Part shown: positions 1-64,000 of the stretch, piece by piece | How positions within the stretch are numbered: the stretch's first letter is position 1 | How the letters are laid out: each line of letters starts with the position of its first letter | From: a virus | Lineage: Duplodnaviria > Heunggongvirae > Uroviricota > Caudoviricetes | DNA: 64,000 bases | Direction: 5' to 3' (one strand) | Virus record (IMG/VR): IMGVR_UViG_3300031647_000750 | Coordinates: 128,025 to 192,024 of that record | Program-made: the position numbers and the translations under genes | Notes under the pieces: model-generated | Told to the model about the DNA's origin: nothing | The model's database searches: none | Seen by the model: the letters and a program-made list of their open reading frames with translations, nothing else

Positions 1-21
1 TTATCATATACCATCAATGAT

Positions 22-2202
22 ATGTTACGACAAGAAGGCATTAGTGTAGACAAAGTTCACTATAGTTGGAAATATCTAAACGGTTGTTACAATACAACTG
101 ACCCTGAAACTGGACACGCAAAGGATTGGTGTACTGACAATATTGGCAACCGCGTTGATCTAGAAACTGGTGAAATACTTGATACTGAATATGCAGAACA
201 ATTTGATTATATAACAGTAACCGTTGAAATTACAAATGCAGCAGGTGAGGTAATTGAAACACGGGTATACGACTATGATACTTGGTATGATTGGAAAAAG
301 CCAAACTCATACAGTGAGAATGAAGAGTTTGATGCGGAAACTGGTGCATATTTTCAAGTAGAAGAAGATTTCATTCAGTTATATGATCATACTACGGGTG
401 TTGGTAGTATATACACACCAGACAGTCTTGGTAGTGCTAATTTTAGAGTAGCAACCAAGGACGGAGCTGCATGGGAAGGACATTATGGTCCGGTGTTCAA
501 AGACGGACAAATCTGGTTTACATATCGTGCTAACCCATGTGCGCAAACAGCATTATACGATCCAAGTTGTGATGGATACGCTGACGCATATGCAACCGCA
601 GAATATGATAATAACTGTAGTGCAGACGCATTATATGATCCTGGTTGTCCAGGATATCAAGCGGCGTACAATCAACAACAGTACGACAACGCTTGTGCAG
701 CAGATGCGACATACGATACAGGTTGTCCAGGATATGCCACAGCATATTATGACCAGCAATGCGAAGCAGATCCGTTGTACGATAGTGGATGCCCTGGATA
801 TGATAACGCACACTTTACTCAACAATGTGAGGCAGACCCATTATACGATAGTAGTTGCGATGGATATGCAAACGCATATTACAATCAACAATGTAGCGCA
901 GATCCTTTATATGATAGCGGCTGTGCTGGGTATGATACTGCATATTACAATCAACAATGTAGCGCAGATCCTTTATATGATAGCGGCTGTGCTGGGTATG
1001 ATACTGCATACTATAACTATCAATGTAATGCTGATCCTTTATATGACAGTGGATGTACGGGATATGATGCTGCATATTACAACTATCAATGCAATGCTGA
1101 TCCTTTATATGACAGTGGATGTACAGGATATGATGCTGCATATTACAACTATCAATGCAATGCTGATCCTTTATATGACAGTGGATGTACAGGATATGAT
1201 GCGGCTTATATGAGTCAGCAGTGTAGTGCTAATGCACTTTATGATAGCACATGTCCTGGTTACAATGCTGCATATTACAGTTATCAATGTAGTGCTGATC
1301 CGCTATATGATAGCGCATGTGATGGACATTTTGATGCACAATGTGATGCTAATACGTTATATAATGCACAATGTGTAGGATATGAAACAGCATACTTTAA
1401 TCAACAATGCTCATATAATCCTCAATACGATAATCAATGCTCTGGTTATATAGCGCCTGTTGTAGCAGATGTTATCACAATAGAAGAAATTATTGCGGCA
1501 CCGTTGCCACAGGCATTTATCATATTACCACAACCGTCGGCACCAGAACCCGCACCAGTTGAAATTATATCAGTGGTGGAAGTTGAAATAGAAATAATTC
1601 CTGAACTTGTTGAAGTAATAGAAGCGCAAGTTGAAGCAGAGATTGCGACTGAGATTGAAGCAGAATTAGAACCAGTGGAAGAAACAACAGAAGAAGTAAC
1701 AGAAGAAGTAACTGATGAAACAACAGAAGAGGTTACAGAAGAGGTTACAGAAGAGGTTACAGAAGAGGTTACAGAAGAGGTTACAGAAGAGGTTACAGAA
1801 GAGGTTACAGAAGAGGTTACAGAAGAGGTTACAGAAGAGGTAGTTGAAGAAATCAAGCCGATAGTTAAGGAGATCACCAAGGAAGAAAAGCAAAAAGCCA
1901 AAGTGAAGAAGATGAAAGAGATTATTAAAAACAAGTTAGCAAAACTAGCAATTGTAATGGGCCAAGCCCAATCATTGTCCGATCAGAAAGCATTACAAGC
2001 ACAAATAAGTGCATTGATTAACTTTGTCCCAGGCTTTAGTGCGTACGGACAACGAGTAATACCCGGCACTGATTTTTACACATCGGGTGGTATTTACAAA
2101 GATAAAAAAGTCCCTGAGAACCAAAGAGGATTATTAAATGGTCTTGCAAGTCAAATACTTCATGAGAAGATGGTAGATGAACAATATAAGGATATGAATT
2201 AA
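22..2202 (+). CDS. Large tandem-repeat protein with ~15-20 copies of a 20-aa Cys-containing repeat, an acidic (TEEV)n tract and a Lys-rich C-terminus. The ORF is open to the window start, so it may be 5'-truncated.
   Basis: Six-frame ORF. Repeats QCxADPLYDSGCxGYDxAYYN are visible in protein and DNA (60-bp units). No stop occurs between nt 1 and 22 in frame. Confidence 0.6.
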   Translation: MLRQEGISVDKVHYSWKYLNGCYNTTDPETGHAKDWCTDNIGNRVDLETGEILDTEYAEQFDYITVTVEITNAAGEVIETRVYDYDTWYDWKKPNSYSENEEFDAETGAYFQVEEDFIQLYDHTTGVGSIYTPDSLGSANFRVATKDGAAWEGHYGPVFKDGQIWFTYRANPCAQTALYDPSCDGYADAYATAEYDNNCSADALYDPGCPGYQAAYNQQQYDNACAADATYDTGCPGYATAYYDQQCEADPLYDSGCPGYDNAHFTQQCEADPLYDSSCDGYANAYYNQQCSADPLYDSGCAGYDTAYYNQQCSADPLYDSGCAGYDTAYYNYQCNADPLYDSGCTGYDAAYYNYQCNADPLYDSGCTGYDAAYYNYQCNADPLYDSGCTGYDAAYMSQQCSANALYDSTCPGYNAAYYSYQCSADPLYDSACDGHFDAQCDANTLYNAQCVGYETAYFNQQCSYNPQYDNQCSGYIAPVVADVITIEEIIAAPLPQAFIILPQPSAPEPAPVEIISVVEVEIEIIPELVEVIEAQVEAEIATEIEAELEPVEETTEEVTEEVTDETTEEVTEEVTEEVTEEVTEEVTEEVTEEVTEEVTEEVTEEVVEEIKPIVKEITKEEKQKAKVKKMKEIIKNKLAKLAIVMGQAQSLSDQKALQAQISALINFVPGFSAYGQRVIPGTDFYTSGGIYKDKKVPENQRGLLNGLASQILHEKMVDEQYKDMN
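540..1440 (+). repeat. Tandem ~60-bp coding repeats; several copies are near-identical, e.g. 896-955 = 956-1015 and 1016-1195 in three copies
   Basis: Direct reading of repeated caatgtagcgcagatcctttatatgatagcggctgtgctgggtatgatactgcatattacaat units. Confidence 0.8.
1684..1850 (+). repeat. 12-bp microsatellite-like repeat (gaagaggttaca)n encoding (TEEV)n
   Basis: About 10 perfect 12-bp tandem copies at 1733-1848. Confidence 0.85.
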
Positions 2203-2531
2203 TGTTTAGTACAATATGTGGCATAGTCTTAACATTGCATATGGGACTTAATGAAGAATATCAATATAATTCTTTTCATCCATATTGTAAAGCAAAAACA
2301 GAAAGTAATGTAATAGCAGGAGCATATTACAACAGTGTTGATAGGGTAAGTTTATTTGTAGGATATGAATATGATATTAACTATCACACATCAATAGAAC
2401 TAGGAGTAGCATCAGGATACGAATATGATGTTACACCAACAGTTAGGGTTAATTATAAAAACCTATTTTTAATGCCAGCACTGGACAACGGTAAAACAGG
2501 CTTGGCGATTGGCCTACAATATAATTTTTAA
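2202..2531 (+). CDS. Small protein with an outer-membrane beta-barrel-like C-terminus (alternating hydrophobic residues ending in ...GLQYNF with terminal Phe); hypothetical
   Basis: ORF with TAATG start overlap. The C-terminal aromatic signature is typical of OMP beta-strands. Confidence 0.35.
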   Translation: MFSTICGIVLTLHMGLNEEYQYNSFHPYCKAKTESNVIAGAYYNSVDRVSLFVGYEYDINYHTSIELGVASGYEYDVTPTVRVNYKNLFLMPALDNGKTGLAIGLQYNF

Positions 2532-2542
2532 GGAGAGTAACA

Positions 2543-3136
2543 ATGAGTGAGAAAACAACAGTAGAAGTAGGTGGAGTTAAGTTTACAGGTGGAAAGATAT
2601 TCCTGTTACTAACAGTATTAAGCACAATGGGTGGTGCAGCGTGGGGTGGATTTGAATTCTACAACGACTATAGAAATATGAAGGCTAAGATTGAAAGTTA
2701 TAAAGCACCCGATCTAAGTGGGTTTGACAAGGATTTAGCAGTACAGCGTGAAAGGTTCGCTATTGTTGATGCACACATGGAATTCGTCAGTAAAGAGATT
2801 GCATTATTTAAAGAAGAAATAGGCATGATCAAAGAAATTAATGATGAACATTATCAATCACTGAAGGATCTAAAACAAACTATGCGCGATGATATAAATC
2901 GTCAAGAAAAGATTATTGATAAAGTAGAAGATGAAGTGCAAAAAACCGAAGAAGATGTTCGTAAGTTAATCAGCATTGCAGATGGTAGATTTGAAAATAA
3001 ACGAAGTCAACTACAGTCAGACTATGAACAGAAAGCAGATAGCATTCGTAAAGATACTGAGCGAAAGTTAAAAGAACTTGAGGCTAGGCTAAACAAGCGG
3101 TTACAACGCGCATTAGATAATCCGTTAGCACAGTAA
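2543..3136 (+). CDS. Membrane-anchored coiled-coil protein (hypothetical)
   Basis: RBS ggagag upstream; N-terminal TM segment and a long charged heptad-like region. Confidence 0.5.
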   Translation: MSEKTTVEVGGVKFTGGKIFLLLTVLSTMGGAAWGGFEFYNDYRNMKAKIESYKAPDLSGFDKDLAVQRERFAIVDAHMEFVSKEIALFKEEIGMIKEINDEHYQSLKDLKQTMRDDINRQEKIIDKVEDEVQKTEEDVRKLISIADGRFENKRSQLQSDYEQKADSIRKDTERKLKELEARLNKRLQRALDNPLAQ

Positions 3137-3140
3137 GTGC

Positions 3141-3169
3141 TTGACATGTATAGATATTTAATGTATACT
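3141..3169 (+). promoter_or_regulatory. sigma70-like promoter (TTGACA-17-TATACT) upstream of dCMP deaminase
   Basis: Consensus -35 and -10 elements with 17-bp spacing. Confidence 0.5.
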
Positions 3170-3198
3170 AGATAGATGACGATAGAGAGTGATACGCA

Positions 3199-3705
3199 AT
3201 GAAGCAAAAGTTTAAAGAAGCATACATGGATACAGCGAAGCGATTCGCTGAATTGAGTCATGCGATAAGATTGAAAGTAGGATCAATCATTGTTAAAGAT
3301 GATAGAATCATATCAATCGGATTCAATGGAACTCCCAAGAACTGGGATAATAATTGTGAACACCGAGAATATCAGAGTGCATCCTCGCGTAATTGGTTAG
3401 ATGCAGAAGATAATATAGATCAGTGGCCATACGAAGATGATAAGGGTCGTTATCGTTTGACTACTAAGCAAGAGGTATTGCACGCAGAGATGAATGCGAT
3501 TTCAAAGATTGCAAAAACTACTGAATCAGCAGACGGTGCAACAATGTTTGTAACGCATCAACCATGTATTCATTGTGCTAAGATCATATATCAATCTGGT
3601 ATTACCGCAGTATATTATGGTGCTGAATATCGTGATCCAGCAGGTGTACGCTTTCTAGAAGAATGTGGTGTATTAGTCGAGAAAATTGAGGATAGTTCTT
3701 TATGA
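3199..3705 (+). CDS. cd: dCMP deaminase
   Basis: Zinc-binding motifs HAEMNAI and PCIHCAKII. The size and motifs match the cytidine/deoxycytidylate deaminase family. Confidence 0.8.
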   Translation: MKQKFKEAYMDTAKRFAELSHAIRLKVGSIIVKDDRIISIGFNGTPKNWDNNCEHREYQSASSRNWLDAEDNIDQWPYEDDKGRYRLTTKQEVLHAEMNAISKIAKTTESADGATMFVTHQPCIHCAKIIYQSGITAVYYGAEYRDPAGVRFLEECGVLVEKIEDSSL

Positions 3706-3927
3706 AGACAATAATTGTCGTAGGTCATGGTCATGGATTGGGATGAAATTAAACAAATAGGAAACAATATACATTGATGAATGAAATTACAATAGAGCAG
3801 ATAGAAGAATTTGATGAGATGTATGGCGATGAGTTACCAAGTTATACACATGAGCCAATTAAATTTAAGTATTACTGGGACATGTATTTACAAGTAAAAA
3901 ATAATGAATCAGAAATCAAATAAACTG

Positions 3928-3956
3928 TTGACAACGTATTAGATGTATAGTATAAT
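3928..3956 (+). promoter_or_regulatory. sigma70-like promoter TTGACA-17-TATAAT
   Basis: Consensus hexamers upstream of ORF 3989. Confidence 0.5.
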
Positions 3957-3988
3957 TAATACATAAGTTAATTTTATAGGTAAATGAT

Positions 3989-5266
3989 ATGTCTACAGCA
4001 GTAGCAGAGAAGTTAGAAGTATGTCCTAAGATGTCAGCGACTGTACGTGAGCGCATGACTAAATCACGTGTTCGATTTCTATTAACTAAACCGTTCTATG
4101 GAACACTTGCATCACGATTAGTTCTTACTGAGGCTAATTATATGCCTACGGCTGCAACCGACGGGCGTCGTTTGTTGTACAATGTTGAGTTTGTAAATAA
4201 ATTGTCAGATTCAGAACTTGACTTTTTGGTTGCTCACGAAGTATTACATTGTGTGTACGATCATATGGCGGCACGTGGTGATCGTAATCCTCAAGTATAT
4301 AATGCTGCATGTGATTACAATATAAACCTCACACTAGTTGATAACAAGATTGGTACTATTATTGGTTCTGATAAATTAGATGGTGGTGAACCTTGTTATG
4401 ATACTAAGTATCGTGATATGGGTAGTTATGAGATTTATGAAAAGTTGATGGAAGATTACGATGGAAAGAGTTACACTGTTAATGCAGACGGTACTATCAC
4501 TGATGAAGATGGCAATGTAGTTGGCAATATTAGTGGCATGGACGTTCATTTAGAGCCTTCACAAGGTGATGAAAATGGCAATGATGCTAACGGGAACCCA
4601 GTTGATGGTATGTCAGCAGATGAACGTAAGGCATTACAAGATGAAATCAAGCAAGCAGTGATCAATGCAGCACAATCAGCGGGCGACGAAGTACCTGATG
4701 ATATCAAGCGAATGATTGGTGAATTGACATCGCCTAAGATGGATTGGCGTGATGTGTTGCGCACTCAATTGGAAAGTTCATTGAAGCGTGATTTCACATT
4801 CATGCGTCCTAGTAAGCGTTCTGGTGAGGTTATCTTCCCAGGCATGTCACGAGATGAAGAATTGAAAGTGACAGTTGCTATCGATACATCTGGTAGTATT
4901 AGTACAGAGATGTTGCGTGACTTCGTAAGTGAAGTGCAAGGTATCATGGATCAGTATCAAGATTACGAGGTGACTATGATGCAGTTTGACACTGGTGTAT
5001 ATGGTGTTGAAGTATTTACCGCAGACGGCGGCGAGGATATCTCTGAGTATGATATTCGCGGTGGTGGTGGTACAGAATTCGATGCAGTATGGAATTACAT
5101 GAAAGAAAACGACATGGAGCCTGATCAGTTAATTATGTTCACTGATGGTTATCCATTTGGTTCATGGGGTGATGAAGATTATTGTGATACATTGTTTGTA
5201 ATTCACGGTGATACTGAGCATCGCATTGAATCACCATTTGGAGTTACAATTCATTATGATGCATAA
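3989..5266 (+). CDS. Putative metallopeptidase-like N-domain (HEVLH motif, DUF2201-like) fused to a VWA-like C-domain
   Basis: HExxH motif in the N-terminal third and Asp-rich VWA/MIDAS-like segments (DTSGS). Resembles the VWA proteins that pair with MoxR ATPases. Confidence 0.45.
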   Translation: MSTAVAEKLEVCPKMSATVRERMTKSRVRFLLTKPFYGTLASRLVLTEANYMPTAATDGRRLLYNVEFVNKLSDSELDFLVAHEVLHCVYDHMAARGDRNPQVYNAACDYNINLTLVDNKIGTIIGSDKLDGGEPCYDTKYRDMGSYEIYEKLMEDYDGKSYTVNADGTITDEDGNVVGNISGMDVHLEPSQGDENGNDANGNPVDGMSADERKALQDEIKQAVINAAQSAGDEVPDDIKRMIGELTSPKMDWRDVLRTQLESSLKRDFTFMRPSKRSGEVIFPGMSRDEELKVTVAIDTSGSISTEMLRDFVSEVQGIMDQYQDYEVTMMQFDTGVYGVEVFTADGGEDISEYDIRGGGGTEFDAVWNYMKENDMEPDQLIMFTDGYPFGSWGDEDYCDTLFVIHGDTEHRIESPFGVTIHYDA

Positions 5267-5555
5267 TGTAAAGATTATAAATAATGCAGGCAGTCTAAGT
5301 GAAAGTGACTTAGTACTGCTTGCAGGAACAGATATTATTCTGTCGATGTTGCGAAATCGTATACTTATTCTAGTTGAAAAGAAACAAGTATGTGATTGGA
5401 GCAGATTAACAGAAGATATGACGGGATTGTACTATATTAGAACAATCGATCACAATAGTAATTTATTTCAATTATGGTTTGAGACTCCAGTAGACTTGAC
5501 CCAGTTTGAAAAGAATTTAGCAATGGCGAAGATCGCCGGAAATGTTTACGAATAG
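5208..5555 (+). CDS. Hypothetical protein
   Basis: ORF only; start uncertain; overlaps the end of the previous gene. Confidence 0.3.
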   Translation: MILSIALNHHLELQFIMMHNVKIINNAGSLSESDLVLLAGTDIILSMLRNRILILVEKKQVCDWSRLTEDMTGLYYIRTIDHNSNLFQLWFETPVDLTQFEKNLAMAKIAGNVYE

Positions 5556-5622
5556 TAATCATCATTTATCTGTAATAATATAGATAAATAAACATAGTAG
5601 TTAATTAAATAAAGGAAGTAAA

Positions 5623-5832
5623 ATGACTGAAGCAACACAAGAAGTACCAACACTAACATTGCAGGACTTAACATTGACAGCGAATATTATCGATTTGTCA
5701 GTACAACGTGGCGCATTTAAAGGCGCAGAAGCAGAACAAGTTGGACAAATGTTCAATCGTTTAGTTGCGATTATCAAATCAATTGCACCACCAACTGACG
5801 AATCTGCTACGGAAACAGAAGGCGAGGTTTAA
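5623..5832 (+). CDS. Hypothetical small acidic protein
   Basis: ORF with RBS aaaggaag upstream. Confidence 0.45.
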   Translation: MTEATQEVPTLTLQDLTLTANIIDLSVQRGAFKGAEAEQVGQMFNRLVAIIKSIAPPTDESATETEGEV

Positions 5833-5836
5833 TCTC

Positions 5837-6433
5837 ATGTCTACAAATAATCTAAAACATGTAGGTCAATTGATCAACACACAACGTAGATGTGTTATCA
5901 TGTTTCGTGAAATTCCAGATGATGAAAGTAATTGTCTAGTAGTGGACACCGATGCATTGGTAGATTGGATGCACGATGATGTTATTAATGCAGTAGAATC
6001 TCCTGGCGCTCAAGCATCAGTGGATTTCTCTGAATTTGCACAGCGTAGAGTAATGACAGATGGCACTAACATGCTGCAATCATTGCACGCAAAAGGTTTT
6101 TTGCAAAAGCAAAAAGCGTCAAATGTGATGATGACACCAAATCGTGAAACTCAGATCCGTTTAGACGAATTGAATAAAATCATTCGCGAGCAGTCTGGAC
6201 AGGACACCATTCATAAGCAACCTGTTGAAACTCCTGAGTCACTGTCAACTCCGTCAACCGAGTCGACTGGCAATGAAGTTATCGATGATATTGCGATTGC
6301 ATCTAACATGATTGCACAAGCAAAGCAATTTGAAGAGGAAGCAGCAACATTGCGTGAAAATGCATATGCATTGTCTCCTGAACTGAAACCAAAACGTGGT
6401 CGACCGGCTGCTAAAAAGACAGCAACTGCGTAA
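5837..6433 (+). CDS. Hypothetical protein with a basic AT-hook-like C-terminus (KPKRGRPAAKK)
   Basis: In-frame ATG at 5837 immediately after the stop of the upstream gene. The track ORF from 5765 probably over-extends. Confidence 0.45.
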   Translation: MSTNNLKHVGQLINTQRRCVIMFREIPDDESNCLVVDTDALVDWMHDDVINAVESPGAQASVDFSEFAQRRVMTDGTNMLQSLHAKGFLQKQKASNVMMTPNRETQIRLDELNKIIREQSGQDTIHKQPVETPESLSTPSTESTGNEVIDDIAIASNMIAQAKQFEEEAATLRENAYALSPELKPKRGRPAAKKTATA

Positions 6434-6460
6434 ATTAGATTATGACTGGGAGTAATAATA

Positions 6461-7204
6461 ATGAACGATGAGCCTACCGCATTTATATTTGATGTAGATG
6501 GCACACTTACTCCCAGTCGTTCTTTAATTGACCCAGTATTCGAAGCATGGTTTGTGGATTTTTGTACTCATAATGATGTATATATTGTCACTGGAAGTGA
6601 TCGTACAAAAACATTAGAGCAAATACACGGTACATTATATGATCTTATAGTTAAAGTATATCAATGTAGTGGTAATAATGTGTGGATCAAAGATGTAGAA
6701 ATCGAATGCAATGAATGGGTACTTGGTGACGAAGAGAGAGAATTCCTAAACGCTAAATTAGAGGAATCTGAATTTAGTATTAAGACAGGAATGCATATTG
6801 AAGATCGTCCAGGAATGGCGAATTTCAGTATAGTGGGTAGAGGTGCAACAGTGGAAGATCGCGCAGCCTATGTAGAATATGAATTTGTACATAAAGAGCG
6901 TAAACTAATTGCTGAAGCGTTCAACTTTAAATTTAAAGAGTCTGGGATAACTGCACATGTTGCAGGTGAGACGGGTCTTGATATACTACCCAATGGGAAA
7001 GACAAAGGTCAGATCATTCATGATTTTGACGAACAAACTATTTATTTCTTTGGTGATAGGATGGAAGAAGGTGGCAATGATGCTCCTCTTAAACAAGCCA
7101 TCATTGGCAGAAGAAACACAAGTGATAAGTGCTTTACAGTAGAGGGATGGGAACATACATGGAATCTACTACAGGAACTATCTAAGCAAGGATTATGTTA
7201 TTAA
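6461..7204 (+). CDS. Phosphomannomutase, eukaryotic-type HAD-IIB family
   Basis: N-terminal FDVDGTLT HAD motif. The C-terminal KDKGQ...TIYFFGDRMEEGGNDAPL matches the eukaryotic PMM signature DGWDK...IYFFGDK..GGNDHEI. Confidence 0.65.
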   Translation: MNDEPTAFIFDVDGTLTPSRSLIDPVFEAWFVDFCTHNDVYIVTGSDRTKTLEQIHGTLYDLIVKVYQCSGNNVWIKDVEIECNEWVLGDEEREFLNAKLEESEFSIKTGMHIEDRPGMANFSIVGRGATVEDRAAYVEYEFVHKERKLIAEAFNFKFKESGITAHVAGETGLDILPNGKDKGQIIHDFDEQTIYFFGDRMEEGGNDAPLKQAIIGRRNTSDKCFTVEGWEHTWNLLQELSKQGLCY

Positions 7205-7263
7205 ATAGCATAAATATAATTAGAATACTTACAATTTACAAGTACACTTGGAATAAATAAATC

Positions 7264-7557
7264 ATGGCAATTGAACAAAACGATAGATCATTTAGTAAGA
7301 TTTTTGATGAGATCGACATACAAACTATACCTCCCAAATATATACAAGCAATCATCCTTACATTAGTAGGTGGTGAGAAGATAGAAATATCAGATGAAAT
7401 GCTAGATTCTATTACATCGGCAGAAGATGTATTCGCAGGAATCGAGCGAGAAGATGTCATGAACGTTGATATTGCTCTTGATTATGAAGCAATCGAATAT
7501 GATGTAAGCACCGATGTGAAGAGCGTGCTAGACGGTCTATTCGGCAATCATGACTGA
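7264..7557 (+). CDS. Hypothetical acidic protein
   Basis: ORF. Confidence 0.4.
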   Translation: MAIEQNDRSFSKIFDEIDIQTIPPKYIQAIILTLVGGEKIEISDEMLDSITSAEDVFAGIEREDVMNVDIALDYEAIEYDVSTDVKSVLDGLFGNHD

Positions 7558-8206
7558 TAGTGCAACCAGAATATGGATGTGCGGTATACCCGGATCTAAA
7601 TGGTCTGGAATAGATATGCATATGCGTCAAGTGTTACCATGTGATCAGACTGATGAATCAGATGAACGCACATGTTATCATAGAGCGTATTCACCAACCG
7701 ATACTAACAACGGACATCGTGGTAGTTATTGGGGACCAGGAATGGGATGTGGTGAAGATTGGATAGACTTCAATTTTATGGATAAATCAAAAATAATCAA
7801 CGACATAGATACAGTATTCACTGGTACTGGTTACAAAATAATAAAAGATCATTTCTTGGCTAGACAATTTAATCTAGATTACGTGTGGAATAATTTTTCT
7901 GGTGATTATATAGTTCTTGTATATAGAGAACCACAGAAATCATTTGCATGGTGGTCAGAAGTTATGGATTTTGGCGAGGGACATTATCCAGATTATGCGC
8001 CTGGATATACTGATTATAATACAATGAGAAAGTTGCTGTGGACTGAATCTGCAAAGATAACAGACTTCGCAGTTCGTAAAGATATGAATTTCTCACTATA
8101 TAACAATCAAGCATTCCAATCAATTGATGGATTTGCTTGGAAAACGGCTAATAAACTTGACATTATGACCAATGACACATATATATCTGTAAAGCGAATA
8201 CCATAA
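7550..8206 (+). CDS. Hypothetical protein. The N-terminal GIPGSKWSG is weakly reminiscent of a sulfotransferase PAPS-binding loop.
   Basis: ORF; the motif resemblance alone is not decisive. Confidence 0.35.
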   Translation: MTDSATRIWMCGIPGSKWSGIDMHMRQVLPCDQTDESDERTCYHRAYSPTDTNNGHRGSYWGPGMGCGEDWIDFNFMDKSKIINDIDTVFTGTGYKIIKDHFLARQFNLDYVWNNFSGDYIVLVYREPQKSFAWWSEVMDFGEGHYPDYAPGYTDYNTMRKLLWTESAKITDFAVRKDMNFSLYNNQAFQSIDGFAWKTANKLDIMTNDTYISVKRIP

Positions 8207-8910
8207 TGTCAAGTCCGTTTAAAACACCTTGGCACTTTGATAAATTTCGCACAGATGAAGAAGGTGAGTATGTTAAGATTGTTGGAATAGTCAATGGTGA
8301 CTGGACAACAGAGATAGATCATGCTCGTTCAAAAGACTTCAATGTTCAAAATTATAATGAACAGCGTTATGAACATGCTGCTAACAAAAAAAGTAAAAAC
8401 CATATAGAAGAAGATAAAGAGAATCCTGATGGTAAACCTGGATCTACTATGTTTCGTAAAATTAATTACGATAAGTTCCCTAGCGAGTTCCCAAAATTAA
8501 ATGCGATCACAGATTTATTACAACTTGATAAAGATGAAAAGTTAACATGTAAGTTCAATGAGCAGTTCCCTAACGATCAACTTATGTGGCATATTGATAA
8601 CTTGCCGGGAAACCCACGTAAAGAGCGTGTGATAGATAATCCCGAATTCAAGCATTCAAACGACAATAAAATACGCTTCTTGATCACATTAGAAGATTGG
8701 GAACCAGGACAAGTCTTTCAGTTTGGTAATAGAGTATACACCCAATGGAAAGCAGGTACTATATTTACATGGGAATGGAGTACATTGCCTCATTTAACAT
8801 GGAATGGTAGTTGGTCAAAGCGTCCTTGTTTACAGATCACAGGTACAGCAACACCATCAACATGGGATATTGTGCGTAACGGTAATGCAGATACCATCTA
8901 TAACATATAA
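8206..8910 (+). CDS. Hypothetical protein
   Basis: ORF translationally coupled to the upstream gene (ATAATG). Confidence 0.4.
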   Translation: MSSPFKTPWHFDKFRTDEEGEYVKIVGIVNGDWTTEIDHARSKDFNVQNYNEQRYEHAANKKSKNHIEEDKENPDGKPGSTMFRKINYDKFPSEFPKLNAITDLLQLDKDEKLTCKFNEQFPNDQLMWHIDNLPGNPRKERVIDNPEFKHSNDNKIRFLITLEDWEPGQVFQFGNRVYTQWKAGTIFTWEWSTLPHLTWNGSWSKRPCLQITGTATPSTWDIVRNGNADTIYNI

Positions 8911-8948
8911 ATAAAAGAGTGTCATAAATCGACACAAAGGAAACTAAA

Positions 8949-10382
8949 ATGACAGAAAAGAAATTACCATCAGATACGTTTTGTATTCTACCTTGGATAC
9001 ATTTGAGTACTCGCCCAGACGGCAGTATGAGAGTATGTTGTACAGCAAATGCAAGTAGTGTTGGTGCAACAAATGATAAAGTTCACGGTGGGCGAGTTGG
9101 CATTGTTAAGACAGATGATGGTAAGCCTGCAAACCTAAACAACAGTGACTTGTCTAGTGCATGGAACAATAGTTACATGCGTGGTGTACGTCAACAAATG
9201 CTTGCAGGAGAAAAGCCTGCTAGTTGTTTGAAATGTTACAAAGAAGAAGATGCAGGACATCGATCTAAGCGACAGTGGGAAACCCAGTACTGGATGCGTG
9301 ATGGAATTGATGTTGATGAACTTGTTAAAGAAACATATGAAGACGGTTCAACTGATTCAAAACTACGATACATTGATATCCGTATGGGTACTAAATGCCA
9401 ACTTGGTTGCGTTATGTGTAGTCCACACGATTCATCAGGATGGGTAAAAGATTGGAATAAGTTGTATCCACAGATTACCAATGAGTCACTAAAAGAAACA
9501 ATGTCTTGGGATGATAAAGGCAAGCAGTTTGGTGCTAATTATAACTGGCATAAAAACAACCCACAGTTTTGGGAACAATTTTATGCTCAAATTCCATTCA
9601 TGCGTCAACTATACTTTGCAGGCGGCGAATCGACGGTTATCGAAGAGCATTATGAAATCCTAGATAAAGTTATTGAAATGGGTTATGCATCTCAGATTGA
9701 GTTGCGTTACAACAGTAATGGCATTGAATTGCCTGATCGTCTACTAGAGCAATGGAAGCATTTCCAAAAGGTACGTTTCCATTATAGTATTGACAGTATT
9801 GGTGAAATGAATGATTATATTCGTTACCCAAGTGAATGGTCACATCAACTTGCAATGTTTGAGCGTCTTGATACACAGACTTCTAACAACGTAGAGATTA
9901 CAATCGCGTGTGCAGTTAACGCACTAAACATTCACTACATTCCAGACTTCCTTAAATGGAAACTGCAATCAGACTTGAAGAAGACAAACATGTGGCCCTT
10001 TGGCGCTGGTGGCATTAACTATCACTTTGTATACTGGCCAGGACATTTGAATGTCAAGGTATTGCCAGATGAGTTCTTAGACAAAACCGAAGCGAAGTAT
10101 GAAGAGTTCATTGCATGGTGGAAAGAGAATTGGGAACTAGGTGTTCCAAGTTGGCACAAGGGTAAAGTAGATTATCAGAAATGGGAAGATGCTGAATATG
10201 GCATCAAGCGTTTACGTGGTATGATTAGTTTTGCTCGTAGTGAAGATTGGAGTCAGCGATTACCAGAGTTTAGAGAATACATTAACAAACTAGACGAGAT
10301 GCGCGGCACCGATTTCAGAAAAACATTTGCAGACATGGCTTACTTATTAGACGAGCCTACAGAGGACAATGATAGTGACTGA
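8949..10382 (+). CDS. Radical SAM enzyme, long form (paralog A), with an N-terminal RxCC motif and a central CxxxCxxC motif
   Basis: KCQLGCVMC is a C-x3-C-x2-C motif; FAGGESTV is a GGE motif; the N-terminal LPWIH..DGSMRVCC is shared with paralog B. Confidence 0.7.
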   Translation: MTEKKLPSDTFCILPWIHLSTRPDGSMRVCCTANASSVGATNDKVHGGRVGIVKTDDGKPANLNNSDLSSAWNNSYMRGVRQQMLAGEKPASCLKCYKEEDAGHRSKRQWETQYWMRDGIDVDELVKETYEDGSTDSKLRYIDIRMGTKCQLGCVMCSPHDSSGWVKDWNKLYPQITNESLKETMSWDDKGKQFGANYNWHKNNPQFWEQFYAQIPFMRQLYFAGGESTVIEEHYEILDKVIEMGYASQIELRYNSNGIELPDRLLEQWKHFQKVRFHYSIDSIGEMNDYIRYPSEWSHQLAMFERLDTQTSNNVEITIACAVNALNIHYIPDFLKWKLQSDLKKTNMWPFGAGGINYHFVYWPGHLNVKVLPDEFLDKTEAKYEEFIAWWKENWELGVPSWHKGKVDYQKWEDAEYGIKRLRGMISFARSEDWSQRLPEFREYINKLDEMRGTDFRKTFADMAYLLDEPTEDNDSD

Positions 10383-10923
10383 TGTAATACCAGTATTAAT
10401 TGCGTTAGAAGTGGAATTGCCCTATGAATTACCGACACCATATGTTAAAATAGTAACAGGTGTCGGTAAGATCAAAGCGACAATGGCAGCAATGGAAGCA
10501 GTATTTAAGTACAATCCTCATACCATTATCAATATGGGTACTGCGGGCAGTTTAGATCCTGATTTAGCACTAGGTGTACATGAAGTTAGTACCGTAGGTC
10601 AACGAGATATGGATGCATCGCCTTTAGGTTGGAAAGTAGGACAGACTCCGTTCACTGGTGAATTATGGATAGATCTAAAACTTAGTGGTGTTTCATTGAC
10701 TAGTGGTGATAACTTTGTCACAAGTCAGCCACCATTGAGTAGTACACTGGTTGATATGGAAGCATATGGTATTGCAATGGTATGCAAAAAGTATAAAGTT
10801 ATCTTTGATTGCTATAAGTACGTATCAGACTTTGCAGATGAAGATTCAACTACAGACTGGGAACAGAATTGCTCCGATGGTGCAAATGAATTCATGAAAA
10901 TATTATCAAATCGTAGCGAGTAA
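10369..10923 (+). CDS. 5'-methylthioadenosine/S-adenosylhomocysteine/5'-deoxyadenosine nucleosidase (Pfs/MtnN, PNP_UDP_1 family)
   Basis: TGVGKIKATMAAMEAV...INMGTAGSL and MEAYGIAMVCKKY align with Pfs GIGKVNAA..INTGSAGGL and EMEAAAIAQV. Confidence 0.6.
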   Translation: MIVTDVIPVLIALEVELPYELPTPYVKIVTGVGKIKATMAAMEAVFKYNPHTIINMGTAGSLDPDLALGVHEVSTVGQRDMDASPLGWKVGQTPFTGELWIDLKLSGVSLTSGDNFVTSQPPLSSTLVDMEAYGIAMVCKKYKVIFDCYKYVSDFADEDSTTDWEQNCSDGANEFMKILSNRSE

Positions 10924-10926
10924 ATA

Positions 10927-12492
10927 ATGTTAGATGTTGTCATGTTGGCGTATGGTGAACCAAACGCTGATCAAAATTTCAAAAGAATACAGAAATTAGC
11001 ACCCAATGCGAAGAGGGTAGATAATGTCGTCGGGATTTTAGAGGCACATCAAGCAGCAGCAAAATTGGCAACTACTGATAATTTTTATGTAGTAGATGCT
11101 GACGCGGTGTTATCTGAGCATTTTAATTTCTCATTCACACCTGATATCATTAAAGAATCGTATCCGGGTGTGAATGAATCAAGTTGTGTATTCGTATGGC
11201 AGAGTGTTAATGCAGTCAATGGATTGATTTATGGTTATGGTGGAGTAAAGTTATTCCCTAGACATAAGTTATTGAATGCGAAATCATTTCAGATAGATAT
11301 GACCACAACAATAGATGCACCATTAGTAGTGAAGCAACAAATATCTAATATAACCGAATTCAATACAGATGAATTCAGTACATGGCGCAGTGCATTCCGT
11401 GAGTGTACAAAACTAGCATCTAACCCCACTCCAGATATGGATGATCGATACAGATTAGATGTATGGTGTACTCGTGGAGATAGCAGTGCCCATGGAAAAT
11501 ATGCTATAATGGGTGCTAGACAAGGACGAGAGTTCGGTGCATTTTACAAAAATGATAAGAAAACTCTAGATAAAATAAACGATTTCACTTGGTTAACCAC
11601 TACATTTGACAAGTCATCAGTGCATACAATAGATCAGCATCACCCAATTCATTTATCATGGTTTCATGGACTAGAAGAATATTTTACATTGTCATCCGTA
11701 GAATCATACTATGCAGTATTTATTAAACTAAAGAATGCACTGGTATACGGTGATAACTGGGGCATTCGCGATCTTATTTTAGAAGAAGTAAATATAGGTA
11801 AGAATGAAGACACTGAACTTTATGTTAATGTAATACTTCAATCATTATTAATAGATGATTATGTAATACCAGATCATCAAGTATTGGAATATATTAATCG
11901 CAATATTAATGATAATTTTATATATGGATTGATGAAATTGTCTGACCCATCGCATGGTAATATTGATCTAGTAGATTTTATCACACGTGATTCGATGATA
12001 GGCAAGTCTTGGATGATTGAAGAATTAAGTAAGACAACGTTGGAACCATCTGATGTTGTAATATTGGGTGGTAACATATGCACCCATTCATCTATGTTAA
12101 TTAATAATTATGAAACAATTGAATCTATACTTAGTGTGGATATAGATCATAAGACAACAGAGTATGCTCGTTTGTTAAATCATATAGCAGAATCTGACGA
12201 ATTATTCAGTGCACAAACCAATGATGTATCTGATATAATATGGGATGAATCATCTCTGCCTGATTTATTGATAAACACTAGTTGCGCACATATGGATGAT
12301 ACATGGTTTGACAATATACCAGATACTGATGATACTTTGATAGTAATACAGACAAATGATTTTTCAGATAATATGAACTGCGTTAAAGATCTGTCTACCG
12401 CCATGACTAAATACCAAATGAAAGAAGTATTATTTAGTGGTGAACAAAGCACACAGTTATATAATAGATTTATGATTATAGGAATCAAGTAA
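10927..12492 (+). CDS. Two-domain protein: N-terminal GT-A (family 2-like) glycosyltransferase-like domain fused to a conserved C-terminal Rossmann-like (methyltransferase-like) domain
   Basis: N-terminal VVMLAYGEP...VVDADA (DxD). The C-terminal 150 aa are paralogous to the C-terminus of ORF 33512 (VILGGNICTHS / NTSCAHMDD / RFMIIGIK). Confidence 0.5.
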   Translation: MLDVVMLAYGEPNADQNFKRIQKLAPNAKRVDNVVGILEAHQAAAKLATTDNFYVVDADAVLSEHFNFSFTPDIIKESYPGVNESSCVFVWQSVNAVNGLIYGYGGVKLFPRHKLLNAKSFQIDMTTTIDAPLVVKQQISNITEFNTDEFSTWRSAFRECTKLASNPTPDMDDRYRLDVWCTRGDSSAHGKYAIMGARQGREFGAFYKNDKKTLDKINDFTWLTTTFDKSSVHTIDQHHPIHLSWFHGLEEYFTLSSVESYYAVFIKLKNALVYGDNWGIRDLILEEVNIGKNEDTELYVNVILQSLLIDDYVIPDHQVLEYINRNINDNFIYGLMKLSDPSHGNIDLVDFITRDSMIGKSWMIEELSKTTLEPSDVVILGGNICTHSSMLINNYETIESILSVDIDHKTTEYARLLNHIAESDELFSAQTNDVSDIIWDESSLPDLLINTSCAHMDDTWFDNIPDTDDTLIVIQTNDFSDNMNCVKDLSTAMTKYQMKEVLFSGEQSTQLYNRFMIIGIK

Positions 12493-13805
12493 TGAACGAT
12501 GACGATATAAAGAACAATGACACAGATAATGGGTTTTGCGCACTGCCATTTGTACAATATAGTACATTCAATGGGGGTCGTTATCGATTATGTTGTATGG
12601 CAAAGGAACCTAGTGAACTTATTAATCAAGAAGAACTAGGCATAGATGGAACATGGAATCATGATTACATTCGTAGTGTTCGTGAGCGTATGGCTACGGG
12701 CGAATGGCTACCAGAGTGTATAGAATGTAAAAGATTAGAACGTAACGATATTATAAGTTCTCGTCAATGGGAAAACTATTCATGGAAAGATCAGGTTCCA
12801 GATATTGTAGCATTGGCAAGTGCAAATGATTGGAATATAGAACAGCCTCTACAATTTGATTTTAGATTAGGTAATTTGTGTAATCTACAATGTCAGATGT
12901 GTAACAAAGAAGCATCGCATTTAGTAAGTGTTGAGCGTGCCAATATGATTGCAACAGATTTGGGTCCCAAATCTCCTAACTTAGATAGATATGATTGGGA
13001 CAATAATATTGCTAATAAAAAGAAAGCGATAATTCAGCCTGGCATCGATTGGGATAGTTTTGATAAGATGCTGCCATATGCACAGACGATTAAAATGATT
13101 GGCGGCGAACCAACTGTTGTATCTGATATGTTCAAGTTGCTAGACAGAGCAACTGAATCCGGATACGCAAAAAATATTACATTATCGTTCTACACGAACA
13201 TCACCAATATGCAAGATAGATGGTTGAAGCAATTTAGTCAGTTTAAGCAAGTTGTTGTAAATTGCTCATTAGAGGGCATGGGTGATATGAATGATTATTT
13301 ACGTCCGCCATCGCAGTGGGATTCAGTATGGGAAAATTTTGATAAGTTAGTAAAGTATTCAAATACATCAGAAGGAAAGAACATTCGTGTACGTGTCACT
13401 ACGGTGAATCAAGTAACAAACGCGTTGCATTTGGTTCCATTCTGGAGATTTATGCACGATTATCAACAGACTAATGACCGTACCATCGGCATGAGTACGA
13501 ATCAATTGGTAGAACCTGAATATTACTCAATGGCGCATAGTCCCCAATGGTTGCGTGATGAACAGAAATCACAGATACTAGAATTTTTAGAAGAGATAAA
13601 AGATAGTCCTCATTATGAAGATTATTCACGTCCGTTAATGGAAGCATTGCATTTTGGCGAAGATCCAGAAACCAAGTATGATCGTGGATTTATGAGGGAT
13701 TATGTTCAAGTAACAGAAAACTATGATAAGCATCGCGGACATGATGTGATGTCAGTAGCACCTGAATTTAGCCGAATTAAATCAGATTTAGAACTTGACA
13801 AGTAA
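12492..13805 (+). CDS. Radical SAM enzyme, long form (paralog B)
   Basis: LGNLCNLQCQMC is a C-x3-C-x2-C motif; MIGGEPTV is present; the N-terminal LPFVQY..GGRYRLCC is shared with paralog A. Confidence 0.7.
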   Translation: MNDDDIKNNDTDNGFCALPFVQYSTFNGGRYRLCCMAKEPSELINQEELGIDGTWNHDYIRSVRERMATGEWLPECIECKRLERNDIISSRQWENYSWKDQVPDIVALASANDWNIEQPLQFDFRLGNLCNLQCQMCNKEASHLVSVERANMIATDLGPKSPNLDRYDWDNNIANKKKAIIQPGIDWDSFDKMLPYAQTIKMIGGEPTVVSDMFKLLDRATESGYAKNITLSFYTNITNMQDRWLKQFSQFKQVVVNCSLEGMGDMNDYLRPPSQWDSVWENFDKLVKYSNTSEGKNIRVRVTTVNQVTNALHLVPFWRFMHDYQQTNDRTIGMSTNQLVEPEYYSMAHSPQWLRDEQKSQILEFLEEIKDSPHYEDYSRPLMEALHFGEDPETKYDRGFMRDYVQVTENYDKHRGHDVMSVAPEFSRIKSDLELDK

Positions 13806-13813
13806 GGAAATAA

Positions 13814-14482
13814 ATGACATCAACTAATATGGAATATTTAACTGAGATAGATTTTGCATTAACCACATATTGTCAAGCACGATGTAGAAGTTGTGCTAGA
13901 ACGAATCAACATACTGGTGAAAAAGAAGATTGGTTAGAACTCAAGCATATGAATCTAGATGTGTTTAAACGAACTCTTGCAGCATCTACTAATATAAAGT
14001 ATAATCTAATTGAGTTTTGTGGCGAGTTGGGCGATCCCATGATGCATCCACAAGTTGACAAATTTATAGAAACTGCATTAGAATATGCACCATCAATATT
14101 AATATCAACAAATGGTGCGCTTAGAAATGCAAACTGGTATAAGACGATAGCAGAAAAATACACAGACGATGTCTTTATAAATTGGGCAATTGATGGAGCA
14201 ACACATGACACCAATTGGAAGTATAGAGAAGGTGTTGATTTTAATAAAGCTTTTGAAAATATGAAAACTCACACTCAATCAGGTGGGGATGGTGAATGGC
14301 GATATTTAATATTTGAGTGGAATTGGCATGAAATACCGCTAGCACGTCAAATGGCAAAAGAGATTGGAATTAAAATTATTTTTTGCTTCAATAATAGAGA
14401 TTTTGGATTAATAACACCAGATTCTAGATTGGATGCAGAAAAATTATTAATAGGAGTGAGTCCAGATGACATCAAAGGGTAA
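13814..14482 (+). CDS. Radical SAM enzyme, short form (paralog C), N-terminal catalytic part only
   Basis: TTYCQARCRSC is a C-x3-C-x2-C motif and EFCGELGDPMMHP is present. The product ends where paralogs D and E continue into a (W/Y)PCC domain. Confidence 0.6.
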   Translation: MTSTNMEYLTEIDFALTTYCQARCRSCARTNQHTGEKEDWLELKHMNLDVFKRTLAASTNIKYNLIEFCGELGDPMMHPQVDKFIETALEYAPSILISTNGALRNANWYKTIAEKYTDDVFINWAIDGATHDTNWKYREGVDFNKAFENMKTHTQSGGDGEWRYLIFEWNWHEIPLARQMAKEIGIKIIFCFNNRDFGLITPDSRLDAEKLLIGVSPDDIKG

Positions 14483-14876
14483 ATATAATATTGAATGTCA
14501 ATCATTCGAAGCTCTAAATGAATTTACTAACCTCCCTGTAAGAAAATGGGAAGTAACACCAGAAGGAAGAGTGTGGCCATGTTGTTATTTTGCAAATGCA
14601 TGGGATAGACGACATATGATGAGGGCAGATGAATTGGGTCCCGATGAAGATTCTAGTGAAGAAGATTTTCATAATGTAAATGGTGAATCAGCAGAATTAT
14701 TGAATGATGCTAGAATGATGACTATAATAAATGAAGATCCTGATTGGAATAGTTTAGAACATCACTCTATAGAAGAAATCATAGCGCACGAAGTATTCCA
14801 CAGTTACATCTGGACTGAAGGATGGAATAGCGATAATCCTGCGATATTGTGTGTTAATAATTGTAATAAGTGTTGA
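14466..14876 (+). CDS. C-terminal WPCC-motif domain homologous to the C-termini of radical SAM paralogs D and E, encoded as a separate ORF overlapping 13814..14482 by 17 nt
   Basis: TPEGRVWPCCYFANAWD aligns with DGKVYPCCMFYA (22211) and WGTVWPCCHISNHA (37417). Confidence 0.5.
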   Translation: MTSKGKYNIECQSFEALNEFTNLPVRKWEVTPEGRVWPCCYFANAWDRRHMMRADELGPDEDSSEEDFHNVNGESAELLNDARMMTIINEDPDWNSLEHHSIEEIIAHEVFHSYIWTEGWNSDNPAILCVNNCNKC

Positions 14877-14936
14877 CAAGTAAGCCGTATTGTTGTATAA
14901 TAGTTATATAAGTTAATAAAGCGCAAGGAAATGAAT
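14873..14936 (+). promoter_or_regulatory. Conserved promoter plus leader cassette (TTGACAAGTAAG-N-TATAAT-AGTTATATAAGTTAAT-AAAG-AAGGAA)
   Basis: One of at least 6 near-identical cassettes. Others are at 32614, 33280, 51083, 51671 and 59293. Confidence 0.6.
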
Positions 14937-15077
14937 ATGTTAAATTTTTTAGAGACTACTGTTTTGCCAATGACACGTGTTATTGAAGCGAGCGGCTATT
15001 TTGAAATATTGTTATTATGTTTATTGCCAATCATGCTGATTGGTAGTGCGGTATTATTTAAGAAAGGTGAATTATAA
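14937..15077 (+). CDS. Small hydrophobic protein (46 aa)
   Basis: ATG follows the AAGGAA RBS of the conserved leader; one predicted TM segment. Confidence 0.4.
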   Translation: MLNFLETTVLPMTRVIEASGYFEILLLCLLPIMLIGSAVLFKKGEL

Positions 15078-15247
15078 TGGCTAGATTTAGTGAGTTTAAG
15101 CATTGGGTACAATCCATGTGGTATGATCATAAGCGCGAAAAGATTGAGTGGGAAGGTAGTCCACCAGATTACGGTTTTCGTACGTGGGTTAACATGAACA
15201 AATGGTTCATCAAGCGTATGTGGAAAGCACGTAACGAAGAATCATAA
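15077..15247 (+). CDS. Small Trp-rich protein (56 aa)
   Basis: TAATG coupling to the upstream small ORF. Confidence 0.35.
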   Translation: MARFSEFKHWVQSMWYDHKREKIEWEGSPPDYGFRTWVNMNKWFIKRMWKARNEES

Positions 15248-15297
15248 GTTTATATTAGACAGAACTGTAACGTATATCTGACCTTGTTCTAGACAAA

Positions 15298-15421
15298 AGG
15301 GTTTGGGTTGTAGCGCAGTCTGGGAGAAGCGTCTATCCTCGGTGATGTAGCATTAGATTAATTACCTAATACCCTGCATTACATAGATAGAAGGTCGTGG
15401 GTTCGAATCCCTCCAACTCCG
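15298..15421 (+). ncRNA. tRNA-like element with D-arm-like TAGCGCAGTCTGGGAG and T-loop GGTTCGAATCC but ~50 nt of extra internal sequence; the structure is unresolved
   Basis: tRNA-like motifs present; could not be folded into a canonical cloverleaf by hand. Confidence 0.25.
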
Positions 15422-15472
15422 TTAGAGTTTTGTCTAATATAAATATAGTTTAACTAAGCGTAGGGAAAAGTA

Positions 15473-15676
15473 ATGATTGTAGCACTAGCACTAATTGGGG
15501 CATTGTTCACAGTAGACCATGCAGAGTTTTTAAATCAGGTAGAGAAGAATAAAGCAGATGGTATGTCGTGGCATTACATTGGGTCAACTGCACCAAATGC
15601 AAATGATCCGTACATTGCTGCAATTAACAAAGAAACGGGTGAAGAAACTGTTTACTTTAAGATGTTACAGGACTAA
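15473..15676 (+). CDS. Small membrane protein embedded in the tRNA cluster
   Basis: ORF with RBS gggaaaag; hydrophobic N-terminus. Confidence 0.45.
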   Translation: MIVALALIGALFTVDHAEFLNQVEKNKADGMSWHYIGSTAPNANDPYIAAINKETGEETVYFKMLQD

Positions 15677-15707
15677 ATGTAACTAAGTATTTAATTGAAA
15701 ATAAGTG

Positions 15708-15736
15708 TTGACAAGAACGAAATAGTCTGTTACACT
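15708..15736 (+). promoter_or_regulatory. Promoter ATAAGTGTTGACAAG-17-TACACT (tandem copy 1)
   Basis: Extended -35 motif AAGTGTTGACA is repeated at 15822, 18138, 14868, 24966 and 38475. Confidence 0.55.
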
Positions 15737-15821
15737 TATTACATAGGTTTGAGAAGCGTAACTAAGCATTTTGAACCGAAAAAGATAAATAGAATCATAA
15801 GAAATAAAGTTAAAATAAGTG

Positions 15822-15850
15822 TTGACAAGATAGAAATAGTCTGTTATACT
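15822..15850 (+). promoter_or_regulatory. Promoter ATAAGTGTTGACAAG-17-TATACT (tandem copy 2)
   Basis: Near-identical 45-bp repeat of the 15701-15745 segment. Confidence 0.55.
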
Positions 15851-16039
15851 TATAACATAAACAGTTAAAGATAACTGTAATAAACAAGAGAACGAAACGA
15901 TGTTAAACACATTCTGTAATTTACATAGTAAACTAGATAGTCAACGCTGGTATCAGCCGGAGATTATGAATGTGCCCGCGAGTTTCTTAGACGAGGATGA
16001 TGGATTATATTAAGCCATTAAATCCAATAAATTTCTAAG

Positions 16040-16074
16040 AAACCCGCCAAGCGAAAGCAAAGCGGGTTTTTTTA
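16040..16074 (+). terminator. Rho-independent terminator
   Basis: AAACCCGC-loop-GCGGGTTT stem followed by TTTTT. Confidence 0.7.
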
Positions 16075-16238
16075 TGACAGTGTAAAAGTAGAAGCGGAAC
16101 GAGGTCGCTGAGATTACACTTTAAATAATATCTCTAAAATGGCGTGTTGTAGGATTGAAAGTTCTAGTTAGAATGAGTAAAATTATGACAGTATATTTTT
16201 ATACTAAAAAGCATTCATAGAGTGTTTTTCAGTATAAT

Positions 16239-16312
16239 GCTCGGTTAGCTCAAAGGTAGAGCCATCGCTCGATAAGCGATAGACGAAGGATCGTTACCTT
16301 CACTGAGTACCA
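16239..16312 (+). tRNA. tRNA, anticodon GAT (Ile) with atypical C33 and atypical T-loop ATCGTTA
   Basis: Hand-folded cloverleaf: acceptor GCTCGGT/ACTGAGT with G-U pairs, D-stem GCTC/GAGC, anticodon stem ATCGC/GCGAT, encoded CCA. A -10 TATAAT lies immediately upstream. Confidence 0.45.
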
Positions 16313-16359
16313 TTTTAAAATTGGAGATTCACTGCCATAAGTGTGAACTATAAAATTAC

Positions 16360-16436
16360 GGATTGTTAGCATAGTGGCTTAATGCAGCACCTTCATACGG
16401 TGAAGATCAATGGTTCAAATCCATTACAATCCACCA
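16360..16436 (+). tRNA. tRNA-Met (CAT)
   Basis: Acceptor GGATTGT/ACAATCC, D-stem GCAT/ATGC, anticodon loop TTCATAC, T-arm AATGG-TTCAAAT-CCATT, CCA encoded. Confidence 0.7.
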
Positions 16437-16444
16437 CAAGTTTT

Positions 16445-16520
16445 ACAGGGTATAGCTGAGTTTGGTTTAGCACGGGCCTTGGATGCCTGAGACGAGGGTT
16501 CAAGTCCTTCTTCCCTGACC
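16445..16520 (+). tRNA. tRNA-Pro (TGG)
   Basis: Anticodon stem CGGGC/GCCTG with loop CTTGGAT; T-arm GAGGG-TTCAAGT-CCTTC; acceptor with one mismatch; CCA encoded; D-arm irregular. Confidence 0.5.
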
Positions 16521-16574
16521 ATTAGAGATAGTGTATATCTCGTGTCTTTTATTAGATATAAAAATACAATTTAA

Positions 16575-16648
16575 TACTCTTGCCAGTGGAACTGGCAGTT
16601 GGGTTTCGACCCCGACTTGCGAATGTTCGATTCATTCCAGGAGTGCCA
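16575..16648 (+). tRNA. tRNA, probable anticodon TCG (Arg)
   Basis: Acceptor ACTCTTG/CAGGAGT; T-arm GAATG-TTCGATT-CATTC; anticodon loop TTTCGAC; D region atypical. Confidence 0.4.
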
Positions 16649-16794
16649 AATTTACTATGCTGGCTGCCGTCTACGTTTCCGGAAACTGACGTTAAATATT
16701 GAGGTTCAACTCCTCGGATACATTAAGGAAGGCTTGGTGTATCGCGTTACAGGCAACGTAAGGGTTCGACTCCCAAATAGTAAACCGCTTTGAT

Positions 16795-16872
16795 GGTGAT
16801 CGTAGCATAACTGGCAAATGCCCAAGGTTGTGAACCTTGTAGATCCGGGATCATACCCCGGCGATCACACCA
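16795..16872 (+). tRNA. tRNA-His (GTG) with extra G at -1
   Basis: G-1 plus acceptor GTGATCG/CGATCAC; D-stem GCAT/ATGC; anticodon stem CAAGG/CCTTG with loop TTGTGAA; T-stem CCGGG/CCCGG with atypical loop ATCATAC; CCA encoded. Confidence 0.65.
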
Positions 16873-16882
16873 CTTATTTTAT

Positions 16883-16968
16883 GGAAGATGATCTAGTCTG
16901 GGACTAGGATGACTTGCTAAGTCAATCGGCTCGAAAGGGTTTGGGATCGTAACCTACTTCTTCCGCCA
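16883..16968 (+). tRNA. Class II tRNA, probable Ser (GCT)
   Basis: Acceptor GGAAGAT/TTCTTCC; D-stem CTAG/CTAG; anticodon loop TTGCTAA; 86-nt length with a long variable region; CCA encoded. Confidence 0.45.
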
Positions 16969-16974
16969 CTTTTA

Positions 16975-17051
16975 GCGCGGTTGCCAGAGTAGCCAACGGA
17001 GCGGCTTGCAAACCCGTACAACCATCGGTGCAAATCCGATACCGCGCTCCA
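16975..17051 (+). tRNA. tRNA (possibly Cys, GCA); anticodon arm not confidently folded
   Basis: Perfect acceptor GCGCGGT/ACCGCGC; T-arm ATCGG-TGCAAAT-CCGAT; CCA encoded. Confidence 0.45.
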
Positions 17052-17099
17052 ATTTTAAGTTCCGTTCGTCTATCGGTTAGGACATACGGGAAGAATTAC

Positions 17100-17176
17100 A
17101 TCCCCATAGATTACGTTGGTTAAATCACTAGACTTTCACTCTAGCGAACCGGGATCGTCGCCCGGTGGGGATACCA
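17100..17176 (+). tRNA. tRNA-Glu (TTC)
   Basis: Perfect acceptor ATCCCCA/TGGGGAT; D-stem GATT/AATC; anticodon stem CTAGA/TCTAG with loop CTTTCAC; T-stem CCGGG/CCCGG with atypical loop ATCGTCG; CCA encoded. Confidence 0.7.
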
Positions 17177-17181
17177 TTTTT

Positions 17182-17280
17182 GTCTTATAGTTTAATATGG
17201 CATTTGGGTATGACGATACTCAAGAATAGAATCTTGCAATCAGCGAGAGATACAGGTATTGCATAATCCTGTTAAGACAA
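17182..17280 (+). ncRNA. tRNA-like element (~99 nt) with perfect 7-bp terminal pairing TGTCTTA/TAAGACA and stem ACAGG/CCTGT; interior not canonical
   Basis: Terminal helices seen; no CCA. Confidence 0.2.
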
Positions 17281-17292
17281 ATTATTTTTAAT

Positions 17293-17367
17293 GCATCGGT
17301 AGTGTCAATGGAAACACGCGAGATTCCAAACTTCGTATTCTAGGTTCAAGTCCTAGTCGGTGTGCCA
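17293..17367 (+). tRNA. tRNA-Trp (CCA)
   Basis: T-arm CTAGG-TTCAAGT-CCTAG; anticodon loop TTCCAAA; D-stem GTGT/ACAC; acceptor pairs partly through G-U; CCA encoded. Confidence 0.55.
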
Positions 17368-17479
17368 CATTAAGGTAGTTAAGCAGTTGAGAACCATATC
17401 GTGAAACCTACGGGGGAGTTGGTATTGGAACAAATAGTTCGCTGCTCAAGAGGGTGTTGACCTCTACTGCCACCCTTTT

Positions 17480-17578
17480 TATCTTGTTGCTTAATTAAAG
17501 CAGTGGAATCCCTCATACATCGTCAATGCTATGAGAATGATGTTTCCATGCATGTAGGTGCAAATCCTACCAAGATAA
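17480..17578 (+). ncRNA. tRNA-like element (~99 nt) with acceptor-like TATCTTG/CAAGATA and canonical T-arm GTAGG-TGCAAAT-CCTAC but a long unresolved interior (possible intron or long variable arm)
   Basis: Terminal helix and T-arm seen; interior not folded. Confidence 0.25.
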
Positions 17579-17589
17579 ATTATTTTTAA

Positions 17590-17675
17590 GCAGGATACGA
17601 CTCATGGTGAGACAGCGGATTGTAAATCCGTAGCGTGTAATGCGCAAGTAGGTTCAATTCCTTCATCCTGCACCA
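17590..17675 (+). tRNA. tRNA-Tyr (GTA), class II
   Basis: Perfect acceptor GCAGGAT/ATCCTGC; anticodon stem GCGGA/TCCGT with loop TTGTAAA; variable stem-loop; CCA encoded. Confidence 0.6.
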
Positions 17676-17682
17676 CTTTTAA

Positions 17683-17760
17683 GCCGCAGTGACCCAAATA
17701 GGTAGAGGTGCTGGTTTTAGAAACCAGATGTTGTAGGTTCGATCCCTACTTGCGGTACCA
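17683..17760 (+). tRNA. tRNA with anticodon TAG (would read CUA, Leu) but short (class I-like) variable region
   Basis: Anticodon stem CTGGT/ACCAG with loop TTTAGAA; T-arm GTAGG-TTCGATC-CCTAC; acceptor GCCGCAG/TTGCGGT with terminal G-U pairs; CCA encoded. Confidence 0.45.
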
Positions 17761-17795
17761 ACATAAATACAACCATATATAGGAGAAACCATATA

Positions 17796-18119
17796 ATGGC
17801 AATTACATTATCTAAAGAAGCATCAGAGCGCATATCAGATTACATGATCAACAGAGGACCTACGTACGGTGTACGTGTAGGTGTAAGAACAACAGGTTGT
17901 TCTGGTCTTGCATACATAGTAGAGTTTGTCGATAATATTGACGAGAATGATACAGTCTTTGTATCAAATGAAATAAGTATTGTAGTAGATCCTAAAGGTT
18001 TAACATACCTTGACGGTACTGAGTTGGATTATGGACGTGATGGACTCAACGAAGGATTCAGATTTAATAATCCAAACGCAAAAGACGAATGCGGTTGTGG
18101 CGAAAGTTTCACTGTATAA
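17796..18119 (+). CDS. A-type Fe-S cluster carrier (IscA/ErpA/HesB family)
   Basis: 107 aa with the conserved Cys triad (C..GCSG ... C-G-C-G C-terminal motif ECGCGESF). Confidence 0.75.
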   Translation: MAITLSKEASERISDYMINRGPTYGVRVGVRTTGCSGLAYIVEFVDNIDENDTVFVSNEISIVVDPKGLTYLDGTELDYGRDGLNEGFRFNNPNAKDECGCGESFTV

Positions 18120-18137
18120 TATTTTATTAAATAAGTG

Positions 18138-18166
18138 TTGACAAGAGAAGTATAATGCGTTACAAT
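18138..18166 (+). promoter_or_regulatory. Promoter ATAAGTGTTGACAAG-17-TACAAT
   Basis: Third copy of the extended -35 family. Confidence 0.5.
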
Positions 18167-18277
18167 AGCACAACGTTTTGAGAAAGACATAAAGTTTTTT
18201 GATAAATAAATAAGAAGTTTATGCTGACGTATTTCAAGTCACTAATTTAGAAATAGTTTAAAATAGTTTAAAATAGT

Positions 18278-18310
18278 AGTTGACAATAGTTAATAAGTTT
18301 GATATAATAG
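18278..18310 (+). promoter_or_regulatory. Promoter TAGTTGACAATAG-N-GATATAAT driving small-RNA candidate 1
   Basis: Consensus hexamers; similar to the promoter at 18465. Confidence 0.45.
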
Positions 18311-18314
18311 TAGA

Positions 18315-18450
18315 ACAAGTTGAGAGATCAACACGCTCTTTAAAAATAGTTTGTTTTAATATGTATTATTGTTGATGAAAGTAGGGCTTGATGTTGGAAG
18401 TAGAACCATTAAGGTGTCTGACGATAGTTAACAATAATATATTTTAAAAT
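18315..18450 (+). ncRNA. Candidate small RNA 1 (diverged member of a repeat family). It ends in ...GACGATAGTTAAC followed by A/T-rich sequence.
   Basis: No ORF; follows a promoter; shares 3' motif CGATAGTTAA and an internal GGAAGTAG..AAGG core with units at 18556 and 18715. Confidence 0.3.
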
Positions 18451-18464
18451 GAATTAAAATAGTT

Positions 18465-18498
18465 ATTGACATTGTTATGAAACTTTGTTATACTATTA
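18465..18498 (+). promoter_or_regulatory. Promoter TTATTGACATTG-N-TTATACT driving small-RNA candidates 2a and 2b
   Basis: Consensus-like -35 and -10. Confidence 0.45.
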
Positions 18499-18555
18499 AA
18501 GTGTTCTTTTGTATACACATTAGGTAGATACTGATTTTAGTAGGTATGGTGATTC

Positions 18556-18646
18556 GTGCTGAACGTTGAAGGGAATCGCTAAATGACAAGGGACTTGCTG
18601 TGTGGGATTAATCATCCCTGTCGTAGACAAGCGGTTGTTAAATAAT
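18556..18646 (+). ncRNA. Candidate structured small RNA 2a (core GTGCTGAACGTTGAAGGGAATCGCTAAATGACAAGGG...GGGATTAATCATCCC hairpin)
   Basis: Non-coding; near-duplicate of 18715-18812 with compensatory-looking changes. Confidence 0.35.
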
Positions 18647-18714
18647 GTGTATGCAAAAGTGTATTTTAATATATGCTATTGGGTAGAGCCAGATCGTAGT
18701 AAGCATAAGGGTGC

Positions 18715-18812
18715 GTGCTGAAATTTGAAGGGAATCGCTGAACGACAATAGGTTTAATGTATACAGACTAATCCCTGTATATTGGAACCAACGATAGTTA
18801 AACGATAGTATA
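18715..18812 (+). ncRNA. Candidate structured small RNA 2b (core GTGCTGAAATTTGAAGGGAATCGCTGAACGACAATAGG...)
   Basis: Paralog of 18556-18646; ends CGATAGTTAAACGATAG plus A/T-rich sequence. Confidence 0.35.
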
Positions 18813-18842
18813 TTTTAAAGTTTATTTTAAATAAAGTTTAAT

Positions 18843-18918
18843 TCCTGAATAGCTCAGTTGGTAGAGCAGTAGACTGTTAATCTATTTGTCGTTGGTTCGA
18901 GCCCAACTTCAGGAGCCA
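18843..18918 (+). tRNA. tRNA-Asn (GTT)
   Basis: Canonical cloverleaf: acceptor TCCTGAA/TTCAGGA, D-stem GCTC/GAGC, anticodon loop CTGTTAA, T-arm GTTGG-TTCGAGC-CCAAC, CCA. Confidence 0.85.
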
Positions 18919-19018
18919 TTTTCATAGTTAGTTTATTCCTTCTTACAGGATATCCTGAGAAGATACGAAGAAAACTGATAGCATCACATCTGAAACAATG
19001 ACGATGTGGTGCGGTTGC

Positions 19019-19092
19019 GCCCGATTAGTTAAGTGGTATAACAATTGCCTTGTAAGCATTAGTTGGTGGTTCGATTCCATCATTGGGCACCA
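19019..19092 (+). tRNA. tRNA-Thr (TGT)
   Basis: Acceptor GCCCGAT/ATTGGGC; D-stem GTTA/TAAC; anticodon loop CTTGTAA; T-loop TTCGATT; CCA. Confidence 0.7.
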
Positions 19093-19235
19093 TTTTTTAA
19101 AGTAGTATTAAGTAGTTACCCTAGCGGCTCATAAGAGAGAGTCGGTTCATTGCATATAGTTACAGTTATGTGTAGTCAGCGAAATGTGCATCTGTAAGTG
19201 CATGTAGACTCGGCTAACTTCTTAATATTATTTTT

Positions 19236-19311
19236 GCTGACGTAGCTCACTCGGGAGAGCGCGACCCTGTCAAGGTCGAGGTAGTGGGATCGAAACCCAT
19301 CGTTGGCGCCA
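19236..19311 (+). tRNA. tRNA-Asp (GTC)
   Basis: D-stem GCTC/GAGC; anticodon stem CGACC/GGTCG with loop CTGTCAA; T-stem GTGGG/CCCAT with loop ATCGAAA; CCA. Confidence 0.8.
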
Positions 19312-19357
19312 CATTTAAGATCAAATTTCTTGACCAGAAGTTTGAAACAACGTTTTA

Positions 19358-19448
19358 TAGAGAGTTGGCAGAGTGGTCGAATGCACTGGTCTTGAAAACC
19401 AGCAAGGGTTCATAGCCCTTCGAGAGTTCGAACCTCTCACTCTCTGCC
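19358..19448 (+). tRNA. tRNA-Ser (TGA), class II
   Basis: Perfect acceptor AGAGAGT/ACTCTCT; 3-bp D-stem; anticodon stem CTGGT/ACCAG with loop CTTGAAA; variable hairpin AAGGG/CCCTT; T-arm GAGAG-TTCGAAC-CTCTC; CCA. Confidence 0.85.
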
Positions 19449-19516
19449 ATTTTAGATAGTGCTAAATAGATAGTTCGTCAGATGATGTAACTATTTTATA
19501 GGAATAAACCATGTAT

Positions 19517-19591
19517 AATATAATTTGTCCCATTAGCATAATGGATAGTGCAGTGGATTTCTACTCCATAGATCAGGGTTCGACTCCTTGA
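19517..19591 (+). tRNA. tRNA-Arg (TCT)
   Basis: Perfect acceptor GTCCCAT/ATGGGAC; anticodon loop TTTCTAC; T-arm CAGGG-TTCGACT-CCTTG; CCA; -10 TATAAT upstream. Confidence 0.8.
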
Positions 19592-19711
19592 TGGGACACC
19601 AATTTTAAAGAGCGTACAGTATCATCGCTTGTCAAGTAGATACTCAGGTAACATCAGGCATAGCCCCTCATGATGTTATTAGGTGAGGGGGTGAGACAAG
19701 CACATTTTTAT

Positions 19712-19781
19712 ATCATCATTTGCCAATTGGTAAGGTTAGGCGAAGTAGTCGTTACTGGTTCGATTCCAGTTGGTGATACCA
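19712..19781 (+). ncRNA. tRNA-like element (70 nt) with a good acceptor and T-arm (ACTGG-TTCGATT-CCAGT) and CCA but a compressed, unresolved D/anticodon region
   Basis: Partial fold only. Confidence 0.3.
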
Positions 19782-19789
19782 ATTTTAAT

Positions 19790-19861
19790 GCGGGATGCTA
19801 AGGTATGCACTCCGGGCTCATAACCCGCGAGGTTGAGTTTCGATTACTCTTTCCGCTACCA
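19790..19861 (+). ncRNA. tRNA-like element with a CAT anticodon loop (CTCATAA) but an imperfect acceptor and T-stem
   Basis: Anticodon hairpin CCGGG/CCCGC is recognisable; other arms weak. Confidence 0.3.
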
Positions 19862-19866
19862 CATTA

Positions 19867-19944
19867 GGGCCTATAGCTTAGTTGGTTTAAAGCAGACGAC
19901 TCATAATCGTAAGATCCTTGGTTCAAGTCCAAGTAGGCCCACCA
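19867..19944 (+). tRNA. tRNA with CAT anticodon (elongator Met or Ile2-lysidine type)
   Basis: Perfect acceptor GGGCCTA/TAGGCCC; D-stem GCTT/AAGC; anticodon loop CTCATAA; T-arm CTTGG-TTCAAGT-CCAAG; CCA. Confidence 0.8.
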
Positions 19945-20081
19945 CTATAATTTATTTTTGTATAAGATTTGTCTTATACATTTACAGAAATCGCTTCTGT
20001 TATCGTGACATACAACGACAACGATAGCGTTACACTCGTAACAAATACATGTTAATTATGCGAGTTGACGATAACAGAGGC

Positions 20082-20156
20082 GGCGCTATTCGCGAGTATC
20101 GTATAATGGTTATTACGGGAGGTTTCCAACCTTTTGATGTCAGTTCGATTCTGACT
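20082..20156 (+). tRNA. tRNA-Gly (TCC)
   Basis: Perfect acceptor GCGAGTA/TACTCGC; anticodon loop TTTCCAA; T-arm GTCAG-TTCGATT-CTGAC; CCA. Confidence 0.85.
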
Positions 20157-20178
20157 ACTCGCTCCAATATGTAAGAAG

Positions 20179-20264
20179 TAAAGAACATGCCTTGGTGGTG
20201 GAATTAGGTATACACATCAGATTTAAAATCTGACGACTTCGGTCATGCGGGTTCAAGTCCCGCT
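20179..20264 (+). tRNA. tRNA-Leu (TAA), class II
   Basis: Anticodon stem TCAGA/TCTGA with loop TTTAAAA; variable hairpin GAC-TTCG-GTC; T-arm GCGGG-TTCAAGT-CCCGC; CCA. Confidence 0.85.
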
Positions 20265-20296
20265 CAAGGCACCAAAATTAAAATAGAAGATGTAAT

Positions 20297-21028
20297 ATGA
20301 ATAGTTTGTTTGAATACACAGAAGCAGTAGAAGAGTGCAAAGGTTCGTTAGAAGGTGATGGTGATAATAAGTTATTTACCGAAGCAGAGCGTGTTCTATC
20401 TACTGAAATAAACAACGAAGAAAAGATATTAAAGCATCCGATATTACATGAAGCGTTTGATCGCATCGTAGAGCAACATGTACCAAATCAATCAACTGCA
20501 TTTTTATCATTATGCACTGCTACTCGTCCTTATAACAAGAGCAAGAAGTGGAAAGGATTCATCAACAAGTTTGGTGGTAAGGTAGATATGATAGTTGTAT
20601 CTAATGGTGGTATGATGCCACAACAGTTTTGGAAAAGTTGGCCCTATTTGAATTACGATGGGGGTGATCATTATGATGTTAAAATGTATCAAGATATTAT
20701 GCATGAACGATTATTGAAGTTTTTTAGGAAGCACAATTACAGTAATGTTATTGCAAACTTTAGACCTAATTTAATCAATCATCAACCAGCACATGATGCG
20801 CTTTCTATTCTGAAAGAAGAAGGTAGCATTGGTGATTATATTGTAATGCCTAATCAGGAGTTGTATGATAAGGCACAGTCATTAGGTTGGCGACCACCAC
20901 AAGGTCAAGGTGATATGTTCCCTGATTTAACCAATACGATACTGAGTGCATTAACTGCTCAAGTGGAAGAATTCGGGTATGATGAAGATTTATTTACTGT
21001 TCATGAAAAATTAAAGTACAATAAGTAG
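20297..21028 (+). CDS. Hypothetical protein
   Basis: ORF; start immediately downstream of the tRNA cluster. Confidence 0.45.
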   Translation: MNSLFEYTEAVEECKGSLEGDGDNKLFTEAERVLSTEINNEEKILKHPILHEAFDRIVEQHVPNQSTAFLSLCTATRPYNKSKKWKGFINKFGGKVDMIVVSNGGMMPQQFWKSWPYLNYDGGDHYDVKMYQDIMHERLLKFFRKHNYSNVIANFRPNLINHQPAHDALSILKEEGSIGDYIVMPNQELYDKAQSLGWRPPQGQGDMFPDLTNTILSALTAQVEEFGYDEDLFTVHEKLKYNK

Positions 21029-21073
21029 GTTATTTTTATAGTATAAATAATACTATAGACAGGGAGAAAGATA

Positions 21074-21748
21074 TTGTTCAAGGGAATATATAATCTTTTT
21101 AAGCAGAAAGAAGAGCCTATAGCAGAGATGATTGAAATCCCTGTTAAAAACCCAGAATTACCTCATATTGTGTTTATACACGGTGCTGGATGTAGTCATC
21201 GCAGTTGGAATTATATATTAGCAAAACTTAACCCTACCCGTTACACTATGTTAGAGTATTCGGTAGATGATAAGTTTTATACTAATCTAAATAAACTGTC
21301 GACTATTGTTGGTCAAATACATGATAGGGATTTATTTATAATATCTCATTCTATGGGTGGTATATATGCATTGCATTTATGTCAGAGTTTTAGTCATAGA
21401 GTAATTGGTTCAATATCTATCGCGACTCCGTTTGCGGGATCGAGAACAGCAGATTTTGTAAAATATGTATATCCATCGTATATATTGTTTCGAGATGTTG
21501 GAGTAAGAAGTGCGCCTATTATGAGGTGTCATGATATTACAATCAATGTACCTTGGACACAGATAGTTACGACAGATGGGCATGTACCGTGGCATAAGGG
21601 TGAGAACGATGGTGTTGTGACGGTAGAAAGTCAGCGTCATCGTAAAGATATAGATTATGTAGAAATACATGTAACCCACCATGAAGCGTTGGTGAGTGAT
21701 GAAGCATTAGATATTATAAAAGAAAAATTAGATATCAAAAACGCTTGA
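21074..21748 (+). CDS. Alpha/beta-hydrolase fold protein (GxSxG: SHSMGG)
   Basis: HGAG..SW oxyanion-type motif plus nucleophile elbow ISHSMGGIYALHL. TTG start after RBS GGGAGAAAG; an alternative ATG exists at 21128. Confidence 0.5.
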   Translation: MFKGIYNLFKQKEEPIAEMIEIPVKNPELPHIVFIHGAGCSHRSWNYILAKLNPTRYTMLEYSVDDKFYTNLNKLSTIVGQIHDRDLFIISHSMGGIYALHLCQSFSHRVIGSISIATPFAGSRTADFVKYVYPSYILFRDVGVRSAPIMRCHDITINVPWTQIVTTDGHVPWHKGENDGVVTVESQRHRKDIDYVEIHVTHHEALVSDEALDIIKEKLDIKNA

Positions 21749-21822
21749 CAGAACACGTTACATAGTGTATAATAATTTATTAGATAAATAAAGTAGTAAG
21801 TATGAAGTGGTTACATAATCGT

Positions 21823-21898
21823 GGGGATATAGCTCAGTTGGGAGAGCGACTGCCTTGCACGCAGTAGGTCGTAGGTTCGATCCCTATTATCTCCACCA
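21823..21898 (+). tRNA. tRNA-Ala (TGC), copy 1
   Basis: GGGGATATAGCTCAGTTGGGAGAGC...CTTGCAC...GGTTCGATCC...TATCTCCACCA canonical. Confidence 0.9.
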
Positions 21899-21947
21899 TT
21901 ATGTGACTATTAGTCTAATAAATAAAGTAGCAAGTATGAAGTACAAT

Positions 21948-22023
21948 GGGGATATAGCTCAGTTGGGAGAGCGACTGCCTTGCACGCAGTAGGTCGTAGG
22001 TTCGATCCCTATTATCTCCACCA
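21948..22023 (+). tRNA. tRNA-Ala (TGC), copy 2, identical to copy 1 and part of a ~120-bp segmental duplication
   Basis: Identical sequence; the upstream flank AAATAAAGTAG(T/C)AAGTATGAAGT is also duplicated. Confidence 0.9.
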
Positions 22024-22058
22024 TTTTAAAATTAAAGAGATATCAAATTTCTTTAAAA

Positions 22059-22134
<76 letters not shown>

Positions 22135-22142
22135 AATAATCA

Positions 22143-22167
22143 GACTCCCTTCGGGGAGTTTTTTGTT
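22143..22167 (+). terminator. Rho-independent terminator ending the tRNA cluster
   Basis: GACTCCC-TTCG-GGGAGT followed by TTTTTTG. Confidence 0.75.
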
Positions 22168-22210
22168 TCTGCAATAAATACAATTATGAAAATTTATAAG
22201 AATAATCCGA

Positions 22211-23236
22211 ATGTATGACATTAAAACAATAGAATTGGAATTAGCAACTGTGTGCAATGCATATTGTCCCGTATGTATTCGCTATGATGCAAGAGACGAA
22301 GGTTTATTTTTAAACCCCAAAGCCAATCTTAATCAATTGATAGATCTAGATACTATCGACAAATGTTTTAAATCAGACAAAATACCCGATGACGTAGAAG
22401 TGAGTCTAGTTGGTACTTCTGGCGATCCACTTGCTCATCCTAAAATTTTAGATATTATCAAATTGATATTACATCATAAGTCGCATGCAACATTTAATAT
22501 CCATACTAATGGTGGACTTAGATCAACAAAATTATTCGCTGAACTTGCACATATATTAGGAGATGGCGATAGGTTTTGTTTTAGTTTAGATGGGTTAGCA
22601 GATACCAACCATATATATCGAATAGGGGTTGACTTCAAGAAAGTAATATCTAATATGACTGCATTCATTGAAGCGGGCGGCACACCAATTTGGCAATTTG
22701 TGATATTTGATTGGAACAAACATCAGATAGAAGAATGTAGAAAATATGCATTTGATTTAGGCTGTAGAGCATTTGAGTCTCGCGAAAATGTCAATCCCGG
22801 GCTTATAGATGTCGCCATCGCATCTGCAAATAAGCAGATAGTTAATGCTGTATCTCCATCGTTTTATTCTGATAGTATGGTCGAGTCTGATGATTATGAT
22901 TACATAGACGATGCGTGTATTCAAGAACAAGGAATATTCATGGCACCAGATGGTAAAGTATATCCTTGTTGTATGTTCTATGCGGAACGTGCGGGTCCAG
23001 GTTCTACATTGGTGTACGATACCATGTATAAGAAGTTTGGATATGATTGGAATGATTTAACTATATATTCACTAGATCAGATTCTAGATCATGCTTGGTG
23101 GGATGAACTACATACCAGCATAGTTAAAAGTCCATGTGTTACATGCATCAATAACTGTGGTGCTGTTCGTGATGAACGTAGTAATTCTGACATAAACGAA
23201 AAGGCATATCAAAATATTTCAAGGACATTAATATGA
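22211..23236 (+). CDS. Radical SAM enzyme, short form (paralog D), with a C-terminal YPCC domain
   Basis: ATVCNAYCPVC is a C-x3-C-x2-C motif; LVGTSGDPLAHP is present; C-terminal DGKVYPCCMFY plus CVTCINNC. Confidence 0.7.
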   Translation: MYDIKTIELELATVCNAYCPVCIRYDARDEGLFLNPKANLNQLIDLDTIDKCFKSDKIPDDVEVSLVGTSGDPLAHPKILDIIKLILHHKSHATFNIHTNGGLRSTKLFAELAHILGDGDRFCFSLDGLADTNHIYRIGVDFKKVISNMTAFIEAGGTPIWQFVIFDWNKHQIEECRKYAFDLGCRAFESRENVNPGLIDVAIASANKQIVNAVSPSFYSDSMVESDDYDYIDDACIQEQGIFMAPDGKVYPCCMFYAERAGPGSTLVYDTMYKKFGYDWNDLTIYSLDQILDHAWWDELHTSIVKSPCVTCINNCGAVRDERSNSDINEKAYQNISRTLI

Positions 23237-23583
23237 CAGTACCATTATTCAATAAGACATTCAAATTATTTGTATTTAAGGGTGATAACGAAGTAAGTAT
23301 ATCACTTAGAATCACCGATAAATGTTGTAGATCATTCATGATGCCATTAGAAGATTTCACGTATATCATTAACAATTGGCGCACAGGTGTTGATGGTAGA
23401 AACATAGATGGTAATCGTTGGTGGTGGGAATACAGAGATTGTGGTCCGAGACCAGAAATAGCCCCAGCAGATTTTGTATCTATTAGTGTACATGGATGGA
23501 ACTGGCGCGTTACGGTAGCAGAGATGGAAGAGTTAGAAAGTGCATTTAATTTTCAGTTAATCAATAAAAATCATTGGGATTAA
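23233..23583 (+). CDS. Hypothetical protein (Trp-rich)
   Basis: ORF coupled to the upstream gene (ATGA overlap). Confidence 0.4.
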   Translation: MTVPLFNKTFKLFVFKGDNEVSISLRITDKCCRSFMMPLEDFTYIINNWRTGVDGRNIDGNRWWWEYRDCGPRPEIAPADFVSISVHGWNWRVTVAEMEELESAFNFQLINKNHWD

Positions 23584-23595
23584 CTAAATAAGTGT

Positions 23596-24087
23596 ATGGG
23601 AAAAATAATAAAATCAATTAGTCTAACACAACTCGTATTTACGTTGATATTTTTATCTATGTTTACGGCTATTGGCTTAAATATATATCTATATGTGAAG
23701 TTACATCAAGCATGGCCATTAGAACATTTCAATGGTAATATAGAAACTCCTGTTGATATATCGGTTGATAAAACGATTGTTGCATCTGGTACATTTAATC
23801 GTCGTGTGGCATGTGAAATGTATAATTTCAGTTTGCAGTTACGAAATGTAGACACGAGAGATATAATTATATTAAATCCCGAACATTTAGCAACGGCACC
23901 TACCACTACGATGTCACCAGCGAAAGATATAGATGTTAATTTTTCGCTACATATTCCAAGTAATCTATATGTTGGATTTTGGACACCTACATTCACTGGG
24001 CACTATATCTGTAAAAGCGGTATGTTCACACAAAATAAGACTCAGCGCATCGTCGTTGATTCATTCGAAGTAATCAAATCTAAATAA
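23596..24087 (+). CDS. Hypothetical membrane-anchored protein
   Basis: N-terminal TM helix. Confidence 0.4.
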   Translation: MGKIIKSISLTQLVFTLIFLSMFTAIGLNIYLYVKLHQAWPLEHFNGNIETPVDISVDKTIVASGTFNRRVACEMYNFSLQLRNVDTRDIIILNPEHLATAPTTTMSPAKDIDVNFSLHIPSNLYVGFWTPTFTGHYICKSGMFTQNKTQRIVVDSFEVIKSK

Positions 24088-24104
24088 TCAAAAATAGGTA
24101 ATAT

Positions 24105-24968
24105 ATGAACTTATTAAAAAATATTGAATTGAAAGAAATTCAATCTACTGGTAGACCAGTGATTTTTAAGCACCCATCATTAATCGCCAACTTTCCTGAC
24201 AGACTAGACAAAGCAAAAACACTATTTGATCAGATGACAGTACCAATGTGTGAAAAATATAATAAATTTGATTTTGAAGATGAACATTTCAGAACAGATC
24301 ATTGGGAAGACGAAGAAGTACCTGATAAGATCTACGCACATCGCTATGGTGGTCCTGCATTCAGTTATGACATAGATACTATGGTAGGTCCTCAAGATTG
24401 GGAAGGTGATGGCGATGCTACCAAAGTAGGCGATCATGTGCTAAGACGTAAGATTTATCTGTATGATTGGACACGCGAGCGTATGAAAGATGGCAACATA
24501 CAACCAACCGCAGAAATGGAATATTTCTTGGACTTGCTTGATGTAGTTAAACCTATATTAGAACATTATAACAAAGAATGTTTATCAGATCAAACAGATA
24601 AAGTTAAGTTTTATCTTATTAAGATGATGTTGATCGAGTATAGCACACCGTGTGCGACAGATGATAATGTAGTAGAGCATAGGAAATTTAACACTGATCG
24701 TTTCGGTCCGTCTCATTGCGATGAAGCATTGTTGGGATTGCACGTTGGTGAGAGTATTAAAGAAATACAGACACGAAACCATGTTACTGGTGAATGGACT
24801 TATTTACCAGATAATGAGACATCACTTCTATTGTTTGGCGAAGATGCTGCAAAGAGTGACTGGGACCCGACCTATCATCGTATGATTCACAATCCAAATG
24901 GTGGGTCATCAGATTCACGTTATGTGATTCTAATAGATTATCAAGCACGTTACAAAAATAATGATTAA
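24105..24968 (+). CDS. Hypothetical protein, possibly of the 2OG-Fe(II) oxygenase fold (H-x-D...H pattern PSHCDE...YHRMIH)
   Basis: Motif-level resemblance only. Confidence 0.3.
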   Translation: MNLLKNIELKEIQSTGRPVIFKHPSLIANFPDRLDKAKTLFDQMTVPMCEKYNKFDFEDEHFRTDHWEDEEVPDKIYAHRYGGPAFSYDIDTMVGPQDWEGDGDATKVGDHVLRRKIYLYDWTRERMKDGNIQPTAEMEYFLDLLDVVKPILEHYNKECLSDQTDKVKFYLIKMMLIEYSTPCATDDNVVEHRKFNTDRFGPSHCDEALLGLHVGESIKEIQTRNHVTGEWTYLPDNETSLLLFGEDAAKSDWDPTYHRMIHNPNGGSSDSRYVILIDYQARYKNND

Positions 24969-24971
24969 GTG

Positions 24972-25000
24972 TTGACAAACAGCCACTTAGTTGATATAAT
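24972..25000 (+). promoter_or_regulatory. Promoter AAGTGTTGACAAAC-17-TATAAT upstream of clpP
   Basis: Consensus hexamers; member of the AAGTGTTGACA family. Confidence 0.55.
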
Positions 25001-25032
25001 AGTTCATAACCTAAATCGGAGTAGTAAATAAT

Positions 25033-25647
25033 ATGTTAGTACCAACAGTAGTAGAATCAACAGGACGTGGAGAACGCGCTTATGATATTTATAGTCGCTT
25101 GCTTCGTGATCGGATTATTATGCTCAATGGAGAAGTAAACGATCACACCGCAAACCTAATCGTAGCACAGATGTTATTTTTGGAATCAGAAAATCCATCA
25201 GAAGACATCAATTTTTACATCAATAGTGGCGGTGGTTCTGTCACCGCTGGACTTAGTATCTATGATACTATGCAGTATATCAATTCACCAGTGTCTACCA
25301 TCGTAATGGGACAAGCGTGTTCAATGGGATCATTGTTATCGCAAGCGGGCGCTCCAGGAAAGCGATTTGTTTTACCTAACAGTCGTACTATGATTCATCG
25401 TGTTAGTTCGGGCACTCAGGGTACACGTGGTAGTATTCATGTACAAGAACTTGAGTTTGAAGATGCAAAGCGACATATGGATGAGTCAGTTAATTTGAAC
25501 AATCGTCTTACGCAGTTGTATGTAGATCATAGCAGCAAAGGAAAATCATTTGATGAGTTTTATGCTACTATGAAGCACGACACTTTCATGTCAGCACCAG
25601 AAGCAGTTGAATTTGGTCTTGCTGATAAAGTGATTGCTAAGATCTAG
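25033..25647 (+). CDS. clpP: ATP-dependent Clp protease proteolytic subunit ClpP
   Basis: Full-length ClpP homology: YINSPGGSVTAG, catalytic [12 protein letters not shown](V) His. Confidence 0.85.
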
Positions 25648-25753
25648 ATTGATCAGAAGTTGGACAGTCAGTTCAACTTCATTTAGTCCCGCCAATGATA
25701 AATATGTATATCAGTCATATTATTGTGACATTAATATAAAAGGAATTTAATCA

Positions 25754-26602
25754 ATGACGTACAGACACGACAACAAAGATCCCAATATGAGTGGATCACA
25801 AAAAGCATTAAAATATGACGTAGATGGTGAACCATCATTGCGCGTAAGCATTAAGGAGACTTCTAATTTGGTTACGCCTGTTGGCTCAAACAAGCCATAC
25901 TTGCTAGAAGTAGCACAGGGATTAATTCCAGGATACGGTTGCAACCACAAGTTTGGTGCAGTGCCCTCTATGAGTAATAACACCCAAGGTAGTGTATGGG
26001 ATGTTTCTGACACAGTATACCCATTTAACGCATTTGGTGCTGGTAGTGTTATCAACGTTGAACGTACTAATGCAGCAGATGTAGGTAGTGTAATTAGAAT
26101 GCAAGGCTTAGATGTAAACTTTAATTTCATCGAAGAAGACATCCCACTTAATGCGAGTGACCAAGTAGGCACACTGGTATTCATTAGATTAAACAGAGCG
26201 TTCATGGTTACTGATGGTGGATCAAACATTGGCGACATTAATTTTGAAATTGGGGTACCAGGCGGTGTAACGATTGCTCGTATAACAGAAGGTTATGGAC
26301 AGACGCTTATGGCAGTGTACACAGTGCCTGCAGGCGTAACAGCATATTTACTTAATATTTCTGCTACTGCATCAGATGACGCAGATGCCACAATCTCACT
26401 ATTAAAACGTGAGGCTTCTAGTGACGTTTTTAGAATAATGACAACATTTGAATTACAAAAACGTGGCGGCGGATTTACACAAGAGTTCCCTTGTGCACTA
26501 ACGATCGCAGAAATGACAGACATTGATTTGAGAGTTATTTCACGTGCACGTGACAAGCGTTTCACGGGAACATTTGATATGCTATTAGTAGATAATGTAT
26601 AA
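25754..26602 (+). CDS. Hypothetical protein
   Basis: ORF with RBS aaaggaat upstream. Confidence 0.4.
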   Translation: MTYRHDNKDPNMSGSQKALKYDVDGEPSLRVSIKETSNLVTPVGSNKPYLLEVAQGLIPGYGCNHKFGAVPSMSNNTQGSVWDVSDTVYPFNAFGAGSVINVERTNAADVGSVIRMQGLDVNFNFIEEDIPLNASDQVGTLVFIRLNRAFMVTDGGSNIGDINFEIGVPGGVTIARITEGYGQTLMAVYTVPAGVTAYLLNISATASDDADATISLLKREASSDVFRIMTTFELQKRGGGFTQEFPCALTIAEMTDIDLRVISRARDKRFTGTFDMLLVDNV

Positions 26603-26610
26603 ATAAGTAT

Positions 26611-27297
26611 ATGAGATTACATAATTTATTTGAAAACAACAAACCAATATTAGATGAGGGTCCAAAAGATCCTCATATCTTTAAATCAGTATTTCTTGCG
26701 GGCGGACCAGGTTCTGGTAAAAGTTTTGTAGCAGGTAAATTACTTAAAGGCGGCGGTCTTAAAGTAGTTAATTCTGATGATATTTACGAATACTTAATGA
26801 AACAGCAGAACTTAGAAATGGACCCAGAGACTATTTTTAGTCCTCAAGGTCAAGCAATTCGTGATAAAGCGAAAGGTCTAACAGGCATCCGTCAAGGCGG
26901 ATTTCTAGATGGTCGTTTAGGTCTTGTTGTAGACGGAACTGGTAAAGATACTGGTAAAGTAAAAAAGGAAAGTGATAAACTACGTGATTTAGGTTATGAT
27001 ACGATGATGGTATTCGTTAATACTAGTTTAGAAGTAGCACAAGCGCGAAATCAAGCACGATCTAGAAAACTTGCACCAGAAGTAGTTGAGGCGATGTGGA
27101 ATAAAGTTCAACAGAACATAATGAAATTCCAGCAAATCTTTGGCTCGGCGAACTTCCATGTTATTGATAATTCTGGTGGATTAGAAGACCCAGATAGAGC
27201 AGAGAATTTCGATACCGTATATAAAGAAATACAAAAGTTTATTAATACACCACCATCAAGTCATATTGCTAAAAAATGGCTAGATAATAATAAATAA
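26611..27297 (+). CDS. P-loop NTPase, putative nucleotide or nucleoside kinase
   Basis: Walker A GGPGSGKSF near the N-terminus; size typical of small kinases. Confidence 0.45.
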   Translation: MRLHNLFENNKPILDEGPKDPHIFKSVFLAGGPGSGKSFVAGKLLKGGGLKVVNSDDIYEYLMKQQNLEMDPETIFSPQGQAIRDKAKGLTGIRQGGFLDGRLGLVVDGTGKDTGKVKKESDKLRDLGYDTMMVFVNTSLEVAQARNQARSRKLAPEVVEAMWNKVQQNIMKFQQIFGSANFHVIDNSGGLEDPDRAENFDTVYKEIQKFINTPPSSHIAKKWLDNNK

Positions 27298-27401
27298 TTC
27301 TATAACATATTAAACCATCTTATAACTAAGAACTCATGTATTGCTAAATATAGATATATGGGTTTTTTTATGCCTGTAACATAATAAGAGGAACACATAT
27401 C

Positions 27402-27746
27402 ATGTATACATATCGTGTTAAATTAGTAAGAGTAATAGACGGTGACACCATTGATGCAGAAATCGATCTAGGCTTCAATGTGGTGATGAGACAGCGAATT
27501 AGATTGTACGGTATAGCGACACCAGCGACTCACACAAAAGATTTAGAAGAAAAAGAGCGTGGTCTAGCATCAAAGCAGCGCCTGACCGAACTATTACCAA
27601 AAGAGTTTACTGTTGAAACAATATTAAACAAGCGTGGAAAGATTGGTAGAATAATGGGCATCGTGTATGTAGAAGAATATGATACGTCTATCAATATCAA
27701 TGATGTAATGGTTGAAGAAGGTCACGCAATTAGGTATAATAAGTAG
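27402..27746 (+). CDS. SNase (thermonuclease)-fold protein with substituted catalytic residues
   Basis: VIDGDTID and IRLYGIATPATH resemble the SNase DGDT and R-x-x-G-(I/V)-D-(A/T)-P-E motifs, but the Asp/Glu are replaced (A-T-P-A). Confidence 0.45.
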   Translation: MYTYRVKLVRVIDGDTIDAEIDLGFNVVMRQRIRLYGIATPATHTKDLEEKERGLASKQRLTELLPKEFTVETILNKRGKIGRIMGIVYVEEYDTSININDVMVEEGHAIRYNK

Positions 27747-27756
27747 AGGATAAATT

Positions 27757-29313
27757 ATGAGATATTTTGGTATTTGGACAGTTTTTGTAGCATTAACTAT
27801 TAGCGTAGTAGCAGCGTATTATTCAATCATTGGACTAGTTGCTATATTCGCCGCATCAATGGTTCCTGTCATAATCATGGGCAGTGTATTAGAAGTAGGC
27901 AAAATAACAACCGCAGTATGGTTACATAAGTACTGGGATAAAGCAACATTCTTGATGAAATCTTATTTAACTATTGCTGTACTGTTACTCATGTTTATTA
28001 CTAGTATGGGTATTTTTGGTTTCCTATCTAAAGCACATATTGAACAGACAGCAATGGCTGGTGAAGGTGTAGCACAATTGGAACGTGTGGAAGCAGATAT
28101 TGCACGAAATCAATCAGTTATCGCTCGTGCAGATGATAAGATGATCAAACTAGAATCATCAGATGAAACAATAGATACCAATATTCAAACAAAGATTGCG
28201 ACAGAAGAAAATCGTATCACAGGGAAGTCACAGAGATTACAAACAGCAATAGCAGAACAAACAGCAGCGATAGAGTTAGCAGTTGCACCGTATATGACAC
28301 AGCAACAAGCAGCAGACAATGCACTCGCATTAATGAATGGGTTTGTTCAGAATAATGAAATTAAGAAGATACAAGGATTAATTGGCGAAGTACAAGATGG
28401 TTCATATGGAACAAAGACTGCCAATGGAGTGAAGGAATATAGAAATAACCTACTTGATGAACGTGCGACAGCATTGTCTATTGTCAATGAATTACGAGCA
28501 GATACCAGAACTGAAATCGCTAGACTACGTGCAAATTTTGAACAACAGGTAGAATCATCGAATGCACTGATTAGTCGAATGACAACTGAACTTAGCGTAG
28601 TTGAACGTGTAGACACAGAAGCAGACATAACTGCATTGCAATTGAAAATTAAGAATTCAGAAGAATCACTTGACAAACTCTATGAAACAAAGTATACTAT
28701 AGAGACTAAAAGCAGAAAGTTAGAAGCCGAAGTAGGACCTGTTAAATACATAGCAGCATTAATATATGGTGATGATCCTACTAAAGACACATTGGAAGAT
28801 GCTGTACGATGGATTATTATGATACTTGTAGTTGTGTTTGATCCGTTAGCCGTTGTATTAGTAATTGCGGGCATTTCTATTCTTGAGCAAAAGAAAGTGA
28901 ACGTAGTACGCGATGATCAGGCTGAATACGATAGAGCAAGAGTACAGCGTATGGTTGATAATACACCTCATAAAGAAGTGGTGGTTGAGCCAATTGAAGT
29001 TGCTGAAAAAGAAACTTCAAAAGTAGAAACAGAATTAGAGCGTGAGATTCGTGAATTAAATGAACAACGTGAATTAAATGAATCAAGTCGTAGCATACAA
29101 AAAGAAGCAAATCAGCAAGCATTATTGCTTGTTAAAGATATATCAAATCGCATGATTCAAAGCGGAAGCAATATCACATGTATCAGTGATGTAATAGCAT
29201 CAGACGATACAGGAACCCTGAAGCAGTTATTAGAGGGTGCTGATAAAGACACATTGAATGATGTACAAACTATTATAGCAAACACAATTAATCAAATACA
29301 GGAAAGTAAATGA
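27757..29313 (+). CDS. Polytopic membrane protein (about 4 N-terminal TM helices) with a long coiled-coil domain
   Basis: Hydrophobic segments at the N-terminus and around residue 350; extensive heptad-like Q/E/A-rich region. Confidence 0.45.
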   Translation: MRYFGIWTVFVALTISVVAAYYSIIGLVAIFAASMVPVIIMGSVLEVGKITTAVWLHKYWDKATFLMKSYLTIAVLLLMFITSMGIFGFLSKAHIEQTAMAGEGVAQLERVEADIARNQSVIARADDKMIKLESSDETIDTNIQTKIATEENRITGKSQRLQTAIAEQTAAIELAVAPYMTQQQAADNALALMNGFVQNNEIKKIQGLIGEVQDGSYGTKTANGVKEYRNNLLDERATALSIVNELRADTRTEIARLRANFEQQVESSNALISRMTTELSVVERVDTEADITALQLKIKNSEESLDKLYETKYTIETKSRKLEAEVGPVKYIAALIYGDDPTKDTLEDAVRWIIMILVVVFDPLAVVLVIAGISILEQKKVNVVRDDQAEYDRARVQRMVDNTPHKEVVVEPIEVAEKETSKVETELEREIRELNEQRELNESSRSIQKEANQQALLLVKDISNRMIQSGSNITCISDVIASDDTGTLKQLLEGADKDTLNDVQTIIANTINQIQESK

Positions 29314-29753
29314 AGCAAGACAACAGTAGTTATACAATAACAAATCCTGATCTATTTTTAACAAATGATGGGATTTCTGTATTAATCACGAGTACTAACA
29401 AAGAATTCATTGACGAAGTAAAATTAATAGTAGAGCATCACATTGAACATAGTATTGTGTTTAATGTGCAGCCTTCTAGCACCACCGAAACAGGTGTTCC
29501 CTGGATGTGGTATGTGAGTCGTGCAGTTGACATTATGTTTGTTGATTTAGACACATGTGCTTGGGTAGACATTTGTACTGCATTGACAAAAGAACAGGAT
29601 GATAATCATGTTGTTGTGTTTTTTAGTGACAGGAACAAAAAACGCGATGCTATTAAATTGATAAATGCAACGAGTAAGTATATTATACTGAAAGATATTA
29701 AAGAGATCAGTGCATACATGGAAACACATGTTCAACTGTCTGCTCCTTTATGA
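29310..29753 (+). CDS. Hypothetical protein
   Basis: ORF with ATGA coupling on both sides. Confidence 0.4.
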   Translation: MKQDNSSYTITNPDLFLTNDGISVLITSTNKEFIDEVKLIVEHHIEHSIVFNVQPSSTTETGVPWMWYVSRAVDIMFVDLDTCAWVDICTALTKEQDDNHVVVFFSDRNKKRDAIKLINATSKYIILKDIKEISAYMETHVQLSAPL

Positions 29754-30979
29754 CAGAAATGTTAAAATGCGCATTTTGTCATAAGACACAAAAGCAAGTT
29801 TCTAAGTTACTTGCTGGCATAGACGAGCACATTTATATTTGTAATAAATGTGTTCATTTGTCGCACAGCATTTTAGAGAAAGAAGATAAAACAAAAACAC
29901 TCAAAGATAAGAAACGTAAGTTACGTGATATTTTTGATACTGTCCCACCTAAACAAGTCCATGAATATTTAAACGAACATGTGATTGGTCAAGAAAAAGT
30001 TAAGAAAGGAATTAGTGTAGCAATATACAATCATTGTAAGCGAATCTTTAATGACACCACTGTAAAAGTACAAAAATCAAATGTATTACTATTGGGTCCT
30101 ACAGGTGTTGGTAAAACACTTATTGCACAAACGCTAGCAAGTTCAATGGATGTGCCATTCGTCATTACAGATGCAACTACGATTACTGAAAGTGGTTATG
30201 CTGGAGATGATGCAGAAGTATTGATACATAAGTTATTCCAAAATTCTGATTATGATATTGCACGAACCGAGATTGGTATCATCTACGTAGATGAGATAGA
30301 CAAGAAAGCCAAGCGTAATGACATGGTAAGTTTAAGTCGTGATGTATCAGGCGAAGGTGTTCAACAAAGTTTACTGAAACTCATGGAAGGCACCACCATC
30401 GCAGTACCTAATAAACATGATAGATCTCCTGAAAAAATAGATATAAATACAGAGAACATCTTATTCATTGTGGGCGGTGCTTTTATTGGATTAGAGAAAG
30501 TAGTTGAGCAGCGTCTAGGTAAATCAAAAATAGGATTTACTGGAAAAATGGCAAGCAAAGATTATAATTGGGAAGATGAACTTGAAACGAGTGATCTAGT
30601 TCAATATGGTCTAATACCAGAATTCTTAGGAAGATTACCATCAGTTAATGTATTACATGAATTATCTAAAGATGATTTGGTGCGTGTGTTGACTGAACCG
30701 AAAAATAGTATTGTAAAGCAATATCAAGCATTATTTGAATTAGATAATGTTAGTTTAGAATTTAAGCCATCTGCATTAAGAGCAATCGCAGAGACTTCTA
30801 TTAAGCAAGATCTAGGTGCAAGGGGATTACGCAAAATAATCGACAATGCACTCATTGATACACAATATGAATTACCCGATCTTGTAAGACAGGGCGTTCA
30901 GAAGATTATTATTAGTGAAGAAACTATAACTAGAGGAACAACACCACACATGATCAAAGGATCCATAAGTGAAAAATAA
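29750..30979 (+). CDS. clpX: ATP-dependent Clp protease ATP-binding subunit ClpX
   Basis: N-terminal C4 zinc-binding domain (CAFCHK...CNKC), Walker A LLLGPTGVGKT, Walker B IIYVDEIDK, GYVG-like pore region. Confidence 0.85.
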   Translation: MTEMLKCAFCHKTQKQVSKLLAGIDEHIYICNKCVHLSHSILEKEDKTKTLKDKKRKLRDIFDTVPPKQVHEYLNEHVIGQEKVKKGISVAIYNHCKRIFNDTTVKVQKSNVLLLGPTGVGKTLIAQTLASSMDVPFVITDATTITESGYAGDDAEVLIHKLFQNSDYDIARTEIGIIYVDEIDKKAKRNDMVSLSRDVSGEGVQQSLLKLMEGTTIAVPNKHDRSPEKIDINTENILFIVGGAFIGLEKVVEQRLGKSKIGFTGKMASKDYNWEDELETSDLVQYGLIPEFLGRLPSVNVLHELSKDDLVRVLTEPKNSIVKQYQALFELDNVSLEFKPSALRAIAETSIKQDLGARGLRKIIDNALIDTQYELPDLVRQGVQKIIISEETITRGTTPHMIKGSISEK

Positions 30980-31475
30980 AAAACCAATGTTGATGTTTAA
31001 TCAATTCATAACATTTCGTGAAGTACGTGTCAATTTTGAAGACGGCGAAAGTAAAGTACTAAATACAGTAGAGGCATTATCTATCGCAGAAGGTAGAGGA
31101 CTGGATTTGATTGTTATCAATGAAATTGCAGTTCCACCAGTATGTAAGATTGCTGATAAAAATAAGTTTTTGTATGAACAGAAACAAAAACAAAAAGACA
31201 CTGCAAAAAAGGCAAGAGCCAGTACAGTAGAACATAAAGAAATCCGTATGGGTTTGAATATCGAAGAAAATGATATTACTGTTAAATCTAATAAGATTAA
31301 AACATTATTGGAAAAGAAATGCAGAGTTACTATTACCGTGACCTTGAAGGGTCGTGAACGAAGTAAGCAACATATAGCACGTGAACTAATCCAATCTATT
31401 GCAGATCGATTAGGTGTTGAGTTGGAATTATTCGGTGCAAGTGGTAATAGAGTTAGTGCGAAAATAAAAGGTTAA
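30969..31475 (+). CDS. infC: Translation initiation factor IF-3; start codon uncertain (GTG at 30969, ATG at 30987 or 30993), overlapping the clpX stop
   Basis: REVRVNFEDGE...LDLIVINEIAVPPVCKIADKNKFLYEQKQ and the C-terminal domain align along their length with bacterial IF3. Confidence 0.75.
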   Translation: MKNKKPMLMFNQFITFREVRVNFEDGESKVLNTVEALSIAEGRGLDLIVINEIAVPPVCKIADKNKFLYEQKQKQKDTAKKARASTVEHKEIRMGLNIEENDITVKSNKIKTLLEKKCRVTITVTLKGRERSKQHIARELIQSIADRLGVELELFGASGNRVSAKIKG

Positions 31476-31477
31476 GA

Positions 31478-31720
31478 ATGGCATATAATAGAAATGAGCG
31501 TCAAGGTTTGACGGTTGCAGTATACAATGATAACATCGAACAAGCGTTGCGTAAATTTAAGAAGAAGATGACCACAGACGGTAAACTTCAAGAAGTAAAG
31601 GATCGTGCAGAATTTACACCAAAATTTGAAAAGCGTAAAGCATCACAAGCAGCAGCAAAGGCACGATTGCGCAAGCAATTGGCACAAGAGAATAATGTTA
31701 CTAAAAAGCGTTTATTCTAA
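31478..31720 (+). CDS. rpsU: 30S ribosomal protein bS21
   Basis: 80 aa, basic, with the MAYNRNERQGLTVAVYNDNIEQALRKFKKK...RLF pattern characteristic of S21. Confidence 0.75.
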   Translation: MAYNRNERQGLTVAVYNDNIEQALRKFKKKMTTDGKLQEVKDRAEFTPKFEKRKASQAAAKARLRKQLAQENNVTKKRLF

Positions 31721-31747
31721 ATAGACAACTGGTAACTTTACACTAAC

Positions 31748-31773
31748 AAAGGAGCATTAAATGCTCCTTTTTG
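31748..31773 (+). terminator. Rho-independent terminator after rpsU
   Basis: AAAGGAGCAT-TAA-ATGCTCCTTT followed by TTG. Confidence 0.7.
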
Positions 31774-31830
31774 CTTGCTTTATTATTAATTCCGTAGTAT
31801 AATATATGTTAACCAATAAAGGAAATACCA

Positions 31831-32139
31831 ATGACACAATCATCAGCATCAACATCATCCGAACTAACACACACACGACTACGTGGCCCATCAAAGTATA
31901 ATGTTATCTTTTTAAATGATGACGCAACCTCTATGGAATTTGTTATTTCGGTACTAACTGCTATCTTTCATAAAGATGCAACAGAAGCACAAGAAGTAGC
32001 AACACACATTCACGAGAAAGGGAAAGCAATCGCTGGAACCTATATCTACGAAGTTGCAGAACAAAAAGTAACCGAGACTGTATCTAATGCCCGAACCGCA
32101 GGGTTTCCACTGTCATTGACATTGGAAGAAGTTGAATAA
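31831..32139 (+). CDS. clpS: ClpS adaptor protein (N-degron recognition)
   Basis: YNVIFLNDDATSMEFVISVL...HEKGKAIAGTYIYEVAE matches the ClpS core [20 protein letters not shown]...HYQGKAICGVFTAEVAE. Confidence 0.75.
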   Translation: MTQSSASTSSELTHTRLRGPSKYNVIFLNDDATSMEFVISVLTAIFHKDATEAQEVATHIHEKGKAIAGTYIYEVAEQKVTETVSNARTAGFPLSLTLEEVE

Positions 32140-32164
32140 AAGAATAATACAATAGGAAACAATC

Positions 32165-32623
32165 ATGACCACTATGACTTCGATCTCTGAAATTGTCTCA
32201 TTTTATAATATACTAATAGGACCTGTGACAACGTTTGAAGGGTTGCAAGGACGCATGTTATCAAAAATTGAACAGTCTGATGATGAAATTAAATTTTACT
32301 TAACTGACACTAATTATGTGCGTATGTACCACCAGCAAGATTGCTGTGAGTCAGTATATATCGAGGATATCGTAGGTGACTTAGACGACTTGGTAGGCAC
32401 TCAATTATTGTTAGTTGAGGAAGTGCAAAACTATGAACCATCTAATGAAACAACGTATGACTCAACCGAAGATCATTATGAACCAGAGAGTGAAACTTGG
32501 ACATATTACCGTTTTAACACTGAAAAAGGTGATGTATCTATTCGTTGGTGTGGAAGCAGTAATGGTTATTACTCAGAAAGTGTAGATATTGAAGTTATCG
32601 ACGAAAAAACACTTGACAAGTAA
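32165..32623 (+). CDS. Hypothetical acidic protein
   Basis: ORF. Confidence 0.4.
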   Translation: MTTMTSISEIVSFYNILIGPVTTFEGLQGRMLSKIEQSDDEIKFYLTDTNYVRMYHQQDCCESVYIEDIVGDLDDLVGTQLLLVEEVQNYEPSNETTYDSTEDHYEPESETWTYYRFNTEKGDVSIRWCGSSNGYYSESVDIEVIDEKTLDK

Positions 32624-32675
32624 GAAGCCTTGGTATATAATAGTTATATAAGTTAATTAAAGCAAGGAAGTTATT
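32614..32675 (+). promoter_or_regulatory. Conserved promoter plus leader cassette (TTGACAAGTAAG...TATAAT AGTTATATAAGTTAATTAAAGCAAGGAAG)
   Basis: Near-identical to the cassettes at 14873, 51083 and 51671. Confidence 0.6.
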
Positions 32676-33041
32676 ATGGGTATGTTAGTCAGTGTTTATC
32701 GTAGTAATAAATTAGTCGATTGTACAAATGGCGGAGTATCTGCTAAGTTAGACCGATTCATCGTAGCGAATGTTGAAGGACCGTTTATGTCAGAACCGAC
32801 TGCAACAGATGTGTTGGTTCTTGTACAAGGTCCGTTAGATAGTGCACGTTTAATTCCAGCAGTATATAATGACTCAACTGATGCGTGGGAACCTATTAAT
32901 AAGGCACTAGGTGAATGGGTAATGTTTGGTGGCAATTACGCTGGTACATCTGATTCACGATTCTGTGAGGCTACTAGTTTTCTCACTGGTGGTACACGAC
33001 TTGATATTGTTAAAGTATTTGATAGGATTGAGGCTTTTTAA
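32676..33041 (+). CDS. Hypothetical protein
   Basis: ORF downstream of the conserved leader. Confidence 0.45.
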   Translation: MGMLVSVYRSNKLVDCTNGGVSAKLDRFIVANVEGPFMSEPTATDVLVLVQGPLDSARLIPAVYNDSTDAWEPINKALGEWVMFGGNYAGTSDSRFCEATSFLTGGTRLDIVKVFDRIEAF

Positions 33042-33262
33042 TGGAACAATCATTTAAGAAAGCAGTATGTTATGCATTTCATGGCGAATCTGATGACGCT
33101 ATTCTTGAAAGCGGATTCGTTGGCGATTTGATAGAAGTACATGAGTACGCACTAATGCTTGCTGAAAAACTTTATGAAACAGATTATGATTTGCTTGAAG
33201 TATACGACTTTGTATATGCATGGTCTAAAAACGACGACATTAAATTTCCTTGGGAAACGTAA
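33041..33262 (+). CDS. Hypothetical protein
   Basis: ORF with TAATG coupling. Confidence 0.4.
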   Translation: MEQSFKKAVCYAFHGESDDAILESGFVGDLIEVHEYALMLAEKLYETDYDLLEVYDFVYAWSKNDDIKFPWET

Positions 33263-33279
33263 TCAATTACATTAAACCC

Positions 33280-33339
33280 TTGACAAGTAAGGCTTATTGT
33301 TATATAATATTTATATAATTTAATCAAAAGGAAGTTATC
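33280..33339 (+). promoter_or_regulatory. Conserved promoter plus leader cassette variant (TTGACAAGTAAGG-17-TATAAT ...AAAAGGAAG)
   Basis: Family member. Confidence 0.55.
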
Positions 33340-33483
33340 ATGGAATTATCAAACGCAGATCTTTTATCATATGTAATGGTTTCAGCAATTCTTACGTATG
33401 CACTGTTTTGGATGCCTTATGTTATCATCAAGTCGATGTCGGCAAAGTGGAAACAAATCACTCAAGGAAAAGTAACAGAATAA
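33340..33483 (+). CDS. Small membrane protein (47 aa)
   Basis: ATG after the leader RBS; single TM segment. Confidence 0.35.
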   Translation: MELSNADLLSYVMVSAILTYALFWMPYVIIKSMSAKWKQITQGKVTE

Positions 33484-33511
33484 TGTACATTTTAACTCAA
33501 GGAATCATTTA

Positions 33512-34762
33512 ATGCAACCGTTTGAACTATTGGATAGGTTTGAACTGATGTACCCTAACAACAGTAAGTTATCAGATCTGCGTAGGGCATACATTGACAA
33601 AGATCTAAGTAGTATCTTTCGATTACTACCAGCAGGACATAACGACTTACGTAAGGCAGTGATAGAACAAAACTTACATAGTATCTTTCGATTACTACCA
33701 GAAAAACATGAAGACTTACGTAAGGCGGTGATAGAACAAAACTTACATAGTATCTTTCGTTTGCTACCAGCAGAGCATGAAGAACTAGGCAGAGCAGTGA
33801 TAGAACAAAACTTGCATAGTATCTTTCGATTACTACCAAATGTTAGTAATGATGATCTTGAAGACTTACGTAAGGCAGTGATAGAACAAAACTTGCATAG
33901 TATCTTTCGTTTGCTACCAGACGAGCATGAAGAACTAGGTAGAGCAGCAATAGAACAAAACTTACATAGTATCTTTAGACTAGTAGACGATGAAGACTTG
34001 CGTAGAGCAGTGATAGAACAAAACTTGCATAGTATCTTTAGACTAGTAGATGATGAAGAATTACGCAAACTACTATTAGAAGATAATATTTGGAAGTTAT
34101 GGCCTGTACTATCTAGATACACTGATACACAGTTCGTTGAAGCATTCAAAAACTTCTTTGTCAATGATACTGAGATATGGGATGATTGTTTCGCAAGAGG
34201 ACAGTTAGAAAGTAAACTATGGTTAGTGCGTGAATTGCAACAATGTAATATACCACTAGGCACTGTGTTTATTTGTGCGGGCTGGTATGCAACTATCGCT
34301 ACTATGTTGTTTGAGAGCGACATGGAAATAGATAAGATTCGCAGTTTTGATATTGATACTACTTGTGCAGAAATCGCAGAAGTGTTTAATAAGCCTTGGG
34401 TAGTAGATGGATGGAAGTTTAAAGCGGCTTACAAAGATATACACGATATTGATTTCACAGGAAAAACACCCTATAGTGTTTATAAATCAAATGGCGAAGA
34501 GCAATTGTTATGTGATAGTCCAGACACTGTTATAAACACAAGTTGTGAGCATATTGATAACTTTGAAGCATGGTATTCCAAGATACCAGATGGTAAATTG
34601 GTGATATTACAAAGTAATAACTTCTATGAAGTGGATGAACACGTAAATTGTGTTGCAGATGTTGATGAATTTATTGACACTGCGCCTATGAGTACTGTAT
34701 TGTACAGTGGAGAATTAGAGTTGCCTAAGTATACTAGGTTTATGATAATTGGATATAAGTAA
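33512..34762 (+). CDS. Two-domain protein: an N-terminal array of about 8 tandem 19/20-aa helical repeats (DLRKAVIEQNLHSIFRLLP) fused to the conserved C-terminal Rossmann-like domain shared with ORF 10927
   Basis: Protein and DNA repeats visible. The C-terminal VFICAGWYATIA / VINTSCEHIDN / RFMIIGYK is collinear with the ORF 10927 C-terminus. Confidence 0.5.
   Translation: MQPFELLDRFELMYPNNSKLSDLRRAYIDKDLSSIFRLLPAGHNDLRKAVIEQNLHSIFRLLPEKHEDLRKAVIEQNLHSIFRLLPAEHEELGRAVIEQNLHSIFRLLPNVSNDDLEDLRKAVIEQNLHSIFRLLPDEHEELGRAAIEQNLHSIFRLVDDEDLRRAVIEQNLHSIFRLVDDEELRKLLLEDNIWKLWPVLSRYTDTQFVEAFKNFFVNDTEIWDDCFARGQLESKLWLVRELQQCNIPLGTVFICAGWYATIATMLFESDMEIDKIRSFDIDTTCAEIAEVFNKPWVVDGWKFKAAYKDIHDIDFTGKTPYSVYKSNGEEQLLCDSPDTVINTSCEHIDNFEAWYSKIPDGKLVILQSNNFYEVDEHVNCVADVDEFIDTAPMSTVLYSGELELPKYTRFMIIGYK
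33590..34080 (+). repeat. Tandem 57-63-bp coding repeats (about 8 units)
   Basis: Repeated gtgatagaacaaaacttacatagtatctttcgattactacca units. Confidence 0.8.
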
Positions 34763-34788
34763 ATTAATCAATAATATTGGAGAGTAAC

Positions 34789-34905
34789 ATGGATGACAAA
34801 CATTTAATATGGGGTACTATTGTACTGTTTATTGCATTTTGGGGTGAGCCTGACTTGCTTGATAGTGCGATTTCTTATTTAACCTATGCATCTGGCGGTA
34901 GGTAG
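34789..34905 (+). CDS. Small membrane protein (38 aa)
   Basis: RBS ggagag; hydrophobic core. Confidence 0.3.
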   Translation: MDDKHLIWGTIVLFIAFWGEPDLLDSAISYLTYASGGR

Positions 34906-34906
34906 T

Positions 34907-35227
34907 ATGGACGAGTTAAAGAATGCAGGTGATGTGGTAGAGAGAGCATTATTACATGCATACCAGCAGTCGAGTCATAACATGGAGTCTACTATGCAAA
35001 TAGACGCAATGTACCCACAAACTATTTATAATAGTGATGGTGTATCAGTTCAAAGATATACTGTCGTGGCTTCTACATTATCTGCATCTGGTAATACCAC
35101 AGTGGTATGCTTTGGTATGGTTTTACAGTATGTTATTACAACTCCTAATACCAAATTTTATGAAGACTTAAAAGATAATATATTGGTGCTGGATCAAGAT
35201 GTTGCAGGATGGTTATATAATGATTGA
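34907..35227 (+). CDS. Hypothetical protein
   Basis: In-frame ATG right after the upstream stop (track ORF 34886). Confidence 0.35.
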   Translation: MDELKNAGDVVERALLHAYQQSSHNMESTMQIDAMYPQTIYNSDGVSVQRYTVVASTLSASGNTTVVCFGMVLQYVITTPNTKFYEDLKDNILVLDQDVAGWLYND

Positions 35228-35504
35228 TCTAATGCAAGCGAATCCGCGATTAACTATTGTTTTACTTGCTACAATTGTATATGCATTGGCTTACTGGATG
35301 GGACGAAATTCTTGTCAAAGTATGATTGACGATGCGGTGCAAGCATCTGTTGCAGTCTCAATAAAAATAACAACAGAAACGGTAGTCAATGAACTTATTG
35401 ATGCTGGTTATATTTGCTGTCGTGAGGAAGAAGAAGATGGTGAGATTGTATCTTACATGATTACATATGAAGAATATATTGCTTCAAATCCTCAAACTAA
35501 ATAA
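35199..35504 (+). CDS. Hypothetical protein with an N-terminal TM segment
   Basis: ORF. Confidence 0.35.
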   Translation: MLQDGYIMIDLMQANPRLTIVLLATIVYALAYWMGRNSCQSMIDDAVQASVAVSIKITTETVVNELIDAGYICCREEEEDGEIVSYMITYEEYIASNPQTK

Positions 35505-35508
35505 TACT

Positions 35509-36345
35509 ATGACAAGACTAGCAAAAGATAGTGTCGCACAAGATGACATTAAAGTAACCATTTTCAATCCAACCGATATTACTGAAATAGCAGATACAGA
35601 CGAATTATATAATGCGTTTGAATCTGGTTGGCCCGTGGTCATATCTGGATTAAAGATCCCTGGCATTGATTACGATTATTATAACGATTTGCCAGATTGG
35701 GTAATCGAAGATAATAAATGGATTGCACCTTGGTATCCAAGTGATATTCGTAAACGAGATAGGTTACGCAACGAGCGAGATTGGTCAGAAGAACAGATTG
35801 ATGAATTCGCACAGCAACACAAAGAATCAAATAAAGCATGGAATAATTTCTTTGCTGAGTTGATGCCTCGTTATGCAAATGCAACGGGTAAAAGTGTTAG
35901 TCACCGATACAATATGTTAGTTGAAAACAATTTACACTTCGACGAACTAGACCAAGAGCATACTGGACAAGAACAACAGATTCGTGTATTGACTAACATG
36001 GATAAACAACGCTGTCGTATTACTGCGGTAGGTCCTAACATAGAACAATTGTATAATAAATACTATGATGAATTTAAGTTATGGGAATTAGATAAAGAAG
36101 ACCCGCACGCATTCATTACAGAAATGCGCAATCGTTGTATTTGGAACGATAAAAATTGGTCACATTTCCACCACCCATTGCATTATATAACATGTGATCC
36201 AGGTGATATTTGGTTACTCAATGCACAGTGGGTATCACATCAAATTGTATTCGGAGCAAAGTTACAAGTATTCGAAGCAGATATTCAGAAAGAACACATG
36301 CTAAACCCAGAGTTGGTTATGGCAGAACGTATTAAAAATTTATAA
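35509..36345 (+). CDS. Hypothetical protein
   Basis: ATG at 35509 after the upstream stop; the track ORF from 35467 overlaps the previous gene. Confidence 0.4.
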   Translation: MTRLAKDSVAQDDIKVTIFNPTDITEIADTDELYNAFESGWPVVISGLKIPGIDYDYYNDLPDWVIEDNKWIAPWYPSDIRKRDRLRNERDWSEEQIDEFAQQHKESNKAWNNFFAELMPRYANATGKSVSHRYNMLVENNLHFDELDQEHTGQEQQIRVLTNMDKQRCRITAVGPNIEQLYNKYYDEFKLWELDKEDPHAFITEMRNRCIWNDKNWSHFHHPLHYITCDPGDIWLLNAQWVSHQIVFGAKLQVFEADIQKEHMLNPELVMAERIKNL

Positions 36346-36355
36346 GGAATAACAT

Positions 36356-37420
36356 ATGAACGCAGTTAACGCTTGGACAGAGTTTCAACCATTGAAGAAA
36401 GTAGTATTGGGTGCACCATTCCCAGAAACTGCATTTGATTGGCACGAAGATGAAGAGACACGAGACACTATGCGACAAATCTTCCGTGAAACAGCCGAAG
36501 ATATTGAAGTATTAGCACAACTATTAGAAGCACGTGGAATTGAAGTGGTACGTCCCAAGAACATCTTTACAATCACTGGTGAAGAACAGATTCAATTACC
36601 GTGGGCTCATTGTGCGTTTCCGAACCATCCATTAATGCCGCGCGATACGTTGATGCCATATGGTCATTCAATTTTTGAATGCTTTACAGGCGGTGACAAT
36701 CGTTACTTTGAAAACCTAGCATACTATGATCACGTAGTAGAATGGTTTAAACAAGGTGCTGATTGGATTTCAATGCCTGGCTGCATGGTAGAAACTGGTA
36801 AAGGATATGATGAATACGTAGCAGAGCAGCGTGTACTGTATCATGCTGCAAATATGATCAAGTGTGGTGATACTATCTTATTCAGTCAACCATACGAAGG
36901 TGACAACAAGCGTGGACGTGGTACGAATTTGGGCAAGGAATGGATGCAAAGAGAAATCAAACAGCGTTATCCTGATACTAAATTTATTGATATTCCAATT
37001 GGTGGTCACATAGATGGTAAGATTGCATTATTGAAGCCGGGTGTTCTTATGACGTGGAACAAAGCATGGGTCCCAGAAGAATTCAAGAATTGGACAATCA
37101 TTGAAGTAGAAGATGATTTTGACATGCCAGCAGATTTTCAAAATACACGTAAGCGTAGATACTATAAAGAGTATGTACAGAAGTGGTTAAGTCATTGGGT
37201 AGGTTATGCAGACGAGTCTGTATTTGATGTTAATGTATTATCATTGGATGAAAAGACGGTAATCTGTACAGGTAAAAACGATGCAGCATTTGCTGAAATG
37301 GAAGCAAACGGAATTGAACCAATTGTTTGGCGATTCCGTCATCAGTATTTTTGGGATGGTGGTATCCATTGCTTGACTAGTGATATCGTACGTGAAGGTA
37401 ATTGTGAGAATTATTTATGA
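36356..37420 (+). CDS. Amidinotransferase-fold (pentein superfamily) enzyme, agmatine/arginine deiminase-like
   Basis: C-terminal WDGGIHCLTSD matches the catalytic-Cys signature GG(N/G)IHC(I/M)T of agmatine and peptidylarginine deiminases; upstream Asp/His-rich segments. Confidence 0.45.
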   Translation: MNAVNAWTEFQPLKKVVLGAPFPETAFDWHEDEETRDTMRQIFRETAEDIEVLAQLLEARGIEVVRPKNIFTITGEEQIQLPWAHCAFPNHPLMPRDTLMPYGHSIFECFTGGDNRYFENLAYYDHVVEWFKQGADWISMPGCMVETGKGYDEYVAEQRVLYHAANMIKCGDTILFSQPYEGDNKRGRGTNLGKEWMQREIKQRYPDTKFIDIPIGGHIDGKIALLKPGVLMTWNKAWVPEEFKNWTIIEVEDDFDMPADFQNTRKRRYYKEYVQKWLSHWVGYADESVFDVNVLSLDEKTVICTGKNDAAFAEMEANGIEPIVWRFRHQYFWDGGIHCLTSDIVREGNCENYL

Positions 37421-38475
37421 GTATGCTATGGCGTGATAATATACAAAGCCTACAAGTAGATGTTACTAGTTATTGTAATGCTAAGTGTGGTGGATGCGCT
37501 AGAAATGACGACGGTCATGAAACAAGACCGGGTCTTATTCTTGAAAACTTTGATGTTGATGTATGGAATCGTATGGCAGAGCATGATACCAAAGATATTT
37601 TTATTAATGAACTGGTATTAAACGGGAATTGGGGTGACTCTATGATGCATCCTAAAATTAAAGATATGGTTACAACATTTGCAAAATTTCATCCAGAAGC
37701 GAGTTTATATATTCATACCAATGGCAGTATGCGCACGACCAAATTCTGGGCTTCTTTTGCCAAAGTTTGTCGTCAATTCTCAAATCATCGTGTAGTTTTT
37801 GCAGTAGACGGTCTAGAAGATACACATGCGATATATCGTCGTAATACCGACTTTCTTAAAATTATGGAGAATATTAAAGCATTCACCGATGCGAATGGAC
37901 GAGCGAGTGTAACCATGACCCTATTTGAACACAATAAACATCAAGTAGAAGAAGTTAAAAAATTAGCACAATCGCTTAATGCAGATTTTGCCTTACGTTA
38001 CAGTCATGGAGATGAACTAGAAGTAATTGCGCCTGGCGAAAATTATATGATATATGCATGTGATGAATTGCCCGAAGAGGAGGTAGAAGTAGAAGTAGAG
38101 CATGATAATGAAGTAGAGCATGATAATTATAGATTAAGTGATTTACCAAATTATATGGATAATCTAATTATATCAGATGCAATAGAACCTGTCGCATCAA
38201 CATGTCCGTGGTTAGCAGATCGTCAAGTGCAAATTGATCCATGGGGTACGGTGTGGCCATGTTGTCATATTAGTAATCATGCAAATTCCTTTTCATCAGA
38301 GTATACTGGGATCGCCGCAACTGATGATAATTTCGATGAAGGTAAACTAGCAAATAACCTGAAGCATACGCCGTTATATGATATCCTTAGTAATCGGTGG
38401 TATGCGGATGTGTTACCTGATGCGGTAAAACATGAAAAATGGCTAGTTTGTCGTGATTCATGCTTTAGTGATTAA
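37417..38475 (+). CDS. Radical SAM enzyme, short form (paralog E), with a C-terminal WPCC domain and an acidic (EVEVEHDN)2 insert
   Basis: VTSYCNAKCGGC is a C-x3-C-x2-C motif; LNGNWGDSMMHP is present; C-terminal WGTVWPCCHISNHA...CRDSC. Confidence 0.7.
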   Translation: MSMLWRDNIQSLQVDVTSYCNAKCGGCARNDDGHETRPGLILENFDVDVWNRMAEHDTKDIFINELVLNGNWGDSMMHPKIKDMVTTFAKFHPEASLYIHTNGSMRTTKFWASFAKVCRQFSNHRVVFAVDGLEDTHAIYRRNTDFLKIMENIKAFTDANGRASVTMTLFEHNKHQVEEVKKLAQSLNADFALRYSHGDELEVIAPGENYMIYACDELPEEEVEVEVEHDNEVEHDNYRLSDLPNYMDNLIISDAIEPVASTCPWLADRQVQIDPWGTVWPCCHISNHANSFSSEYTGIAATDDNFDEGKLANNLKHTPLYDILSNRWYADVLPDAVKHEKWLVCRDSCFSD

Positions 38476-38479
38476 AGTG

Positions 38480-38508
38480 TTGACATACACCACCAATTGC
38501 TGTATAAT
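38480..38508 (+). promoter_or_regulatory. Promoter AAGTGTTGACATAC-17-TATAAT
   Basis: Consensus hexamers. Confidence 0.5.
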
Positions 38509-38538
38509 ATGTATATACATTAATAACTTGAGAGAAAT

Positions 38539-38892
38539 ATGAAGAATTATATAATAATTAACACTGTATTTGCACTCGCAATCTACTTAGGATTATACAG
38601 TGGACTTGACAATGTGTTATCAAGTCTTGCGATTGGATACGCATATGCAACCGCATGGATCGCCATTGTGCTTGGTTTGCTTGTTGGTTGGTTTTTGTAT
38701 GATGAAATGGTTGAACAAATACAAAATTCCGATGGTTGGAAACCACCTCTTTATTTTGATACATTATTCGACATAGCAGTTATCATAGCCTTTGCATATG
38801 TGGAATCTTATGTTACTGCGGTATTATATACGGCGCATTTACTTATGTGGAACGATATGCACAATACTGCAAGAAAATTAAATCTTAAATAG
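38539..38892 (+). CDS. Small polytopic membrane protein
   Basis: 3-4 hydrophobic segments. Confidence 0.4.
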   Translation: MKNYIIINTVFALAIYLGLYSGLDNVLSSLAIGYAYATAWIAIVLGLLVGWFLYDEMVEQIQNSDGWKPPLYFDTLFDIAVIIAFAYVESYVTAVLYTAHLLMWNDMHNTARKLNLK

Positions 38893-38956
38893 TATGTTAT
38901 TAACTTGACATAATATATAAATAATAGTATAATAACTTCTACGATAGGAATTACGA

Positions 38957-39403
38957 ATGGCATATTTTTCAAAAAAACACTATGGTCATAGCATTGGGTT
39001 ATCCTCAGTATTCAGGCAGCCGAATGCAGATCATTCACATTGTCACCTACTACATGGGTATAGTTTAGCATTTACATTTACATTCGGTTGTACCGAACTA
39101 GATGATAAGAACTGGGCTGTTGACTTCGGTGGATTAAAACCATTGAAGAAATGGCTTGAAGACAACTTTGATCATAAGACTGCAATTGACAAAGATGATC
39201 CGTTCTTAGCAAAGTTTATGGAACTTGAAGAATTAGGATTAGCAGAGATTGTAGTAATGAATGGTGTTGGTACAGAGAAGTTTGCTGAACATGCATTTAA
39301 CTTTGCAGATGATCTTGTTCGCAAGATGACTAGTGATCGTTGTTATTGTGTACGGGTAGAATGTGCAGAACATGACTCAAATTCAGCAGTATACGAACGA
39401 TAG
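38957..39403 (+). CDS. 6-pyruvoyl-tetrahydropterin synthase / QueD-like (6-carboxytetrahydropterin synthase family)
   Basis: HCHLLHGY aligns with QueD C-x3-H-G-H, and AVDFGGLK with IDFAELK. The third His is replaced by Tyr. Confidence 0.55.
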   Translation: MAYFSKKHYGHSIGLSSVFRQPNADHSHCHLLHGYSLAFTFTFGCTELDDKNWAVDFGGLKPLKKWLEDNFDHKTAIDKDDPFLAKFMELEELGLAEIVVMNGVGTEKFAEHAFNFADDLVRKMTSDRCYCVRVECAEHDSNSAVYER

Positions 39404-39437
39404 AAGTATTAATTAATAATATATTAGGAGAAGTAAA

Positions 39438-39659
39438 ATGTTACAAGCAATTTTAAAATGGTTAGGATTCCCATCAGCAAATACAATGAATAAGGTTGAA
39501 CCTACATTCACATCATTACACACAGAAGATAGTTTATCTGGACTAACAAAGTCAAAATTAAAGACACTGGGTGAGACTAAATTTGATGTTGAATTCAAAT
39601 CAAGTGATCGTAAAGTTGAAATGATTATGCGTATCTTAGCAGCACAATCGGAAAAATAA
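39438..39659 (+). CDS. Hypothetical protein
   Basis: ORF with RBS aggagaag. Confidence 0.4.
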   Translation: MLQAILKWLGFPSANTMNKVEPTFTSLHTEDSLSGLTKSKLKTLGETKFDVEFKSSDRKVEMIMRILAAQSEK

Positions 39660-40025
39660 ATGACATATATCGTAGATGATTCTTGCATTAAATGTAAGTA
39701 CACGGACTGCGTAAGTGTGTGTCCCGTTGATTGCTTTTATGAAGGTGAAAACACTCTTGTAATTAATCCAGACGAATGTATCGACTGTGGTGTATGTGAA
39801 CCCGAATGTCCAGCAGGTGCAATTCATCCTGATACTAACTTAGATCCCACGGGACCTGATTGGGTGGAGATTAATCGTAAGTATAGCGAAGATCATAACT
39901 GGCCTGTTCTAACCGTACAGAAAGATGCATTACCAGATGCTGATTTGTTTAATCCAAAGAAAGGATACACGGGTCCAAGTAAGTTGATTGATTTAATTGA
40001 AATGGCTGGTCCTGGAGATCAGTAA
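39660..40025 (+). CDS. fdxA: 7Fe ferredoxin (FdxA, Azotobacter-type [3Fe-4S][4Fe-4S])
   Basis: [28 protein letters not shown]...[14 protein letters not shown] is nearly collinear with the FdxA consensus. Confidence 0.8.
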
Positions 40026-40546
40026 TGAAATATAGTAACTTTATTAGAACAGTACCAAATTATCCAATTGATGGTGTTAATTTCTATGATGTGAATAGTC
40101 TATTCGCTGATAACAAACTGTTCAGTGTGATGATAGATGATATGGCAGATAAGTTATCACTTGTTGATGATAAGTACCCAACGCATATCGCAGGATTAGA
40201 AAGTCGTGGTTTTGTAATAGGTGCTGCATTGGCATACAAAATGGGATTACCATTCGTAATGATTCGAAAGAAAGGTGCGAAATATCCTGGCGATCTATTA
40301 GAACAAAGTTATGGTACAGAATATTCAACAGATACCATTGTATTACAAGAAGGGTTGCTAAGTCACACTGATCGTGTTATACTAGCAGATGATCTAATCG
40401 CAACAGGCGGTAGTATGATGGCAGCACGCTCACTGGTTGAATCAACTGGCGCTAAAGTAGTAGGCATTGGTGTAATCATTGATCTATTTTATGTGCATTG
40501 CAAAGAATATGACTTATTAAATGTCATAGCATTAGACACTGTATAA
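40025..40546 (+). CDS. apt: Adenine phosphoribosyltransferase
   Basis: IAGLESRGFVIGAALA and VILADDLIATGGS (PRPP-binding motif) match Apt. Confidence 0.75.
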   Translation: MKYSNFIRTVPNYPIDGVNFYDVNSLFADNKLFSVMIDDMADKLSLVDDKYPTHIAGLESRGFVIGAALAYKMGLPFVMIRKKGAKYPGDLLEQSYGTEYSTDTIVLQEGLLSHTDRVILADDLIATGGSMMAARSLVESTGAKVVGIGVIIDLFYVHCKEYDLLNVIALDTV

Positions 40547-40581
40547 GGAAGACAGTGAGTAGTATATAAGGGAGAACGATC

Positions 40582-40983
40582 ATGATTGAAATAACAAAAA
40601 AAGCACAAGAGTATATGACCACTATCGCGACAGGTGACAATGAAATAGTTAAACTTGCGCTTGAAGGTGGTGGTTGTTCTGGATTCCAATATTCGTGGAA
40701 CATCATCGATAAAGATGGTATCGATGAAATGAGCGATGAGGTTATGACGTTTGAAGATGGTGGTGGACTAATCATAGACGGTATGAGTCTGATGTATTTG
40801 TTCGGTAGTGAAATTTCATTAGAATCAAATCTAATGGGTACAAAACTAATCATAAGCAATCCACAAGTAACCAGTTCATGTGGTTGTGGCGATAGCGTCA
40901 ACATAGATACTGGAGCAGCATCTTGTCCCAAAGAAGAACCAGCAGCATATAATGCGGATATGTTTTACGATCCCTCAGAGTAG
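40582..40983 (+). CDS. A-type Fe-S cluster carrier (IscA/HesB family), second copy with a C-terminal extension
   Basis: C-S-G...S-S-C-G-C-G cysteine triad. Confidence 0.65.
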   Translation: MIEITKKAQEYMTTIATGDNEIVKLALEGGGCSGFQYSWNIIDKDGIDEMSDEVMTFEDGGGLIIDGMSLMYLFGSEISLESNLMGTKLIISNPQVTSSCGCGDSVNIDTGAASCPKEEPAAYNADMFYDPSE

Positions 40984-40989
40984 TAAAAA

Positions 40990-41751
40990 ATGAAGAAAAT
41001 AGCAATTATCGGTTGCTCACATAGTTATTATCTCGAATGTGATAAGAACTGGACAACTATGTTTCCAGAAGATTACATTATTCACAACTATTCAGCGGCT
41101 GGTCATGGCGTTCAATATTTTGATTTTGTACTAAAGTATATTGTTGCAAATAAACTAGATTACGATTGCGTAATCATTCAACTGACAAGTAGTACACGTT
41201 GGCAATTTCCTATTACAGGACATACCTCAGATAAGTTACGAACAGATGAGATATCTGATAGATATATAAATTATTCATTTAACTATGCACATGTACTCGC
41301 ACATGAATCAATGGATTTTGAAGATTTATACGAAAATCATGAACTATCATTTCTCGATGACATTTCAATAATTAATGACAGCATGATACAACCATGTGAT
41401 AATATAGAAGATACCAATTTTAAAGAGTTCCCGATTAATAGGTCTACTAGCGACACATGGACCTCTGAATATTATAATTTATTCACACAAACATTGCATA
41501 TGTATGAACATCATTTTCCTAATGTATTTTGGTGGAGATTTGCAAATGAATCTATTAATAATATTGGTCATGATACCACCGCATTAGAAACAGTAATAAA
41601 ACATGAAGAATTATATGGTGATTTGAATGATATCATTGATGATACATTACATTTAACACCACTAGGATATCGTATTCTATTTGATGAATACATAATGAAG
41701 AGTAAAATTGGCGATTACGTAAGGAGTAATACAAATGACAAATCCATTTAA
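40990..41751 (+). CDS. Hypothetical protein, paralog of ORF 43515 (shared N-terminal IAIIGCSHS/ILIVGTSHS and C-terminal L(T/N)P(L/E)G(Y/H) motifs)
   Basis: Pairwise similarity visible by eye at both termini. Confidence 0.4.
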   Translation: MKKIAIIGCSHSYYLECDKNWTTMFPEDYIIHNYSAAGHGVQYFDFVLKYIVANKLDYDCVIIQLTSSTRWQFPITGHTSDKLRTDEISDRYINYSFNYAHVLAHESMDFEDLYENHELSFLDDISIINDSMIQPCDNIEDTNFKEFPINRSTSDTWTSEYYNLFTQTLHMYEHHFPNVFWWRFANESINNIGHDTTALETVIKHEELYGDLNDIIDDTLHLTPLGYRILFDEYIMKSKIGDYVRSNTNDKSI

Positions 41752-42091
41752 CGATGTAGACATGTTCCAAGAAGCATGTGATCAAGCACCAAGTGAAGCA
41801 AACTATAAAATGTATCTTGGTTTGATTGAAGAAGAAGTTGGTGAACTAAATGATGCGGTAGCAGATGATGATACTGTAGAACAATTAGATGCATTAGTAG
41901 ACATTTTGGTCGTTACCATGGGCGCTATACGTGCCGCAGGGTGGGATGGCGAAGGTGCGTGGAAAGAAGTAATGAACACTAACTTTGCGAAGGTAGATCC
42001 TACAACTGGTAAAGTTATTAAACGTGAAGACGGTAAAGTACTAAAACCAGAAGGCTGGTTAGCACCTCAACTTGCAAAATTTGTATACTAA
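41735..42091 (+). CDS. mazG: MazG-like nucleoside triphosphate pyrophosphohydrolase
   Basis: EEEVGELNDA ... LDALVDILVV pattern (EExxE/D...D) typical of the all-alpha NTP-PPase family. Confidence 0.55.
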   Translation: MTNPFNDVDMFQEACDQAPSEANYKMYLGLIEEEVGELNDAVADDDTVEQLDALVDILVVTMGAIRAAGWDGEGAWKEVMNTNFAKVDPTTGKVIKREDGKVLKPEGWLAPQLAKFVY

Positions 42092-42100
42092 TACTAGATT

Positions 42101-42307
42101 ATGAAATTACTATCAGAGTATTATAGAGAAGATGGTGCAAGTGCAGAAGTACTTGCAATTGATGGTTTTTATGCTATAATGTACTATAACGATGAAAACA
42201 TGTTATGTGAACTATTAGAATTTAAAAACAGTTCATTGGTGCAAGTTGAAGAAGTCGCAGAAGATTGGGCTTTGGGAATTAATAAGGAACCTATAGTACT
42301 ATGTTAG
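42101..42307 (+). CDS. Hypothetical protein
   Basis: ORF. Confidence 0.35.
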   Translation: MKLLSEYYREDGASAEVLAIDGFYAIMYYNDENMLCELLEFKNSSLVQVEEVAEDWALGINKEPIVLC

Positions 42308-42570
42308 AATATGAAGGTAAGTCACTTGATACATTATCATTAGAAGACACAATCGAGTTTGAGAAAGTTTTATTGAAACGATTGCGTAGTGCTGGTATGA
42401 TGAGTGAGCAAGTTCAAGATCAACTACAAATGTATGTTGAAGAAATTAGAATTCATAAGTCAGAGATGATTGCTCATTTACAATTTGATAATGCTACTAC
42501 TAAAGATAAAGTAGAGACTACACTGAACATTGGCGATATCGATGGTGAATTCGATGATGATGAACAGTAA
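42301..42570 (+). CDS. Hypothetical protein
   Basis: ORF. Confidence 0.35.
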   Translation: MLEYEGKSLDTLSLEDTIEFEKVLLKRLRSAGMMSEQVQDQLQMYVEEIRIHKSEMIAHLQFDNATTKDKVETTLNIGDIDGEFDDDEQ

Positions 42571-43060
42571 TCAACAAATGGTATTGACAGAGCGCGATGT
42601 AATTAGATCTTGGCTCTCAGATATACGCATCAACAAGGCACAGTTTGAAGATATTGAACCAATTAATATCTATAATGAATGGTGTGTCGAGTATGAAATA
42701 GGAAATCCTATTGATGCTACCATAGCAGATGATTCAGATGGTTACGTTGAGAAATGCATTAACAATTGGCATATGCCCGATGAGTATCATCAATATAACA
42801 TTCGCAATCATTTAGAGAATCTATGTAAAACAAAAGAAGAATTAACACGTGTTCGATATGAATTAGAATTGTATGAAGATCGTGGATTGATAATTGCTCT
42901 TAATTTTCTAAGATATCTTGAACGAGTATGTGATGATAATGATATTGTATTGGGCGTAGGTCGTGGTAGTAGTGTATCTAGTTATTGTCTATATCTTCTA
43001 GGAATTCATAGAGTAAATAGTATTAAGTACGAACTAGACATAAAGGAGTTTTTAAAATGA
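42530..43060 (+). CDS. Hypothetical protein
   Basis: ORF. Confidence 0.4.
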   Translation: MAISMVNSMMMNSNQQMVLTERDVIRSWLSDIRINKAQFEDIEPINIYNEWCVEYEIGNPIDATIADDSDGYVEKCINNWHMPDEYHQYNIRNHLENLCKTKEELTRVRYELELYEDRGLIIALNFLRYLERVCDDNDIVLGVGRGSSVSSYCLYLLGIHRVNSIKYELDIKEFLK

Positions 43061-43515
43061 AAAGTGCAAAAACAGCGTTAGGTAGAACGATCAACATGGC
43101 AGCGTTAGCCTCTAAAAATGAAACAACTCGTGCAGTGAGTAATATCCCTGTAAATGCGAGGGGTGATATTATTGATAATCGTGGTAATGTTAAAATATCA
43201 AAAGAAACAATTGCTAAAGAATTCAATAAAGATGTTCTTACTGGTGTAGAAGAGAACATTAGCATCAAAGATGAAAATTCAACTACCACACCTAAACAGA
43301 AAAAAACAGAATCCGCTATTGACACGGATGTGCTTGACGTGTATAATGATGATAGACTAAGTACACCAACTGATATAAGTAATTTATCACTTGATGAAAC
43401 AGTTATCGAAGTGAATCGTACGCTACGTACACGTGAAGATGGTGCATCATATCATGAAATCGAATACTCAGATGGTAGCATGACAGAAGAGTTCTACACA
43501 GACGGTCCCATTTAA
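43057..43515 (+). CDS. Hypothetical protein
   Basis: ORF. Confidence 0.4.
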   Translation: MKSAKTALGRTINMAALASKNETTRAVSNIPVNARGDIIDNRGNVKISKETIAKEFNKDVLTGVEENISIKDENSTTTPKQKKTESAIDTDVLDVYNDDRLSTPTDISNLSLDETVIEVNRTLRTREDGASYHEIEYSDGSMTEEFYTDGPI

Positions 43516-44285
43516 TGACAAAGCGAATACTAATCGTTGGCACAAGTCATAGCATGGGTTGTTGTGAGGGGTATCGGTCTGACACTGAATACCTTAAACA
43601 TGATGAGAGATGGCATGATTACTTTAAATCAGAGTTCGGATATGAAGTAGTAAATATTAGTATGAGTGGCTGTACTGTTCAACAACAAGTACTAGCAGTA
43701 TACGCATATTTTCAAGATAATCCAACTGCTCATTTTGACTTAGCAATAGTTGAAGGTCGTGGAATTGAAGGAACTGTATCAGACCCTATGCATTTTTTGG
43801 GCGGACCCCCATATGATATATTAAATCATCCGTCTGACGATGTATATGAGTTTGAAACGTATTATGCAAAGTGGTTAGATTCATCAGTAGAAAACTTCTA
43901 CTCTCCAACCACTGCATTGCCACCAGATCATGCTTATGATTATCAAAAGCGATACATGGCTTGGTATATTGAATATGTTTATAGCATGAATCATGCAGTT
44001 GATACATGGAGTGCAAATGTAACATTATGTAACTATATATCAAAATATAGCGATATAGTTAAATGGTTTACTTGGTCATACTCAATAGATGAAGTGAGTG
44101 ATCTAAAATTATCATTAGGTAAAGATTTATTATCCGAATATGCCATTGACTGGCCCATATTAGATAAAATGGAAGATATTGGAACATATGATGTATCATG
44201 TGACTGTGGTCATTTCAATCCCGAAGGACATAAGATGGTTTGGGAACAAATTAAAGATAAACTAGAGAGAAGTAATATATTATGA
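43515..44285 (+). CDS. Hypothetical protein, paralog of ORF 40990
   Basis: Shared terminal motifs. Confidence 0.4.
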   Translation: MTKRILIVGTSHSMGCCEGYRSDTEYLKHDERWHDYFKSEFGYEVVNISMSGCTVQQQVLAVYAYFQDNPTAHFDLAIVEGRGIEGTVSDPMHFLGGPPYDILNHPSDDVYEFETYYAKWLDSSVENFYSPTTALPPDHAYDYQKRYMAWYIEYVYSMNHAVDTWSANVTLCNYISKYSDIVKWFTWSYSIDEVSDLKLSLGKDLLSEYAIDWPILDKMEDIGTYDVSCDCGHFNPEGHKMVWEQIKDKLERSNIL

Positions 44286-44614
44286 AAGCAAAAGCAGTAG
44301 GTAATTGTGTGTTAGCGTCAATGGTTAAGGTAACTGGCGGACATAGAGTATTAGCAAGCGGTATTTTATTAGCAGATAAAGACATGACAGAATCGGGTAT
44401 TCGTCCACGATGGTTTAAAGTAGAATCAGTTGGACCCAATGTGACATTCGTTGAGGAAGGACAGTTTGTATATGTTGAACACGGTCGTTGGAGTAACGAG
44501 ATCAAGATTCAACAGGGCAACGGTAACGAATCTACTAGCGTATGGTTATTAGATAATGAGAAGTGTCTGTTAGTATCAGATGATGACCCAGTAAACAGCG
44601 GATATGAGATGTAA
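44282..44614 (+). CDS. GroES-like co-chaperonin (T4 gp31-like)
   Basis: Length ~110 aa. GIRPRWFKVESVGP and VEEGQFVYVE segments parallel the GroES mobile-loop/roof pattern; sits beside the clamp-loader region as in T4-like phages. Confidence 0.45.
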   Translation: MKAKAVGNCVLASMVKVTGGHRVLASGILLADKDMTESGIRPRWFKVESVGPNVTFVEEGQFVYVEHGRWSNEIKIQQGNGNESTSVWLLDNEKCLLVSDDDPVNSGYEM

Positions 44615-44616
44615 AT

Positions 44617-45297
44617 ATGCTATTTAATAAAGATGAAAAGAAGAAAAAGAAGTCACCAAAAAAAGAGATTCCTTCAGTAATTCCAGTACCCAAACAAGAA
44701 CCAATGATGCCACCGCAGCCTGCTATGCCGATGCCTCCTGGACCTCCAAAGCAGCCGGGTGAACATTTACGCGATAATGGTGTATTGTTCATGGATAAAG
44801 AATTCAATCAAGATAACTGTATGCCATTGGTAAAGATGATCATGGAATACAATCTCATGCCAGCAGATAAAGCACCACAAGTTATTCACTTATATATCAA
44901 TTCGCCTGGCGGGTATGTAGATTCGTGTATGCATCTGATTGATGTTGTAAAGCAATCCCGCATCCCTGTATATACATACGGCATGGGTTCTATCGCTAGT
45001 TGTGGTGTAATGCTGATGATGTCTGGCGTTAAAGGACATCGTTATCTAACCCATAATACAGCAGTCATGTCACATGAATTTAGTGGTGGCACTCGTGGTC
45101 AATATCACGATATGGTTGACAGTCAAAAACATATGGATTGGACAAATAAAAAATTGCTAGAACATTACAAGAAATGCACTGGTAAGAATGAAAAATATAT
45201 CCGTGAGTTTACACTAGCACCTAAGACAGATCATTGGTTAACACCAGAGCAAGCAGTAAAGCATGGTATCGCAGATCATGTGATCGCAACATACTAA
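44617..45297 (+). CDS. ClpP-family serine peptidase, second paralog, with a Pro-rich N-terminal extension
   Basis: IHLYINSPGGYV, GMGSIASCG (Ser) and MSHEFSGG (His) align with ClpP catalytic regions. Confidence 0.6.
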   Translation: MLFNKDEKKKKKSPKKEIPSVIPVPKQEPMMPPQPAMPMPPGPPKQPGEHLRDNGVLFMDKEFNQDNCMPLVKMIMEYNLMPADKAPQVIHLYINSPGGYVDSCMHLIDVVKQSRIPVYTYGMGSIASCGVMLMMSGVKGHRYLTHNTAVMSHEFSGGTRGQYHDMVDSQKHMDWTNKKLLEHYKKCTGKNEKYIREFTLAPKTDHWLTPEQAVKHGIADHVIATY

Positions 45298-45307
45298 AGG
45301 TAGAATA

Positions 45308-45685
45308 ATGTTAAATAAAATATACAGCGTCATTGGTAACTTTTTTCTGAAACGTACTGATGAATATTGGCAAGAACGTGATTACGGCGAATGTGACGAT
45401 GTTCCATTTAGTACTAGTAGGTTTGGGCGTAACGTTGGTGCTGGTGCCACTACTACGAAGTTGAAGAATCAAAGTCACCATCAACTCACACCTGACACAG
45501 ACCCATCATTCAATATCCGTATATATTCTGCAAAAGGTGGTCGCGTAGTTGAATGTCATACAACTACTAATCACGCTAATCAGCAATTCCAAGGTAGTAG
45601 TACAGACTTATATGTAATACCAGATGGTACTGATTTAGTTGATGAACTTGGTAAAATCTTAATGATGCACTCCTTGACAAAGTAG
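45308..45685 (+). CDS. Hypothetical protein
   Basis: ORF. Confidence 0.4.
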   Translation: MLNKIYSVIGNFFLKRTDEYWQERDYGECDDVPFSTSRFGRNVGAGATTTKLKNQSHHQLTPDTDPSFNIRIYSAKGGRVVECHTTTNHANQQFQGSSTDLYVIPDGTDLVDELGKILMMHSLTK

Positions 45686-45702
45686 TAAAACTAGTGTATA
45701 AT
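45674..45702 (+). promoter_or_regulatory. Promoter TTGACAAAG-17-TATAAT upstream of the clamp loader gene
   Basis: Consensus hexamers. Confidence 0.5.
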
Positions 45703-45734
45703 ATCTTATTAACAACTTAAATTAGGAATAGCAT

Positions 45735-46658
45735 ATGGCTAAGGAATTATGGGTAGAAAAGTATCGTCCCAATACAGTAAAAGAATACGTATTCAAAGAT
45801 AATACCCAACGTAAACAGGTACAGAACTGGATCAATGATGGTGGTATTCCACACTTATTGTTCAGTGGTAGTCCGGGAACTGGTAAGACGACAATTGCAA
45901 AAGTGCTTATCAATGAACTTTCTATTCAAGATGCTGATGTACTATATATTAACGCTAGTCGTGATAACGGTGTTGAAATGATTCGTAAGAAGATCACCGC
46001 ATTCAGTGAGACTATGCCTTGGGGTGATTTCAAGGTTATCTTATTAGATGAGGCTGATCATATTTCACCAGAAGGTCAAGCAGCATTGCGTGGCGTTATG
46101 GAACAATATCATGCGAGTGTTCGGTTTATCTTAACATGTAACTATCCTAACATGATTATTCCAGCATTGCATAGTCGTTGTCAAGGTTTCCATATTGAGA
46201 AACTAGATCAAACAGATTTCACAGTGCGTGTTGCAGAGATTTTAGCAGACAATAATATTGAATTTGATATTGATACATTAGATGCAATGGTTCGTGCGAA
46301 TTATCCCGACTTGCGTAAAACGATTAATACGGTACAGATGAGTATCGCAGACAATCTATTACAGAAGCCTGTTGATGATAGTGGTGCTAGTGCAGTCTGG
46401 CGTATGGAAATGATTGATCTATTCAAATCTGGTGACATCAAAAAAGCGCGTAAATTGATTGTGTCTAAAGCGCGTGCAGATGAGTATAATGAAATTTATA
46501 CTTGGCTATATCGCAATATTGATTTGTATACATCAAATGATGACCAGTATGATGCGTGTGTTCTTGCAATCCGTAATGGTTTAGTAAAGCATACTCAAGT
46601 GGCTGATGTAGAGATTAATTTATCTGCGACAATGATTGAACTAGCACGCGCATTATAA
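45735..46658 (+). CDS. 44: Sliding clamp loader large subunit (T4 gp44-like, RFC small-subunit family AAA+)
   Basis: LWVEKYRP, Walker A SGSPGTGKTT, Walker B LLDEAD, SRC motif (SRCQ). Confidence 0.85.
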   Translation: MAKELWVEKYRPNTVKEYVFKDNTQRKQVQNWINDGGIPHLLFSGSPGTGKTTIAKVLINELSIQDADVLYINASRDNGVEMIRKKITAFSETMPWGDFKVILLDEADHISPEGQAALRGVMEQYHASVRFILTCNYPNMIIPALHSRCQGFHIEKLDQTDFTVRVAEILADNNIEFDIDTLDAMVRANYPDLRKTINTVQMSIADNLLQKPVDDSGASAVWRMEMIDLFKSGDIKKARKLIVSKARADEYNEIYTWLYRNIDLYTSNDDQYDACVLAIRNGLVKHTQVADVEINLSATMIELARAL

Positions 46659-46660
46659 TA

Positions 46661-47161
46661 ATGAAGTATGTAGATATCGTTAAATCTTTCATTAGCAATC
46701 ATACATTAAATGTGATCGCAATCACCATGATGTTTATTTCTTTATGTATGATTGATGATAATAAAACTATTGTGTCATTATGGGACGGGTTTGCATTTTT
46801 TATGTATATGCTAGGTATTATACTTATGATTAGCCCACTTCATTATAAATCATATAGAATATTATACAATATCTACAGTAGATTTCCAACTTGGTTACAG
46901 ATTCATTCACCATCTATACCGATACATTTGCGTAGAACTTATCAGACTGGCATACCTGATGCGTGGAGTACAGTTGTACTACCAGAAAGAAATATACATG
47001 ATGATTACATCTCGTACGCTGATTGGTGTGCTGAAAACGTGATAGGTAGATATTATGTGGGACAGTGTTATCTCAATCCAGATAATGCAAGATTACATGG
47101 ATTTAAGGTTTATTTTGAATGTGAAAAAGAAGCATTCATGTTTAGAATGGCAAATACATAA
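46661..47161 (+). CDS. Hypothetical membrane protein; its C-terminal ...EKEAFMFRMANT is shared with ORF 53539
   Basis: ORF; 2 TM segments; conserved C-terminal motif. Confidence 0.4.
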   Translation: MKYVDIVKSFISNHTLNVIAITMMFISLCMIDDNKTIVSLWDGFAFFMYMLGIILMISPLHYKSYRILYNIYSRFPTWLQIHSPSIPIHLRRTYQTGIPDAWSTVVLPERNIHDDYISYADWCAENVIGRYYVGQCYLNPDNARLHGFKVYFECEKEAFMFRMANT

Positions 47162-47162
47162 C

Positions 47163-47187
47163 AAGGCTCCTACGGGAGTTTTTTTGC
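47163..47187 (+). terminator. Putative rho-independent terminator
   Basis: GGCTCCTACGGGAG hairpin followed by TTTTTTT. Confidence 0.5.
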
Positions 47188-47225
47188 GTCTTAAACATAA
47201 ATACTATTAACGGGAGAATATTGCA

Positions 47226-47663
47226 GTGACAAAAGATTTTTTATTATGGTGGTTGATTTTTGTAATTCAATTGCTTGCACTTGGTACGGCATACTATTAT
47301 GATTTACATATATATGCATTTGAAAATGACCAAACATATATAACTTTTGTATTGTTGGCACTATGGTTTTTAACAAGTTTGAAAATTGGTCATAGAATCT
47401 ATAAAAATTCTACCACATCAGATGAAACATATTGGTTCATCGCAGAAACATGTATGTCTATTGGTATGATGGGCACAGTTCTTGGATTCATCCTCATGTT
47501 AGATGGTAGCGAATTAGGTTCGTTAGATCCATCAAATATTCAAGCAATGAAAGGCGTAATCGGACAATTGGCGAATGGCATGGCAACAGCATTGTTGACT
47601 ACATTGGTTGGATTGATCGTGTCTGTTTCATTGCGATCTCAACTTATCTTACAGGATAGATAA
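47226..47663 (+). CDS. MotA/TolQ/ExbB-family proton-channel-like membrane protein
   Basis: C-terminal GMMGTVLGFILM...MATALLTTLVGLIVSV matches the conserved ExbB/TolQ/MotA TM2-TM3 signature; GTG start after a GGGAGAA RBS. Confidence 0.45.
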   Translation: MTKDFLLWWLIFVIQLLALGTAYYYDLHIYAFENDQTYITFVLLALWFLTSLKIGHRIYKNSTTSDETYWFIAETCMSIGMMGTVLGFILMLDGSELGSLDPSNIQAMKGVIGQLANGMATALLTTLVGLIVSVSLRSQLILQDR

Positions 47664-47665
47664 AA

Positions 47666-48289
47666 ATGAGAGAAAGATATAGTTCTAATCTCGCATTCAA
47701 TGATATATTATTCAATGCATTGTTAGGCTTTGTAACTTTATTCATTCTAGTACTAGTTCTAGTAAATCCTATTTCAAAACAAAATGATATACCTGCATAT
47801 GCAGAAATAATGATAATACTTGAATGGGATGGTGAAGTGGTCGATGATCTAGATATATGGGTCATAGGTCCTGGCATGGAATTCCCATTGAGTTTCCAAA
47901 ATAAAACTAGTGGCTTCATGCATCTTGATAGAGATGATTTGGGAACCTCATCTGATACAGTACTGATTGACGGTGTTACACAGATAATAAAAATTAATAG
48001 AGAAGTAGTTAACATGCGTGGTATAATGCCAGGCGACTATTTTGTTAATGTACATGTATACAGTAGACCGACTACAACAGAACCAACATCATTCACAGTA
48101 TCGTTAATAGATATTAATCCATATAAAGAAGCAATTCATGTACAGCATCATGTAACCATGCGTAACGAAGTATTCAAAATACCAGCGTTTACAGTAGACG
48201 CTGAAGGTAATATATCAGATATTTTTATTAGTGATAGGTTGATACCACGACTAAGTGCTGCAATTGAGTCTTCAAATGGAAGGGGATAA
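47666..48289 (+). CDS. ExbD/TolR-like N-terminal TM protein with a larger C-terminal domain
   Basis: N-terminal NDILFNALLGFVTLFILVLVLV resembles ExbD/TolR DVMLVLLIIFMV; immediately follows the MotA/ExbB-like gene. Confidence 0.35.
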   Translation: MRERYSSNLAFNDILFNALLGFVTLFILVLVLVNPISKQNDIPAYAEIMIILEWDGEVVDDLDIWVIGPGMEFPLSFQNKTSGFMHLDRDDLGTSSDTVLIDGVTQIIKINREVVNMRGIMPGDYFVNVHVYSRPTTTEPTSFTVSLIDINPYKEAIHVQHHVTMRNEVFKIPAFTVDAEGNISDIFISDRLIPRLSAAIESSNGRG

Positions 48290-48291
48290 TT

Positions 48292-48810
48292 ATGTATAAT
48301 ATAATAGACACAATGAATATAGATACCATGATCATGTTGTATGTAATTGGCTTGTTTTTATTAGTAGTAATATGTGTATATGCATTAATACAGAGCAAAG
48401 CAAATAGATTATACACATTTATCATTATACCAGCATCACTGGTAATGTCACTATATAGTTGGCAAGCGATTACCGCGTTACAAGGACTCCCAATATACGG
48501 ATTGCCATATGATAAAGAGATACAGATATTATATACATATGACGAAAAGCCTTGGATATACATCCTATTGTCAGAACCAAATAAAGGACCTATATTATAT
48601 AAAACAGATTGGAGTAAAGCCAATTTGCAGAAGTTAAATGAATTATCAGGAGACAATGGTCAATCACAGGCTCAAGGTAAATTCAACAAAGGGTTAAATG
48701 GTGAAGCAGTATCATTTGAAATGTCAAACATATTGCCTAATGGTCAGAGCGCACTTAAACGACCACCCAAACCCCGTAGTATAACAATAAACGAAGGAGG
48801 AGGTCTATAA
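48292..48810 (+). CDS. Hypothetical membrane protein
   Basis: 2 TM segments. Confidence 0.4.
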   Translation: MYNIIDTMNIDTMIMLYVIGLFLLVVICVYALIQSKANRLYTFIIIPASLVMSLYSWQAITALQGLPIYGLPYDKEIQILYTYDEKPWIYILLSEPNKGPILYKTDWSKANLQKLNELSGDNGQSQAQGKFNKGLNGEAVSFEMSNILPNGQSALKRPPKPRSITINEGGGL

Positions 48811-49061
48811 TGGATGCACCACAAGCAGTATTATTAGTAGCACATTATGTAGTATCATTATTCGGAATGCAATTAGGCGGACCAGTAATGAAATCATATC
48901 CATATCCAACAATGGAAATTTGCGAAATATATAAAAAAGAGATGGAAGGTGATTTTAAACTTGACATGGAATATAGCCTAATCACACGAACAGATTGTGT
49001 TACTATAGCAAAATTCAAAGAGATAACCGCGCCTAAGAAACAGGAGACTACTGATGAATAA
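48810..49061 (+). CDS. Hypothetical protein
   Basis: ORF. Confidence 0.35.
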   Translation: MDAPQAVLLVAHYVVSLFGMQLGGPVMKSYPYPTMEICEIYKKEMEGDFKLDMEYSLITRTDCVTIAKFKEITAPKKQETTDE

Positions 49062-49938
49062 AATAATGAACGTATTCAAGATTGTGCTTGGATACATTAA
49101 ACATATACCATTGGTTACATTGATAATCAGGTTATACAATAAAATATCACATAGTGTACCATTAGTAATAATGGCGATAATCATATTATTATTCTCTGCT
49201 AATCAAATACATACATGGTATTCCCATTACATGGTTCTTTATATTGAAGCAAATAAAGATAAAGAATCAGAAGAATCTAAGAAAGAACCTGGACTTGTAT
49301 TCACTCAAATAGATGATAACTTATATACATTGACAGGCGCAGTGGGTGAAGGAGATTGCGAACGCATTGTTCCTGACTTACCACAATCATTTACTGTTAT
49401 TTTAGAAAGCCCAGGCGGTAGTCTATCAGAAGGTTCATGTCTTGCTGCACATTTTAAGTTACGTGATGTAGTTACAGTAGTACGTGGAACAGAAGTATTT
49501 AATGAAAATGGCAAAGTAATATACACGCCAGGCACAGTGAATTTAAACAGTGAAAATACAAAAGATAGCAACAAAGATAAGTCAATGTGTGCATCTGCAT
49601 GTGGTCTTTTATTTCTAGCAGGCGATAAACGATACTTAATAGGTGATGTCTTGTTCGGCATACACGGTCCACGCACACCATTAGAATCTATTACTAAAAT
49701 GCATCCAGCAGCACTAGAAGCATCTGCATATCGTACAGCGGCAGCATTAATAAAACTATTAGAAAGACTAGGAGTTGATGAAGCATTAAGATTGCTATTC
49801 ATACAAATTCCATCCGCGTCAATGTATTGGTTACATCCAAGAGATTTTAACGCAAAACCAGAATTAGTTACAATTGCAACTAATTACAAAAACTTCTGGA
49901 GTTATTCAGCATCAAACTCAGAAGCAGCCCTAAAATAG
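49054..49938 (+). CDS. Membrane-anchored ClpP/SppA-like (S14/S49 clan SK) serine peptidase
   Basis: N-terminal TM helices; VILESPGGSLSEG and MCASACGLLFLAGDKRY correspond to the ClpP NSPGG and GxAASMG regions. Confidence 0.45.
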   Translation: MNKIMNVFKIVLGYIKHIPLVTLIIRLYNKISHSVPLVIMAIIILLFSANQIHTWYSHYMVLYIEANKDKESEESKKEPGLVFTQIDDNLYTLTGAVGEGDCERIVPDLPQSFTVILESPGGSLSEGSCLAAHFKLRDVVTVVRGTEVFNENGKVIYTPGTVNLNSENTKDSNKDKSMCASACGLLFLAGDKRYLIGDVLFGIHGPRTPLESITKMHPAALEASAYRTAAALIKLLERLGVDEALRLLFIQIPSASMYWLHPRDFNAKPELVTIATNYKNFWSYSASNSEAALK

Positions 49939-49949
49939 GAGAAGATTAA

Positions 49950-51017
49950 ATGTTAAAAAGTTTCTTTGGAACTAAAGAAAGCGCAGTATATGCATGGGTA
50001 ATGCTTGCATTCTTGTTAGTTATTACTTGGTACAATGTACAAATATTAGTAGCATACAACTTGTGGAACAAAGAGTTCTATGATTCAATTCAAACTCTTC
50101 AACAAGAAAGATTTTGGCAACTACTATGGGGATTTGATATGATCAGATTTACCGAGTTGCTAACATTAAAAGAAGACACCGTACCATCATTCTTGGAAAT
50201 TATAATCCTATATACACCAATGGCTACATACGTTATATGGCAGACACAGAGATATACATTCAGATGGCGTGAAGCGAATACACATCACTATCTTAAACGA
50301 TGGGAGAAATCTACCGCTAAGATAGAAGGTGGTTCACAGCGTATTCAAGAAGATTTAATGGTATTCGGTAAAACATTACAAGGTCTATTCACTGGATTCT
50401 TTAGTGCAATACTTGTATTATTTGCATTCTTACCTATCTTATGGGAATTATCAGAAGGTCTACCAGTTTGGAATGGTCAAATCATTCCAGGATTCTTAGT
50501 GTGGGTAGCACTGACTATCTCAATCGGTGGCACATTGATCTCATTCATATTGGGTATGAAATTGCCTGGACTAGAATACAATAACCAAGTGGTAGAAGCA
50601 AAATTCAGAAAGAAATTAGTTCATTCAGAAGATGATATAACGCAGCGTGTAACTGATGATTTATTTCCAATGTTCGCAGCAGTCAAGAAAAACTATTATC
50701 GCTTATTTAACTGGTATATGGGTTTTGGTGTGTGGTCAACTGCATTCGGTTTAGCAGCAGGAAACATAGCAATCATCGTATTAGCACCAAGTTACTTTGA
50801 ACAGTTAATCACATTAGGTGTTCTATTCCAAGTACTTAACGCATTTGGTAGAGTAGAAGGTTCAATGACATTCTTCATTGATAGATGGACAACCATTGTT
50901 GACTTCCAATCAGTGATTAAGCGTCTACGTGAATTCAATAAGGTGTTAGATGAAGCAGAACTAATTGAAGCAGCAGCACCAGTAAAGAAGAAACGAGCAT
51001 ATCGTAAGAAGACATAA
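49950..51017 (+). CDS. Polytopic membrane protein (hypothetical)
   Basis: At least 6 hydrophobic segments. Confidence 0.45.
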   Translation: MLKSFFGTKESAVYAWVMLAFLLVITWYNVQILVAYNLWNKEFYDSIQTLQQERFWQLLWGFDMIRFTELLTLKEDTVPSFLEIIILYTPMATYVIWQTQRYTFRWREANTHHYLKRWEKSTAKIEGGSQRIQEDLMVFGKTLQGLFTGFFSAILVLFAFLPILWELSEGLPVWNGQIIPGFLVWVALTISIGGTLISFILGMKLPGLEYNNQVVEAKFRKKLVHSEDDITQRVTDDLFPMFAAVKKNYYRLFNWYMGFGVWSTAFGLAAGNIAIIVLAPSYFEQLITLGVLFQVLNAFGRVEGSMTFFIDRWTTIVDFQSVIKRLREFNKVLDEAELIEAAAPVKKKRAYRKKT

Positions 51018-51034
51018 TACAACTTATGTAAAAA

Positions 51035-51057
51035 AAGACGCTAAATGCGTCTTTTTT
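51035..51057 (+). terminator. Rho-independent terminator
   Basis: AAGACGC-TAAAT-GCGTCTT followed by TTTTT. Confidence 0.75.
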
Positions 51058-51082
51058 ATTGCATTTATTTTACAAAAAGACT

Positions 51083-51145
51083 TGACAACCAAGGCTCCTT
51101 ACGATATAATAGTTATATAAGTTAATCAAGAGAAGGAAGTAATCA
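51083..51145 (+). promoter_or_regulatory. Conserved promoter plus leader cassette
   Basis: TTGACAACC-16-TATAAT AGTTATATAAGTTAATCAAG..AAGGAAG. Confidence 0.6.
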
Positions 51146-51667
51146 ATGAAAAAGTTTATATTAGCCGCTGCTGCTGTCTTAACATTATCTGGATGTCAGA
51201 CAACTCCAGCCATCACTCAGTATGACTCATTTGATAACGTAACTGAAATAAAGTCTCCAGAGGGGTGTTCATATAGTATAAAGCGTACTCTAGATAGTCT
51301 ATGTATTAGAATGTCAATGAAACTTAAAGGCAATACTACGATTGATCAATTAAAAGGTATGTCAAAGAGTCAAGGTGAAAAATTCATAGAAGGCAGATAT
51401 GTAGAATGGCGATATAGTAGCGACAACTGGTTGTTTGTTGAAAATATTGTTATTAAAGTCGATGGTATTAAATATGATGCATTCGGTGCATTAGACAACC
51501 GTGAAGTAAGATATGGTGGTAATATCACTGAGTGGAAGAAAGTAAAACTTGTTAACAACAGTAGGCTGCATCAGTTCTATCGTGATGTCGCCAACGGTAA
51601 ATTCGCAGGAAAAAAAGTTACAGCGAGAGTATATGGTAAAAATTATTATACTGATTTTAACCTTTAG
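51146..51667 (+). CDS. Lipoprotein (signal peptide with lipobox LSGC)
   Basis: MKKFILAAAAVLTLSGCQ. Confidence 0.55.
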   Translation: MKKFILAAAAVLTLSGCQTTPAITQYDSFDNVTEIKSPEGCSYSIKRTLDSLCIRMSMKLKGNTTIDQLKGMSKSQGEKFIEGRYVEWRYSSDNWLFVENIVIKVDGIKYDAFGALDNREVRYGGNITEWKKVKLVNNSRLHQFYRDVANGKFAGKKVTARVYGKNYYTDFNL

Positions 51668-51670
51668 TAC

Positions 51671-51732
51671 TTGACTACCAAGGCTTCTTGTTGTATAATG
51701 GTTATATAAGTTAATTAAAGCGAGAAAGATTC
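51671..51732 (+). promoter_or_regulatory. Conserved promoter plus leader cassette
   Basis: TTGACTACC-17-TATAAT GGTTATATAAGTTAATTAAAGCGAGAAAG. Confidence 0.6.
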
Positions 51733-52044
51733 ATGAAAGCAGTAGTTCGTATTGAAGTTTCAAAAGCCCATCCAACTGCAAAGTTTTTAACTGTTCGTGA
51801 TTACCCTGTGCTAGTTGCAAATATCAAAGGCAAAGGTAAGGATGACATTCAGCGTAAAGTAGATCGTTTAACAGATAAAGTTCGTCGTGAAGAAGGTGTT
51901 CAGTATATGGGTTCTACTACTCTGTTCAACAAAGAAATGTCTGGGCTTGGCTTTATTAAGTACAGTAACAAAAACGGATTTACTGGTAACTGGAGTAAGT
52001 GCAAAAAAGATTTGGAAATGTTTTCCACACTAAGGAGAGCATAA
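51733..52044 (+). CDS. Hypothetical basic protein
   Basis: ORF after the leader. Confidence 0.45.
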   Translation: MKAVVRIEVSKAHPTAKFLTVRDYPVLVANIKGKGKDDIQRKVDRLTDKVRREEGVQYMGSTTLFNKEMSGLGFIKYSNKNGFTGNWSKCKKDLEMFSTLRRA

Positions 52045-52928
52045 TGATAACAAATATTAATTCTAAAGACGATATCGCTAATCATAAAGATTACATACTT
52101 GAACAAGAACATTGGCTTGCTGATTTAAAAGATCCCGTCATACAACAACATATGGCAAAAAACTTTCAAAGTGCCGCAGTCTTTGACGAAGCATTCACCA
52201 AAGAAGAAATAGAGTGGATTTATGGCTTCGCTTTCAGTCGTTGTACCACAGTAAGACATAATGATAACGGTACTATGTTTATCAGTGGTAACTTACAAGG
52301 TGTTTATGAAAAGTTTGCTGATAGAATTAATCAAATGATTCCTGGAGCAGAAAACTCACCATGTGTAGGAGGTAACTTTTTCATTACTCCTAGTCAGTAT
52401 GGTTTACACAATGATAGCACACGTGAAAGCGATTGGGTTCAAAGTTTAGAAAGAACACCTCGCGATAGCGATAGACGTAAATGGATTCCGTGGCGCAACA
52501 TGATCATTCCACTATTTACTGCACCTAGTGGCATTGATAGTCATGCTACATTCTTTGATCAACGACATGCTGATTTTGCACACGTATATCATCATGGTAA
52601 GAAAGCAAATCAAACAGTTGCTACCACATATCCCATAGCAGATGATCACGGTAAACTAGATTTCCGCTTATTGGATGGTACAGTGCAATCAACAGAAGAT
52701 AATCTACGTAAGTATAATGTTGAACACCATGAAGAGTATCTATATTATACCCCTTACAGGAGATTGACAGGACTTACACCAGAGTTAACATGCGAATGGA
52801 AACCAGCAAGTCCTATTGTATTTGATGCTGTACAATTACATGCAACCAATAAAGGATTCAAAGATCAAACTCATTGGACTACTAAAATGGGATTGTTACT
52901 TACATTTATGAAAGAAGTACCACAATAA
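52044..52928 (+). CDS. Hypothetical protein
   Basis: ATG overlapping the upstream stop (ATAATGA) with a strong RBS TAAGGAGAG; the track ORF from 51999 is over-extended. Confidence 0.5.
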   Translation: MITNINSKDDIANHKDYILEQEHWLADLKDPVIQQHMAKNFQSAAVFDEAFTKEEIEWIYGFAFSRCTTVRHNDNGTMFISGNLQGVYEKFADRINQMIPGAENSPCVGGNFFITPSQYGLHNDSTRESDWVQSLERTPRDSDRRKWIPWRNMIIPLFTAPSGIDSHATFFDQRHADFAHVYHHGKKANQTVATTYPIADDHGKLDFRLLDGTVQSTEDNLRKYNVEHHEEYLYYTPYRRLTGLTPELTCEWKPASPIVFDAVQLHATNKGFKDQTHWTTKMGLLLTFMKEVPQ

Positions 52929-52946
52929 ATTAAAGAGAGCATTATT

Positions 52947-53186
52947 ATGACTGAATTTATATTATTAATTTTTTTGACAGTGTCGTCCGAAGGGCATGAT
53001 ACCGCTTTAAACAAACTATATCCTCGTACGTTCGTGTCAAGAGAAGAATGTATCGCAATGACAGTCGATACTACCGCAAGAACACACCTTTATCGTTATT
53101 TGACAGAACAAATTATTGGTACTCAAACTATTGTTGATATGCGATTCAGTTGTCTACCAGTAACGAAGAAATCAGCCAATGGCTAG
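52947..53186 (+). CDS. Hypothetical small protein with an N-terminal TM segment
   Basis: ORF. Confidence 0.35.
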   Translation: MTEFILLIFLTVSSEGHDTALNKLYPRTFVSREECIAMTVDTTARTHLYRYLTEQIIGTQTIVDMRFSCLPVTKKSANG

Positions 53187-53542
53187 ATCTCCAAAAACTG
53201 ATAAAAAGTTTTCAGTGTGTCGCACTATGGAAGAAGCACGTGGATAACATTAGAACACAATATATATGCAGACTATTCCCGAACGGTGTAATTAGAGAAG
53301 AGCAATGGGGATATGATCCGATAAATGCCGAGAATCATCGTGGAGACTATGAATACATAGTTAGGTGGCATCGCCTAGATGGACCGGCACATATCGTGTA
53401 TAATAAGTTGGGTTATATCACGCGATATAAATGGTGGGTCAATGGTGAACTAATAACTAGTGACGTATTAGAAAAATACTTTGTGGATGCACTAAACCCA
53501 ACAGACGAAGAGATATTTATATTTAAAATGGCTAAAGTATGA
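53150..53542 (+). CDS. Hypothetical protein
   Basis: ORF. Confidence 0.35.
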   Translation: MSTSNEEISQWLDLQKLIKSFQCVALWKKHVDNIRTQYICRLFPNGVIREEQWGYDPINAENHRGDYEYIVRWHRLDGPAHIVYNKLGYITRYKWWVNGELITSDVLEKYFVDALNPTDEEIFIFKMAKV

Positions 53543-53736
53543 TTAAAAATAAAATAAATCCTAGATGGTTTCGTGTAACACGACCTATTGGTAGTTTGAT
53601 AAGTCGTTCGGCAGATGTAGATGAGCATTGGTGCGAAAAAAATTGCATCGGTAAATTCACAAACTCTCCGATGGGATCGAACTTCTGGTTTGAGAAAGAA
53701 GAAGATGCAATGATGTTTAAAATGGCAAACAGTTAA
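53539..53736 (+). CDS. Hypothetical small protein; its C-terminal FEKEEDAMMFKMANS is shared with ORF 46661
   Basis: ORF plus conserved motif. Confidence 0.35.
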   Translation: MIKNKINPRWFRVTRPIGSLISRSADVDEHWCEKNCIGKFTNSPMGSNFWFEKEEDAMMFKMANS

Positions 53737-53742
53737 AACTAG

Positions 53743-53771
53743 TTGACAAGTAACACTCGTCATGCTATAAT
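53743..53771 (+). promoter_or_regulatory. Promoter TTGACAAGTAAC-17-TATAAT upstream of prs
   Basis: Consensus hexamers. Confidence 0.55.
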
Positions 53772-53804
53772 AACTGACATCATGAATATAAAGGATTTAA
53801 TAAA

Positions 53805-54776
53805 ATGAAAATTATTGCAGGTAACAGTAACAAAAAAATGGCACTTGCCATTGCAGAAAGGTGCTTTGCGTCACTCGTATCCGCAGATATCAAAACATTT
53901 GCAGATGGTGAATCAAGTGTACAGTTTAACGAGAACATTCGTGGCGAAGATGTTTTCATCATTCAATCAACGTCTACTCCTGTTAATGACAATCTTATGG
54001 AATTGTTGGTTATGATTGACGCTGCAAAACGTAGCAGTGCAACTCGCATTACCGCAGTAATGCCATACTTTGGATATGCACGCCAAGATCGTAAGAGTGC
54101 ATCCCGTACTCCCATCACAGCAAAACTAGTAGCAGACTTACTAACAACAGCGGGCGCAGACAGAATCCTTACAATGGACTTACACGCAGGACAAATACAG
54201 GGATTCTTTGATATTCCAGTCGATGATCTAACATCCCGTATTGCGTTTGCTAAAGATATTAAGAAGCAATTCTTCAAAGAAGGTGCTGACGTAACCGAGA
54301 TTGAAACTGTATTTGTAAGCCCAGATGCAGGCGGTACAGTTCGTGCACGTAAGTTTGCTGACATGTTTGGTGGTGATATTGCCATTGTAGACAAGCGCAG
54401 ACCACGTGCTGGTGAAAGTGAAGTTATGGGATTAATTGGCGATGTCAAAGGACAACACGCTATTCTAGTAGACGACATTATTGACTCAGGTGGTACATTA
54501 TGTAATGCTGCTCAAGCAATCATGGATGCTGGTGCACTTAGTGTTAGGGCATATATTACACATGGTGTACTTAGTGGTACTGCTTGTCAACAAGTTGAAA
54601 AGAGTGTACTCACTGAACTAGTAATCACTGACAGCATTGAATTTAATTGTCCAGCAGATCATACAAAAACTAGAACAGTAAGTGTAAGTCAAATGTTTGG
54701 TGAAGCAATTCGTCGTGTCACTAACGAAGAAAGTGTCAGTAGTTTATTCACCCAACTAGTAAGACCTATAGTATGA
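53805..54776 (+). CDS. prs: Ribose-phosphate pyrophosphokinase (PRPP synthetase)
   Basis: Full-length homology, including the [11 protein letters not shown] and PRPP-binding [10 protein letters not shown] motifs. Confidence 0.85.
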
Positions 54777-55516
54777 AGATTAAGTATATGAGCGATCTTC
54801 ATTTGGAGTTCGGTCAACTAAATGAAGAACCAACTGATAATGCAGATGTATTAATATTAGCAGGCGATATTAATATTAAGGGAAGAGTAGGTTGGATTAA
54901 TGAACAAATTGAAAAATATAAGCACGTTATCTATGTTACTGGCAACCACGAATATTATAACTCTAATATTTCTCATCTCGATAGTAGATTAGAAGAAAAT
55001 TTAGATCCACGTATACATTTCCTACAAAATAAATCAGTGAAGATAGAAGACACTATGTTTCATGGTTCTACTCTTTGGACTGATATGACATTAGCTGATG
55101 AATACTTCATTAATAGAGGTATGTCGGATTTTAACGTCATTAGTATTAATAATGATGATGTAATTAATAATGGTTTTCGTAAATTCAGAACACATGACTC
55201 TAAAGTAGAACATTATGCTGCTATGGAATATCTAAAAGCGAATGTAAAGAAAGGTGATGTAGTGATTACTCACCATGCTCCATCATTCAAATCGTCGTTG
55301 GATTGCTTTATAGGAAGCACATTAAATCCTGCTTTCGCAACTGATTTATCAGCATTCATTATGGACTACAGGCCTAAGTTCTGGATTCATGGTCATATGC
55401 ATAATACATCAGATTATATGATTAGTGGCACTCGTATATTGTGTAATCCTAGAGGGTACATTCATGAAGAAAATCATGAATTTGATGTTAACAAAACATT
55501 TGAAATAGGAGAATAG
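54773..55516 (+). CDS. Calcineurin-like metallophosphoesterase
   Basis: DLHLEF, LAGDIN, GNHEYY, ITHHAP and GHMH motifs. Confidence 0.65.
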
Positions 55517-55517
55517 T

Positions 55518-55733
55518 ATGATAACAATTTTTGAATTTTTAGCATTTGGTGTAGTTAGTGTTATGTGGTTTATGGTGGTTACATCATTAAGCACCATAAT
55601 ATATGGTAATAGGCCCACAGATAAACAAGTTCTTATTATATCAGTATTTGCAGGTCCATTTGCGTGGGCAATATTCGCCTCAATATACGCATATGAATAT
55701 TATGATAAGATAGTATCAAAACTAGGTGAATAA
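55518..55733 (+). CDS. Small membrane protein
   Basis: 2 TM segments. Confidence 0.4.
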   Translation: MITIFEFLAFGVVSVMWFMVVTSLSTIIYGNRPTDKQVLIISVFAGPFAWAIFASIYAYEYYDKIVSKLGE

Positions 55734-55971
55734 TCGTAGTAAAGCACGCAGTAAGAAACAAGAAAAACTACGTATTGAGCGAGAATATCCAATCATCATG
55801 GAAATTAATGTTGGTCAACATAGATCGATTGATTGGCGAGCAATTGATAAAGTAGTTGATTGTGTCTTTATATCTTATGCATCTACTCGCATGCAGGCAT
55901 CTTATCTACCATATGGTGTAATACGATTTAAAACAATACAAGATATGTTTCTAGTAAAACTAATATTATGA
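55726..55971 (+). CDS. Hypothetical small basic protein
   Basis: ORF. Confidence 0.35.
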   Translation: MNNRSKARSKKQEKLRIEREYPIIMEINVGQHRSIDWRAIDKVVDCVFISYASTRMQASYLPYGVIRFKTIQDMFLVKLIL

Positions 55972-55989
55972 AAAAAGAGATATAATTTA

Positions 55990-56451
55990 ATGCACGATAA
56001 GATGTTTGACCACGTAGTTGCTAGTACTATACTTGCTGATTTATGTGATGAAAGTTATTATGATGTATGTCCGTGTACGATGACTGCTCCATTGATTAAT
56101 ACTAATGAGTGCCCATTATGTAATGGACATGGTGTGTTGATTATGACTGACTACGATGTCATATTAGCAGATACTTATTTTACCAAAAAATCACTCACGC
56201 CAATTAACAAAGTGAGTCGCGCAGAAGTTGGTAGGTTTGATACGGTCACAATTGATGGTGTAGAACATGAATTTCATAAGCCTATAACGCAAAACGAACA
56301 AACGGTTCGACTGCGCATAGAGGTCAGACACGATGAATTGGAAGACAAGTATGAAGATCTATTGAACGAAGGTAACAAATTAATGTTAGCAGAAAACGCA
56401 TATAAGGATTTACTAGAAAAATGTGAATTACTTGAGAAATTAAAAAACTAG
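55990..56451 (+). CDS. Hypothetical protein
   Basis: ORF. Confidence 0.4.
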   Translation: MHDKMFDHVVASTILADLCDESYYDVCPCTMTAPLINTNECPLCNGHGVLIMTDYDVILADTYFTKKSLTPINKVSRAEVGRFDTVTIDGVEHEFHKPITQNEQTVRLRIEVRHDELEDKYEDLLNEGNKLMLAENAYKDLLEKCELLEKLKN

Positions 56452-56524
56452 ACTTGACTTATCTTAAAGTCTTTGCTATACTACTACATAAGCAATATCG
56501 CTTATTAAAACTAAGGAATTAAAA

Positions 56525-57436
56525 ATGAACGAAACAACTCGAACACGTAGGTCCCCAGGAGCCAAAATCGCCATTGGTGCATTCGCCGCAATCGTTGCAA
56601 TTGTTGTGCTTATAGTCGCATTCAATGCATGGACAATTGTAGGTGTAGGTAAAGAGAAAGTAGGTGCTACTTTTGGTAAAGTGCACGAGTCTGCACTAGG
56701 ATCAGGCTTCTATATTGTTAACCCACTTGCAGACTTTGAACGTTACGACTTGCAAGAAGTTACGTATACATGGGAAGACTTGGGTGTACCAGCACAAGAT
56801 AATCTAAAAACATCAATGGACGTTGCTATTACTGGTCATTTTATATCTGGTATGACAGCAAATGTACGTGAAAATATTGGTTCTAGCGATGGATTTATGG
56901 CATCACAAGTAAATCGCAGGGTGCCTGCTATGATTGTTGAAGTAGGTAAAGAACTTGCTGTTGTTTCACAAGACTTTTATGGTGAAACTACTCTTGCACG
57001 TATGGAAACTGAAATCAAGTTCCGACTTAATAAAGAACTACAGCAACGTGGATATCAAATTACTACTGTGAAGTTCTCAGATATCAACTTACCACAAGTA
57101 GTAACAGCAGCAATCGTAAAAACTAAGCAACGTCAACAAGAAGTTAACGAGCAGTTGGCTAAGTTGAAAATCGCTGACTTGCAAGCACAAGAGAAGACAG
57201 CAGAAGCACAGGCTGCATCTAAGTCTGCCGCATTTAATGCAACAGCAGCAGAGTTAACAGCAGATGCAGAATTATATCGCATTCAACGGGTCGCAGAAGG
57301 TAACTTAGCACTATCAGCGTCAGTTACAGACAAATTGATTGAATTGAAAGAAGCAGAGGCAGGTCTATTGTGGAATGGTGTTATGCCAACTACCATGCTA
57401 GGTGCAACTCCAAATGTATTAATGAATCTTAAATAA
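56525..57436 (+). CDS. SPFH/band-7 (stomatin/prohibitin/HflKC-like) membrane protein
   Basis: N-terminal TM helix, SPFH-like core and Ala/Gln-rich coiled-coil tail. Confidence 0.5.
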   Translation: MNETTRTRRSPGAKIAIGAFAAIVAIVVLIVAFNAWTIVGVGKEKVGATFGKVHESALGSGFYIVNPLADFERYDLQEVTYTWEDLGVPAQDNLKTSMDVAITGHFISGMTANVRENIGSSDGFMASQVNRRVPAMIVEVGKELAVVSQDFYGETTLARMETEIKFRLNKELQQRGYQITTVKFSDINLPQVVTAAIVKTKQRQQEVNEQLAKLKIADLQAQEKTAEAQAASKSAAFNATAAELTADAELYRIQRVAEGNLALSASVTDKLIELKEAEAGLLWNGVMPTTMLGATPNVLMNLK

Positions 57437-57450
57437 AAAGGAACTGTAAC

Positions 57451-57825
57451 ATGACAGAAGAGAATACCGAAGTTAAGTCAGTAGGTGAAATGATTAAAGA
57501 GGGTTCAATGAATCCTCGCGATATTCACTCAGAATGGGAAAATAACAAAGATGCACTCATTACAAAACTACAAGAAAGTATTGTAGAAGTTACATTCCTA
57601 AAAGTGAATGGTGACGAACGAGTTATGACGTGTACACTGCGCAACGATATTAAGCCTGCTGCAACTAAAAAAGATCCATTGTCACAAGAAAAAGTTCGTA
57701 AGATTAGCGAAGAAGTTCTTAGTGTATGGGATGTTAAAGCAGAAGGTTGGCGATCATTTCGCTGGGGTTTAATTCGCGCTGTAAATGAAGCATCTAACGT
57801 AATTGTAGAAAAGGAACTAGTATAA
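57451..57825 (+). CDS. Hypothetical protein
   Basis: ORF. Confidence 0.4.
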   Translation: MTEENTEVKSVGEMIKEGSMNPRDIHSEWENNKDALITKLQESIVEVTFLKVNGDERVMTCTLRNDIKPAATKKDPLSQEKVRKISEEVLSVWDVKAEGWRSFRWGLIRAVNEASNVIVEKELV

Positions 57826-58070
57826 TGGGTAAAGTATTTACTATCATGAGTGAACAGAATCAGAATCCAGTGGCTACACAATGTATTGACACTGATGATT
57901 CTACTAAATCTTGGACAGAAGCAGGTCAACAACGTACACGAAATGCACGTGACAAAATTCGTCTTGCACTAATTCAATCTAGGAAAGACGGCGAAGCAGG
58001 TAACGAAGCGAAGGTATTAGAAGCAGCAGAATTGCGATTGCAACTAGTGGCATTTGATGCTGGTAAGTAA
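57825..58070 (+). CDS. Hypothetical protein
   Basis: ORF. Confidence 0.35.
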   Translation: MGKVFTIMSEQNQNPVATQCIDTDDSTKSWTEAGQQRTRNARDKIRLALIQSRKDGEAGNEAKVLEAAELRLQLVAFDAGK

Positions 58071-58130
58071 CCGTAACACATAAATTCGCAAAGAATTGCG
58101 ATGTAATTAAATTAAAAAAGGTAGAATACA

Positions 58131-58310
58131 ATGAACGAAATTCATCAACAAATCGTAGAAGCATATGAAGCATACTTAACAGAACATGCATCATGGGAAG
58201 ATAAAGGCGTTAAGGCAGCAGCAGCGCGTGCACGTAAAGCACTTGGCGATCTTGGTAAACTTACCAAATCTCGACGCAGCGAAATACAAGACAAAAAGAA
58301 CGCAATGTAA
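58131..58310 (+). CDS. Small basic Ala/Lys-rich protein (59 aa)
   Basis: ATG with RBS aaggtag; not in the track because it is under 60 aa. Confidence 0.35.
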   Translation: MNEIHQQIVEAYEAYLTEHASWEDKGVKAAAARARKALGDLGKLTKSRRSEIQDKKNAM

Positions 58311-58586
58311 TTTACAGCAAATGATAAATATGAGGGTCAGTAATATGATCCTTATACAATCAAATTGCAACTCGACACATTCGAGTGAAGGATCACTGAT
58401 AATATAGTGAGGTTGAATTTAAAAAAGGTTATGAATTTTTTAGAAGTGGCATTTCTGGTGTCTGGTTGTGGTGGAGTTATAGCATTACATGAGTATGTAA
58501 TATATAGAGAAGATATCGATGAACACGATCGATATGATGAAGAAGATCAATACGAAGATTGATAAATAATTATATAGGTATATAAT

Positions 58587-59048
58587 ATGAAATTAAGTAA
58601 AAATTTCACAGTAAGTGAATACACAAAATCATCAACTGCAACTCGTAGATGCATTGATAATTCAATGACTCCAGAACATCTAGTAAGTGCTAAAGCCTTA
58701 TTTGAAAATGTAGTTCAACCAGTAAGAGATCACTTTGGTCCTACTGTTATTACATCTGGATACCGATCAGATGCATTAAATGATGCAATTGGCGGTGCAC
58801 GTGGTTCTCAGCATTCAAAAGCAGAAGCCGCAGATTTTGAAACAAAATATTCTACAGTAGAAACTGCACAATGGATTGCAGATACTTTAGACTTTGATCA
58901 ACTAATCTTGGAATTTTATGTTCCCGGTGACCCTAACTCAGGTTGGACTCATTGTAGTTATAAATCAAAGGCGGAAAATAGAAACCAAATCTTAACCGCA
59001 GTCAAGGAAGATGGTAAAACCGTTTATAAACATGGAATCGTAACATAA
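58587..59048 (+). CDS. Peptidase M15 family (L-Ala-D-Glu / D-Ala-D-Ala peptidase-like) cell-wall hydrolase
   Basis: SGYRS...SQHSKAEAADF...WTHCSY corresponds to the M15 zinc ligands H-x6-D and H. Confidence 0.55.
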   Translation: MKLSKNFTVSEYTKSSTATRRCIDNSMTPEHLVSAKALFENVVQPVRDHFGPTVITSGYRSDALNDAIGGARGSQHSKAEAADFETKYSTVETAQWIADTLDFDQLILEFYVPGDPNSGWTHCSYKSKAENRNQILTAVKEDGKTVYKHGIVT

Positions 59049-59082
59049 TTAGAATTGGTATAATAACCCAAGGAAATAAAAT

Positions 59083-59289
59083 ATGAGTACATTAGATAGT
59101 TTAACACACCATAAAGAAGTACTAGAACAACGTCATCGTTTATTAGATAAGGTCATTGCTGACATGTATAAACAAAATTCAGATGATGTATTACTACATA
59201 CTATGAAAAAAGAAAAGTTACAACTACGTGACGAAATTGAAGTAATGAATATTCAATTGGAACAAAATAAATCAAAAACTTTCAATTAA
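59083..59289 (+). CDS. Hypothetical small coiled-coil protein
   Basis: ORF. Confidence 0.4.
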   Translation: MSTLDSLTHHKEVLEQRHRLLDKVIADMYKQNSDDVLLHTMKKEKLQLRDEIEVMNIQLEQNKSKTFN

Positions 59290-59292
59290 CAC

Positions 59293-59346
59293 TTGACAAG
59301 TAACTCATATTGTTATATAATATCTATATTAAATAAGGAAGTAATT
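59293..59346 (+). promoter_or_regulatory. Conserved promoter plus leader cassette variant
   Basis: TTGACAAGTAAC-17-TATAAT ... AAGGAAG. Confidence 0.55.
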
Positions 59347-59439
59347 ATGTTTTGGTTATTACACGCAGCAGCATTAATCGTTATGCCTCTTGCATTATTT
59401 GTGACTATACCACTACATCTCATTTCTAATCAACTATAG
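59347..59439 (+). CDS. Very small membrane protein (30 aa)
   Basis: ATG after the leader RBS; hydrophobic. Confidence 0.3.
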   Translation: MFWLLHAAALIVMPLALFVTIPLHLISNQL

Positions 59440-59455
59440 TTAAGGAATTAACAAT

Positions 59456-60109
59456 ATGAAATTTTTACTTGTATGTTCATTTTTGACGTTATTAGGTGCA
59501 GCGGCTTACGGTGAATTTGGAATGGCATCAGGAAAATTGCTCGTACCTGCAAAGATTGATTTATCAGAAGATGAGTCTTGGATAAAGATTCAAGGTCGTT
59601 CTGATAGAAAATTCTTTCTGACTAATCCAGAGAAGCATCCCCAAATCTTTTGCCTTGCAAAGAATATATATTTTGAAGCAGGTATTGATAGTCGCGCTGG
59701 CATGTACGCTGTGGCAGATGTAACATTAAATCGTGTAACAGACTCACGATGGGGTAATACAGTATGTGATGTTGTTCATCATGGAGCAAAAAAAGAGAGT
59801 TGGAAAACAAAGCAAGATCCTACTCTTCCTGATTCATTACGAATATATTATCCTGTTAAGAACAAGTGTGCATTTTCATGGTATTGTGACGGCAAGCCAG
59901 ACACCATCCCTTATGGAAGCACCAACTGGATTAAATCACAACACATAGCATGGGATATTTACATGAATGGTAATTATAGTGGAATCACAGAAGGATCTAC
60001 CCACTACCATGCATCGTATGCTACATTCGGACAAGGTGATTGGCGCAAAGATCGTGGCATGCAATTCATAAGTCTTATAGGACAGCACATCTTTTATCGG
60101 TGGAACTAA
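59456..60109 (+). CDS. Secreted cell-wall hydrolase of the SleB / Hydrolase_2 family
   Basis: Signal peptide MKFLLVCSFLTLLGAAAYG; NIYFEAGIDSRAGMYAVADVTLNRV and CAFSWYCDG match the SleB C-terminal domain signature. Confidence 0.65.
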   Translation: MKFLLVCSFLTLLGAAAYGEFGMASGKLLVPAKIDLSEDESWIKIQGRSDRKFFLTNPEKHPQIFCLAKNIYFEAGIDSRAGMYAVADVTLNRVTDSRWGNTVCDVVHHGAKKESWKTKQDPTLPDSLRIYYPVKNKCAFSWYCDGKPDTIPYGSTNWIKSQHIAWDIYMNGNYSGITEGSTHYHASYATFGQGDWRKDRGMQFISLIGQHIFYRWN

Positions 60110-60285
60110 TGAGTATTGAAAATAGTGACGACGAAGCAGTAACCACAATTAATAAAGTGATCAAGTTAGTATATGCACGATGGGACAATGGTCACATTGA
60201 CGCAATGCAACGAGACATCTTAATAAATCAATTAAAAAATACATTATATGCCTTAACAGGCAGTGATGATGATAAATATTACTAA
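60109..60285 (+). CDS. Hypothetical small protein
   Basis: TAATG-coupled ATG; the track ORF from 60040 overlaps the upstream gene. Confidence 0.35.
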   Translation: MSIENSDDEAVTTINKVIKLVYARWDNGHIDAMQRDILINQLKNTLYALTGSDDDKYY

Positions 60286-60318
60286 ATACAACAGTATTAC
60301 AATTTAAAGGAGAAACTT

Positions 60319-60636
60319 ATGTTTACTACAACAACAACTTATGAAAACAACGCAGGATGGGATACCATAGAAGAAGCACTCACTGAAATTAATGAACTAA
60401 TGACTGCAACAAAAACTGAACAGGATCAGATTAAACTCGATGAGTTAGAGTCTACTAATGATTTGATCTGGGGTGTACCTACGCTAAGCAGTGATGGAGT
60501 CACATATACATCGGTGATAACTGCAAGTCAACATGCACTGGATGTAATGGAAAGCATGTCTGCTGATTCTGGAGCAACCACTATGTATGATACAATTCAA
60601 AAATTTCAGTCTGACTGGACACCAGTGGTCGAATAA
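60319..60636 (+). CDS. Hypothetical acidic protein
   Basis: ORF with RBS aaggagaa. Confidence 0.45.
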   Translation: MFTTTTTYENNAGWDTIEEALTEINELMTATKTEQDQIKLDELESTNDLIWGVPTLSSDGVTYTSVITASQHALDVMESMSADSGATTMYDTIQKFQSDWTPVVE

Positions 60637-60971
60637 TGACTCAATGGCATGGCGGCAAAGGTGATTTAAGACGCGCTTCTACCTACGGTTCTAAATTTGG
60701 TGATAATTATGACAAAATTTGGGGCAAAAAAGAAGCGACATTTGAGAAGACGAAGTCATCAGTGTCAGATGATGACTTACGTCCAATCGATGGAAGACTT
60801 GTCGAAGCAGATGAATGTGTGTGTCATAAATGTATTACGGACAATAAATTAATTGATTCTAGTGGATTCTTAATAAGCGTCTCTGGTAGGGTAGTATGCC
60901 CAGAGTGCAAATCAACACGATGTACTCACGCACAAGATCATAATAACAAATGTGGTGGTTGGTCACTGTAA
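60636..60971 (+). CDS. Cys-rich (zinc-ribbon-like) protein
   Basis: CVCHKC ... CPECKSTRCTH ... CGGW. Confidence 0.45.
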   Translation: MTQWHGGKGDLRRASTYGSKFGDNYDKIWGKKEATFEKTKSSVSDDDLRPIDGRLVEADECVCHKCITDNKLIDSSGFLISVSGRVVCPECKSTRCTHAQDHNNKCGGWSL

Positions 60972-61016
60972 TAGGTACCGTGACAGTACACCATGTATGA
61001 ATAATGGGAAATTAGT

Positions 61017-61580
61017 ATGCAAGGAAGAACAGAATACACGCACGACAAATTACATGAGACAATTCGATGCCAACGAAATTGGGATTGGGATAATCAAGTA
61101 ACACCAGAGCATTTAGCAATTCTTGATGAATATGTAGCAAAGCCTGCGCAACAACAAGGTGAACGAATGTTTAGTGTTGCACGAATTCATAATGATATGG
61201 AAAAAATATCTGACATACATGACAATTTAAACAAAAGTAATACTCAAGTACTGGCCCCTTTGGTGTATATTTGGTTTCCACTTGACGAACACGTCTGGGA
61301 TCACCACCTTCAAGCAGGGTTTCATGCAGGAATTATATCTAAATTAGCAAACGAGTTGGGGTATGCTACTGGGTTTTGTGGTTGTGGAGCAAGTGAAAAT
61401 AGTGAATGGTCTAGTATTACAGAAAAATATAACCTAACACCAGTAGAAGATTATAAAGATCCTATTTTTATATTAAGTATAGGACACGGAAAACCTGATA
61501 CTCCATACAACAAAGACCATCTTGAAAATTTTATTCATACGCACCATCGATATGATCACGCACCAGTAAAAACAGTATAA
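61017..61580 (+). CDS. Hypothetical protein, possibly nitroreductase-like; flanked by a 31-bp perfect direct repeat
   Basis: ORF; weak fold-level resemblance only. Confidence 0.35.
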   Translation: MQGRTEYTHDKLHETIRCQRNWDWDNQVTPEHLAILDEYVAKPAQQQGERMFSVARIHNDMEKISDIHDNLNKSNTQVLAPLVYIWFPLDEHVWDHHLQAGFHAGIISKLANELGYATGFCGCGASENSEWSSITEKYNLTPVEDYKDPIFILSIGHGKPDTPYNKDHLENFIHTHHRYDHAPVKTV

Positions 61581-61699
61581 TTTAATATAGGCATATGCTA
61601 CGTGACACTAGTATATCATAATAACAAATGTGGTGGTTGGTCACTTTAAGATAAGTGGTCGACGATTCACAAAATTCGCAGTTACTAATGGAGATTAAA

Positions 61700-62914
61700 A
61701 TGTCGAATCCAACATATATGGATTATTCATCAACGACCCCAGTTGATCCACGGGTCGCCAAAAAAATGGCAGATTGTTTAACAATGGAAGGCAACTTTGG
61801 CAATCCTGCATCACGTTCACATACGTACGGATGGGAAGCAGAAGCAGCCGTTGATAAAGCACGCAAACAAGTGGCAGATTTGATTGGAGCAGATACACGA
61901 GAGATTGTATGGACATCAGGCGCAACTGAATCAAACAATCTAGCACTTAAAGGCATTGCTCAGTTTTATGCAAAACGTGGTAAGCATATTATTACGTTAC
62001 GAACAGAACATAAAGCAATACTAGATACTTGTCGTCAACTTGAGCGTGAGGGATTTGAAGTAACTTACTTAGACCCAATGCCCAACGGTTTACTAGACAT
62101 TGAAGTGTTTAAAAATACAATCAGAGAAGACACCATTTTAGCATCATTTATGCATGTTAATAATGAGATTGGTGTTATACAAGACTTACACGCCATTGGT
62201 GATATCTGTAGAGAACATAAAGTATTCTTCCATGTTGACGCTGCTCAATCAGTAGGCAAAATGCCAATTGACTTAGCAACGCTCCCAGTAGATTTAATGA
62301 GTTTTTCCGCACATAAGATATACGGACCTAAAGGCATGGGTGCATTGTATGTATCACGTAAACCTAGAGTTCGTCTTGAAGCACAAATGCATGGTGGTGG
62401 TCATGAACGCGGTATGCGTTCTGGTACATTAGCAACACATCAAATTGTTGGCATGGGCGAAGCATTTGCTATCGCACAAGAAATGATGGCAGAAGAAGAA
62501 GTTAGAACACGCGCACTTAGAGATAGGTTATACGCAGGCTTTTCAGATATGGAAGAAGTAGTAGTTAATGGTGATTTTGAACAGCGTATTGGCAGCAACT
62601 TAAATATCAGTTTCAATTACGTAGAGGGTGAATCTCTATTAATGGCAATCTCTAATATTGCAGTATCTTCTGGTTCTGCATGTACATCTGCAAGTCTTGA
62701 ACCATCATACGTTCTTAGAGCGTTAGGACTTAGTGACGAATTAGCACACAGTTCAATTCGATTTAGTGTTGGTCGTTATACAACAGAAAAAGATGTAGAT
62801 GATGCAATTATTCTAGTACGACAGAAAGTAGAAAAATTAAGAGACTTATCACCATTATGGGACATGTACAAAGATGGTGTTGATTTAAGTACGGTACAAT
62901 GGGCTGCTCACTAA
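61700..62914 (+). CDS. iscS: Cysteine desulfurase IscS
   Basis: 404 aa from the ATG at 61700 (RBS GGAG). [19 protein letters not shown]-Lys [11 protein letters not shown] and active-site SSGSACTS match IscS. Confidence 0.9.
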
Positions 62915-62959
62915 TAAGCAACCCTAAATAATAGTAAATTAACTAAGGAATATAATTAT

Positions 62960-63343
62960 ATGAGTTACAGTAAGGCAGTATTAGATCATTACGAAAACCC
63001 ACGCAACGTAGGTAAGATGGATGAATCTGATGAAAATGTAGGTACAGGAATGGTAGGTGCACCAGCATGTGGTGACGTAATGCGTCTACAAATCAAGGTT
63101 AGCGATGAAGGCATCATTGAAGATGCTAAGTTCAAAACCTATGGGTGTGGTTCTGCAATTGCATCAAGTTCATTGGTGACAGAAATATTAAAAGGTATGG
63201 ATTTAGACGAAGCAGTTTCTATTTCTAATAGTGAAATTGCACAAGAACTTGCATTACCACCTGTTAAAATTCACTGTTCTGTATTAGCAGAAGACGCTAT
63301 CAAAGCAGCAGTCGCAGATTATAAAGAAAAGCACGCCATCTAA
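62960..63343 (+). CDS. iscU: Fe-S cluster scaffold IscU
   Basis: About 75% identical by eye to enterobacterial IscU over 127 aa (GAPACGDVM, YGCGSAIASSS, PPVKIHCS). Confidence 0.9.
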   Translation: MSYSKAVLDHYENPRNVGKMDESDENVGTGMVGAPACGDVMRLQIKVSDEGIIEDAKFKTYGCGSAIASSSLVTEILKGMDLDEAVSISNSEIAQELALPPVKIHCSVLAEDAIKAAVADYKEKHAI

Positions 63344-63639
63344 TGTGGGACATCATACAAAGCATGTCATCAGATAGACTCTGGATATGGACTGCATTGG
63401 CTGGTAGTATTTTCGGTGCATTGTTTATAGCATGGATTACTGATACTCGTGTCGCTCTATGGACTTATGGTAAATGGTCTACATTACTAAATTATCTAGT
63501 AACTAAATGGGGTTGGACATGGTTTCAAGAAGATCCCAATGCATGGAAAAAACTAAACCCTAATCTATCTAATAAGATAGTTGATCTAGAATCTCGCATT
63601 ATCGAACTAGAAAACAAAAAAACATTAGAGGACAAGTAA
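63343..63639 (+). CDS. Hypothetical Trp-rich membrane protein
   Basis: ORF with ATGTG overlap with iscU. Confidence 0.4.
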   Translation: MWDIIQSMSSDRLWIWTALAGSIFGALFIAWITDTRVALWTYGKWSTLLNYLVTKWGWTWFQEDPNAWKKLNPNLSNKIVDLESRIIELENKKTLEDK

Positions 63640-64000
63640 TTGGCAACCACATATGAAACTGTGTTAGAAGTAATTCATTACACAGACGAATTATTTTATT
63701 TCAAAACAACACGTAATCCAGGATTCAGATTTAAAGATGGTGAATTCGTTATGATGGGTTTAGATCATTTCTCAGAAAAACTTCAAAAGAATAAACCTAT
63801 ATTGAGAGCATACAGTATTGCTTCTCCATCGTACGCTGAATACTTAGAATTCTATAGTATCAAAGTACAAGATGGTCCGTTAACAAGTAAATTACAGCAT
63901 GTTAAAGTAGGTGACAAAATCCTAGTAGGTACTAAACCAACTGGTACATTAGTCCCAGATAATGTCAAGCCAGGTCGTAATCTATATATGTTAAGTTCGG
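63640..64000 (+). CDS. fpr: Ferredoxin/flavodoxin-NADP+ reductase (Fpr-like), 3'-truncated by the window end; probable TTG start
   Basis: TYETVLEVIHYTDELFYFKTTR...RAYSIAS...LEFYSIKVQDGPLTS parallels E. coli Fpr VTKVQNWTDALFSLTV...RAYSYVN...LEFYLVTVPDGKLSP. Confidence 0.6.
   Translation, partial: MATTYETVLEVIHYTDELFYFKTTRNPGFRFKDGEFVMMGLDHFSEKLQKNKPILRAYSIASPSYAEYLEFYSIKVQDGPLTSKLQHVKVGDKILVGTKPTGTLVPDNVKPGRNLYMLSS

Follow-up and report, generated by a model that had tools for sequence, protein, structure and literature searches.

Five radical SAM loci with a twitch-type auxiliary cluster signature in a 64-kb phage window, with a probable role in sugar tailoring

The 64-kb stretch of phage DNA analyzed here (the window) includes five loci that code for radical SAM (rSAM) enzymes, the job of which, judging from the neighboring genes, is probably the radical tailoring of sugars or nucleotide-sugars. 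On balance we favor a reading in which all five loci specify functional two-cluster rSAM enzymes that, with a group of support genes, take part in sugar or glycan tailoring as a module shared with Bdellovibrionota. The interval 8949-14876, to which the first-pass annotation was attached, contains only three of the five loci (A, B and C, the latter consisting of the genes C1 and C2); D and E are located at 22.2 kb and 37.4 kb.

8949..10382, + strand: rSAM A, 477 aa, N-terminal twitch then radical SAM core; C12...G25-x4-C30C31...C93xxC96 N-terminal, CxxxCxxC at 150 (C150/C154/C157), GGE at 225-227
12492..13805, + strand: rSAM B, 437 aa, second N-terminal-twitch radical SAM enzyme; C16...C34C35...C76xxC79, CxxxCxxC at 130
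13814..14482, + strand: rSAM C1, 222 aa, radical SAM core only, without auxiliary domain; CxxxCxxC at residue 20
14466..14876, + strand: C2, 136 aa, stand-alone twitch domain; C11...WPC39C40...C129xxxC133xxC136
22211..23236, + strand: rSAM D, 341 aa, radical SAM core and C-terminal twitch; CxxxCxxC at 15, C236...YPC253C254...C312xxxC316
37417..38475, + strand: rSAM E, 352 aa, radical SAM core and C-terminal twitch; CxxxCxxC at 20, C263...WPC282C283...C345xxxC349

The first-pass annotation had described five rSAM loci with a CxxxCxxC motif, a GGE-type motif (FAGGES, MIGGEP, GELGDPMMHP, GTSGDPLAHP and GNWGDSMMHP) and a second Cys motif, and this was confirmed by Pfam and NCBIfam matches, which together with an AlphaFold model of A show that the motif set is not due to chance. 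The Pfam Radical_SAM matches had E values from 5e-5 (C1) to 1e-9, with the scores of A and C1 slightly under the gathering threshold and those of D and E at 39.2 and 35.4 bits, respectively. The motifs lie within the rSAM domains, and NCBIfam identifies no protein of the set as NrdG, QueE or PflA. The model of A (pLDDT 84.1) has a predicted rSAM fold in which C12 and C30 flank a β-hairpin; its best Foldseek matches were SkfB, anSME, SuiB, viperin, BlsE and MoaA. All fold matches, including those of the glycosyltransferase-like domain described below, are distant (TM 0.25-0.48). A match of E to SkfB (6efn) was found at 8e-5.

The second motif, (W/Y)PCC or RxCC, does not define a new domain; it corresponds to the known signature of the SPASM/twitch auxiliary [4Fe-4S] cluster, C-x(n)-G-x4-C-C ... 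C-x2-3-C. Pfam SPASM (PF13186) matches coincide exactly with the CC motif, as seen for WPCC in C2, for YPCC in D, and in E (22.1 bits); A has a Pfam SPASM match as well. The location of this motif, N-terminal in the long and C-terminal in the short forms, holds in 233 and 97 homologues, respectively. Among the former C12, C93 and C96 are conserved in 100%, C30 in 97% and C31 in 87%; among the latter four Cys are conserved in 100% and the fifth in 94%. The family-wide conservation of four Cys indicates a one-cluster twitch domain.

The five enzymes had been considered a possibly undescribed family, but the N-terminal-twitch arrangement is already curated as NCBIfam family NF033640, to which no function is assigned. 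A and B are full-length members with the Cys-rich twitch preceding the rSAM core, scoring 421.9 bits (model positions 1-397 of 398) and 290.9 bits (positions 2-396 of 398) against a cutoff of 170 bits, while C, D and E, with 25-39 bits, fall outside the family. A literature search found no paper on NF033640, and no solved-structure relative of it was detectable by sequence. By sequence comparison the enzymes fall into two subfamilies of old origin: in A and B the twitch is N-terminal, in C, D and E it is C-terminal. Identity is 27% between A and B (BLAST, E 1e-40) and 25-28% among C, D and E (28% for C1 with D and with E), whereas BLAST detected nothing significant between the two groups. Each enzyme also has orthologues conserved elsewhere, and the set does not correspond to the single diversifying paralog family that had been proposed. 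No gene of its neighborhood is conserved as well as A, which has 82-99% identity in related phages compared to 33-92% for the flanking genes, and the B orthologues in these phages are 68-87% identical.

The C1/C2 pair is a real two-gene split into an rSAM core and a stand-alone twitch. The two genes overlap by 17 nt, C2 can be aligned with the C-terminal regions of D and E, and it has an AGGAG ribosome-binding site and an ATG of its own. That C is made of two overlapping ORFs, and that A and C1 are slightly below the Pfam threshold, could suggest that part of the set has decayed, with C1/C2 being a frameshifted pseudogene and some paralogs inactive remnants. This is very improbable: the split is kept in five lineages (this window and loci L006, L018, L020 and L133) down to 37% identity (range 37-49%), with junction overlaps of 4, 17, 22, 26 or 32 nt in differing relative frames and a start codon and ribosome-binding site for each C2. 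Furthermore, every cluster-ligand Cys is retained and A is the best-conserved gene of the neighborhood.

The genes that point to sugars are listed here together with three further genes of the window.

6461..7204, + strand: phosphomannomutase-family (HAD) enzyme; Pfam PF03332, E 2e-22, 80.6 bits
7550..8206 and 8206..8910, + strand: two genes directly upstream of A, conserved in position
10927..12492, + strand: fusion of a GT-A-fold glycosyltransferase-like domain and a C-terminal "NTSCEH" domain (fam4)
33512..34762, + strand: protein with a second fam4 NTSCEH copy at its C-terminus
36356..37420, + strand: amidinotransferase (PDB sequence search), the stop of which overlaps the start of E

The phosphomannomutase gene precedes A within one run of genes and is also found upstream of A in L006 and L007, the closest relatives. 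The two genes directly upstream of A, which had no Pfam, NCBIfam or PDB match, keep their position in L006, L008-L022 and L026 with 59-92% identity. In the fusion protein (AlphaFold pLDDT 89.5) the GT-A-like domain covers residues 1-235, including an invariant D57xD59, and fam4 roughly residues 336-521. Foldseek matched the former to SunS, RmlT, WrtF, ppGalNAcT and PBCV-1 A64R (E 1e-4 to 4e-3), some homologues of the fusion protein contain Pfam GT2 domains, and viral as well as bacterial loci combine the GT-A and fam4 domains with A-type rSAMs. The protein with the second fam4 copy, which had matches at 54 places across the fetched loci, is 36% identical (E 8e-40) to a stand-alone fam4 protein of a Bdellovibrionales locus. 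The amidinotransferase matched HsvA (5wpi, 1.3e-28), SxtG (1.8e-19) and StrB1 (1bwd, 1.9e-18), an inosamine-phosphate amidinotransferase, and its orthologues (75-81% identity) are found directly upstream of an E-like rSAM in 13 related phage loci. D orthologues (44-53% identity) are located directly after an FNR-like reductase and close to an NAD-dependent epimerase/dehydratase (Epimerase/GDP_Man_Dehyd) and a cupin (Cupin_2). The GT-A fusion, the phosphomannomutase, the amidinotransferase and, in the relatives, the 4,6-dehydratase/epimerase and the cupin lead us to infer sugar or glycan tailoring.

In related phages the number of rSAMs reaches 7 per 21 kb. In many of these phages C-twitch and N-twitch genes, in this order, form pairs that overlap or abut, and the E-like gene is found inside the A/B cluster, overlapping or abutting the A-like gene that follows. 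Across 78 loci of the genome collection we found 180 N-twitch ORFs along with 87 of the C-twitch type; a carbamoyltransferase gene, an SDR gene and an aminotransferase-like gene are also present there. The rSAM and glycosyltransferase module is chromosomal in Bdellovibrionota, predatory Bdellovibrio-type bacteria, with A orthologues of about 55-64% identity. Many of these loci come from metagenome-assembled genomes (MAGs), and some of the non-Bdellovibrio MAG matches are probably mis-binned phage contigs. The cultured Bdellovibrio sp. HCB2-146 has an A orthologue that is 59% identical, with at least five Pfam GT2 genes and one Glyco_transf_7C protein within about 10 kb. The presence of the module in GT2-rich chromosomal loci suggests a shared, horizontally mobile glycan-type pathway rather than a viral invention, and the substrate, which had been supposed to be virus-specific, need not be so.

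The window also includes genes that together could supply all the needs of rSAM enzymes, which are sensitive to oxygen and have a high demand for clusters.

10369..10923, + strand: PNP_UDP_1-family nucleosidase, MTA/SAH/5'-deoxyadenosine nucleosidase-like; Pfam PF01048, E 8e-13
17796..18119, + strand: IscA, A-type Fe-S carrier; TIGR02011, 155 bits, cutoff 150.6
39660..40025, + strand: ferredoxin (Fer4 and DUF3470, 7Fe type); PF11953 E 1.2e-10, PF00037 E 6e-9
40582..40983, + strand: second A-type Fe-S carrier (Fe-S_biosyn); Pfam PF01521, E 3e-14
61655..62914, + strand: IscS-type cysteine desulfurase; phrog_12787, E 5e-144
62960..63343, + strand: IscU Fe-S scaffold; TIGR01999, 221.7 bits, cutoff 192.4
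63640..64000, + strand: N-terminus of an FNR/Fpr-like flavoprotein reductase, the ORF running off the window

The start of the nucleosidase gene overlaps the end of A, and the gene adjoins A/B in related phage loci. Its NCBIfam scores were 96 bits for NF004168 ("nucleosidase") and 51-69 bits for MTA/SAH models, all under the cutoffs. IscS is 67-69% identical to genes annotated as iscS (tblastn). The FNR-like ORF has a weak Pfam FAD_binding_6 match of its own (19.3 bits) and is 59-62% identical to a FAD_binding_6/NAD_binding_1 protein that overlaps the start of the D orthologue in L130 and L133. From their co-occurrence, we infer that the ferredoxin, FNR-like and ISC genes serve the rSAMs.

Each enzyme would have a SAM-binding [4Fe-4S] site (CxxxCxxC) and a single four-Cys auxiliary cluster of the twitch type. 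The signature of the latter is common to all five, and it is placed N-terminal to the barrel in A/B, C-terminal in D/E, and on the separate polypeptide C2 in the case of C. IscS, IscU and the two A-type carriers would assemble the clusters, the FNR-like reductase and the ferredoxin, a candidate reductant, would carry electrons from NADPH to the SAM cluster, and the nucleosidase encoded between A and B would clear the inhibitory by-product 5'-deoxyadenosine. H-abstraction would start an oxidation, epimerization, deoxygenation or C-C chemistry on sugars alongside the phosphomannomutase and the amidinotransferase and, in the relatives, the 4,6-dehydratase/epimerase and the cupin. The products would next be transferred by GT-A glycosyltransferases to an acceptor, possibly a virion protein, DNA or the host envelope.

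Of the substrates listed in the first-pass annotation, a hypermodified nucleoside, a sugar or a peptide, the sugar fits the context best. Counter to this, the best fold matches of A are the peptide-modifying SkfB, anSME and SuiB, and most characterized SPASM/twitch enzymes are peptide maturases. The phage rSAMs could thus introduce cross-links, epimerizations or the like into a RiPP or a phage or host protein, with the GT-A domain, which is matched best by the glycocin S-glycosyltransferases SunS and ThuS, acting as a SunS-like peptide glycosyltransferase; the Asp/Asn-hydroxylase-like genes of related loci and the small ORFs downstream of C2 would fit this as well. We consider it unlikely, although it deserves some weight. 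While anSME, SkfB, SuiB and PqqE are the best structural or profile matches and have the C-x(n)-G-x4-C hairpin signature in common with the phage rSAMs, the latter have 4-5 conserved auxiliary Cys as opposed to the 7-8 of SPASM enzymes and lack the CX2CX5CX3C block. The below-cutoff NCBIfam matches are largely to peptide-maturase families, but all score far under the cutoffs; Pfam and NCBIfam detected no RRE/PqqD-type recognition domain in any of the five rSAMs, no gene for a Cys-rich or repeated precursor was noticed, and the neighbors are of nucleotide-sugar type (phosphomannomutase, 4,6-dehydratase/epimerase, cupin, carbamoyltransferase and many GT2s).

Phages use rSAMs and glycosyltransferases in DNA hypermodification, and a modified or sugar-decorated base in the phage DNA (anti-restriction) or in phage tRNAs, for instance 7-deazaguanine/archaeosine-type or amidino-bearing, is a rather unlikely alternative. 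It could be hinted at by the location of D, which adjoins an array of 18 tRNA genes (ARAGORN) and a DUF5591 protein weakly ArcS-like, by a PTPS/QueD-like gene 0.5 kb downstream of E, by the amidinotransferase overlapping E, and by the dCMP deaminase, MazG-like and phosphoribosyltransferase genes of the window. Nevertheless, the ORFs scanned include no QueE, QueC, FolE or DpdA/TGT, no rSAM matches the QueE or RaSEA models, the QueD and ArcS scores are far under the cutoffs, the conserved partners of D in the relatives are the reductase, epimerase/dehydratase and cupin and not tRNA genes, and the module is chromosomal beside GT2 clusters in Bdellovibrionota. Less probable still is a diffusible small molecule in place of a polymer-bound glycan, such as an aminoglycoside/aminocyclitol-like or guanidino-polyamine compound, in the synthesis of which an rSAM might add the 5'-deoxyadenosyl radical (compare HpnH and MqnE) and the nucleosidase might strip adenine from the adduct (compare HpnG and MqnB). 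The closest relatives of the amidinotransferase, HsvA (polyamine), SxtG and StrB1 (aminocyclitol), and a gene set like that of aminoglycoside clusters (twitch rSAM, GT, aminotransferase-like, carbamoyltransferase and SDR) are consistent with it, as are the weaker nucleosidase matches to futalosine hydrolase and HpnG. The nucleosidase has, however, its nearer relatives among MTA/SAH nucleosidases and not in HpnG or MqnB, and it is missing from nearly all genome-collection loci, the bacterial versions of the module among them, so that a generic by-product scavenger fits better. Moreover, the presence of several GT-A/GT2 genes in tandem points to an oligo- or polysaccharide, and no export or resistance genes were identified.

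The sugar-tailoring reading has precedents in the twitch rSAMs BtrN (a 2-deoxy-scyllo-inosamine dehydrogenase) and BlsE and in the rSAM DesII, all of which act on sugars. The twitch enzymes share with the phage enzymes an rSAM core with a single auxiliary [4Fe-4S] cluster and an aminosugar/aminocyclitol-type gene setting (amidinotransferase, GTs and dehydratase/epimerase), but they have no significant sequence similarity to the phage rSAMs, in which the twitch is N-terminal (A/B) or a separate protein (C). Fe-S assembly genes of isc/suf type are auxiliary metabolic genes of phages in marine viromes; the window has phage-borne genes of this type too, but here IscS, IscU, two carriers, a ferredoxin, an FNR-like reductase and a nucleosidase are found with five two-cluster rSAMs in 64 kb. 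In pelagimyophages, which are marine T4-like phages, variable rSAM cassettes are mentioned, without more, among the glycosyltransferase/LPS-type genes of a host-recognition cluster (PMC7029224). The phage described here belongs to another lineage, that of PA5oct-like jumbo phages, and A had no match in HTVC008M-type records.

The phage origin of the window is supported by the location of every gene on a single strand, the set of tRNA genes, a gp44-like clamp loader 53% identical to those of PA5oct-type jumbo phages, and relatives on contigs reaching about 302-323 kb. The best explanation for the window is a marine jumbo phage akin to the PA5oct/RsoM2USA group. Besides the tRNA genes found by ARAGORN, an extra tRNA-like match was obtained with Rfam at 17590-17672.

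Five radical SAM loci lie on the forward strand of the window, four of them single genes (A, B, D and E) and one, C, a pair of genes (C1 and C2):

8949-10382, +, radical SAM protein A, 477 amino acids, CxxxCxxC
12492-13805, +, radical SAM protein B, 437 amino acids, CxxxCxxC
13814-14482, +, radical SAM protein C1, 222 amino acids, CxxxCxxC
14466-14876, +, C2, the partner of C1, 136 amino acids
22211-23236, +, radical SAM protein D, 341 amino acids, CxxxCxxC
37417-38475, +, radical SAM protein E, 352 amino acids, CxxxCxxC

The five loci with CxxxCxxC reported by the first-pass annotation are real, as the Pfam Radical_SAM model matches all five cores (E values of 5e-5 to 1e-9); the interval to which they had been assigned, 8949-14876, holds A, B and C, but D and E are outside it. 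The scores of B, D and E (32.9, 39.2 and 35.4 bits) are over the gathering score of PF04055 (Radical_SAM), which is 29.5 bits, and those of A (27.2) and C1 (23.9) are slightly under it. In spite of this, A is taken as a radical SAM protein because of its modelled fold and its score of 422 bits with NF033640, the NCBIfam family of N-terminal twitch radical SAM proteins, and C1 because of its 28% identity to D and E. Cysteine conservation was assessed by aligning non-identical homologues from phage and bacterial loci, 233 of the N-terminal type and 97 of the C-terminal type; the CxxxCxxC motif is kept in all of them (100%). The GGE-type motif of A (G225, G226 and E227) is conserved in at least 90% of homologues. 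The AlphaFold model of A, the one radical SAM protein modelled, had a pLDDT of 84.1 and a pTM of 0.84, and a Foldseek search of the PDB with it returned solely radical SAM enzymes with a probability of about 1.0, including SkfB, anSME, SuiB, viperins, BlsE and MoaA, all of them distant (TM 0.25-0.45). PDB sequence searches found no solved relative for A or D, and SkfB was the sole match for E (8e-5). None of the NCBIfam matches of the five proteins corresponds to an enzyme of the NrdG, QueE or PflA type, the well-known identities that the first-pass annotation had raised.

The second cysteine motif, (W/Y)PCC or RxCC, is present in every protein within the pattern C-x(10-27)-G-x4-C-C ... C-x2-3-C, but it is a SPASM/twitch signature and not a new domain, as indicated by the conservation of its cysteines and by the Pfam SPASM model, which sits exactly on it (residues 12-97 of A, 26-55 of C2, 238-270 of D, and 263-349 of E). 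In the N-terminal type (n=233) C12, C93 and C96 are conserved in 100% of the sequences, C30 in 97%, and the second cysteine of the doublet in 87%; in the C-terminal type (n=97) the values are 100% for C263, C282, C345 and C349 and 94% for C283. One C2 orthologue has a single cysteine (WPCH) instead of the doublet. A twitch domain is defined by a C-x(9-22)-G-x4-C hairpin and two further cysteines, amounting to about four ligands and one auxiliary [4Fe-4S] cluster, and this is the set of conserved cysteines found both in the family with the domain N-terminal to the core (N-twitch; A and B) and in that with the domain C-terminal to it (C-twitch; D and E). A full SPASM domain holds two auxiliary clusters and has seven or eight cysteines including a CX2CX5CX3C block; this block is absent from the five proteins and the homologue alignment, where just 4-5 auxiliary cysteines are conserved, and the PF13186 (SPASM) cutoff of 21.5 is reached marginally, by A (21.6) and E (22.1) only. 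The extra motif is predicted to mark a twitch, the variant of the SPASM domain with one cluster. The model of A has a beta-hairpin (residues 18-28) between C12 and C30, then helices with C93 and C96, and then the barrel.

The proteins do not form one recently diversifying set of paralogs, as had been proposed. A and B share 27% identity (BLAST, E 1e-40) and C, D and E share 25-28% among themselves (E 1e-24 to 1e-33), with no significant BLAST match between the two groups. A and B belong to NF033640 (N_Twi_rSAM, "twitch domain-containing radical SAM protein"; curated cutoff, 170 bits), which they match over the full length with 421.9 and 290.9 bits; C1, D and E, with only 24.9-39.1 bits, are non-members and reach the cutoff of no NCBIfam family. 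The suggestion of an undescribed family was consequently overstated for A and B, while C, D and E are unclassified radical SAM-twitch proteins. Each gene also has conserved orthologues of its own. In related IMG/VR phage contigs those of A are 82-99% identical, A being the most conserved gene of its neighbourhood (flanking genes, 33-92%), and those of B are 68-87% identical; D orthologues show 44-80% identity, and an IMG/VR scan with D returned only relatives of 34% identity or less. These separate groups with their own orthologues indicate old, separately maintained subfamilies. In the related phage loci L008-L026 the identities to the window were 82-91% for A, 68-72% for B, 43-48% for the nucleosidase, 45-52% for ORF 5765, and 33-38% for ORF 7264, and the amidinotransferase was also highly conserved (75-81%).

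Searching a library clustered at 50% identity showed how large the N-twitch family is: 8,444 representatives matched at E<=1e-3, 5,326 at E<=1e-10, and 935 at E<=1e-30, and neither a characterised member nor a solved structure was found. Some relatives of A (P0395, P0396, P0405, P0410 and others) have 800-1,400 amino acids with two to five matched stretches, and from their sequences these appear to be fusions of two radical SAM units. In the related IMG/VR loci a C-twitch gene is usually followed by an N-twitch gene, the two overlapping or abutting; the fusions agree with these adjoining pairs, which suggests that the enzymes act as pairs.

In locus C the twitch is encoded apart from the core. 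The ATG of C2, at 14466, precedes the end of C1 (14482) and has AGGAG nine bases upstream. The same split, into a core of about 210 amino acids and a lone twitch of about 110-135 amino acids, is found in four related loci at 37-49% identity, with overlaps of 22 nt (L006), 26 nt (L018), 32 nt (L020), and 4 nt (L133). The relative frames of the pairs differ, and every twitch ORF begins at a start codon of its own behind a purine-rich ribosome-binding site, so that neither a conserved slippery site nor a sequencing error fits; a programmed frameshift and a pseudogene are ruled out on the same grounds. The sequences point to a genuine two-cistron arrangement in which the auxiliary-cluster domain is a separate polypeptide, and this conserved split offers a natural experiment on how such domains dock.

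The genes around A, B and C are arranged in the order phosphomannomutase-family gene (PF03332, E 2e-22), three conserved uncharacterised genes, A, nucleosidase, 521-amino acid protein, B, C1 and C2; E follows an amidinotransferase gene:

10369-10923, +, PNP_UDP_1 nucleosidase, short (184 amino acids), overlapping the end of A
10927-12492, +, 521-amino acid protein, GT-A domain (residues 1-235) and fam4, the 'NTSCEH' domain (roughly residues 336-521)
36356-37420, +, amidinotransferase, its stop overlapped by E

Membership of the nucleosidase in the PNP_UDP_1 family is clear from Pfam, and its best scores with MTA/SAH-type equivalogs were 96 (cutoff, 129) and 51 (cutoff, 73.8). The 521-amino acid protein had no Pfam or PDB sequence match. 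Its residues 1-235 were modelled with a GT-A fold (pLDDT 89.5), for which Foldseek returned nearly exclusively GT-A glycosyltransferases and the fold-related sugar nucleotidyltransferases, at TM values of just 0.35-0.48 (SunS, RmlT, WrtF, ppGalNAc-transferases and chlorovirus A64R among them). D57 and D59 of its DxD motif are invariant, and a few homologues carry Pfam GT2 domains. A PDB profile search with the GT-A domain gave nothing significant, nor did one with fam4, which reached only Rossmann-fold proteins at E 0.1-0.5. No support emerged for fam4 as a SAM methyltransferase. A second copy of fam4 forms the end of ORF 33512-34762. Some phage loci (L028, L029) carry the GT-A domain four or five times in tandem, and it is also part of 2xGT and 2xGT+fam4 fusions of 500-900 amino acids (proteins P0178-P0291). 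The PDB matches of the amidinotransferase were HsvA (1e-28), SxtG, and the inosamine-phosphate amidinotransferase StrB1 (2e-18), and PDB sequence searches with ORF 8206, ORF 7550 and ORF 35467 gave no match. A 2OG/Asp-hydroxylase-like oxygenase was considered for ORF 8206-8910 but was not supported: neither BLAST nor a purpose-built HMM gave a match to the Asp_Arg_Hydrox-like neighbours.

Genes for iron-sulfur cluster assembly and electron transfer are also encoded:

17796-18119, +, IscA (155 bits; cutoff, 150.6)
39660-40025, +, ferredoxin of the 7Fe type
40582-40983, +, second A-type carrier
61655-62914, +, IscS (PHROG and tblastn matches only)
62960-63343, +, IscU (221.7 bits; cutoff, 192.4)
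63640 to beyond the window end, +, N-terminus of an FNR-like reductase (own Pfam match weak)

The scanned ORFs included no HscA, HscB or IscR. In the relatives an FNR-like FAD/NAD-binding reductase, 59-62% identical to the FNR-like ORF of the window, is encoded by a gene that lies upstream of the D orthologues and overlaps them; that gene is in turn preceded by an NAD-dependent epimerase/4,6-dehydratase and a cupin, or by a cupin and a split C1/C2 pair. In the window the tRNA array parts D from the reductase, cupin and epimerase genes that adjoin its orthologues in the relatives.

The module recurs in 35 related IMG/VR loci with a variable copy number, reaching seven radical SAM genes in 21 kb, and in L008-L022 the amidinotransferase-E pair comes directly after B, within one cluster. 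Around D orthologues 53% and 44% identical the downstream order is the same as in the window: ORFs of 116, 160 and 287 amino acids, ClpP, a zeta-toxin-like kinase, ClpX and IF3. Unexpectedly, A also has many orthologues outside phages, about 55-64% identical, in chromosomes of Bdellovibrionota, including complete MAG chromosomes of 1.6-3 Mb and that of the cultured Bdellovibrio sp. HCB2-146, which makes the module experimentally tractable in an available organism. Since these copies are chromosomal, the module is not specific to viruses, and the viral-specific substrate that had been envisaged is not borne out. The 78 genome-collection loci contained 180 N-twitch radical SAM proteins (in 76 loci) and 87 C-twitch ones (in 57), fam4 domains (in 33), and the GT-A domain (in 26). 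Beside them a third radical SAM family, which the window lacks, has 71 members in 56 of the 78 loci; its proteins are about 380 amino acids long and carry the motif FCNYRCSYCWPY (e.g. L071 17127-18272). Other recurrent Pfam families of these loci were GT2s, carbamoyltransferase, SDR, aminotransferase-like and Asp/Asn-hydroxylase-like proteins. Within about 10 kb of its A orthologue HCB2-146 has at least five Pfam GT2 genes, one Glyco_transf_7C protein and another radical SAM gene. Mis-binning of phage contigs may explain a few radical SAM-rich matches in MAGs other than Bdellovibrio (L093, L094 and L097-L101).

Across phages and bacteria the radical SAM genes are accompanied by genes for glycosyltransferases, an amidinotransferase and nucleotide-sugar enzymes. 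This consistent context (GT-A/GT2, amidinotransferase and nucleotide-sugar enzymes) matters for an uncharacterised N-twitch family of about 5,300 clusters. We propose that the ISC proteins would fill the roughly ten clusters, that the SAM cluster would be reduced by NADPH through the FNR-like protein and the ferredoxin, that the nucleosidase would relieve product inhibition, and that the radical SAM enzymes would tailor sugars or nucleotide-sugars which the GT-A enzymes could then pass to an acceptor. The nucleosidase gene is beside the module in phage loci and in almost no genome-collection loci, a distribution that fits generic removal of 5'-deoxyadenosine better than a pathway-specific step. 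Taken whole, this explanation, with twitch enzymes, support genes and sugar tailoring, is on balance probable; its substrate-independent parts are much more secure. The nearest functional precedents are the sugar-acting twitch enzymes BtrN and BlsE, and DesII.

Maturation of a peptide or protein is an unlikely alternative to sugar tailoring. In its favour, structurally the nearest systems to these enzymes are SkfB and anSME; against it, RiPP maturase models gave 15-32 bits with cutoffs of at least 265 bits, and the five proteins had no RRE or PqqD match at E<=0.1 in Pfam or NCBIfam. Hypermodification of DNA or tRNA seems to us quite unlikely. It would be more surprising still if the product were a diffusible aminoglycoside- or polyamine-like compound, possibly made by an HpnH/HpnG-style adenosylation; the StrB1 likeness of the amidinotransferase speaks for this, and the tandem GT-A/GT2 genes speak against it. 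Gene decay, for which the divided C locus might be taken, is hardly credible given the invariant cysteines.

A more ambitious form of the sugar-tailoring explanation is possible, although we hold it tentatively: a self-sufficient phage radical SAM toolkit (Fe-S assembly, NADPH to FNR to ferredoxin, 5'-deoxyadenosine removal) might drive a new multi-enzyme radical pathway in which N- and C-twitch enzymes work as pairs or complexes to build an undescribed amidino-/deoxy-modified or high-carbon sugar that decorates the virion, the host surface or DNA, with the same chemistry serving a surface structure in Bdellovibrionota. The pairs or complexes are suggested by genes that overlap or abut, are sometimes fused, and are once split into core and lone twitch. 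With at least ten predicted [4Fe-4S] client sites and the genes to load them, reduce them and relieve their inhibition, one jumbo phage would be importing a whole cofactor economy, and its ferredoxin and FNR-like protein are candidate physiological reductants for in vitro work. The system as a whole combines a permuted and split twitch architecture, a multi-radical SAM glycan-type module common to jumbo phages and Bdellovibrionota, and a co-encoded support set. Literature searches found no paper on NF033640 or the N-twitch family, on the Bdellovibrio or Bdellovibrionota cluster, or on a phage with radical SAM, ISC, ferredoxin, FNR and nucleosidase genes together, and no relevant one on jumbo-phage radical SAM proteins; radical SAM cassettes beside glycosyltransferases are mentioned in passing for pelagimyophages (PMC7029224).

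The module is carried by a marine jumbo phage. The G+C content of the window is about 36%, and all genes are on the + strand; in the gp44-like clamp loader (45735-46658) the phage shares 53% identity with PA5oct-type Pseudomonas jumbo phages, followed by Phosso, RsoM2USA, XacN1 and Atu_ph07; metagenome contigs of up to 302 kb encode proteins identical or close to A, and contigs of 318-323 kb encode relatives of D; and one close homologue is present in Tara Oceans data. Megablast found no nucleotide match for 8949-14876 in the phage collection, and the RsoM2USA region around a distant A homologue is annotated with hypothetical proteins only. Other genes of the window are:

16239-22134, +, array of 18 tRNA genes (ARAGORN), with two each of tRNA-Ala(tgc), tRNA-Thr(tgt) and tRNA-Met(cat)
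20297-21028, +, DUF5591 protein, weakly similar to the C-domain of archaeosine synthase ArcS, far under the cutoff
25033-25647 and 44617-45297, +, two ClpP homologues
29750-30979, +, ClpX-type ATPase, so called after the Pfam match of its syntenic counterpart in L133
30969-31475, +, translation initiation factor IF3
38957-39403, +, PTPS/QueD-like protein, far under the curated cutoff
40025-40546, +, phosphoribosyltransferase
41735-42091, +, MazG/PRA-PH-like pyrophosphohydrolase
49950-51017, +, SbmA/BacA-family inner-membrane transporter homologue (E 3.5e-80)
53805-54776, +, PRPP synthetase

An extra tRNA-like match (17590-17672) was given by Rfam only, with no ARAGORN call. A 7-deazaguanine/archaeosine pathway is unlikely, as the QueD-like and ArcS-like scores are far below cutoff and no QueE, QueC or TGT, nor any other gene of this pathway, was found among the ORFs scanned. 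The two ClpP homologues, ClpX and IF3 make up a proteostasis and translation set unusual for a phage, and a dCMP deaminase is also encoded. The transporter, PRPP synthetase, phosphoribosyltransferase and MazG-like genes are auxiliary nucleotide-metabolism or uptake genes with no evident link to the radical SAM proteins. For the 176-amino acid ORF 42530-43060 the only match is to part of the NTPase domain of DNA polymerase III alpha (E 5.6e-9), and it may be a split or truncated polymerase gene.

Follow-up and report, generated by a model that had tools for sequence, protein, structure and literature searches.

Radical SAM (rSAM) enzymes are inhibited by 5′-deoxyadenosine, 5′-dA (Challand et al. 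2009), and the nucleosidase Pfs (MtnN) of E. coli hydrolyses 5′-dA and is needed by biotin synthase in vivo (Choi-Rhee & Cronan 2005), two findings that PMC10986504 has among its references and that the abstract of PMC8102628 sums up. Nucleosidases of this type are also on record for viruses: mtnN/pfs was reported among viral auxiliary metabolic genes (Kieft et al., bioRxiv 10.1101/2021.01.05.425418), and phage group VP_139 combines rSAM, MetK, an MTA/SAH nucleosidase and methyltransferases (Coutinho et al. 2020, PMC7678222). Both reports frame viral mtnN as organosulfur or SAM-cycle modulation, and they describe no 5′-dA disposal within an rSAM operon, no short subfamily and no link to adenine phosphoribosyltransferase (Apt); the literature search for a phage nucleosidase tied to 5′-dA removal returned only general viral mtnN reports. 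Further, as many as 12 rSAM genes, together with genes for Fe-S assembly, have been described in T4-like marine environmental viral genomes (Nishimura et al. 2017, PMC5332604).

Here we analyzed a window of 64 kb, by which is meant the whole stretch of viral DNA under study (64,000 nucleotides), in which a short nucleosidase is encoded within an rSAM operon (Table 1). The phage is of the same kind as those of Nishimura et al., being T4-like and marine with a gammaproteobacterial-type ATC and IscU, ClpP and many rSAMs, but the nucleosidase, Apt and ribose-phosphate pyrophosphokinase (Prs) go unmentioned in that report. The phage nucleosidase is similar to E. coli MtnN/Pfs (PDB 1jys, 3o4v) in its alpha/beta PNP_UDP_1 fold (TM about 0.75 on the query) and has equivalents of the catalytic Glu12, Met173-Glu174, Asp197 and Phe151 along with a hydrophobic 5′-pocket, whereas the E. 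coli protein is longer (232 aa) and shares about 28% identity with it, and the phage gene is set in an rSAM operon. Relief of rSAM product inhibition, which is established for Pfs, is proposed here for the phage enzyme. The top fold match is the MTA/SAH nucleosidase of Brucella melitensis (PDB 4pr3; E 6e-13, TM 0.74), also the only PDB sequence match with a single unbroken alignment (residues 11-167), but that protein is chromosomal and about 25% identical. A phage nucleosidase in an rSAM operon is a sensible extension of known biochemistry and not a new kind of system.

Table 1. Features of the nucleosidase locus and of the rest of the window, in order of position
Feature	Position	Strand	Details
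Twitch-domain radical SAM (rSAM477)	8949..10382	+	477 aa; CQLGCVMC at residue 150; NF033640 N_Twi_rSAM 422 bits (cutoff 170)
Short MTAN-family nucleosidase	10369..10923	+	184 aa; ATG-to-TAA ORF
Two-domain 521-aa protein	10927..12492	+	GT2-like domain at the N-terminus, then a helical linker and, at the C-terminus, a class-I SAM-dependent transferase (Rossmann) fold
Second twitch-domain radical SAM (rSAM437)	12492..13805	+	CNLQCQMC at residue 130; N_Twi_rSAM 291 bits
Third radical SAM core (13814-14482) and overlapping SPASM-like ORF (14466-14876)	13814..14876	+	CQARCRSC; profiles and motif
IscA Fe-S carrier	17796..18119	+	within tRNA array; TIGR02011 155 bits (cutoff 150.6)
Radical SAM enzyme	22211..23236	+	CNAYCPVC; PF04055 39 bits
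Radical SAM/SPASM enzyme	37417..38475	+	CNAKCGGC; PF04055 35 bits, SPASM 22 bits
FdxA-type 4Fe-4S ferredoxin	39660..40025	+	directly upstream of Apt; NF045490 151 bits (cutoff 135); Pfam Fer4/DUF3470
Adenine phosphoribosyltransferase (Apt)	40025..40546	+	NF002636 162 bits (cutoff 125)
ErpA-like A-type Fe-S carrier	40582..40983	+	directly downstream of Apt; PF01521 53.6 bits; TIGR00049 68 bits (cutoff 58.8)
Ribose-phosphate pyrophosphokinase (PRPP synthetase, Prs)	53805..54776	+	Pribosyltran_N 175 bits; 332 bits to PDB 7xmu
IscS cysteine desulfurase (61655-62914) and IscU scaffold (62960-63343)	61655..63343	+	

The original prediction had named the ORF a Pfs-type nucleosidase, and the profile and structure searches agree with it. 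The protein scored 48.8 bits (E 8e-13) against Pfam PF01048 PNP_UDP_1, above the gathering cutoff of 25.1, and its best curated profile was NCBIfam NF004168 (PRK05634, 'nucleosidase'), a model of about 185 aa to which it aligns end to end with 96.2 bits, below the cutoff of 129. The MTAN equivalog NF004079 gave 69.3 bits (cutoff 169), TIGR01704 gave 51.0 (73.8), NF005522 gave 50.2 (161) and TIGR01705 gave 42.1 (152), and in this search every NCBIfam equivalog cutoff was missed. The models of DeoD PNP and uridine phosphorylase, a best hit to which would have spoken for another enzyme, reached just 17.4 bits (cutoff 230) and 15.1 bits (cutoff 280) against the 96 of PRK05634 and the 69 of MTAN, and the refutation test set with the prediction did not overturn it. 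All the PDB sequence matches with E < 1e-3 were MTANs, PNP and Udp appearing only at E > 0.03, and for the AF2 monomer model (pLDDT 87) the best 50 Foldseek PDB matches were MTA/SAH nucleosidases or futalosine hydrolases (E about 1e-12, TMq 0.73-0.80). Two further models were also far from their cutoffs: the futalosine hydrolase MqnB (TIGR03664, 38.1 bits against 124.7) and HpnG (TIGR03468, 29.6 bits against 187.1), the rSAMs beside the gene being N_Twi_rSAM rather than HpnH. Among the annotated ORFs of the window there was no mqn gene. PHROGs had no family for the protein, and BFVD had no MTAN-like phage model, only distant giant-virus phosphorylases. By sequence and fold the protein is a minimal N-ribosyl hydrolase of MTAN type. 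An alternative start, GTG at 10375, lies 8 nt after a GAGGA (10362-10366) and may be the true one.

The active site is intact. Residues E16, M130-E131, D154, F116 and W164 align to E12, M173-E174, D197, F151 and F207 of the E. coli enzyme, whose reference residues were checked against PDB 3o4v. In MTANs Glu12 activates the water, Glu174 binds the ribose OH and Asp197 protonates N7. E16, M130-E131, D154 and F116 show no variation among 81 viral and about 79 cellular homologs; W164 was also counted invariant across the approximately 160 homologs, and the pocket residues remain hydrophobic. The 5′-pocket is formed by L13, V32, A83, L86, W88, P94 and W164, all hydrophobic conservative replacements of Met9, Ile50, Val102, Phe105′, Tyr107′, Pro113′ and Phe207, and the other substitutions with respect to E. 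coli MTAN include R193 to K and S76 to T besides F207 to W. About 45 residues of a canonical MTAN are missing in three alignment deletions, which comprise the beta2-beta3 hairpin and two helices (alpha3/alpha4). With a dN/dS of 0.15-0.24 the gene is under purifying selection.

The gene was predicted to lie between rSAM genes, next to a glycosyltransferase-like/Rossmann protein, and this arrangement was recovered. The rSAM477 reading frame runs 14 nt into the nucleosidase gene, and rSAM437 follows downstream beyond the gene of the 521-aa protein. In the latter (AF2 pLDDT 82.8) the N-terminal ~44% corresponds to a region in which homologs have PF13641/PF00535, there is a weak Spermine_synth match, and the Foldseek matches are methyltransferases along with the MTA-releasing nicotianamine synthase and CntL (E about 1e-6); with its GT2-like N-terminus and Rossmann C-terminus the predicted label is therefore correct, and on the modelled fold it would yield SAH or MTA. 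More than 2700 homologs of rSAM477 were found, none of them in GenBank phages (tblastn) or in PDB, and PDB sequence searches with rSAM477 and rSAM437 gave nothing meaningful. The third rSAM is split in two ORFs, as it also is in contigs L015-L018 and L022. For the ORFs 7550-8206 and 8206-8910 there was no Pfam, NCBIfam or PHROG match.

The association with rSAMs extends beyond the window. In 20 of the 21 viral contigs with an rSAM477 ortholog the nucleosidase is found 0-1.5 kb downstream, the sole exception being a truncated contig; these are related phages whose synteny is shared by descent, and only about 3-4 lineages are independent. A twitch-domain rSAM gene precedes the nucleosidase in all 20 informative contigs of the phage lineage, and the gaps in L046 and L070 are filled by a further twitch rSAM gene, whose end is 1-2 nt from the nucleosidase. 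In phage group 2 the gene of the 521-aa protein is absent and the order rSAM-nucleosidase-rSAM is kept, with the rSAM437 counterpart (70-72% identity) directly after the nucleosidase. In contig L081 the nucleosidase lies with a 4-nt overlap amid six tandem N_Twi_rSAM paralogs (198-415 bits), and independence of the rSAM embedding is claimed only for L081/L079, whose flanking rSAMs share just about 29% identity with rSAM477. An ORF with CxxxCxxC was located near the nucleosidase in 17 of 80 viral loci as against 0 of 79 cellular loci, and about 60 of the 80 viral homologs are without a nearby rSAM. Conversely, distant homologs of rSAM477 (42-59% identity) occur in 14 viral contigs that have no nucleosidase within 5 kb, so that the rSAM chemistry is not strictly dependent on a phage copy. 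Between groups 1 and 2 the nucleosidase is 44-48% identical and rSAM477 is 86-90% identical; a xenolog replacement of the nucleosidase was considered and dropped because syntenic genes are equally diverged (7264 homolog 33-39%, 5765 homolog 48-55%), and the NJ tree carries no support values.

The nucleosidase belongs to a discrete short subfamily (about 180 aa, median 189 aa) for which none of the curated equivalog cutoffs is reached. Against NF004168, ten relatives from marine cells and viruses scored 79-109 bits, all under the cutoff, and the subfamily is a sister family of NF004168 that is without a curated model; to our knowledge it has had no biochemical characterisation. It is common in marine bacteria and phages, including genomes of SAR86, SAR116, SAR202, Rhodobacteraceae and Pelagibacteraceae. 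Among the 80 viral and the 80 cellular loci there are 20 each in which an upstream Apt gene runs into the start of the nucleosidase gene, and in P0336 Apt and nucleosidase form one fused protein. The gene of the cellular homolog P0053 has an Apt-like gene on one side and, on the other, a fusion of AdoMet decarboxylase and spermidine synthase, a source of MTA, and in 7 viral loci a Dam methyltransferase, a source of SAH, is directly upstream of the nucleosidase. The Apt pairing and fusion and the spermidine-synthase and Dam contexts suggest the ancestral role of the family. In phage C48C1 the Apt-nucleosidase pair adjoins ribonucleotide reductase. Two 'Acinetobacter phage MD-2021a' matches were dropped as context because the records resemble a bacterial chromosome.

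Our preferred reading, to which we give a probability of about 0.62, is that the nucleosidase clears by-products of the SAM enzymes of the phage, mainly 5′-dA from the rSAMs, and that the adenine is recycled. It would cleave adenine off the adenosyl compounds that enzymes consuming SAM leave behind; the 5′-dA made by the flanking twitch-domain rSAMs would be its main substrate, and MTA or SAH released by the neighbouring SAM-dependent transferase domain would probably be accepted too. Removal of these nucleosides would stop product inhibition of the many rSAMs of the phage during infection, and the phage Apt would turn the freed adenine into AMP with PRPP from the phage Prs. Apt and Prs would form, with the nucleosidase, the disposal and salvage part of an rSAM support kit in which IscS, IscU, IscA and the ErpA-like protein would supply clusters and FdxA, a candidate reductant for the rSAM clusters, the electrons. 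The context of L081 counts for 5′-dA disposal, as 5′-dA is the sole metabolite common to its six rSAM paralogs. Protection of the flux through phage rSAMs by removal of 5′-dA, with a possible depletion of host MTA or SAH besides, had already been put forward in the original prediction; the gene context supports disposal of 5′-dA, MTA or SAH for the phage SAM enzymes, and we infer the activity on these three nucleosides from homology. Adenine salvage through the Apt and Prs of the window is an addition to that prediction. Against the preferred reading stand the missing residues, the substitutions and the missed equivalog cutoffs, the distant rSAM477 homologs without a nucleosidase, the many viral homologs away from any rSAM, and the chance that the host already possesses an MTAN or MTAP.

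The same genes may be read with purine salvage as the primary function, in which nucleosidase, Apt and Prs together take adenine from 5′-substituted adenosines for AMP or dATP and the position among rSAMs is incidental. The overlapping Apt pairs and the fusion, the presence of both Apt and Prs in the window, the ribonucleotide reductase neighbour in C48C1 and the majority of viral homologs without an rSAM nearby are all consistent with this, but in the present lineage the nucleosidase has left Apt, which is 30 kb off, and has its translation coupled to that of an rSAM in all informative contigs, and the embedding among unrelated twitch rSAM paralogs in L081 is the same; we consider it unlikely as the primary function. 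It does not exclude by-product disposal, because salvage is the downstream half of it. Similarly, SAH or MTA rather than 5′-dA could be the physiological substrate, the nucleosidase serving the adjacent SAM-dependent (methyl/aminocarboxypropyl) transferase and other phage methyltransferases. The class-I fold of the 521-aa neighbour with its MTA-releasing matches, the Dam genes of other viruses and the spermidine-synthase context of P0053, which points to MTA, agree with such a substrate; group 2 phages, however, retain the rSAM-nucleosidase-rSAM order without the 521-aa gene and only rSAMs surround the nucleosidase in L081; we give this reading a lower probability than primary salvage. As canonical MTANs accept 5′-dA, MTA and SAH, the difference is a matter of emphasis.

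PNP_UDP_1 nucleosidases partner rSAM adenosyltransferases in the hopanoid and futalosine pathways, and HpnG and MqnB are, like the phage protein, PNP_UDP_1-superfamily enzymes encoded with an rSAM; they differ in cleaving an adenosylated pathway intermediate, and the phage family is otherwise linked to Apt. By analogy, rSAM477 could adenosylate a sugar, nucleotide or lipid as HpnH/MqnE do with their substrates, after which the nucleosidase, in the manner of HpnG or MqnB/MTAN, would strip the adenine as an obligate biosynthetic step and leave a novel C5′-linked ribosyl product. If true, this C-ribosylated product would be elaborated by the second rSAM, the GT/SAM-transferase and a PMM-like enzyme, for example for modification of phage DNA or of the cell surface. 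The tight operon embedding with the start/stop overlap, the weak matches to the futalosine hydrolase and HpnG models (38 and 30 bits) and the double function of Helicobacter and Campylobacter MTANs as aminofutalosine nucleosidases (according to PDB molecule names) favour such a step. It is nevertheless improbable, since the family is of housekeeping type and Apt-paired or fused in hundreds of marine bacteria, where its neighbourhood has no rSAM, one nucleosidase accompanies six different rSAM paralogs in L081, the rSAM477 homologs of 14 contigs work without one, and the profile search found no specific similarity of rSAM477 or rSAM437 to HpnH or MqnE, the MqnB and HpnG scores being far under their cutoffs. 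Least probable is host manipulation, in which the phage Pfs would shift host SAH/MTA pools or feed LuxS/AI-2 quorum sensing: an effect on host MTA or SAH was suggested in the original prediction, and surveys of organosulfur AMGs have treated viral mtnN together with luxS, but no LuxS is present among the annotated window ORFs and the virus-only placement inside rSAM operons would be left unexplained.

If 5′-dA is indeed cleared for the phage rSAMs, the locus would count as genetic evidence from nature that radical SAM chemistry is limited in vivo by its inhibitory by-product, and strongly enough for viruses to bring a dedicated remedy. The phage would then supply the whole support of its rSAMs, from Fe-S assembly and ferredoxin to by-product hydrolysis and adenine recycling. 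The 184-aa protein is also a candidate minimal helper enzyme for radical SAM reactions in vitro or in heterologous hosts.

The window has at least 5 radical SAMs. IscS matched E. coli IscS (3lvj/1p3w) with 655 bits, and IscU matched 2l4x with 217 bits; the affinity of the two proteins suggests that the host is a gammaproteobacterium. A megablast of positions 8000-15000 against GenBank phages gave no match, and tblastn with the 726-aa ORF likewise gave none, so that the lineage is without an isolate for comparison. The sequence is viral and comes from a marine T4-like phage: besides 18 tRNAs the window has phage genes such as that of a gp44-type clamp loader, and near-identical copies occur on contigs of IMG/VR and of metagenomes, the latter as long as 192 kb.

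The reading frame at 10369-10923 (+ strand, ATG to TAA) encodes a protein of 184 aa which matches PNP_UDP_1 (PF01048) at 48.8 bits (gathering cutoff 25.1), and the Pfs-type nucleosidase of the original prediction was thereby recovered. Its predicted setting also held: the gene lies between rSAM477 and rSAM437, two radical SAM (rSAM) enzymes of the N_Twi_rSAM family, and the neighbour described as glycosyltransferase-like or Rossmann-type is a 521-aa protein having both kinds of domain. Homologs over its first ~44% carry PF13641 or PF00535, which marks a GT2-like N-terminal domain, and in its AF2 model (pLDDT 82.8) the C-terminal domain shows a class-I SAM-dependent transferase fold, with numerous methyltransferases among its Foldseek matches (E about 1e-6), as well as nicotianamine synthase and CntL, both of which release MTA. 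The rSAM477 stop codon (TGA, 10380-10382) gives a 14-nt overlap with the nucleosidase ATG; translation may in fact begin at an in-frame GTG (10375), which lies 8 nt past a GAGGA at 10362-10366.

Features of the window and of two compared viral loci (positions are in the window unless a locus is named)
Feature	Position	Size, motif or score	Remarks
rSAM477	8949-10382	477 aa, CQLGCVMC; NCBIfam N_Twi_rSAM 422 bits, cutoff 170	
521-aa ORF	10927-12492	521 aa	begins three nucleotides past nucleosidase stop
rSAM437	12492-13805	291 bits	second N_Twi_rSAM
Third rSAM core	13814-14482		
SPASM-like ORF	14466-14876		
tRNA array	16239-22134	18 genes	IscA gene embedded
IscA	17796-18119	155 bits, cutoff 150.6	
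ClpX with zinc finger; ClpP	29750-30979; 44617-45297		both phage-encoded
Ferredoxin FdxA	39660-40025	151 bits, cutoff 135	
Adenine phosphoribosyltransferase (Apt)	40025-40546	162 bits, cutoff 125	between FdxA and ErpA-like genes
ErpA-like A-type carrier	40582-40983		
PRPP synthetase (Prs)	53805-54776		
IscS	61655-62914	655 bits to E. coli IscS	
IscU	62960-63343		
Apt-nucleosidase pair of phage C48C1	L001 7460-8519		OQ984149.1, CDS0108/CDS0109; both annotated hypothetical
Six-paralog N_Twi_rSAM array	L081 734-8914		IMGVR_UViG_3300024264_002621

The third rSAM core and the SPASM-like piece are separate ORFs in different frames with a 17-nt overlap. The same split recurs in several independent contigs (L015-L018, L022) and is therefore no assembly error; either a split gene or a programmed frameshift could account for it. 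The region upstream of rSAM477 encodes a PMM-like HAD-IIB phosphatase/mutase (6461-7204), followed by a pair of conserved proteins (7550-8206 and 8206-8910) for which no family match was found. In a second phage group the genes of this pair keep their synteny with the two rSAM genes and thus probably belong to the same pathway.

The family of the nucleosidase was assigned by curated profiles, of which NF004168 (PRK05634, 'nucleosidase', a 185-aa model) gave the top score of 96 bits, followed by models of MTA/SAH nucleosidase (MTAN) with 69, 51, 50 and 42 bits; the futalosine hydrolase and HpnG models gave 38 and 30 bits. The original prediction had named a purine nucleoside phosphorylase or uridine phosphorylase as the best profile that would speak against it, and both identities were rejected because DeoD reached 17 bits and uridine phosphorylase 15. 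All PDB sequence matches with E < 1e-3 were MTANs or aminofutalosine nucleosidases. A confident AF2 model was obtained from 33 homologs (pLDDT 87, pTM 0.86); every one of its top 50 Foldseek PDB matches was an MTAN or a futalosine hydrolase, with Brucella melitensis MTAN (4pr3) in first place.

In alignment with E. coli MtnN (sequence identical to PDB 3o4v/1jys) all catalytic and binding residues are present (E12->E16, M173-E174->M130-E131, D197->D154), with further equivalents F151->F116, S76->T58 and R193->K150. The hydrophobic pocket for the 5'-substituent persists, its residues being replaced conservatively (M9->L13, I50->V32, V102->A83, F105'->L86, Y107'->W88, P113'->P94, F207->W164). E16, M130, E131, D154, F116, K150 and W164 are invariant across 81 viral and about 79 cellular homologs, and dN/dS of viral ortholog pairs is 0.15-0.24. 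Compared with canonical MTAN, however, the protein is ~45 residues shorter and has neither the beta2-beta3 hairpin nor two helices. It reached none of the NCBIfam equivalog cutoffs, and ten cellular and viral relatives likewise fell below that of PRK05634 (79-109 bits, cutoff 129). Among 1.84 billion cluster representatives, a profile search picked out 239 at E <= 1e-30; their median length of 189 aa marks the short form as a discrete family. Judged by predicted fold and aligned active site, the protein is filed as MTAN-like, outside every curated equivalog.

The linkage to rSAM genes was then surveyed across viruses. Close relatives (75-98% identity) retain the order rSAM477, nucleosidase, 521-aa protein, rSAM437; the second phage group, whose nucleosidase is 44-48% identical, retains the same order with the 521-aa gene absent. 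Between the two groups rSAM477 is 86-90% identical, rSAM437 70-72% and the other syntenic genes 33-74%. rSAM477 has > 2700 metagenomic homologs, with no homolog among GenBank phages and no sequence relative in PDB. An rSAM477 ortholog (>= 82% identity) was present on 21 viral contigs; in 20 of these the nucleosidase gene lies downstream at a distance of 0-1.5 kb, the remaining contig being truncated, while none of 14 contigs with distant homologs (42-59%) has it within 5 kb. In two of the contigs (L046, L070) the gap holds an extra twitch-like rSAM ending 1-2 nt before the nucleosidase. An independent case of the linkage is seen in contigs L079 and L081, where six N_Twi_rSAM paralogs (198-415 bits; roughly 29% identity to rSAM477) stand in tandem; the nucleosidase gene comes after the fourth, which it overlaps by 4 nt, and before the fifth. 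A CxxxCxxC ORF (>= 180 aa; flanks of 6 kb viral, 4 kb cellular) was found near the nucleosidase in 17/80 viral versus 0/79 cellular loci, counts which shared descent inflates. There are about four independent rSAM-linked lineages: the two groups together, L079/L081, L044/L057 and L028-L030. The last are IMG/VR contigs of up to 338 kb, in which a CPYMCTFC rSAM protein of 637-660 aa is encoded 1-3.5 kb away from the nucleosidase gene.

Marine bacteria commonly carry the short family, which was present in at least 562 species-representative genomes, among them those of SAR86, SAR116, SAR202, Rhodobacteraceae, Porticoccaceae and Pelagibacteraceae. When the three genes flanking the nucleosidase on either side were clustered for 80 viral and 80 cellular loci, the commonest neighbour was a protein of ~175 aa, encoded immediately upstream and overlapping the start of the nucleosidase gene in 20 loci of each set; it is Apt (NF002636, 175-198 bits, cutoff 125). 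One protein (P0336, 680 aa) is a fusion of Apt, nucleosidase and a further C-terminal domain, and in the isolated Kyanoviridae phage C48C1 overlapping genes for Apt and the nucleosidase are found next to ribonucleotide reductase. P0053, a cellular homolog, has an Apt-like gene on one side and on the other a fusion of AdoMet decarboxylase with spermidine synthase, an MTA producer. Dam methyltransferase, an SAH producer, is directly upstream in seven viral loci. These contexts fit an enzyme freeing adenine from SAM-derived nucleosides for salvage. Other fusions with the short nucleosidase are P0356 (359 aa, C-terminal extension) and P0405 (522 aa). The record L002 (CAKLQH020000009.1, 'Acinetobacter phage MD-2021a'), where ileS, ribF, lspA, an ssu operon and argA surround pfs_2, is labelled phage and looks like a bacterial chromosome.

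Identical copies of the nucleosidase protein are encoded on at least 23 metagenome contigs, the longest of 192 kb, and also on IMG/VR viral contigs. The window, which had no DNA-level match among GenBank phages, has phage-type genes (gp44-type clamp loader, dCMP deaminase, ClpX, ClpP), at least five CxxxCxxC rSAMs (at 8949, 12492, 13814, 22211 and 37417) and tRNA genes including two each for tRNA-Met, tRNA-Ala-TGC, tRNA-Thr-TGT and tRNA-Leu. A near-complete ISC set (IscS, IscU, IscA, ErpA-like carrier) is present along with FdxA, and the close resemblance of IscS and IscU to their gammaproteobacterial counterparts hints that the host may be a gammaproteobacterium. The phage fits the T4-like marine environmental viral genomes of Nishimura et al. 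2017 (PMC5332604), which have A-type Fe-S carriers, ClpP, IscU of gammaproteobacterial type and up to 12 radical SAM genes; that paper makes no mention of a nucleosidase.

It is established that E. coli Pfs hydrolyses 5'-deoxyadenosine (5'-dA) and that biotin synthase requires it in vivo (reported by Choi-Rhee & Cronan 2005), and that radical SAM enzymes are inhibited by 5'-dA (reported by Challand et al. 2009). The abstract of PMC8102628 sums up this point, and PMC10986504 cites both papers. We consider it fairly probable (about 0.6) that 5'-dA from the surrounding SAM-consuming enzymes is a substrate of the phage nucleosidase, as their MTA and SAH probably are too, that its hydrolysis would relieve rSAM inhibition, and that the freed adenine would be converted to AMP by the phage Apt with PRPP supplied by the phage Prs. 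A phage nucleosidase in an rSAM operon fits specialist expectation. Phage mtnN/pfs was already catalogued as an auxiliary metabolic gene by Kieft et al. (bioRxiv 10.1101/2021.01.05.425418), and Coutinho et al. 2020 described a phage group from Lake Baikal that combines radical SAM proteins with MetK, an MTA/SAH nucleosidase and methyltransferases (PMC7678222). The present analysis adds that the protein belongs to an uncurated subfamily of short members, which forms an operon and a fusion with Apt, that it is sited repeatedly in twitch-rSAM operons, in viruses only, and that a full set of Fe-S, ferredoxin, Apt and Prs genes occurs alongside it.

Purine salvage as the main purpose, with the rSAM adjacency incidental, is compatible with the Apt pairing but leaves the virus-specific, repeated embedding in rSAM operons unexplained, and we regard it as rather unlikely. 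That the main substrate is SAH or MTA, supplied by the neighbouring transferase domain or by methyltransferases, is improbable, as the 521-aa transferase gene is absent from the second group and L081. Still less credible is an HpnG/MqnB-like step on an adenosylated intermediate from a twitch rSAM: the nucleosidase distribution is Apt-linked and housekeeping, one nucleosidase serves six rSAM paralogs, and rSAM477 homologs occur without it. Manipulation of host quorum sensing or the methionine cycle by the nucleosidase seems very remote.

The window also encodes an SbmA/BacA-like inner-membrane transporter (49950-51017; PF05992, 270 bits), an unusual phage cargo. A QueD/PTPS-like protein (38957-39403, 58 bits) and a DUF5591 protein (20297-21028), the latter carrying what we take to be a domain of archaeosine/TGT-type enzymes, hint at a possible 7-deazaguanine metabolism.

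Follow-up and report, generated by a model that had tools for sequence, protein, structure and literature searches.

The 64,000-nucleotide stretch of phage DNA analysed here (the window) raises the question of why one short sequence stands in front of several unrelated genes and what it does there. An earlier note on this DNA had described six near-identical promoter-plus-leader copies. We confirmed the repeat, a conserved unit of approximately 65 bp, and found five full cassettes (Table 1). The sixth proposed copy (59293) has the family promoter and spacer, but its leader is only 56-69% identical over 16 nt. The -35 boxes of cassettes 2 and 4, previously given as starting at 32614 and 51083, start at 32613 and 51082. 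Besides the full cassettes, the window contains 2 promoter-only copies (53743 and 59293), 1 truncated remnant (13795), and a weak relative at 3928.

A profile HMM trained on cassettes of other contigs only, and then run on the window, gave 5 full-length matches with E-values from 1e-11 to 1e-16 (Table 1). The cassette consists of an A-rich upstream stretch, TTGACA, 17 bp, TATAAT, and then AGTTAT followed by ATAAGTTAAT; its 3' part is an AU-rich unstructured leader with a Shine-Dalgarno (SD) sequence and an ATG located 29-37 nt past the -10 box. In 3 cases among the window sites the stop codon of the upstream gene lies inside cassette sequence. The TGA stop of the SPASM-like gene upstream of cassette 1 (14466-14876) falls within the -35 box, and the spacer AGTAAG of cassette 2 contains the TAA stop of the preceding gene (32165-32623). 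A radical-SAM gene (ATG 13814) begins directly after the remnant at 13795. The weak relative at 3928, whose promoter is also kept in L049, joins the transcribed core to a foreign spacer, which indicates that the +1..+10 core can exist without the family spacer.

Table 1. Cassettes, related promoters and an adjoining terminator in the window, with the profile HMM match and its E-value where there is one.
Feature	Position	Strand	HMM match (E)	Elements
Weak relative	3928..3991	+		Consensus promoter, unrelated spacer, same transcribed core (TATAAT TAATAC ATAAGTTAAT)
Cassette remnant	13795..13807	+		TTGACAAGTAAGG; contains the stop of gene 12492-13805
Full cassette 1	14866..14939	+	14865-14922 (1.2e-14)	Upstream ATAAGTG
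Cassette 1, promoter	14873-14878; 14896-14901	+		-35 TTGACA; 17-bp spacer AGTAAGCCGTATTGTTG; -10 TATAAT
Cassette 1, block	14902-14917	+		AGTTATATAAGTTAAT; predicted transcription start A14908
Cassette 1, gene	14931 or 14937	+		SD AAGGAA, then ATG; hydrophobic ORF, 46-48 aa
Second-family promoter pair	15701..15850	+		Tandem, 114 bp apart; AAAATAAGTGTTGACAAG...TACACT and ...TATACT
Second-family promoter	18131..18166	+		ATAAGTGTTGACAAG...TACAAT; within tRNA region
Similar extended -35 box	24965-25000	+
Similar extended -35 box	38473-38508	+		More diverged
Full cassette 2	32606..32678	+	32605-32663 (9e-15)	-35 32613-32618; -10 32636-32641; block 32642-32657
Cassette 2, gene	32676	+		ATG; ORFan, 121 aa
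Full cassette 3	33273..33342	+	33271-33331 (1.3e-11)	-35 33280-33285; -10 33303-33308
Cassette 3, block	33309-33324	+		ATTTATATAATTTAAT; ATG 33340, 47-aa ORF
Intrinsic terminator	51034..51062	+		Hairpin AAAGACGC-TAAAT-GCGTCTTT plus T-run; 20 bp upstream of cassette 4
Full cassette 4	51075..51148	+	51072-51131 (1.1e-16)	-35 51082-51087; spacer ACCAAGGCTCCTTACGA; -10 51105-51110
Cassette 4, block	51111-51126	+		ATG 51146, 173-aa lipoprotein
Full cassette 5	51664..51735	+	51664-51722 (2.2e-13)	-35 TTGACT 51671-51676; -10 51694-51699
Cassette 5, block	51700-51715	+		GGTTATATAAGTTAAT; ATG 51733, 103-aa ORF
Partial cassette (53743)	53736..53807	+	Model positions 5-42	Promoter begins TTGACAAGTAAC, leader unrelated; ATG 53805, PRPP synthetase
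Partial cassette (59293)	59286..59349	+	Model positions 3-42 only	TTGACA AGTAACTCATATTGTTA TATAAT, family promoter and spacer; leader short, different (ATCTATATTAAATAAGGAAG); ATG 59347

The arrangement of the hexamers is far from random. The window has 14 exact copies of TTGACA-N17-TATAAT where 0.5 would be expected, and every one is on the + strand; 4 of the 5 full cassettes have this exact pair and the fifth has 1 mismatch. The leader 20-mer, with up to 3 mismatches, was found at 4 sites against 0.01 expected. The mean pairwise identity of the full copies is 93% in the -35 box, 64% in the spacer, and 100% in the -10 box. Downstream of the -10 box it is 93% over 16 nt and 78% over 25 nt (ungapped), and in the flanking 25 nt further up- or downstream it is 26-31%, in agreement with the earlier claim that conservation reaches well past the hexamers. 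The features of a sigma-70 promoter, namely hexamers 17±1 bp apart, an AT-rich upstream region and a purine start 6-8 nt past the -10 box, are recognizable: the information profile comprises the hexamers and a run rich in A that precedes the -35 box, and both the T at -1 and the A at the predicted +1 are conserved. The part that varies least is the transcribed core (+1..+10), which persists where the discriminator or spacer differs (3928; position 2649 of L088). Exact ATAAGTTAAT was found at 5 window sites, in all of them at +1..+10 of a TATAAT promoter and in none at an internal ribosome-binding site, and approximately 95% of the window genes lack it.

Twenty promoter sites were also checked for an upstream terminator. 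A convincing one is present only at 51034-51062, before cassette 4 (1 of the 5 full cassettes), and a scan for it matched L088 alone. The other match of the terminator scan, at 51636 before cassette 5, has a weak AT-only stem with a mismatch, and no upstream terminator was found at the remaining sites. Gene orientation in the window is uniform, and terminators are few. In the second promoter family proposed earlier, defined by an extended -35 box, the 15-mer ATAAGTGTTGACAAG is exact at 14866, 15701, 15815 and 18131 and has 2 mismatches at 24965, but the member at 38480 is more diverged. The tandem pair of this family, with -35 boxes at 15708 and 15822, has a tRNA array downstream.

By leader match or HMM we gathered 150 distinct cassettes from marine and polar phage contigs of IMG/VR and marine metagenomes. 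Information content is confined to the interval from -42 to +13 and a tail up to +22 that is rich in purines over +15..+22, and is approximately zero beyond; the boundary at +13 is sharp in each copy. Positions +2..+10 carry 1.0-1.8 bits each, equal to the hexamers. The distance between the block and the -10 box is fixed and free of indels in the 150 copies, whereas that between the block and the ATG varies by 8 nt, and of the 148 cassettes for which a start codon could be assigned, 146 have their ATG 29-37 nt past the -10 box. The downstream genes belong to at least 54 unrelated small ORFan families (median 89 aa), which bears out the earlier claim of reuse before unrelated genes; ten representative families searched against Pfam gave no match. 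No close cultured-phage relative was detected by megablast with 6 kb of the window, and a blastn search of 50,697 phage records with the cassette consensus produced weak partial matches only, with no cultured phage carrying the cassette. Two IMG/VR 22-mer matches, L005 and L006, were discarded as unrelated: they have neither a -35 box nor an SD and correspond to the codons for the N-terminus (MINLYNYY...) of tandem paralogues encoded on the opposite strand. A scan of host genomes gave 2 isolated matches in archaeal MAGs, which we took as chance and which offer no clue to the host. Finally, 50 loci with homologues of gene 33512-34762 contained no cassette at E<=1e-3 (best E 0.11 in 499 kb). This gene is widespread, and the cassette is confined to a narrower clade.

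Comparison of related genomes revealed gene shuffling at the cassette edges, which the earlier note did not mention. Between the window and L088, the gene lying between the cassettes at 51082 and 51671 is replaced. Homology stops and restarts at the cassette edges: the L088 orthologue of cassette 4 precedes a different ORF of approximately 85 aa, and homology is regained exactly at cassette 5. In orthologous cassettes of genomes that are approximately 85% identical in DNA, the core is kept although 5 of the 17 spacer positions differ. Where the window has the remnant at 13795, L049 and L180 have a full cassette with a 118-aa ORF; in L049 this cassette and ORF correspond to the remnant and radical-SAM gene pair of the window. 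The order and content of cassette-ORF units also vary among L007, L225, L220, L187, L205, L207, L250 and L239, and lineages have their own leader variants behind a common AGTAAGG spacer.

To characterize the transcribed part, we analysed its folding and base composition. Leader RNAs fold worse than shuffled controls (z = +0.2 to +1.7), and an Rfam search returned tRNAs only, with no match for the leader. With neither a stable fold nor covariation nor an Rfam match, a structured cis-regulatory leader RNA was rejected. The sequence also does not seem to fit the NAD-capping or the RNase E consensus. The GC content of +1..+13 is 13% in the cassettes versus 38% in control windows. No YG step occurs in this interval in 126 of 150 cassettes versus 41 of 150 control windows, although this absence, like the consensus as a whole, is partly a product of ascertainment because the set was collected by leader or HMM matching. 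YG steps slow promoter escape (PMC5961368), and the consensus-like T5 N25 promoter is escape-limited and modulated by its initial transcribed sequence (PMC12464699).

These results make it likely that the repeats are portable early-expression cassettes of an uncultured marine jumbo phage distantly related to PA5oct. They look like early promoters, as the earlier note had suggested, and are of near-consensus sigma-70 type, presumably for the host RNA polymerase; we infer the early timing and, from spacing alone, the exact transcription start. By analogy with PA5oct, the host RNA polymerase holoenzyme would take the cassette promoters upon DNA entry. The short run rich in A that precedes the -35 box resembles the proximal part of an UP element, and the fixed AT-rich discriminator AGTTAT, the fixed transcript start ATAAGTTAAT-N-AAA and the purine-rich SD complete the unit. 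Because consensus promoters hold polymerase so tightly that escape becomes limiting, an AT-rich start without (T/C)G steps may have been selected for fast escape. The 5' UTR of approximately 25 nt, AU-rich and unstructured, would leave access open to ribosomes. In addition, each cassette, as approximately 60 bp of near-identical DNA, would offer related phages a patch of homology for the insertion, deletion and exchange of gene modules. Several observations count against this explanation: the conservation of +2..+10 exceeds what the known effects of initial transcribed sequences would obviously require, the symmetric element of the spacer described below has no role in it, and PA5oct promoters do without the extended conservation.

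The near-invariant start of the transcript might instead act as RNA. One suggestion of the earlier note was that the leader acts in translation through phage IF3 or bS21, and the window does encode IF3 (30969-31475) and bS21 (31478-31720), side by side approximately 900 bp upstream of cassette 2. An enhancer or operator for ribosomes carrying these factors, or for a RegA-type protein, could explain why the block outlasts changes of discriminator and spacer, and it would accord with an unstructured AU-rich leader. However, the register of the block is set by the -10 box and not by the SD or ATG, the core is absent at internal genes, with 5 of 5 exact sites linked to a promoter, and PA5oct, which has bS21 in the same gene neighbourhood, has no such leader (6 near-matches of the motif against 4.1 expected). 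The six-frame ORFs of the window include no RegA homologue, and a RegA-like repressor was discarded as a candidate. Moreover, bS21 and IF3 are known to work at the SD, the anti-SD and the start codon, not at a 5'-terminal motif (PMC9723584). These data speak against the earlier proposal, and an RNA signal of this kind is unlikely. It is similarly hard to credit that the leader is functionless, the 16 downstream nt merely hitch-hiking on recent promoter copies spread by duplication or recombination. Recombination at the cassettes is evident, and lineage-specific leader variants behind the AGTAAGG spacer are what concerted evolution would give, but +1..+10 is almost invariant in 150 copies between flanks that are both random, orthologues at approximately 85% DNA identity retain the core despite changes at 5 of 17 spacer positions, and the boundary at +13 is sharp in all copies.

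The spacer contains a second feature absent from the earlier note. In 94 distinct promoter cores it has a dyad with the consensus GTAAGG-N2-CCTTAC, centred between s8 and s9. Complementary pairs in register number 385 of 658, versus 111-178 in shifted registers; the base spectra of the left columns agree with those of the right columns after complementing, with a cosine similarity of 0.93-1.0 for the five central pairs, and the best symmetry centre scores 0.85 (next best, 0.70). Covariation between the arms was not detected (p=0.11 and 0.20). A symmetric dyad without covariation fits a protein site with independently read half-sites and not a hairpin. The inverted half-sites with equal base preferences expected of a dimeric repressor are thus seen at the population level and weakly in the window, where the five full copies form 2-4 of 7 pairs. 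Repressors classically bind in the region that separates the two hexamers, as Arc does at its operator in P22 Pant. A phage-encoded dimeric protein may bind the spacer dyad, block RNA polymerase and shut off the early regulon, perhaps also binding the related ATAAG at +1..+5. This is a tentative idea that is compatible with the cassettes being early-expression units. Against it stand the weakness of the dyad in the full copies of the window and the lack of a candidate regulator, since the 10 cassette-driven families scanned have no Pfam domains and no further regulator was found among 30 additional proteins. Moreover, the left half AGTAAG doubles as a stop-codon source for upstream genes, and common descent would explain a conserved spacer as well. 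The same dyad could be taken as part of a processive antiterminator loading site as at lambda PR', where a dyad-bound factor would join polymerase at a sigma-dependent pause. TAAGTT at +2..+7 has the key positions of a -10 element (TAnnnT, read from the sequence), the dyad between the hexamers resembles a protein site, and the genes run in one direction with few terminators. This reading is nevertheless very improbable: a lambdoid late operon has a single site of this type, whereas many copies of the cassette precede single small genes, no Q-like protein was found, and the likeness to a pause element is weak. A functional RNA or DNA hairpin (riboswitch, attenuator, promoter-embedded terminator or N4-type hairpin promoter) is suggested by the palindromic spacer consensus and by the terminator hairpins that straddle the -35 box in PA5oct. 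We consider it practically negligible because the dyad shows no compensatory changes and is not followed by a T-run, and because the leaders are less stable than shuffled sequences and match nothing in Rfam.

Ordinary promoter function does not account for the near-invariance of the first ten nucleotides of the transcript or for the symmetry of the spacer, and these two features gain importance from the presence of IF3 and bS21 genes in the phage itself. It is conceivable, if doubtful, that the +1..+10 block ATAAGTTAAT, the spacer dyad, or both are sites for a phage factor, either a dimeric repressor or ribosomes remodelled by IF3 and bS21. If so, the cassette would mark the genes of a regulon that is switched as a whole in an uncultured clade of marine jumbo phages, and it would provide the first concrete target, in mRNA or DNA, of translation factors encoded by a phage. 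Read as an early-expression cassette, it provides a sharply bounded early signal for a marine and polar jumbo-phage clade that has no cultured member, a signal that can be used to call early genes and transcription units in the clade's metagenomic contigs. It also extends cassette-mediated shuffling, known in T4-type phages, to a PA5oct-like lineage, where the shuffling shows that an upstream terminator stem-loop is not needed. The compact and presumably very strong promoter-leader-RBS module may in addition serve as an expression part.

The best cultured relatives of the phage are PA5oct-like Arenbergviridae (44-53% amino-acid identity), and only the clamp loader was assigned to a T4-like family. 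As in PA5oct, the gene neighbourhood comprises ClpX-like, bS21, ClpS, QueD and clamp-loader genes. Pseudomonas phage PA5oct depends on host RNA polymerase, is rifampicin-sensitive, and has 32 promoters with TTGAC and TATAATA motifs (PMC7318152). In 50 kb of PA5oct, the promoters share the hexamers only and have no common spacer or leader block, so the extra conservation of the cassette is dispensable for promoter function in this phage group.

Early promoters of T4 and T5, including T5 N25, are very strong, are used by the host polymerase, and are conserved outside the hexamers. The sequence of T5 N25 is TATAAT AGATTC ATAAATTTGA, and that of the cassette TATAAT AGTTAT ATAAGTTAAT; both are A-initiated with an AT-rich initial transcribed sequence. 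In T5 N25 this sequence is known to govern promoter escape (PMC12464699; PMC5961368). Unlike the T4 and T5 early promoters, the cassette has the full consensus TTGACA at -35, a spacer dyad, and a +1..+10 segment that is near-invariant across many phage genomes. The dyad of approximately 14 bp, centred in a 17-bp spacer, recalls the Arc operator in P22 Pant and lacO in engineered T5 promoters, but in the window it is degenerate and only a putative operator. Integron gene cassettes likewise form arrays of small unrelated ORFs with an imperfectly symmetric repeat of approximately 60 bp and variable content. However, they are promoterless and carry attC, whereas the repeat described here is a complete sigma-70 promoter, SD and ATG unit upstream of the ORF. 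We found no integrase and no extended palindrome of attC type, and exchange resembles homologous recombination; the integron-like reading was therefore rejected.

The closest parallel is provided by the PeSL (promoter-early stem-loop) cassettes of T4-type phages (Arbiol et al. 2010, PMC2839356; Comeau et al. 2014, PMC4122927). They too are short conserved near-consensus sigma-70 promoters ending in an SD and start codon, they recur in front of small unrelated ORFan genes within plastic parts of the genome, and they bound gene insertions, deletions and replacements between related genomes. PeSL elements also recombine with one another to give packaged mini-circles. The differences concern the terminator stem-loop, which in PeSL lies just upstream and here has a convincing counterpart in 1 of 5 full cassettes and 1 of 20 promoter sites; the symmetric element, which is located in the spacer and is no hairpin; the first approximately 13 transcribed nucleotides, which are conserved like the hexamers; and the phage itself, which is PA5oct-like and not a T4-type myovirus. 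Altogether, the cassette is a variant of a known phage strategy and not a new kind of element.

Exact TTGACA-N17-TATAAT promoters occur at 14 sites in the window, against 0.5 expected, every one on the plus strand, and a subset of them are alike far beyond the hexamers. Using a profile built only from cassettes of other contigs, with the window sequences excluded, we recovered five full-length copies of this block of approximately 65 bp (sigma-70-type promoter, conserved leader, Shine-Dalgarno sequence [SD] and ATG) with E-values of 1e-11 to 1e-16, as well as two promoter-only matches and a 13-bp remnant. The five full copies share 93% identity over the 16 nt past the -10 box versus 26–31% in the two 25-nt segments that follow this stretch and precede the cassette, so the leader similarity does reach past the promoter hexamers, as the earlier note claimed. 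The observation is real and well above chance. The sixth copy proposed there, at 59293, has the family promoter and spacer, but its leader is different and shorter. A second promoter family carries the 15-mer ATAAGTGTTGACAAG exactly at four sites, including a tandem pair 114 bp apart that precedes the tRNA array.

Features of the window (positions in nt)
Feature	Position	Strand	Remark
Full cassettes 1–5 (-35 box)	14873, 32613, 33280, 51082, 51671		profile
Promoter-only matches	53743, 59293		profile
Cassette remnant TTGACAAGTAAGG	13795		profile
Radical-SAM/SPASM-domain genes	within 8949-14876, 22211-23236, 37417-38475		at least five; several auxiliary enzymes
SbmA/BacA-like inner-membrane transporter, PRPP synthetase, NifS/IscS-like aminotransferase, IscA-like Fe-S assembly protein, ferredoxin, phosphoribosyltransferase	39660-40983, 49950-51017, 53805-54776, 61655-62914		ranges of the auxiliary metabolic set
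QueD; ClpP-like, ClpX-like and ClpS proteins; T4-gp44-type clamp loader			
ClpX-like ATPase, IF3, bS21, ClpS	29750-32139		gene order
IF3	30969-31475	+	Pfam IF3_N and IF3_C
bS21	31478-31720	+	PF01165; adjoins IF3
DNA polymerase III alpha NTPase domain	42530-43060		match to a fragment only
tRNA array (16.2-22.1 kb)	16239-22134		18-19 genes
tRNA	17590-17672		added by Rfam, missed by ARAGORN
tRNA-His, tRNA-Glu	16796-16872, 17100-17176		ARAGORN; not above threshold in Rfam list
Consensus promoters	15708, 15822, 18138, 18280, 18466, 21745		appear to drive the tRNA array
Small hairpin around -35 box	43319		comparable to those of PA5oct

We assign the window to an uncultured marine jumbo phage because its closest protein matches (44–53% identity) are to PA5oct-like Pseudomonas jumbo phages (Arenbergviridae), megablast of 6 kb of the window gave no DNA-level match to a cultured phage, and the cassette-bearing contigs come from TARA Oceans and IMG metagenome assemblies. 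GC content is approximately 36% and all called genes lie on the plus strand. The ClpX-bS21-ClpS neighbourhood is common to the window and PA5oct-like phages; PA5oct gp229-gp224 has the order ClpX-bS21-...-ClpS likewise, but without IF3 at that position. PA5oct also carries terminator hairpins straddling the -35 hexamer (22908-22950 and 36464-36508), in the order GGGCAC-TTGACA-GTGCCC, T-run, TATAAT, a compact terminator-promoter.

The exact 22-mer TATAATAGTTATATAAGTTAAT was found in 9 IMG/VR contigs, with real cassettes in 7 of them, and in 77 metagenome stretches when C or T was tolerated at one position; scanning all fetched loci yielded 150 distinct full cassettes. Their information profile forms one block, about -42 to +13 (relative to the predicted transcription start), trailed by a purine-rich stretch that reaches +22; outside these limits it is essentially zero. 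The consensus order is A-rich, TTGACA, AGTAAGGCTCCTTAYKK, TATAAT, AGTTAT, ATAAGTTAAT, N, AAAG, purine-rich SD and ATG, with 29–37 nt between the -10 box and ATG. The ORFs behind the cassettes (median 89 aa) belong to at least 54 unrelated families, and ten representative proteins contained no Pfam domain. Because of these 150 cassettes and their many downstream families, the reuse before unrelated genes described in the earlier note holds far more widely than the window alone reveals. The cassette is clade-restricted, judging from the loci compared: fifty loci of other phages with a homologue of window gene 33512-34762 contained none, and PA5oct promoters have only the hexamers in common (50 kb examined). 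Eight further contigs (L011, L026, L030, L040, L051, L081, L116 and L117) share the -35 box and the left part of the spacer (TTGACAAGTAAGGC...CTTAC) but have lineage-specific leaders (e.g., GTAAGTATAAAGTTAATTAAAAGGAG and AGTAGTATATTAAATAAAAGGAG), and GTTA lies no more than 20 nt from the -10 box in 11 of 21 such promoters versus 8 of 58 controls, which suggests that the cassette family is wider and older. In many unrelated marine phage contigs (L128-L170; e.g., L131 2593 and L145 3755), a consensus promoter is followed only 5–8 nt after TATAAT by ATGTATGATAT..., apparently marking a conserved leaderless gene that precedes the homologue of gene 33512-34762.

Gene shuffling at cassette edges was seen directly. 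Identity between the window and contig L088 is approximately 85–95% across the gene that stops at 51017, the terminator (51034-51062) and cassette 4; after cassette 4 the window has a 173-aa lipoprotein gene and L088 an unrelated ORF of approximately 85 aa, and the -35 box of cassette 5 is the exact point where homology resumes. Likewise, contigs L049 and L180 have an intact cassette plus an ORF of 118 aa where the window has the remnant followed by a radical-SAM/SPASM gene pair (13814-14876) absent from both, and the two arrangements rejoin at cassette 1. Homologues of the pair are approximately 67% DNA-identical in other phage contigs (L011, L048), and homologues of its radical-SAM gene are found in other phage contigs together with related promoters. 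Among eight contigs compared, the content of cassette-ORF arrays differs between fixed neighbours, and one unit is found on the other side in the opposite orientation. The first 39 nt of the cassette contain stop codons in all three frames, therefore units can be packed head to tail; three upstream genes in the window have their stop within the -35/AGTAAG segment. Contig L003 matches window 9265-16317 at 98.4% identity and is mosaic from 16317 onward, with counterparts of window genes 62960-63343 and 38957-39403 (QueD-like) inside or beside the tRNA region of L003; shuffling therefore extends beyond full cassettes.

The cassette has an A-rich segment upstream of the -35 box, consensus hexamers spaced by 17 bp and a discriminator rich in A and T; position -1 is T, and the predicted +1, 7 nt past the -10 box, is A. 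This geometry is most likely that of a maximal sigma-70 promoter, with the A-rich segment resembling a proximal UP subsite. PA5oct, the nearest relative, relies on the polymerase of its host, and its promoters carry conserved TTGAC and TATAATA motifs (PMC7318152). Consensus promoters are escape-limited, hence the initial transcribed sequence matters; (T/C)G steps, above all near +6, delay escape, as seen in the T5 N25 work (PMC12464699) and in a large screen (PMC5961368). The +1 to +13 segment has 13% GC, and 126 of 150 cassettes lack a (T/C)G step there versus 41 of 150 control windows, a count that describes the consensus and is no independent test of it, given that similarity was the basis for collecting the cassettes. 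Our reading is that the fixed discriminator and initial transcribed sequence would be tuned for fast start and escape, the same segment probably serving also as an open, AU-rich 5' UTR.

A structured RNA leader is ruled out by folding from the predicted +1, where leaders folded less stably than their shuffled versions (z = +0.2 to +1.7), and by Rfam, which found only tRNAs in the window and no match for the leader. Nor does the block follow the ribosome-binding site: in 150 copies its register to the -10 box is fixed, with zero indels, and its distance to ATG varies by 8 nt. Within the window, the exact core ATAAGTTAAT occurs at five sites, all at +1 to +10 of a TATAAT promoter, and before no internal gene; six-frame ORFs included no RegA-like protein. 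The window's own IF3 and bS21 genes make the earlier proposal of an IF3- or bS21-dependent leader worth stating, but it is not supported: no link of these genes to the block was found, and PA5oct encodes bS21 without such a block. Positions +3 to +10 of every cassette (e.g., 14910-14917) read AAGTTAAT, which is the same sequence as a segment of E. coli 16S rRNA (...GGGAGTAAAGTTAATACC...) and not its complement; the phage T7 epsilon translational enhancer is complementary to this region, and the 8-mer match to E. coli rRNA, which may not be that of the host, could be chance. Compatible with the promoter and escape reading is a secondary hypothesis, in which the spacer would be a putative site of a dimeric DNA-binding protein. 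The population spacer consensus AGTAAGGCTCCTTAC is symmetric about mid-spacer, with 385 of 658 complementary pairs in register versus 111–178 in shifted registers and equal base preferences in both halves (cosine 0.93–1.0, five central pairs). The halves do not covary (p = 0.11 and 0.20), a result that favours two half-sites read independently of each other over a hairpin. In the window copies the dyad is degenerate (2–4 of 7 pairs), and no candidate binding protein could be proposed.

PeSLs of T4-type phages combine a near-consensus early promoter, SD and ATG beside ORFans with modular shuffling (PMC2839356, PMC4122927). They are the closest described elements, and the cassette shares three of their defining features. 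Two others are absent: the upstream terminator stem-loop of PeSLs is missing here (one convincing terminator at 20 promoter sites checked), and the window phage is not T4-type. The cassette works like a PeSL without being a strict member. Extended conservation around early promoters is known in T4 and T5; what is new here is the near-invariant +1 to +10 core and the symmetric spacer, together with the phage lineage and the marine distribution.
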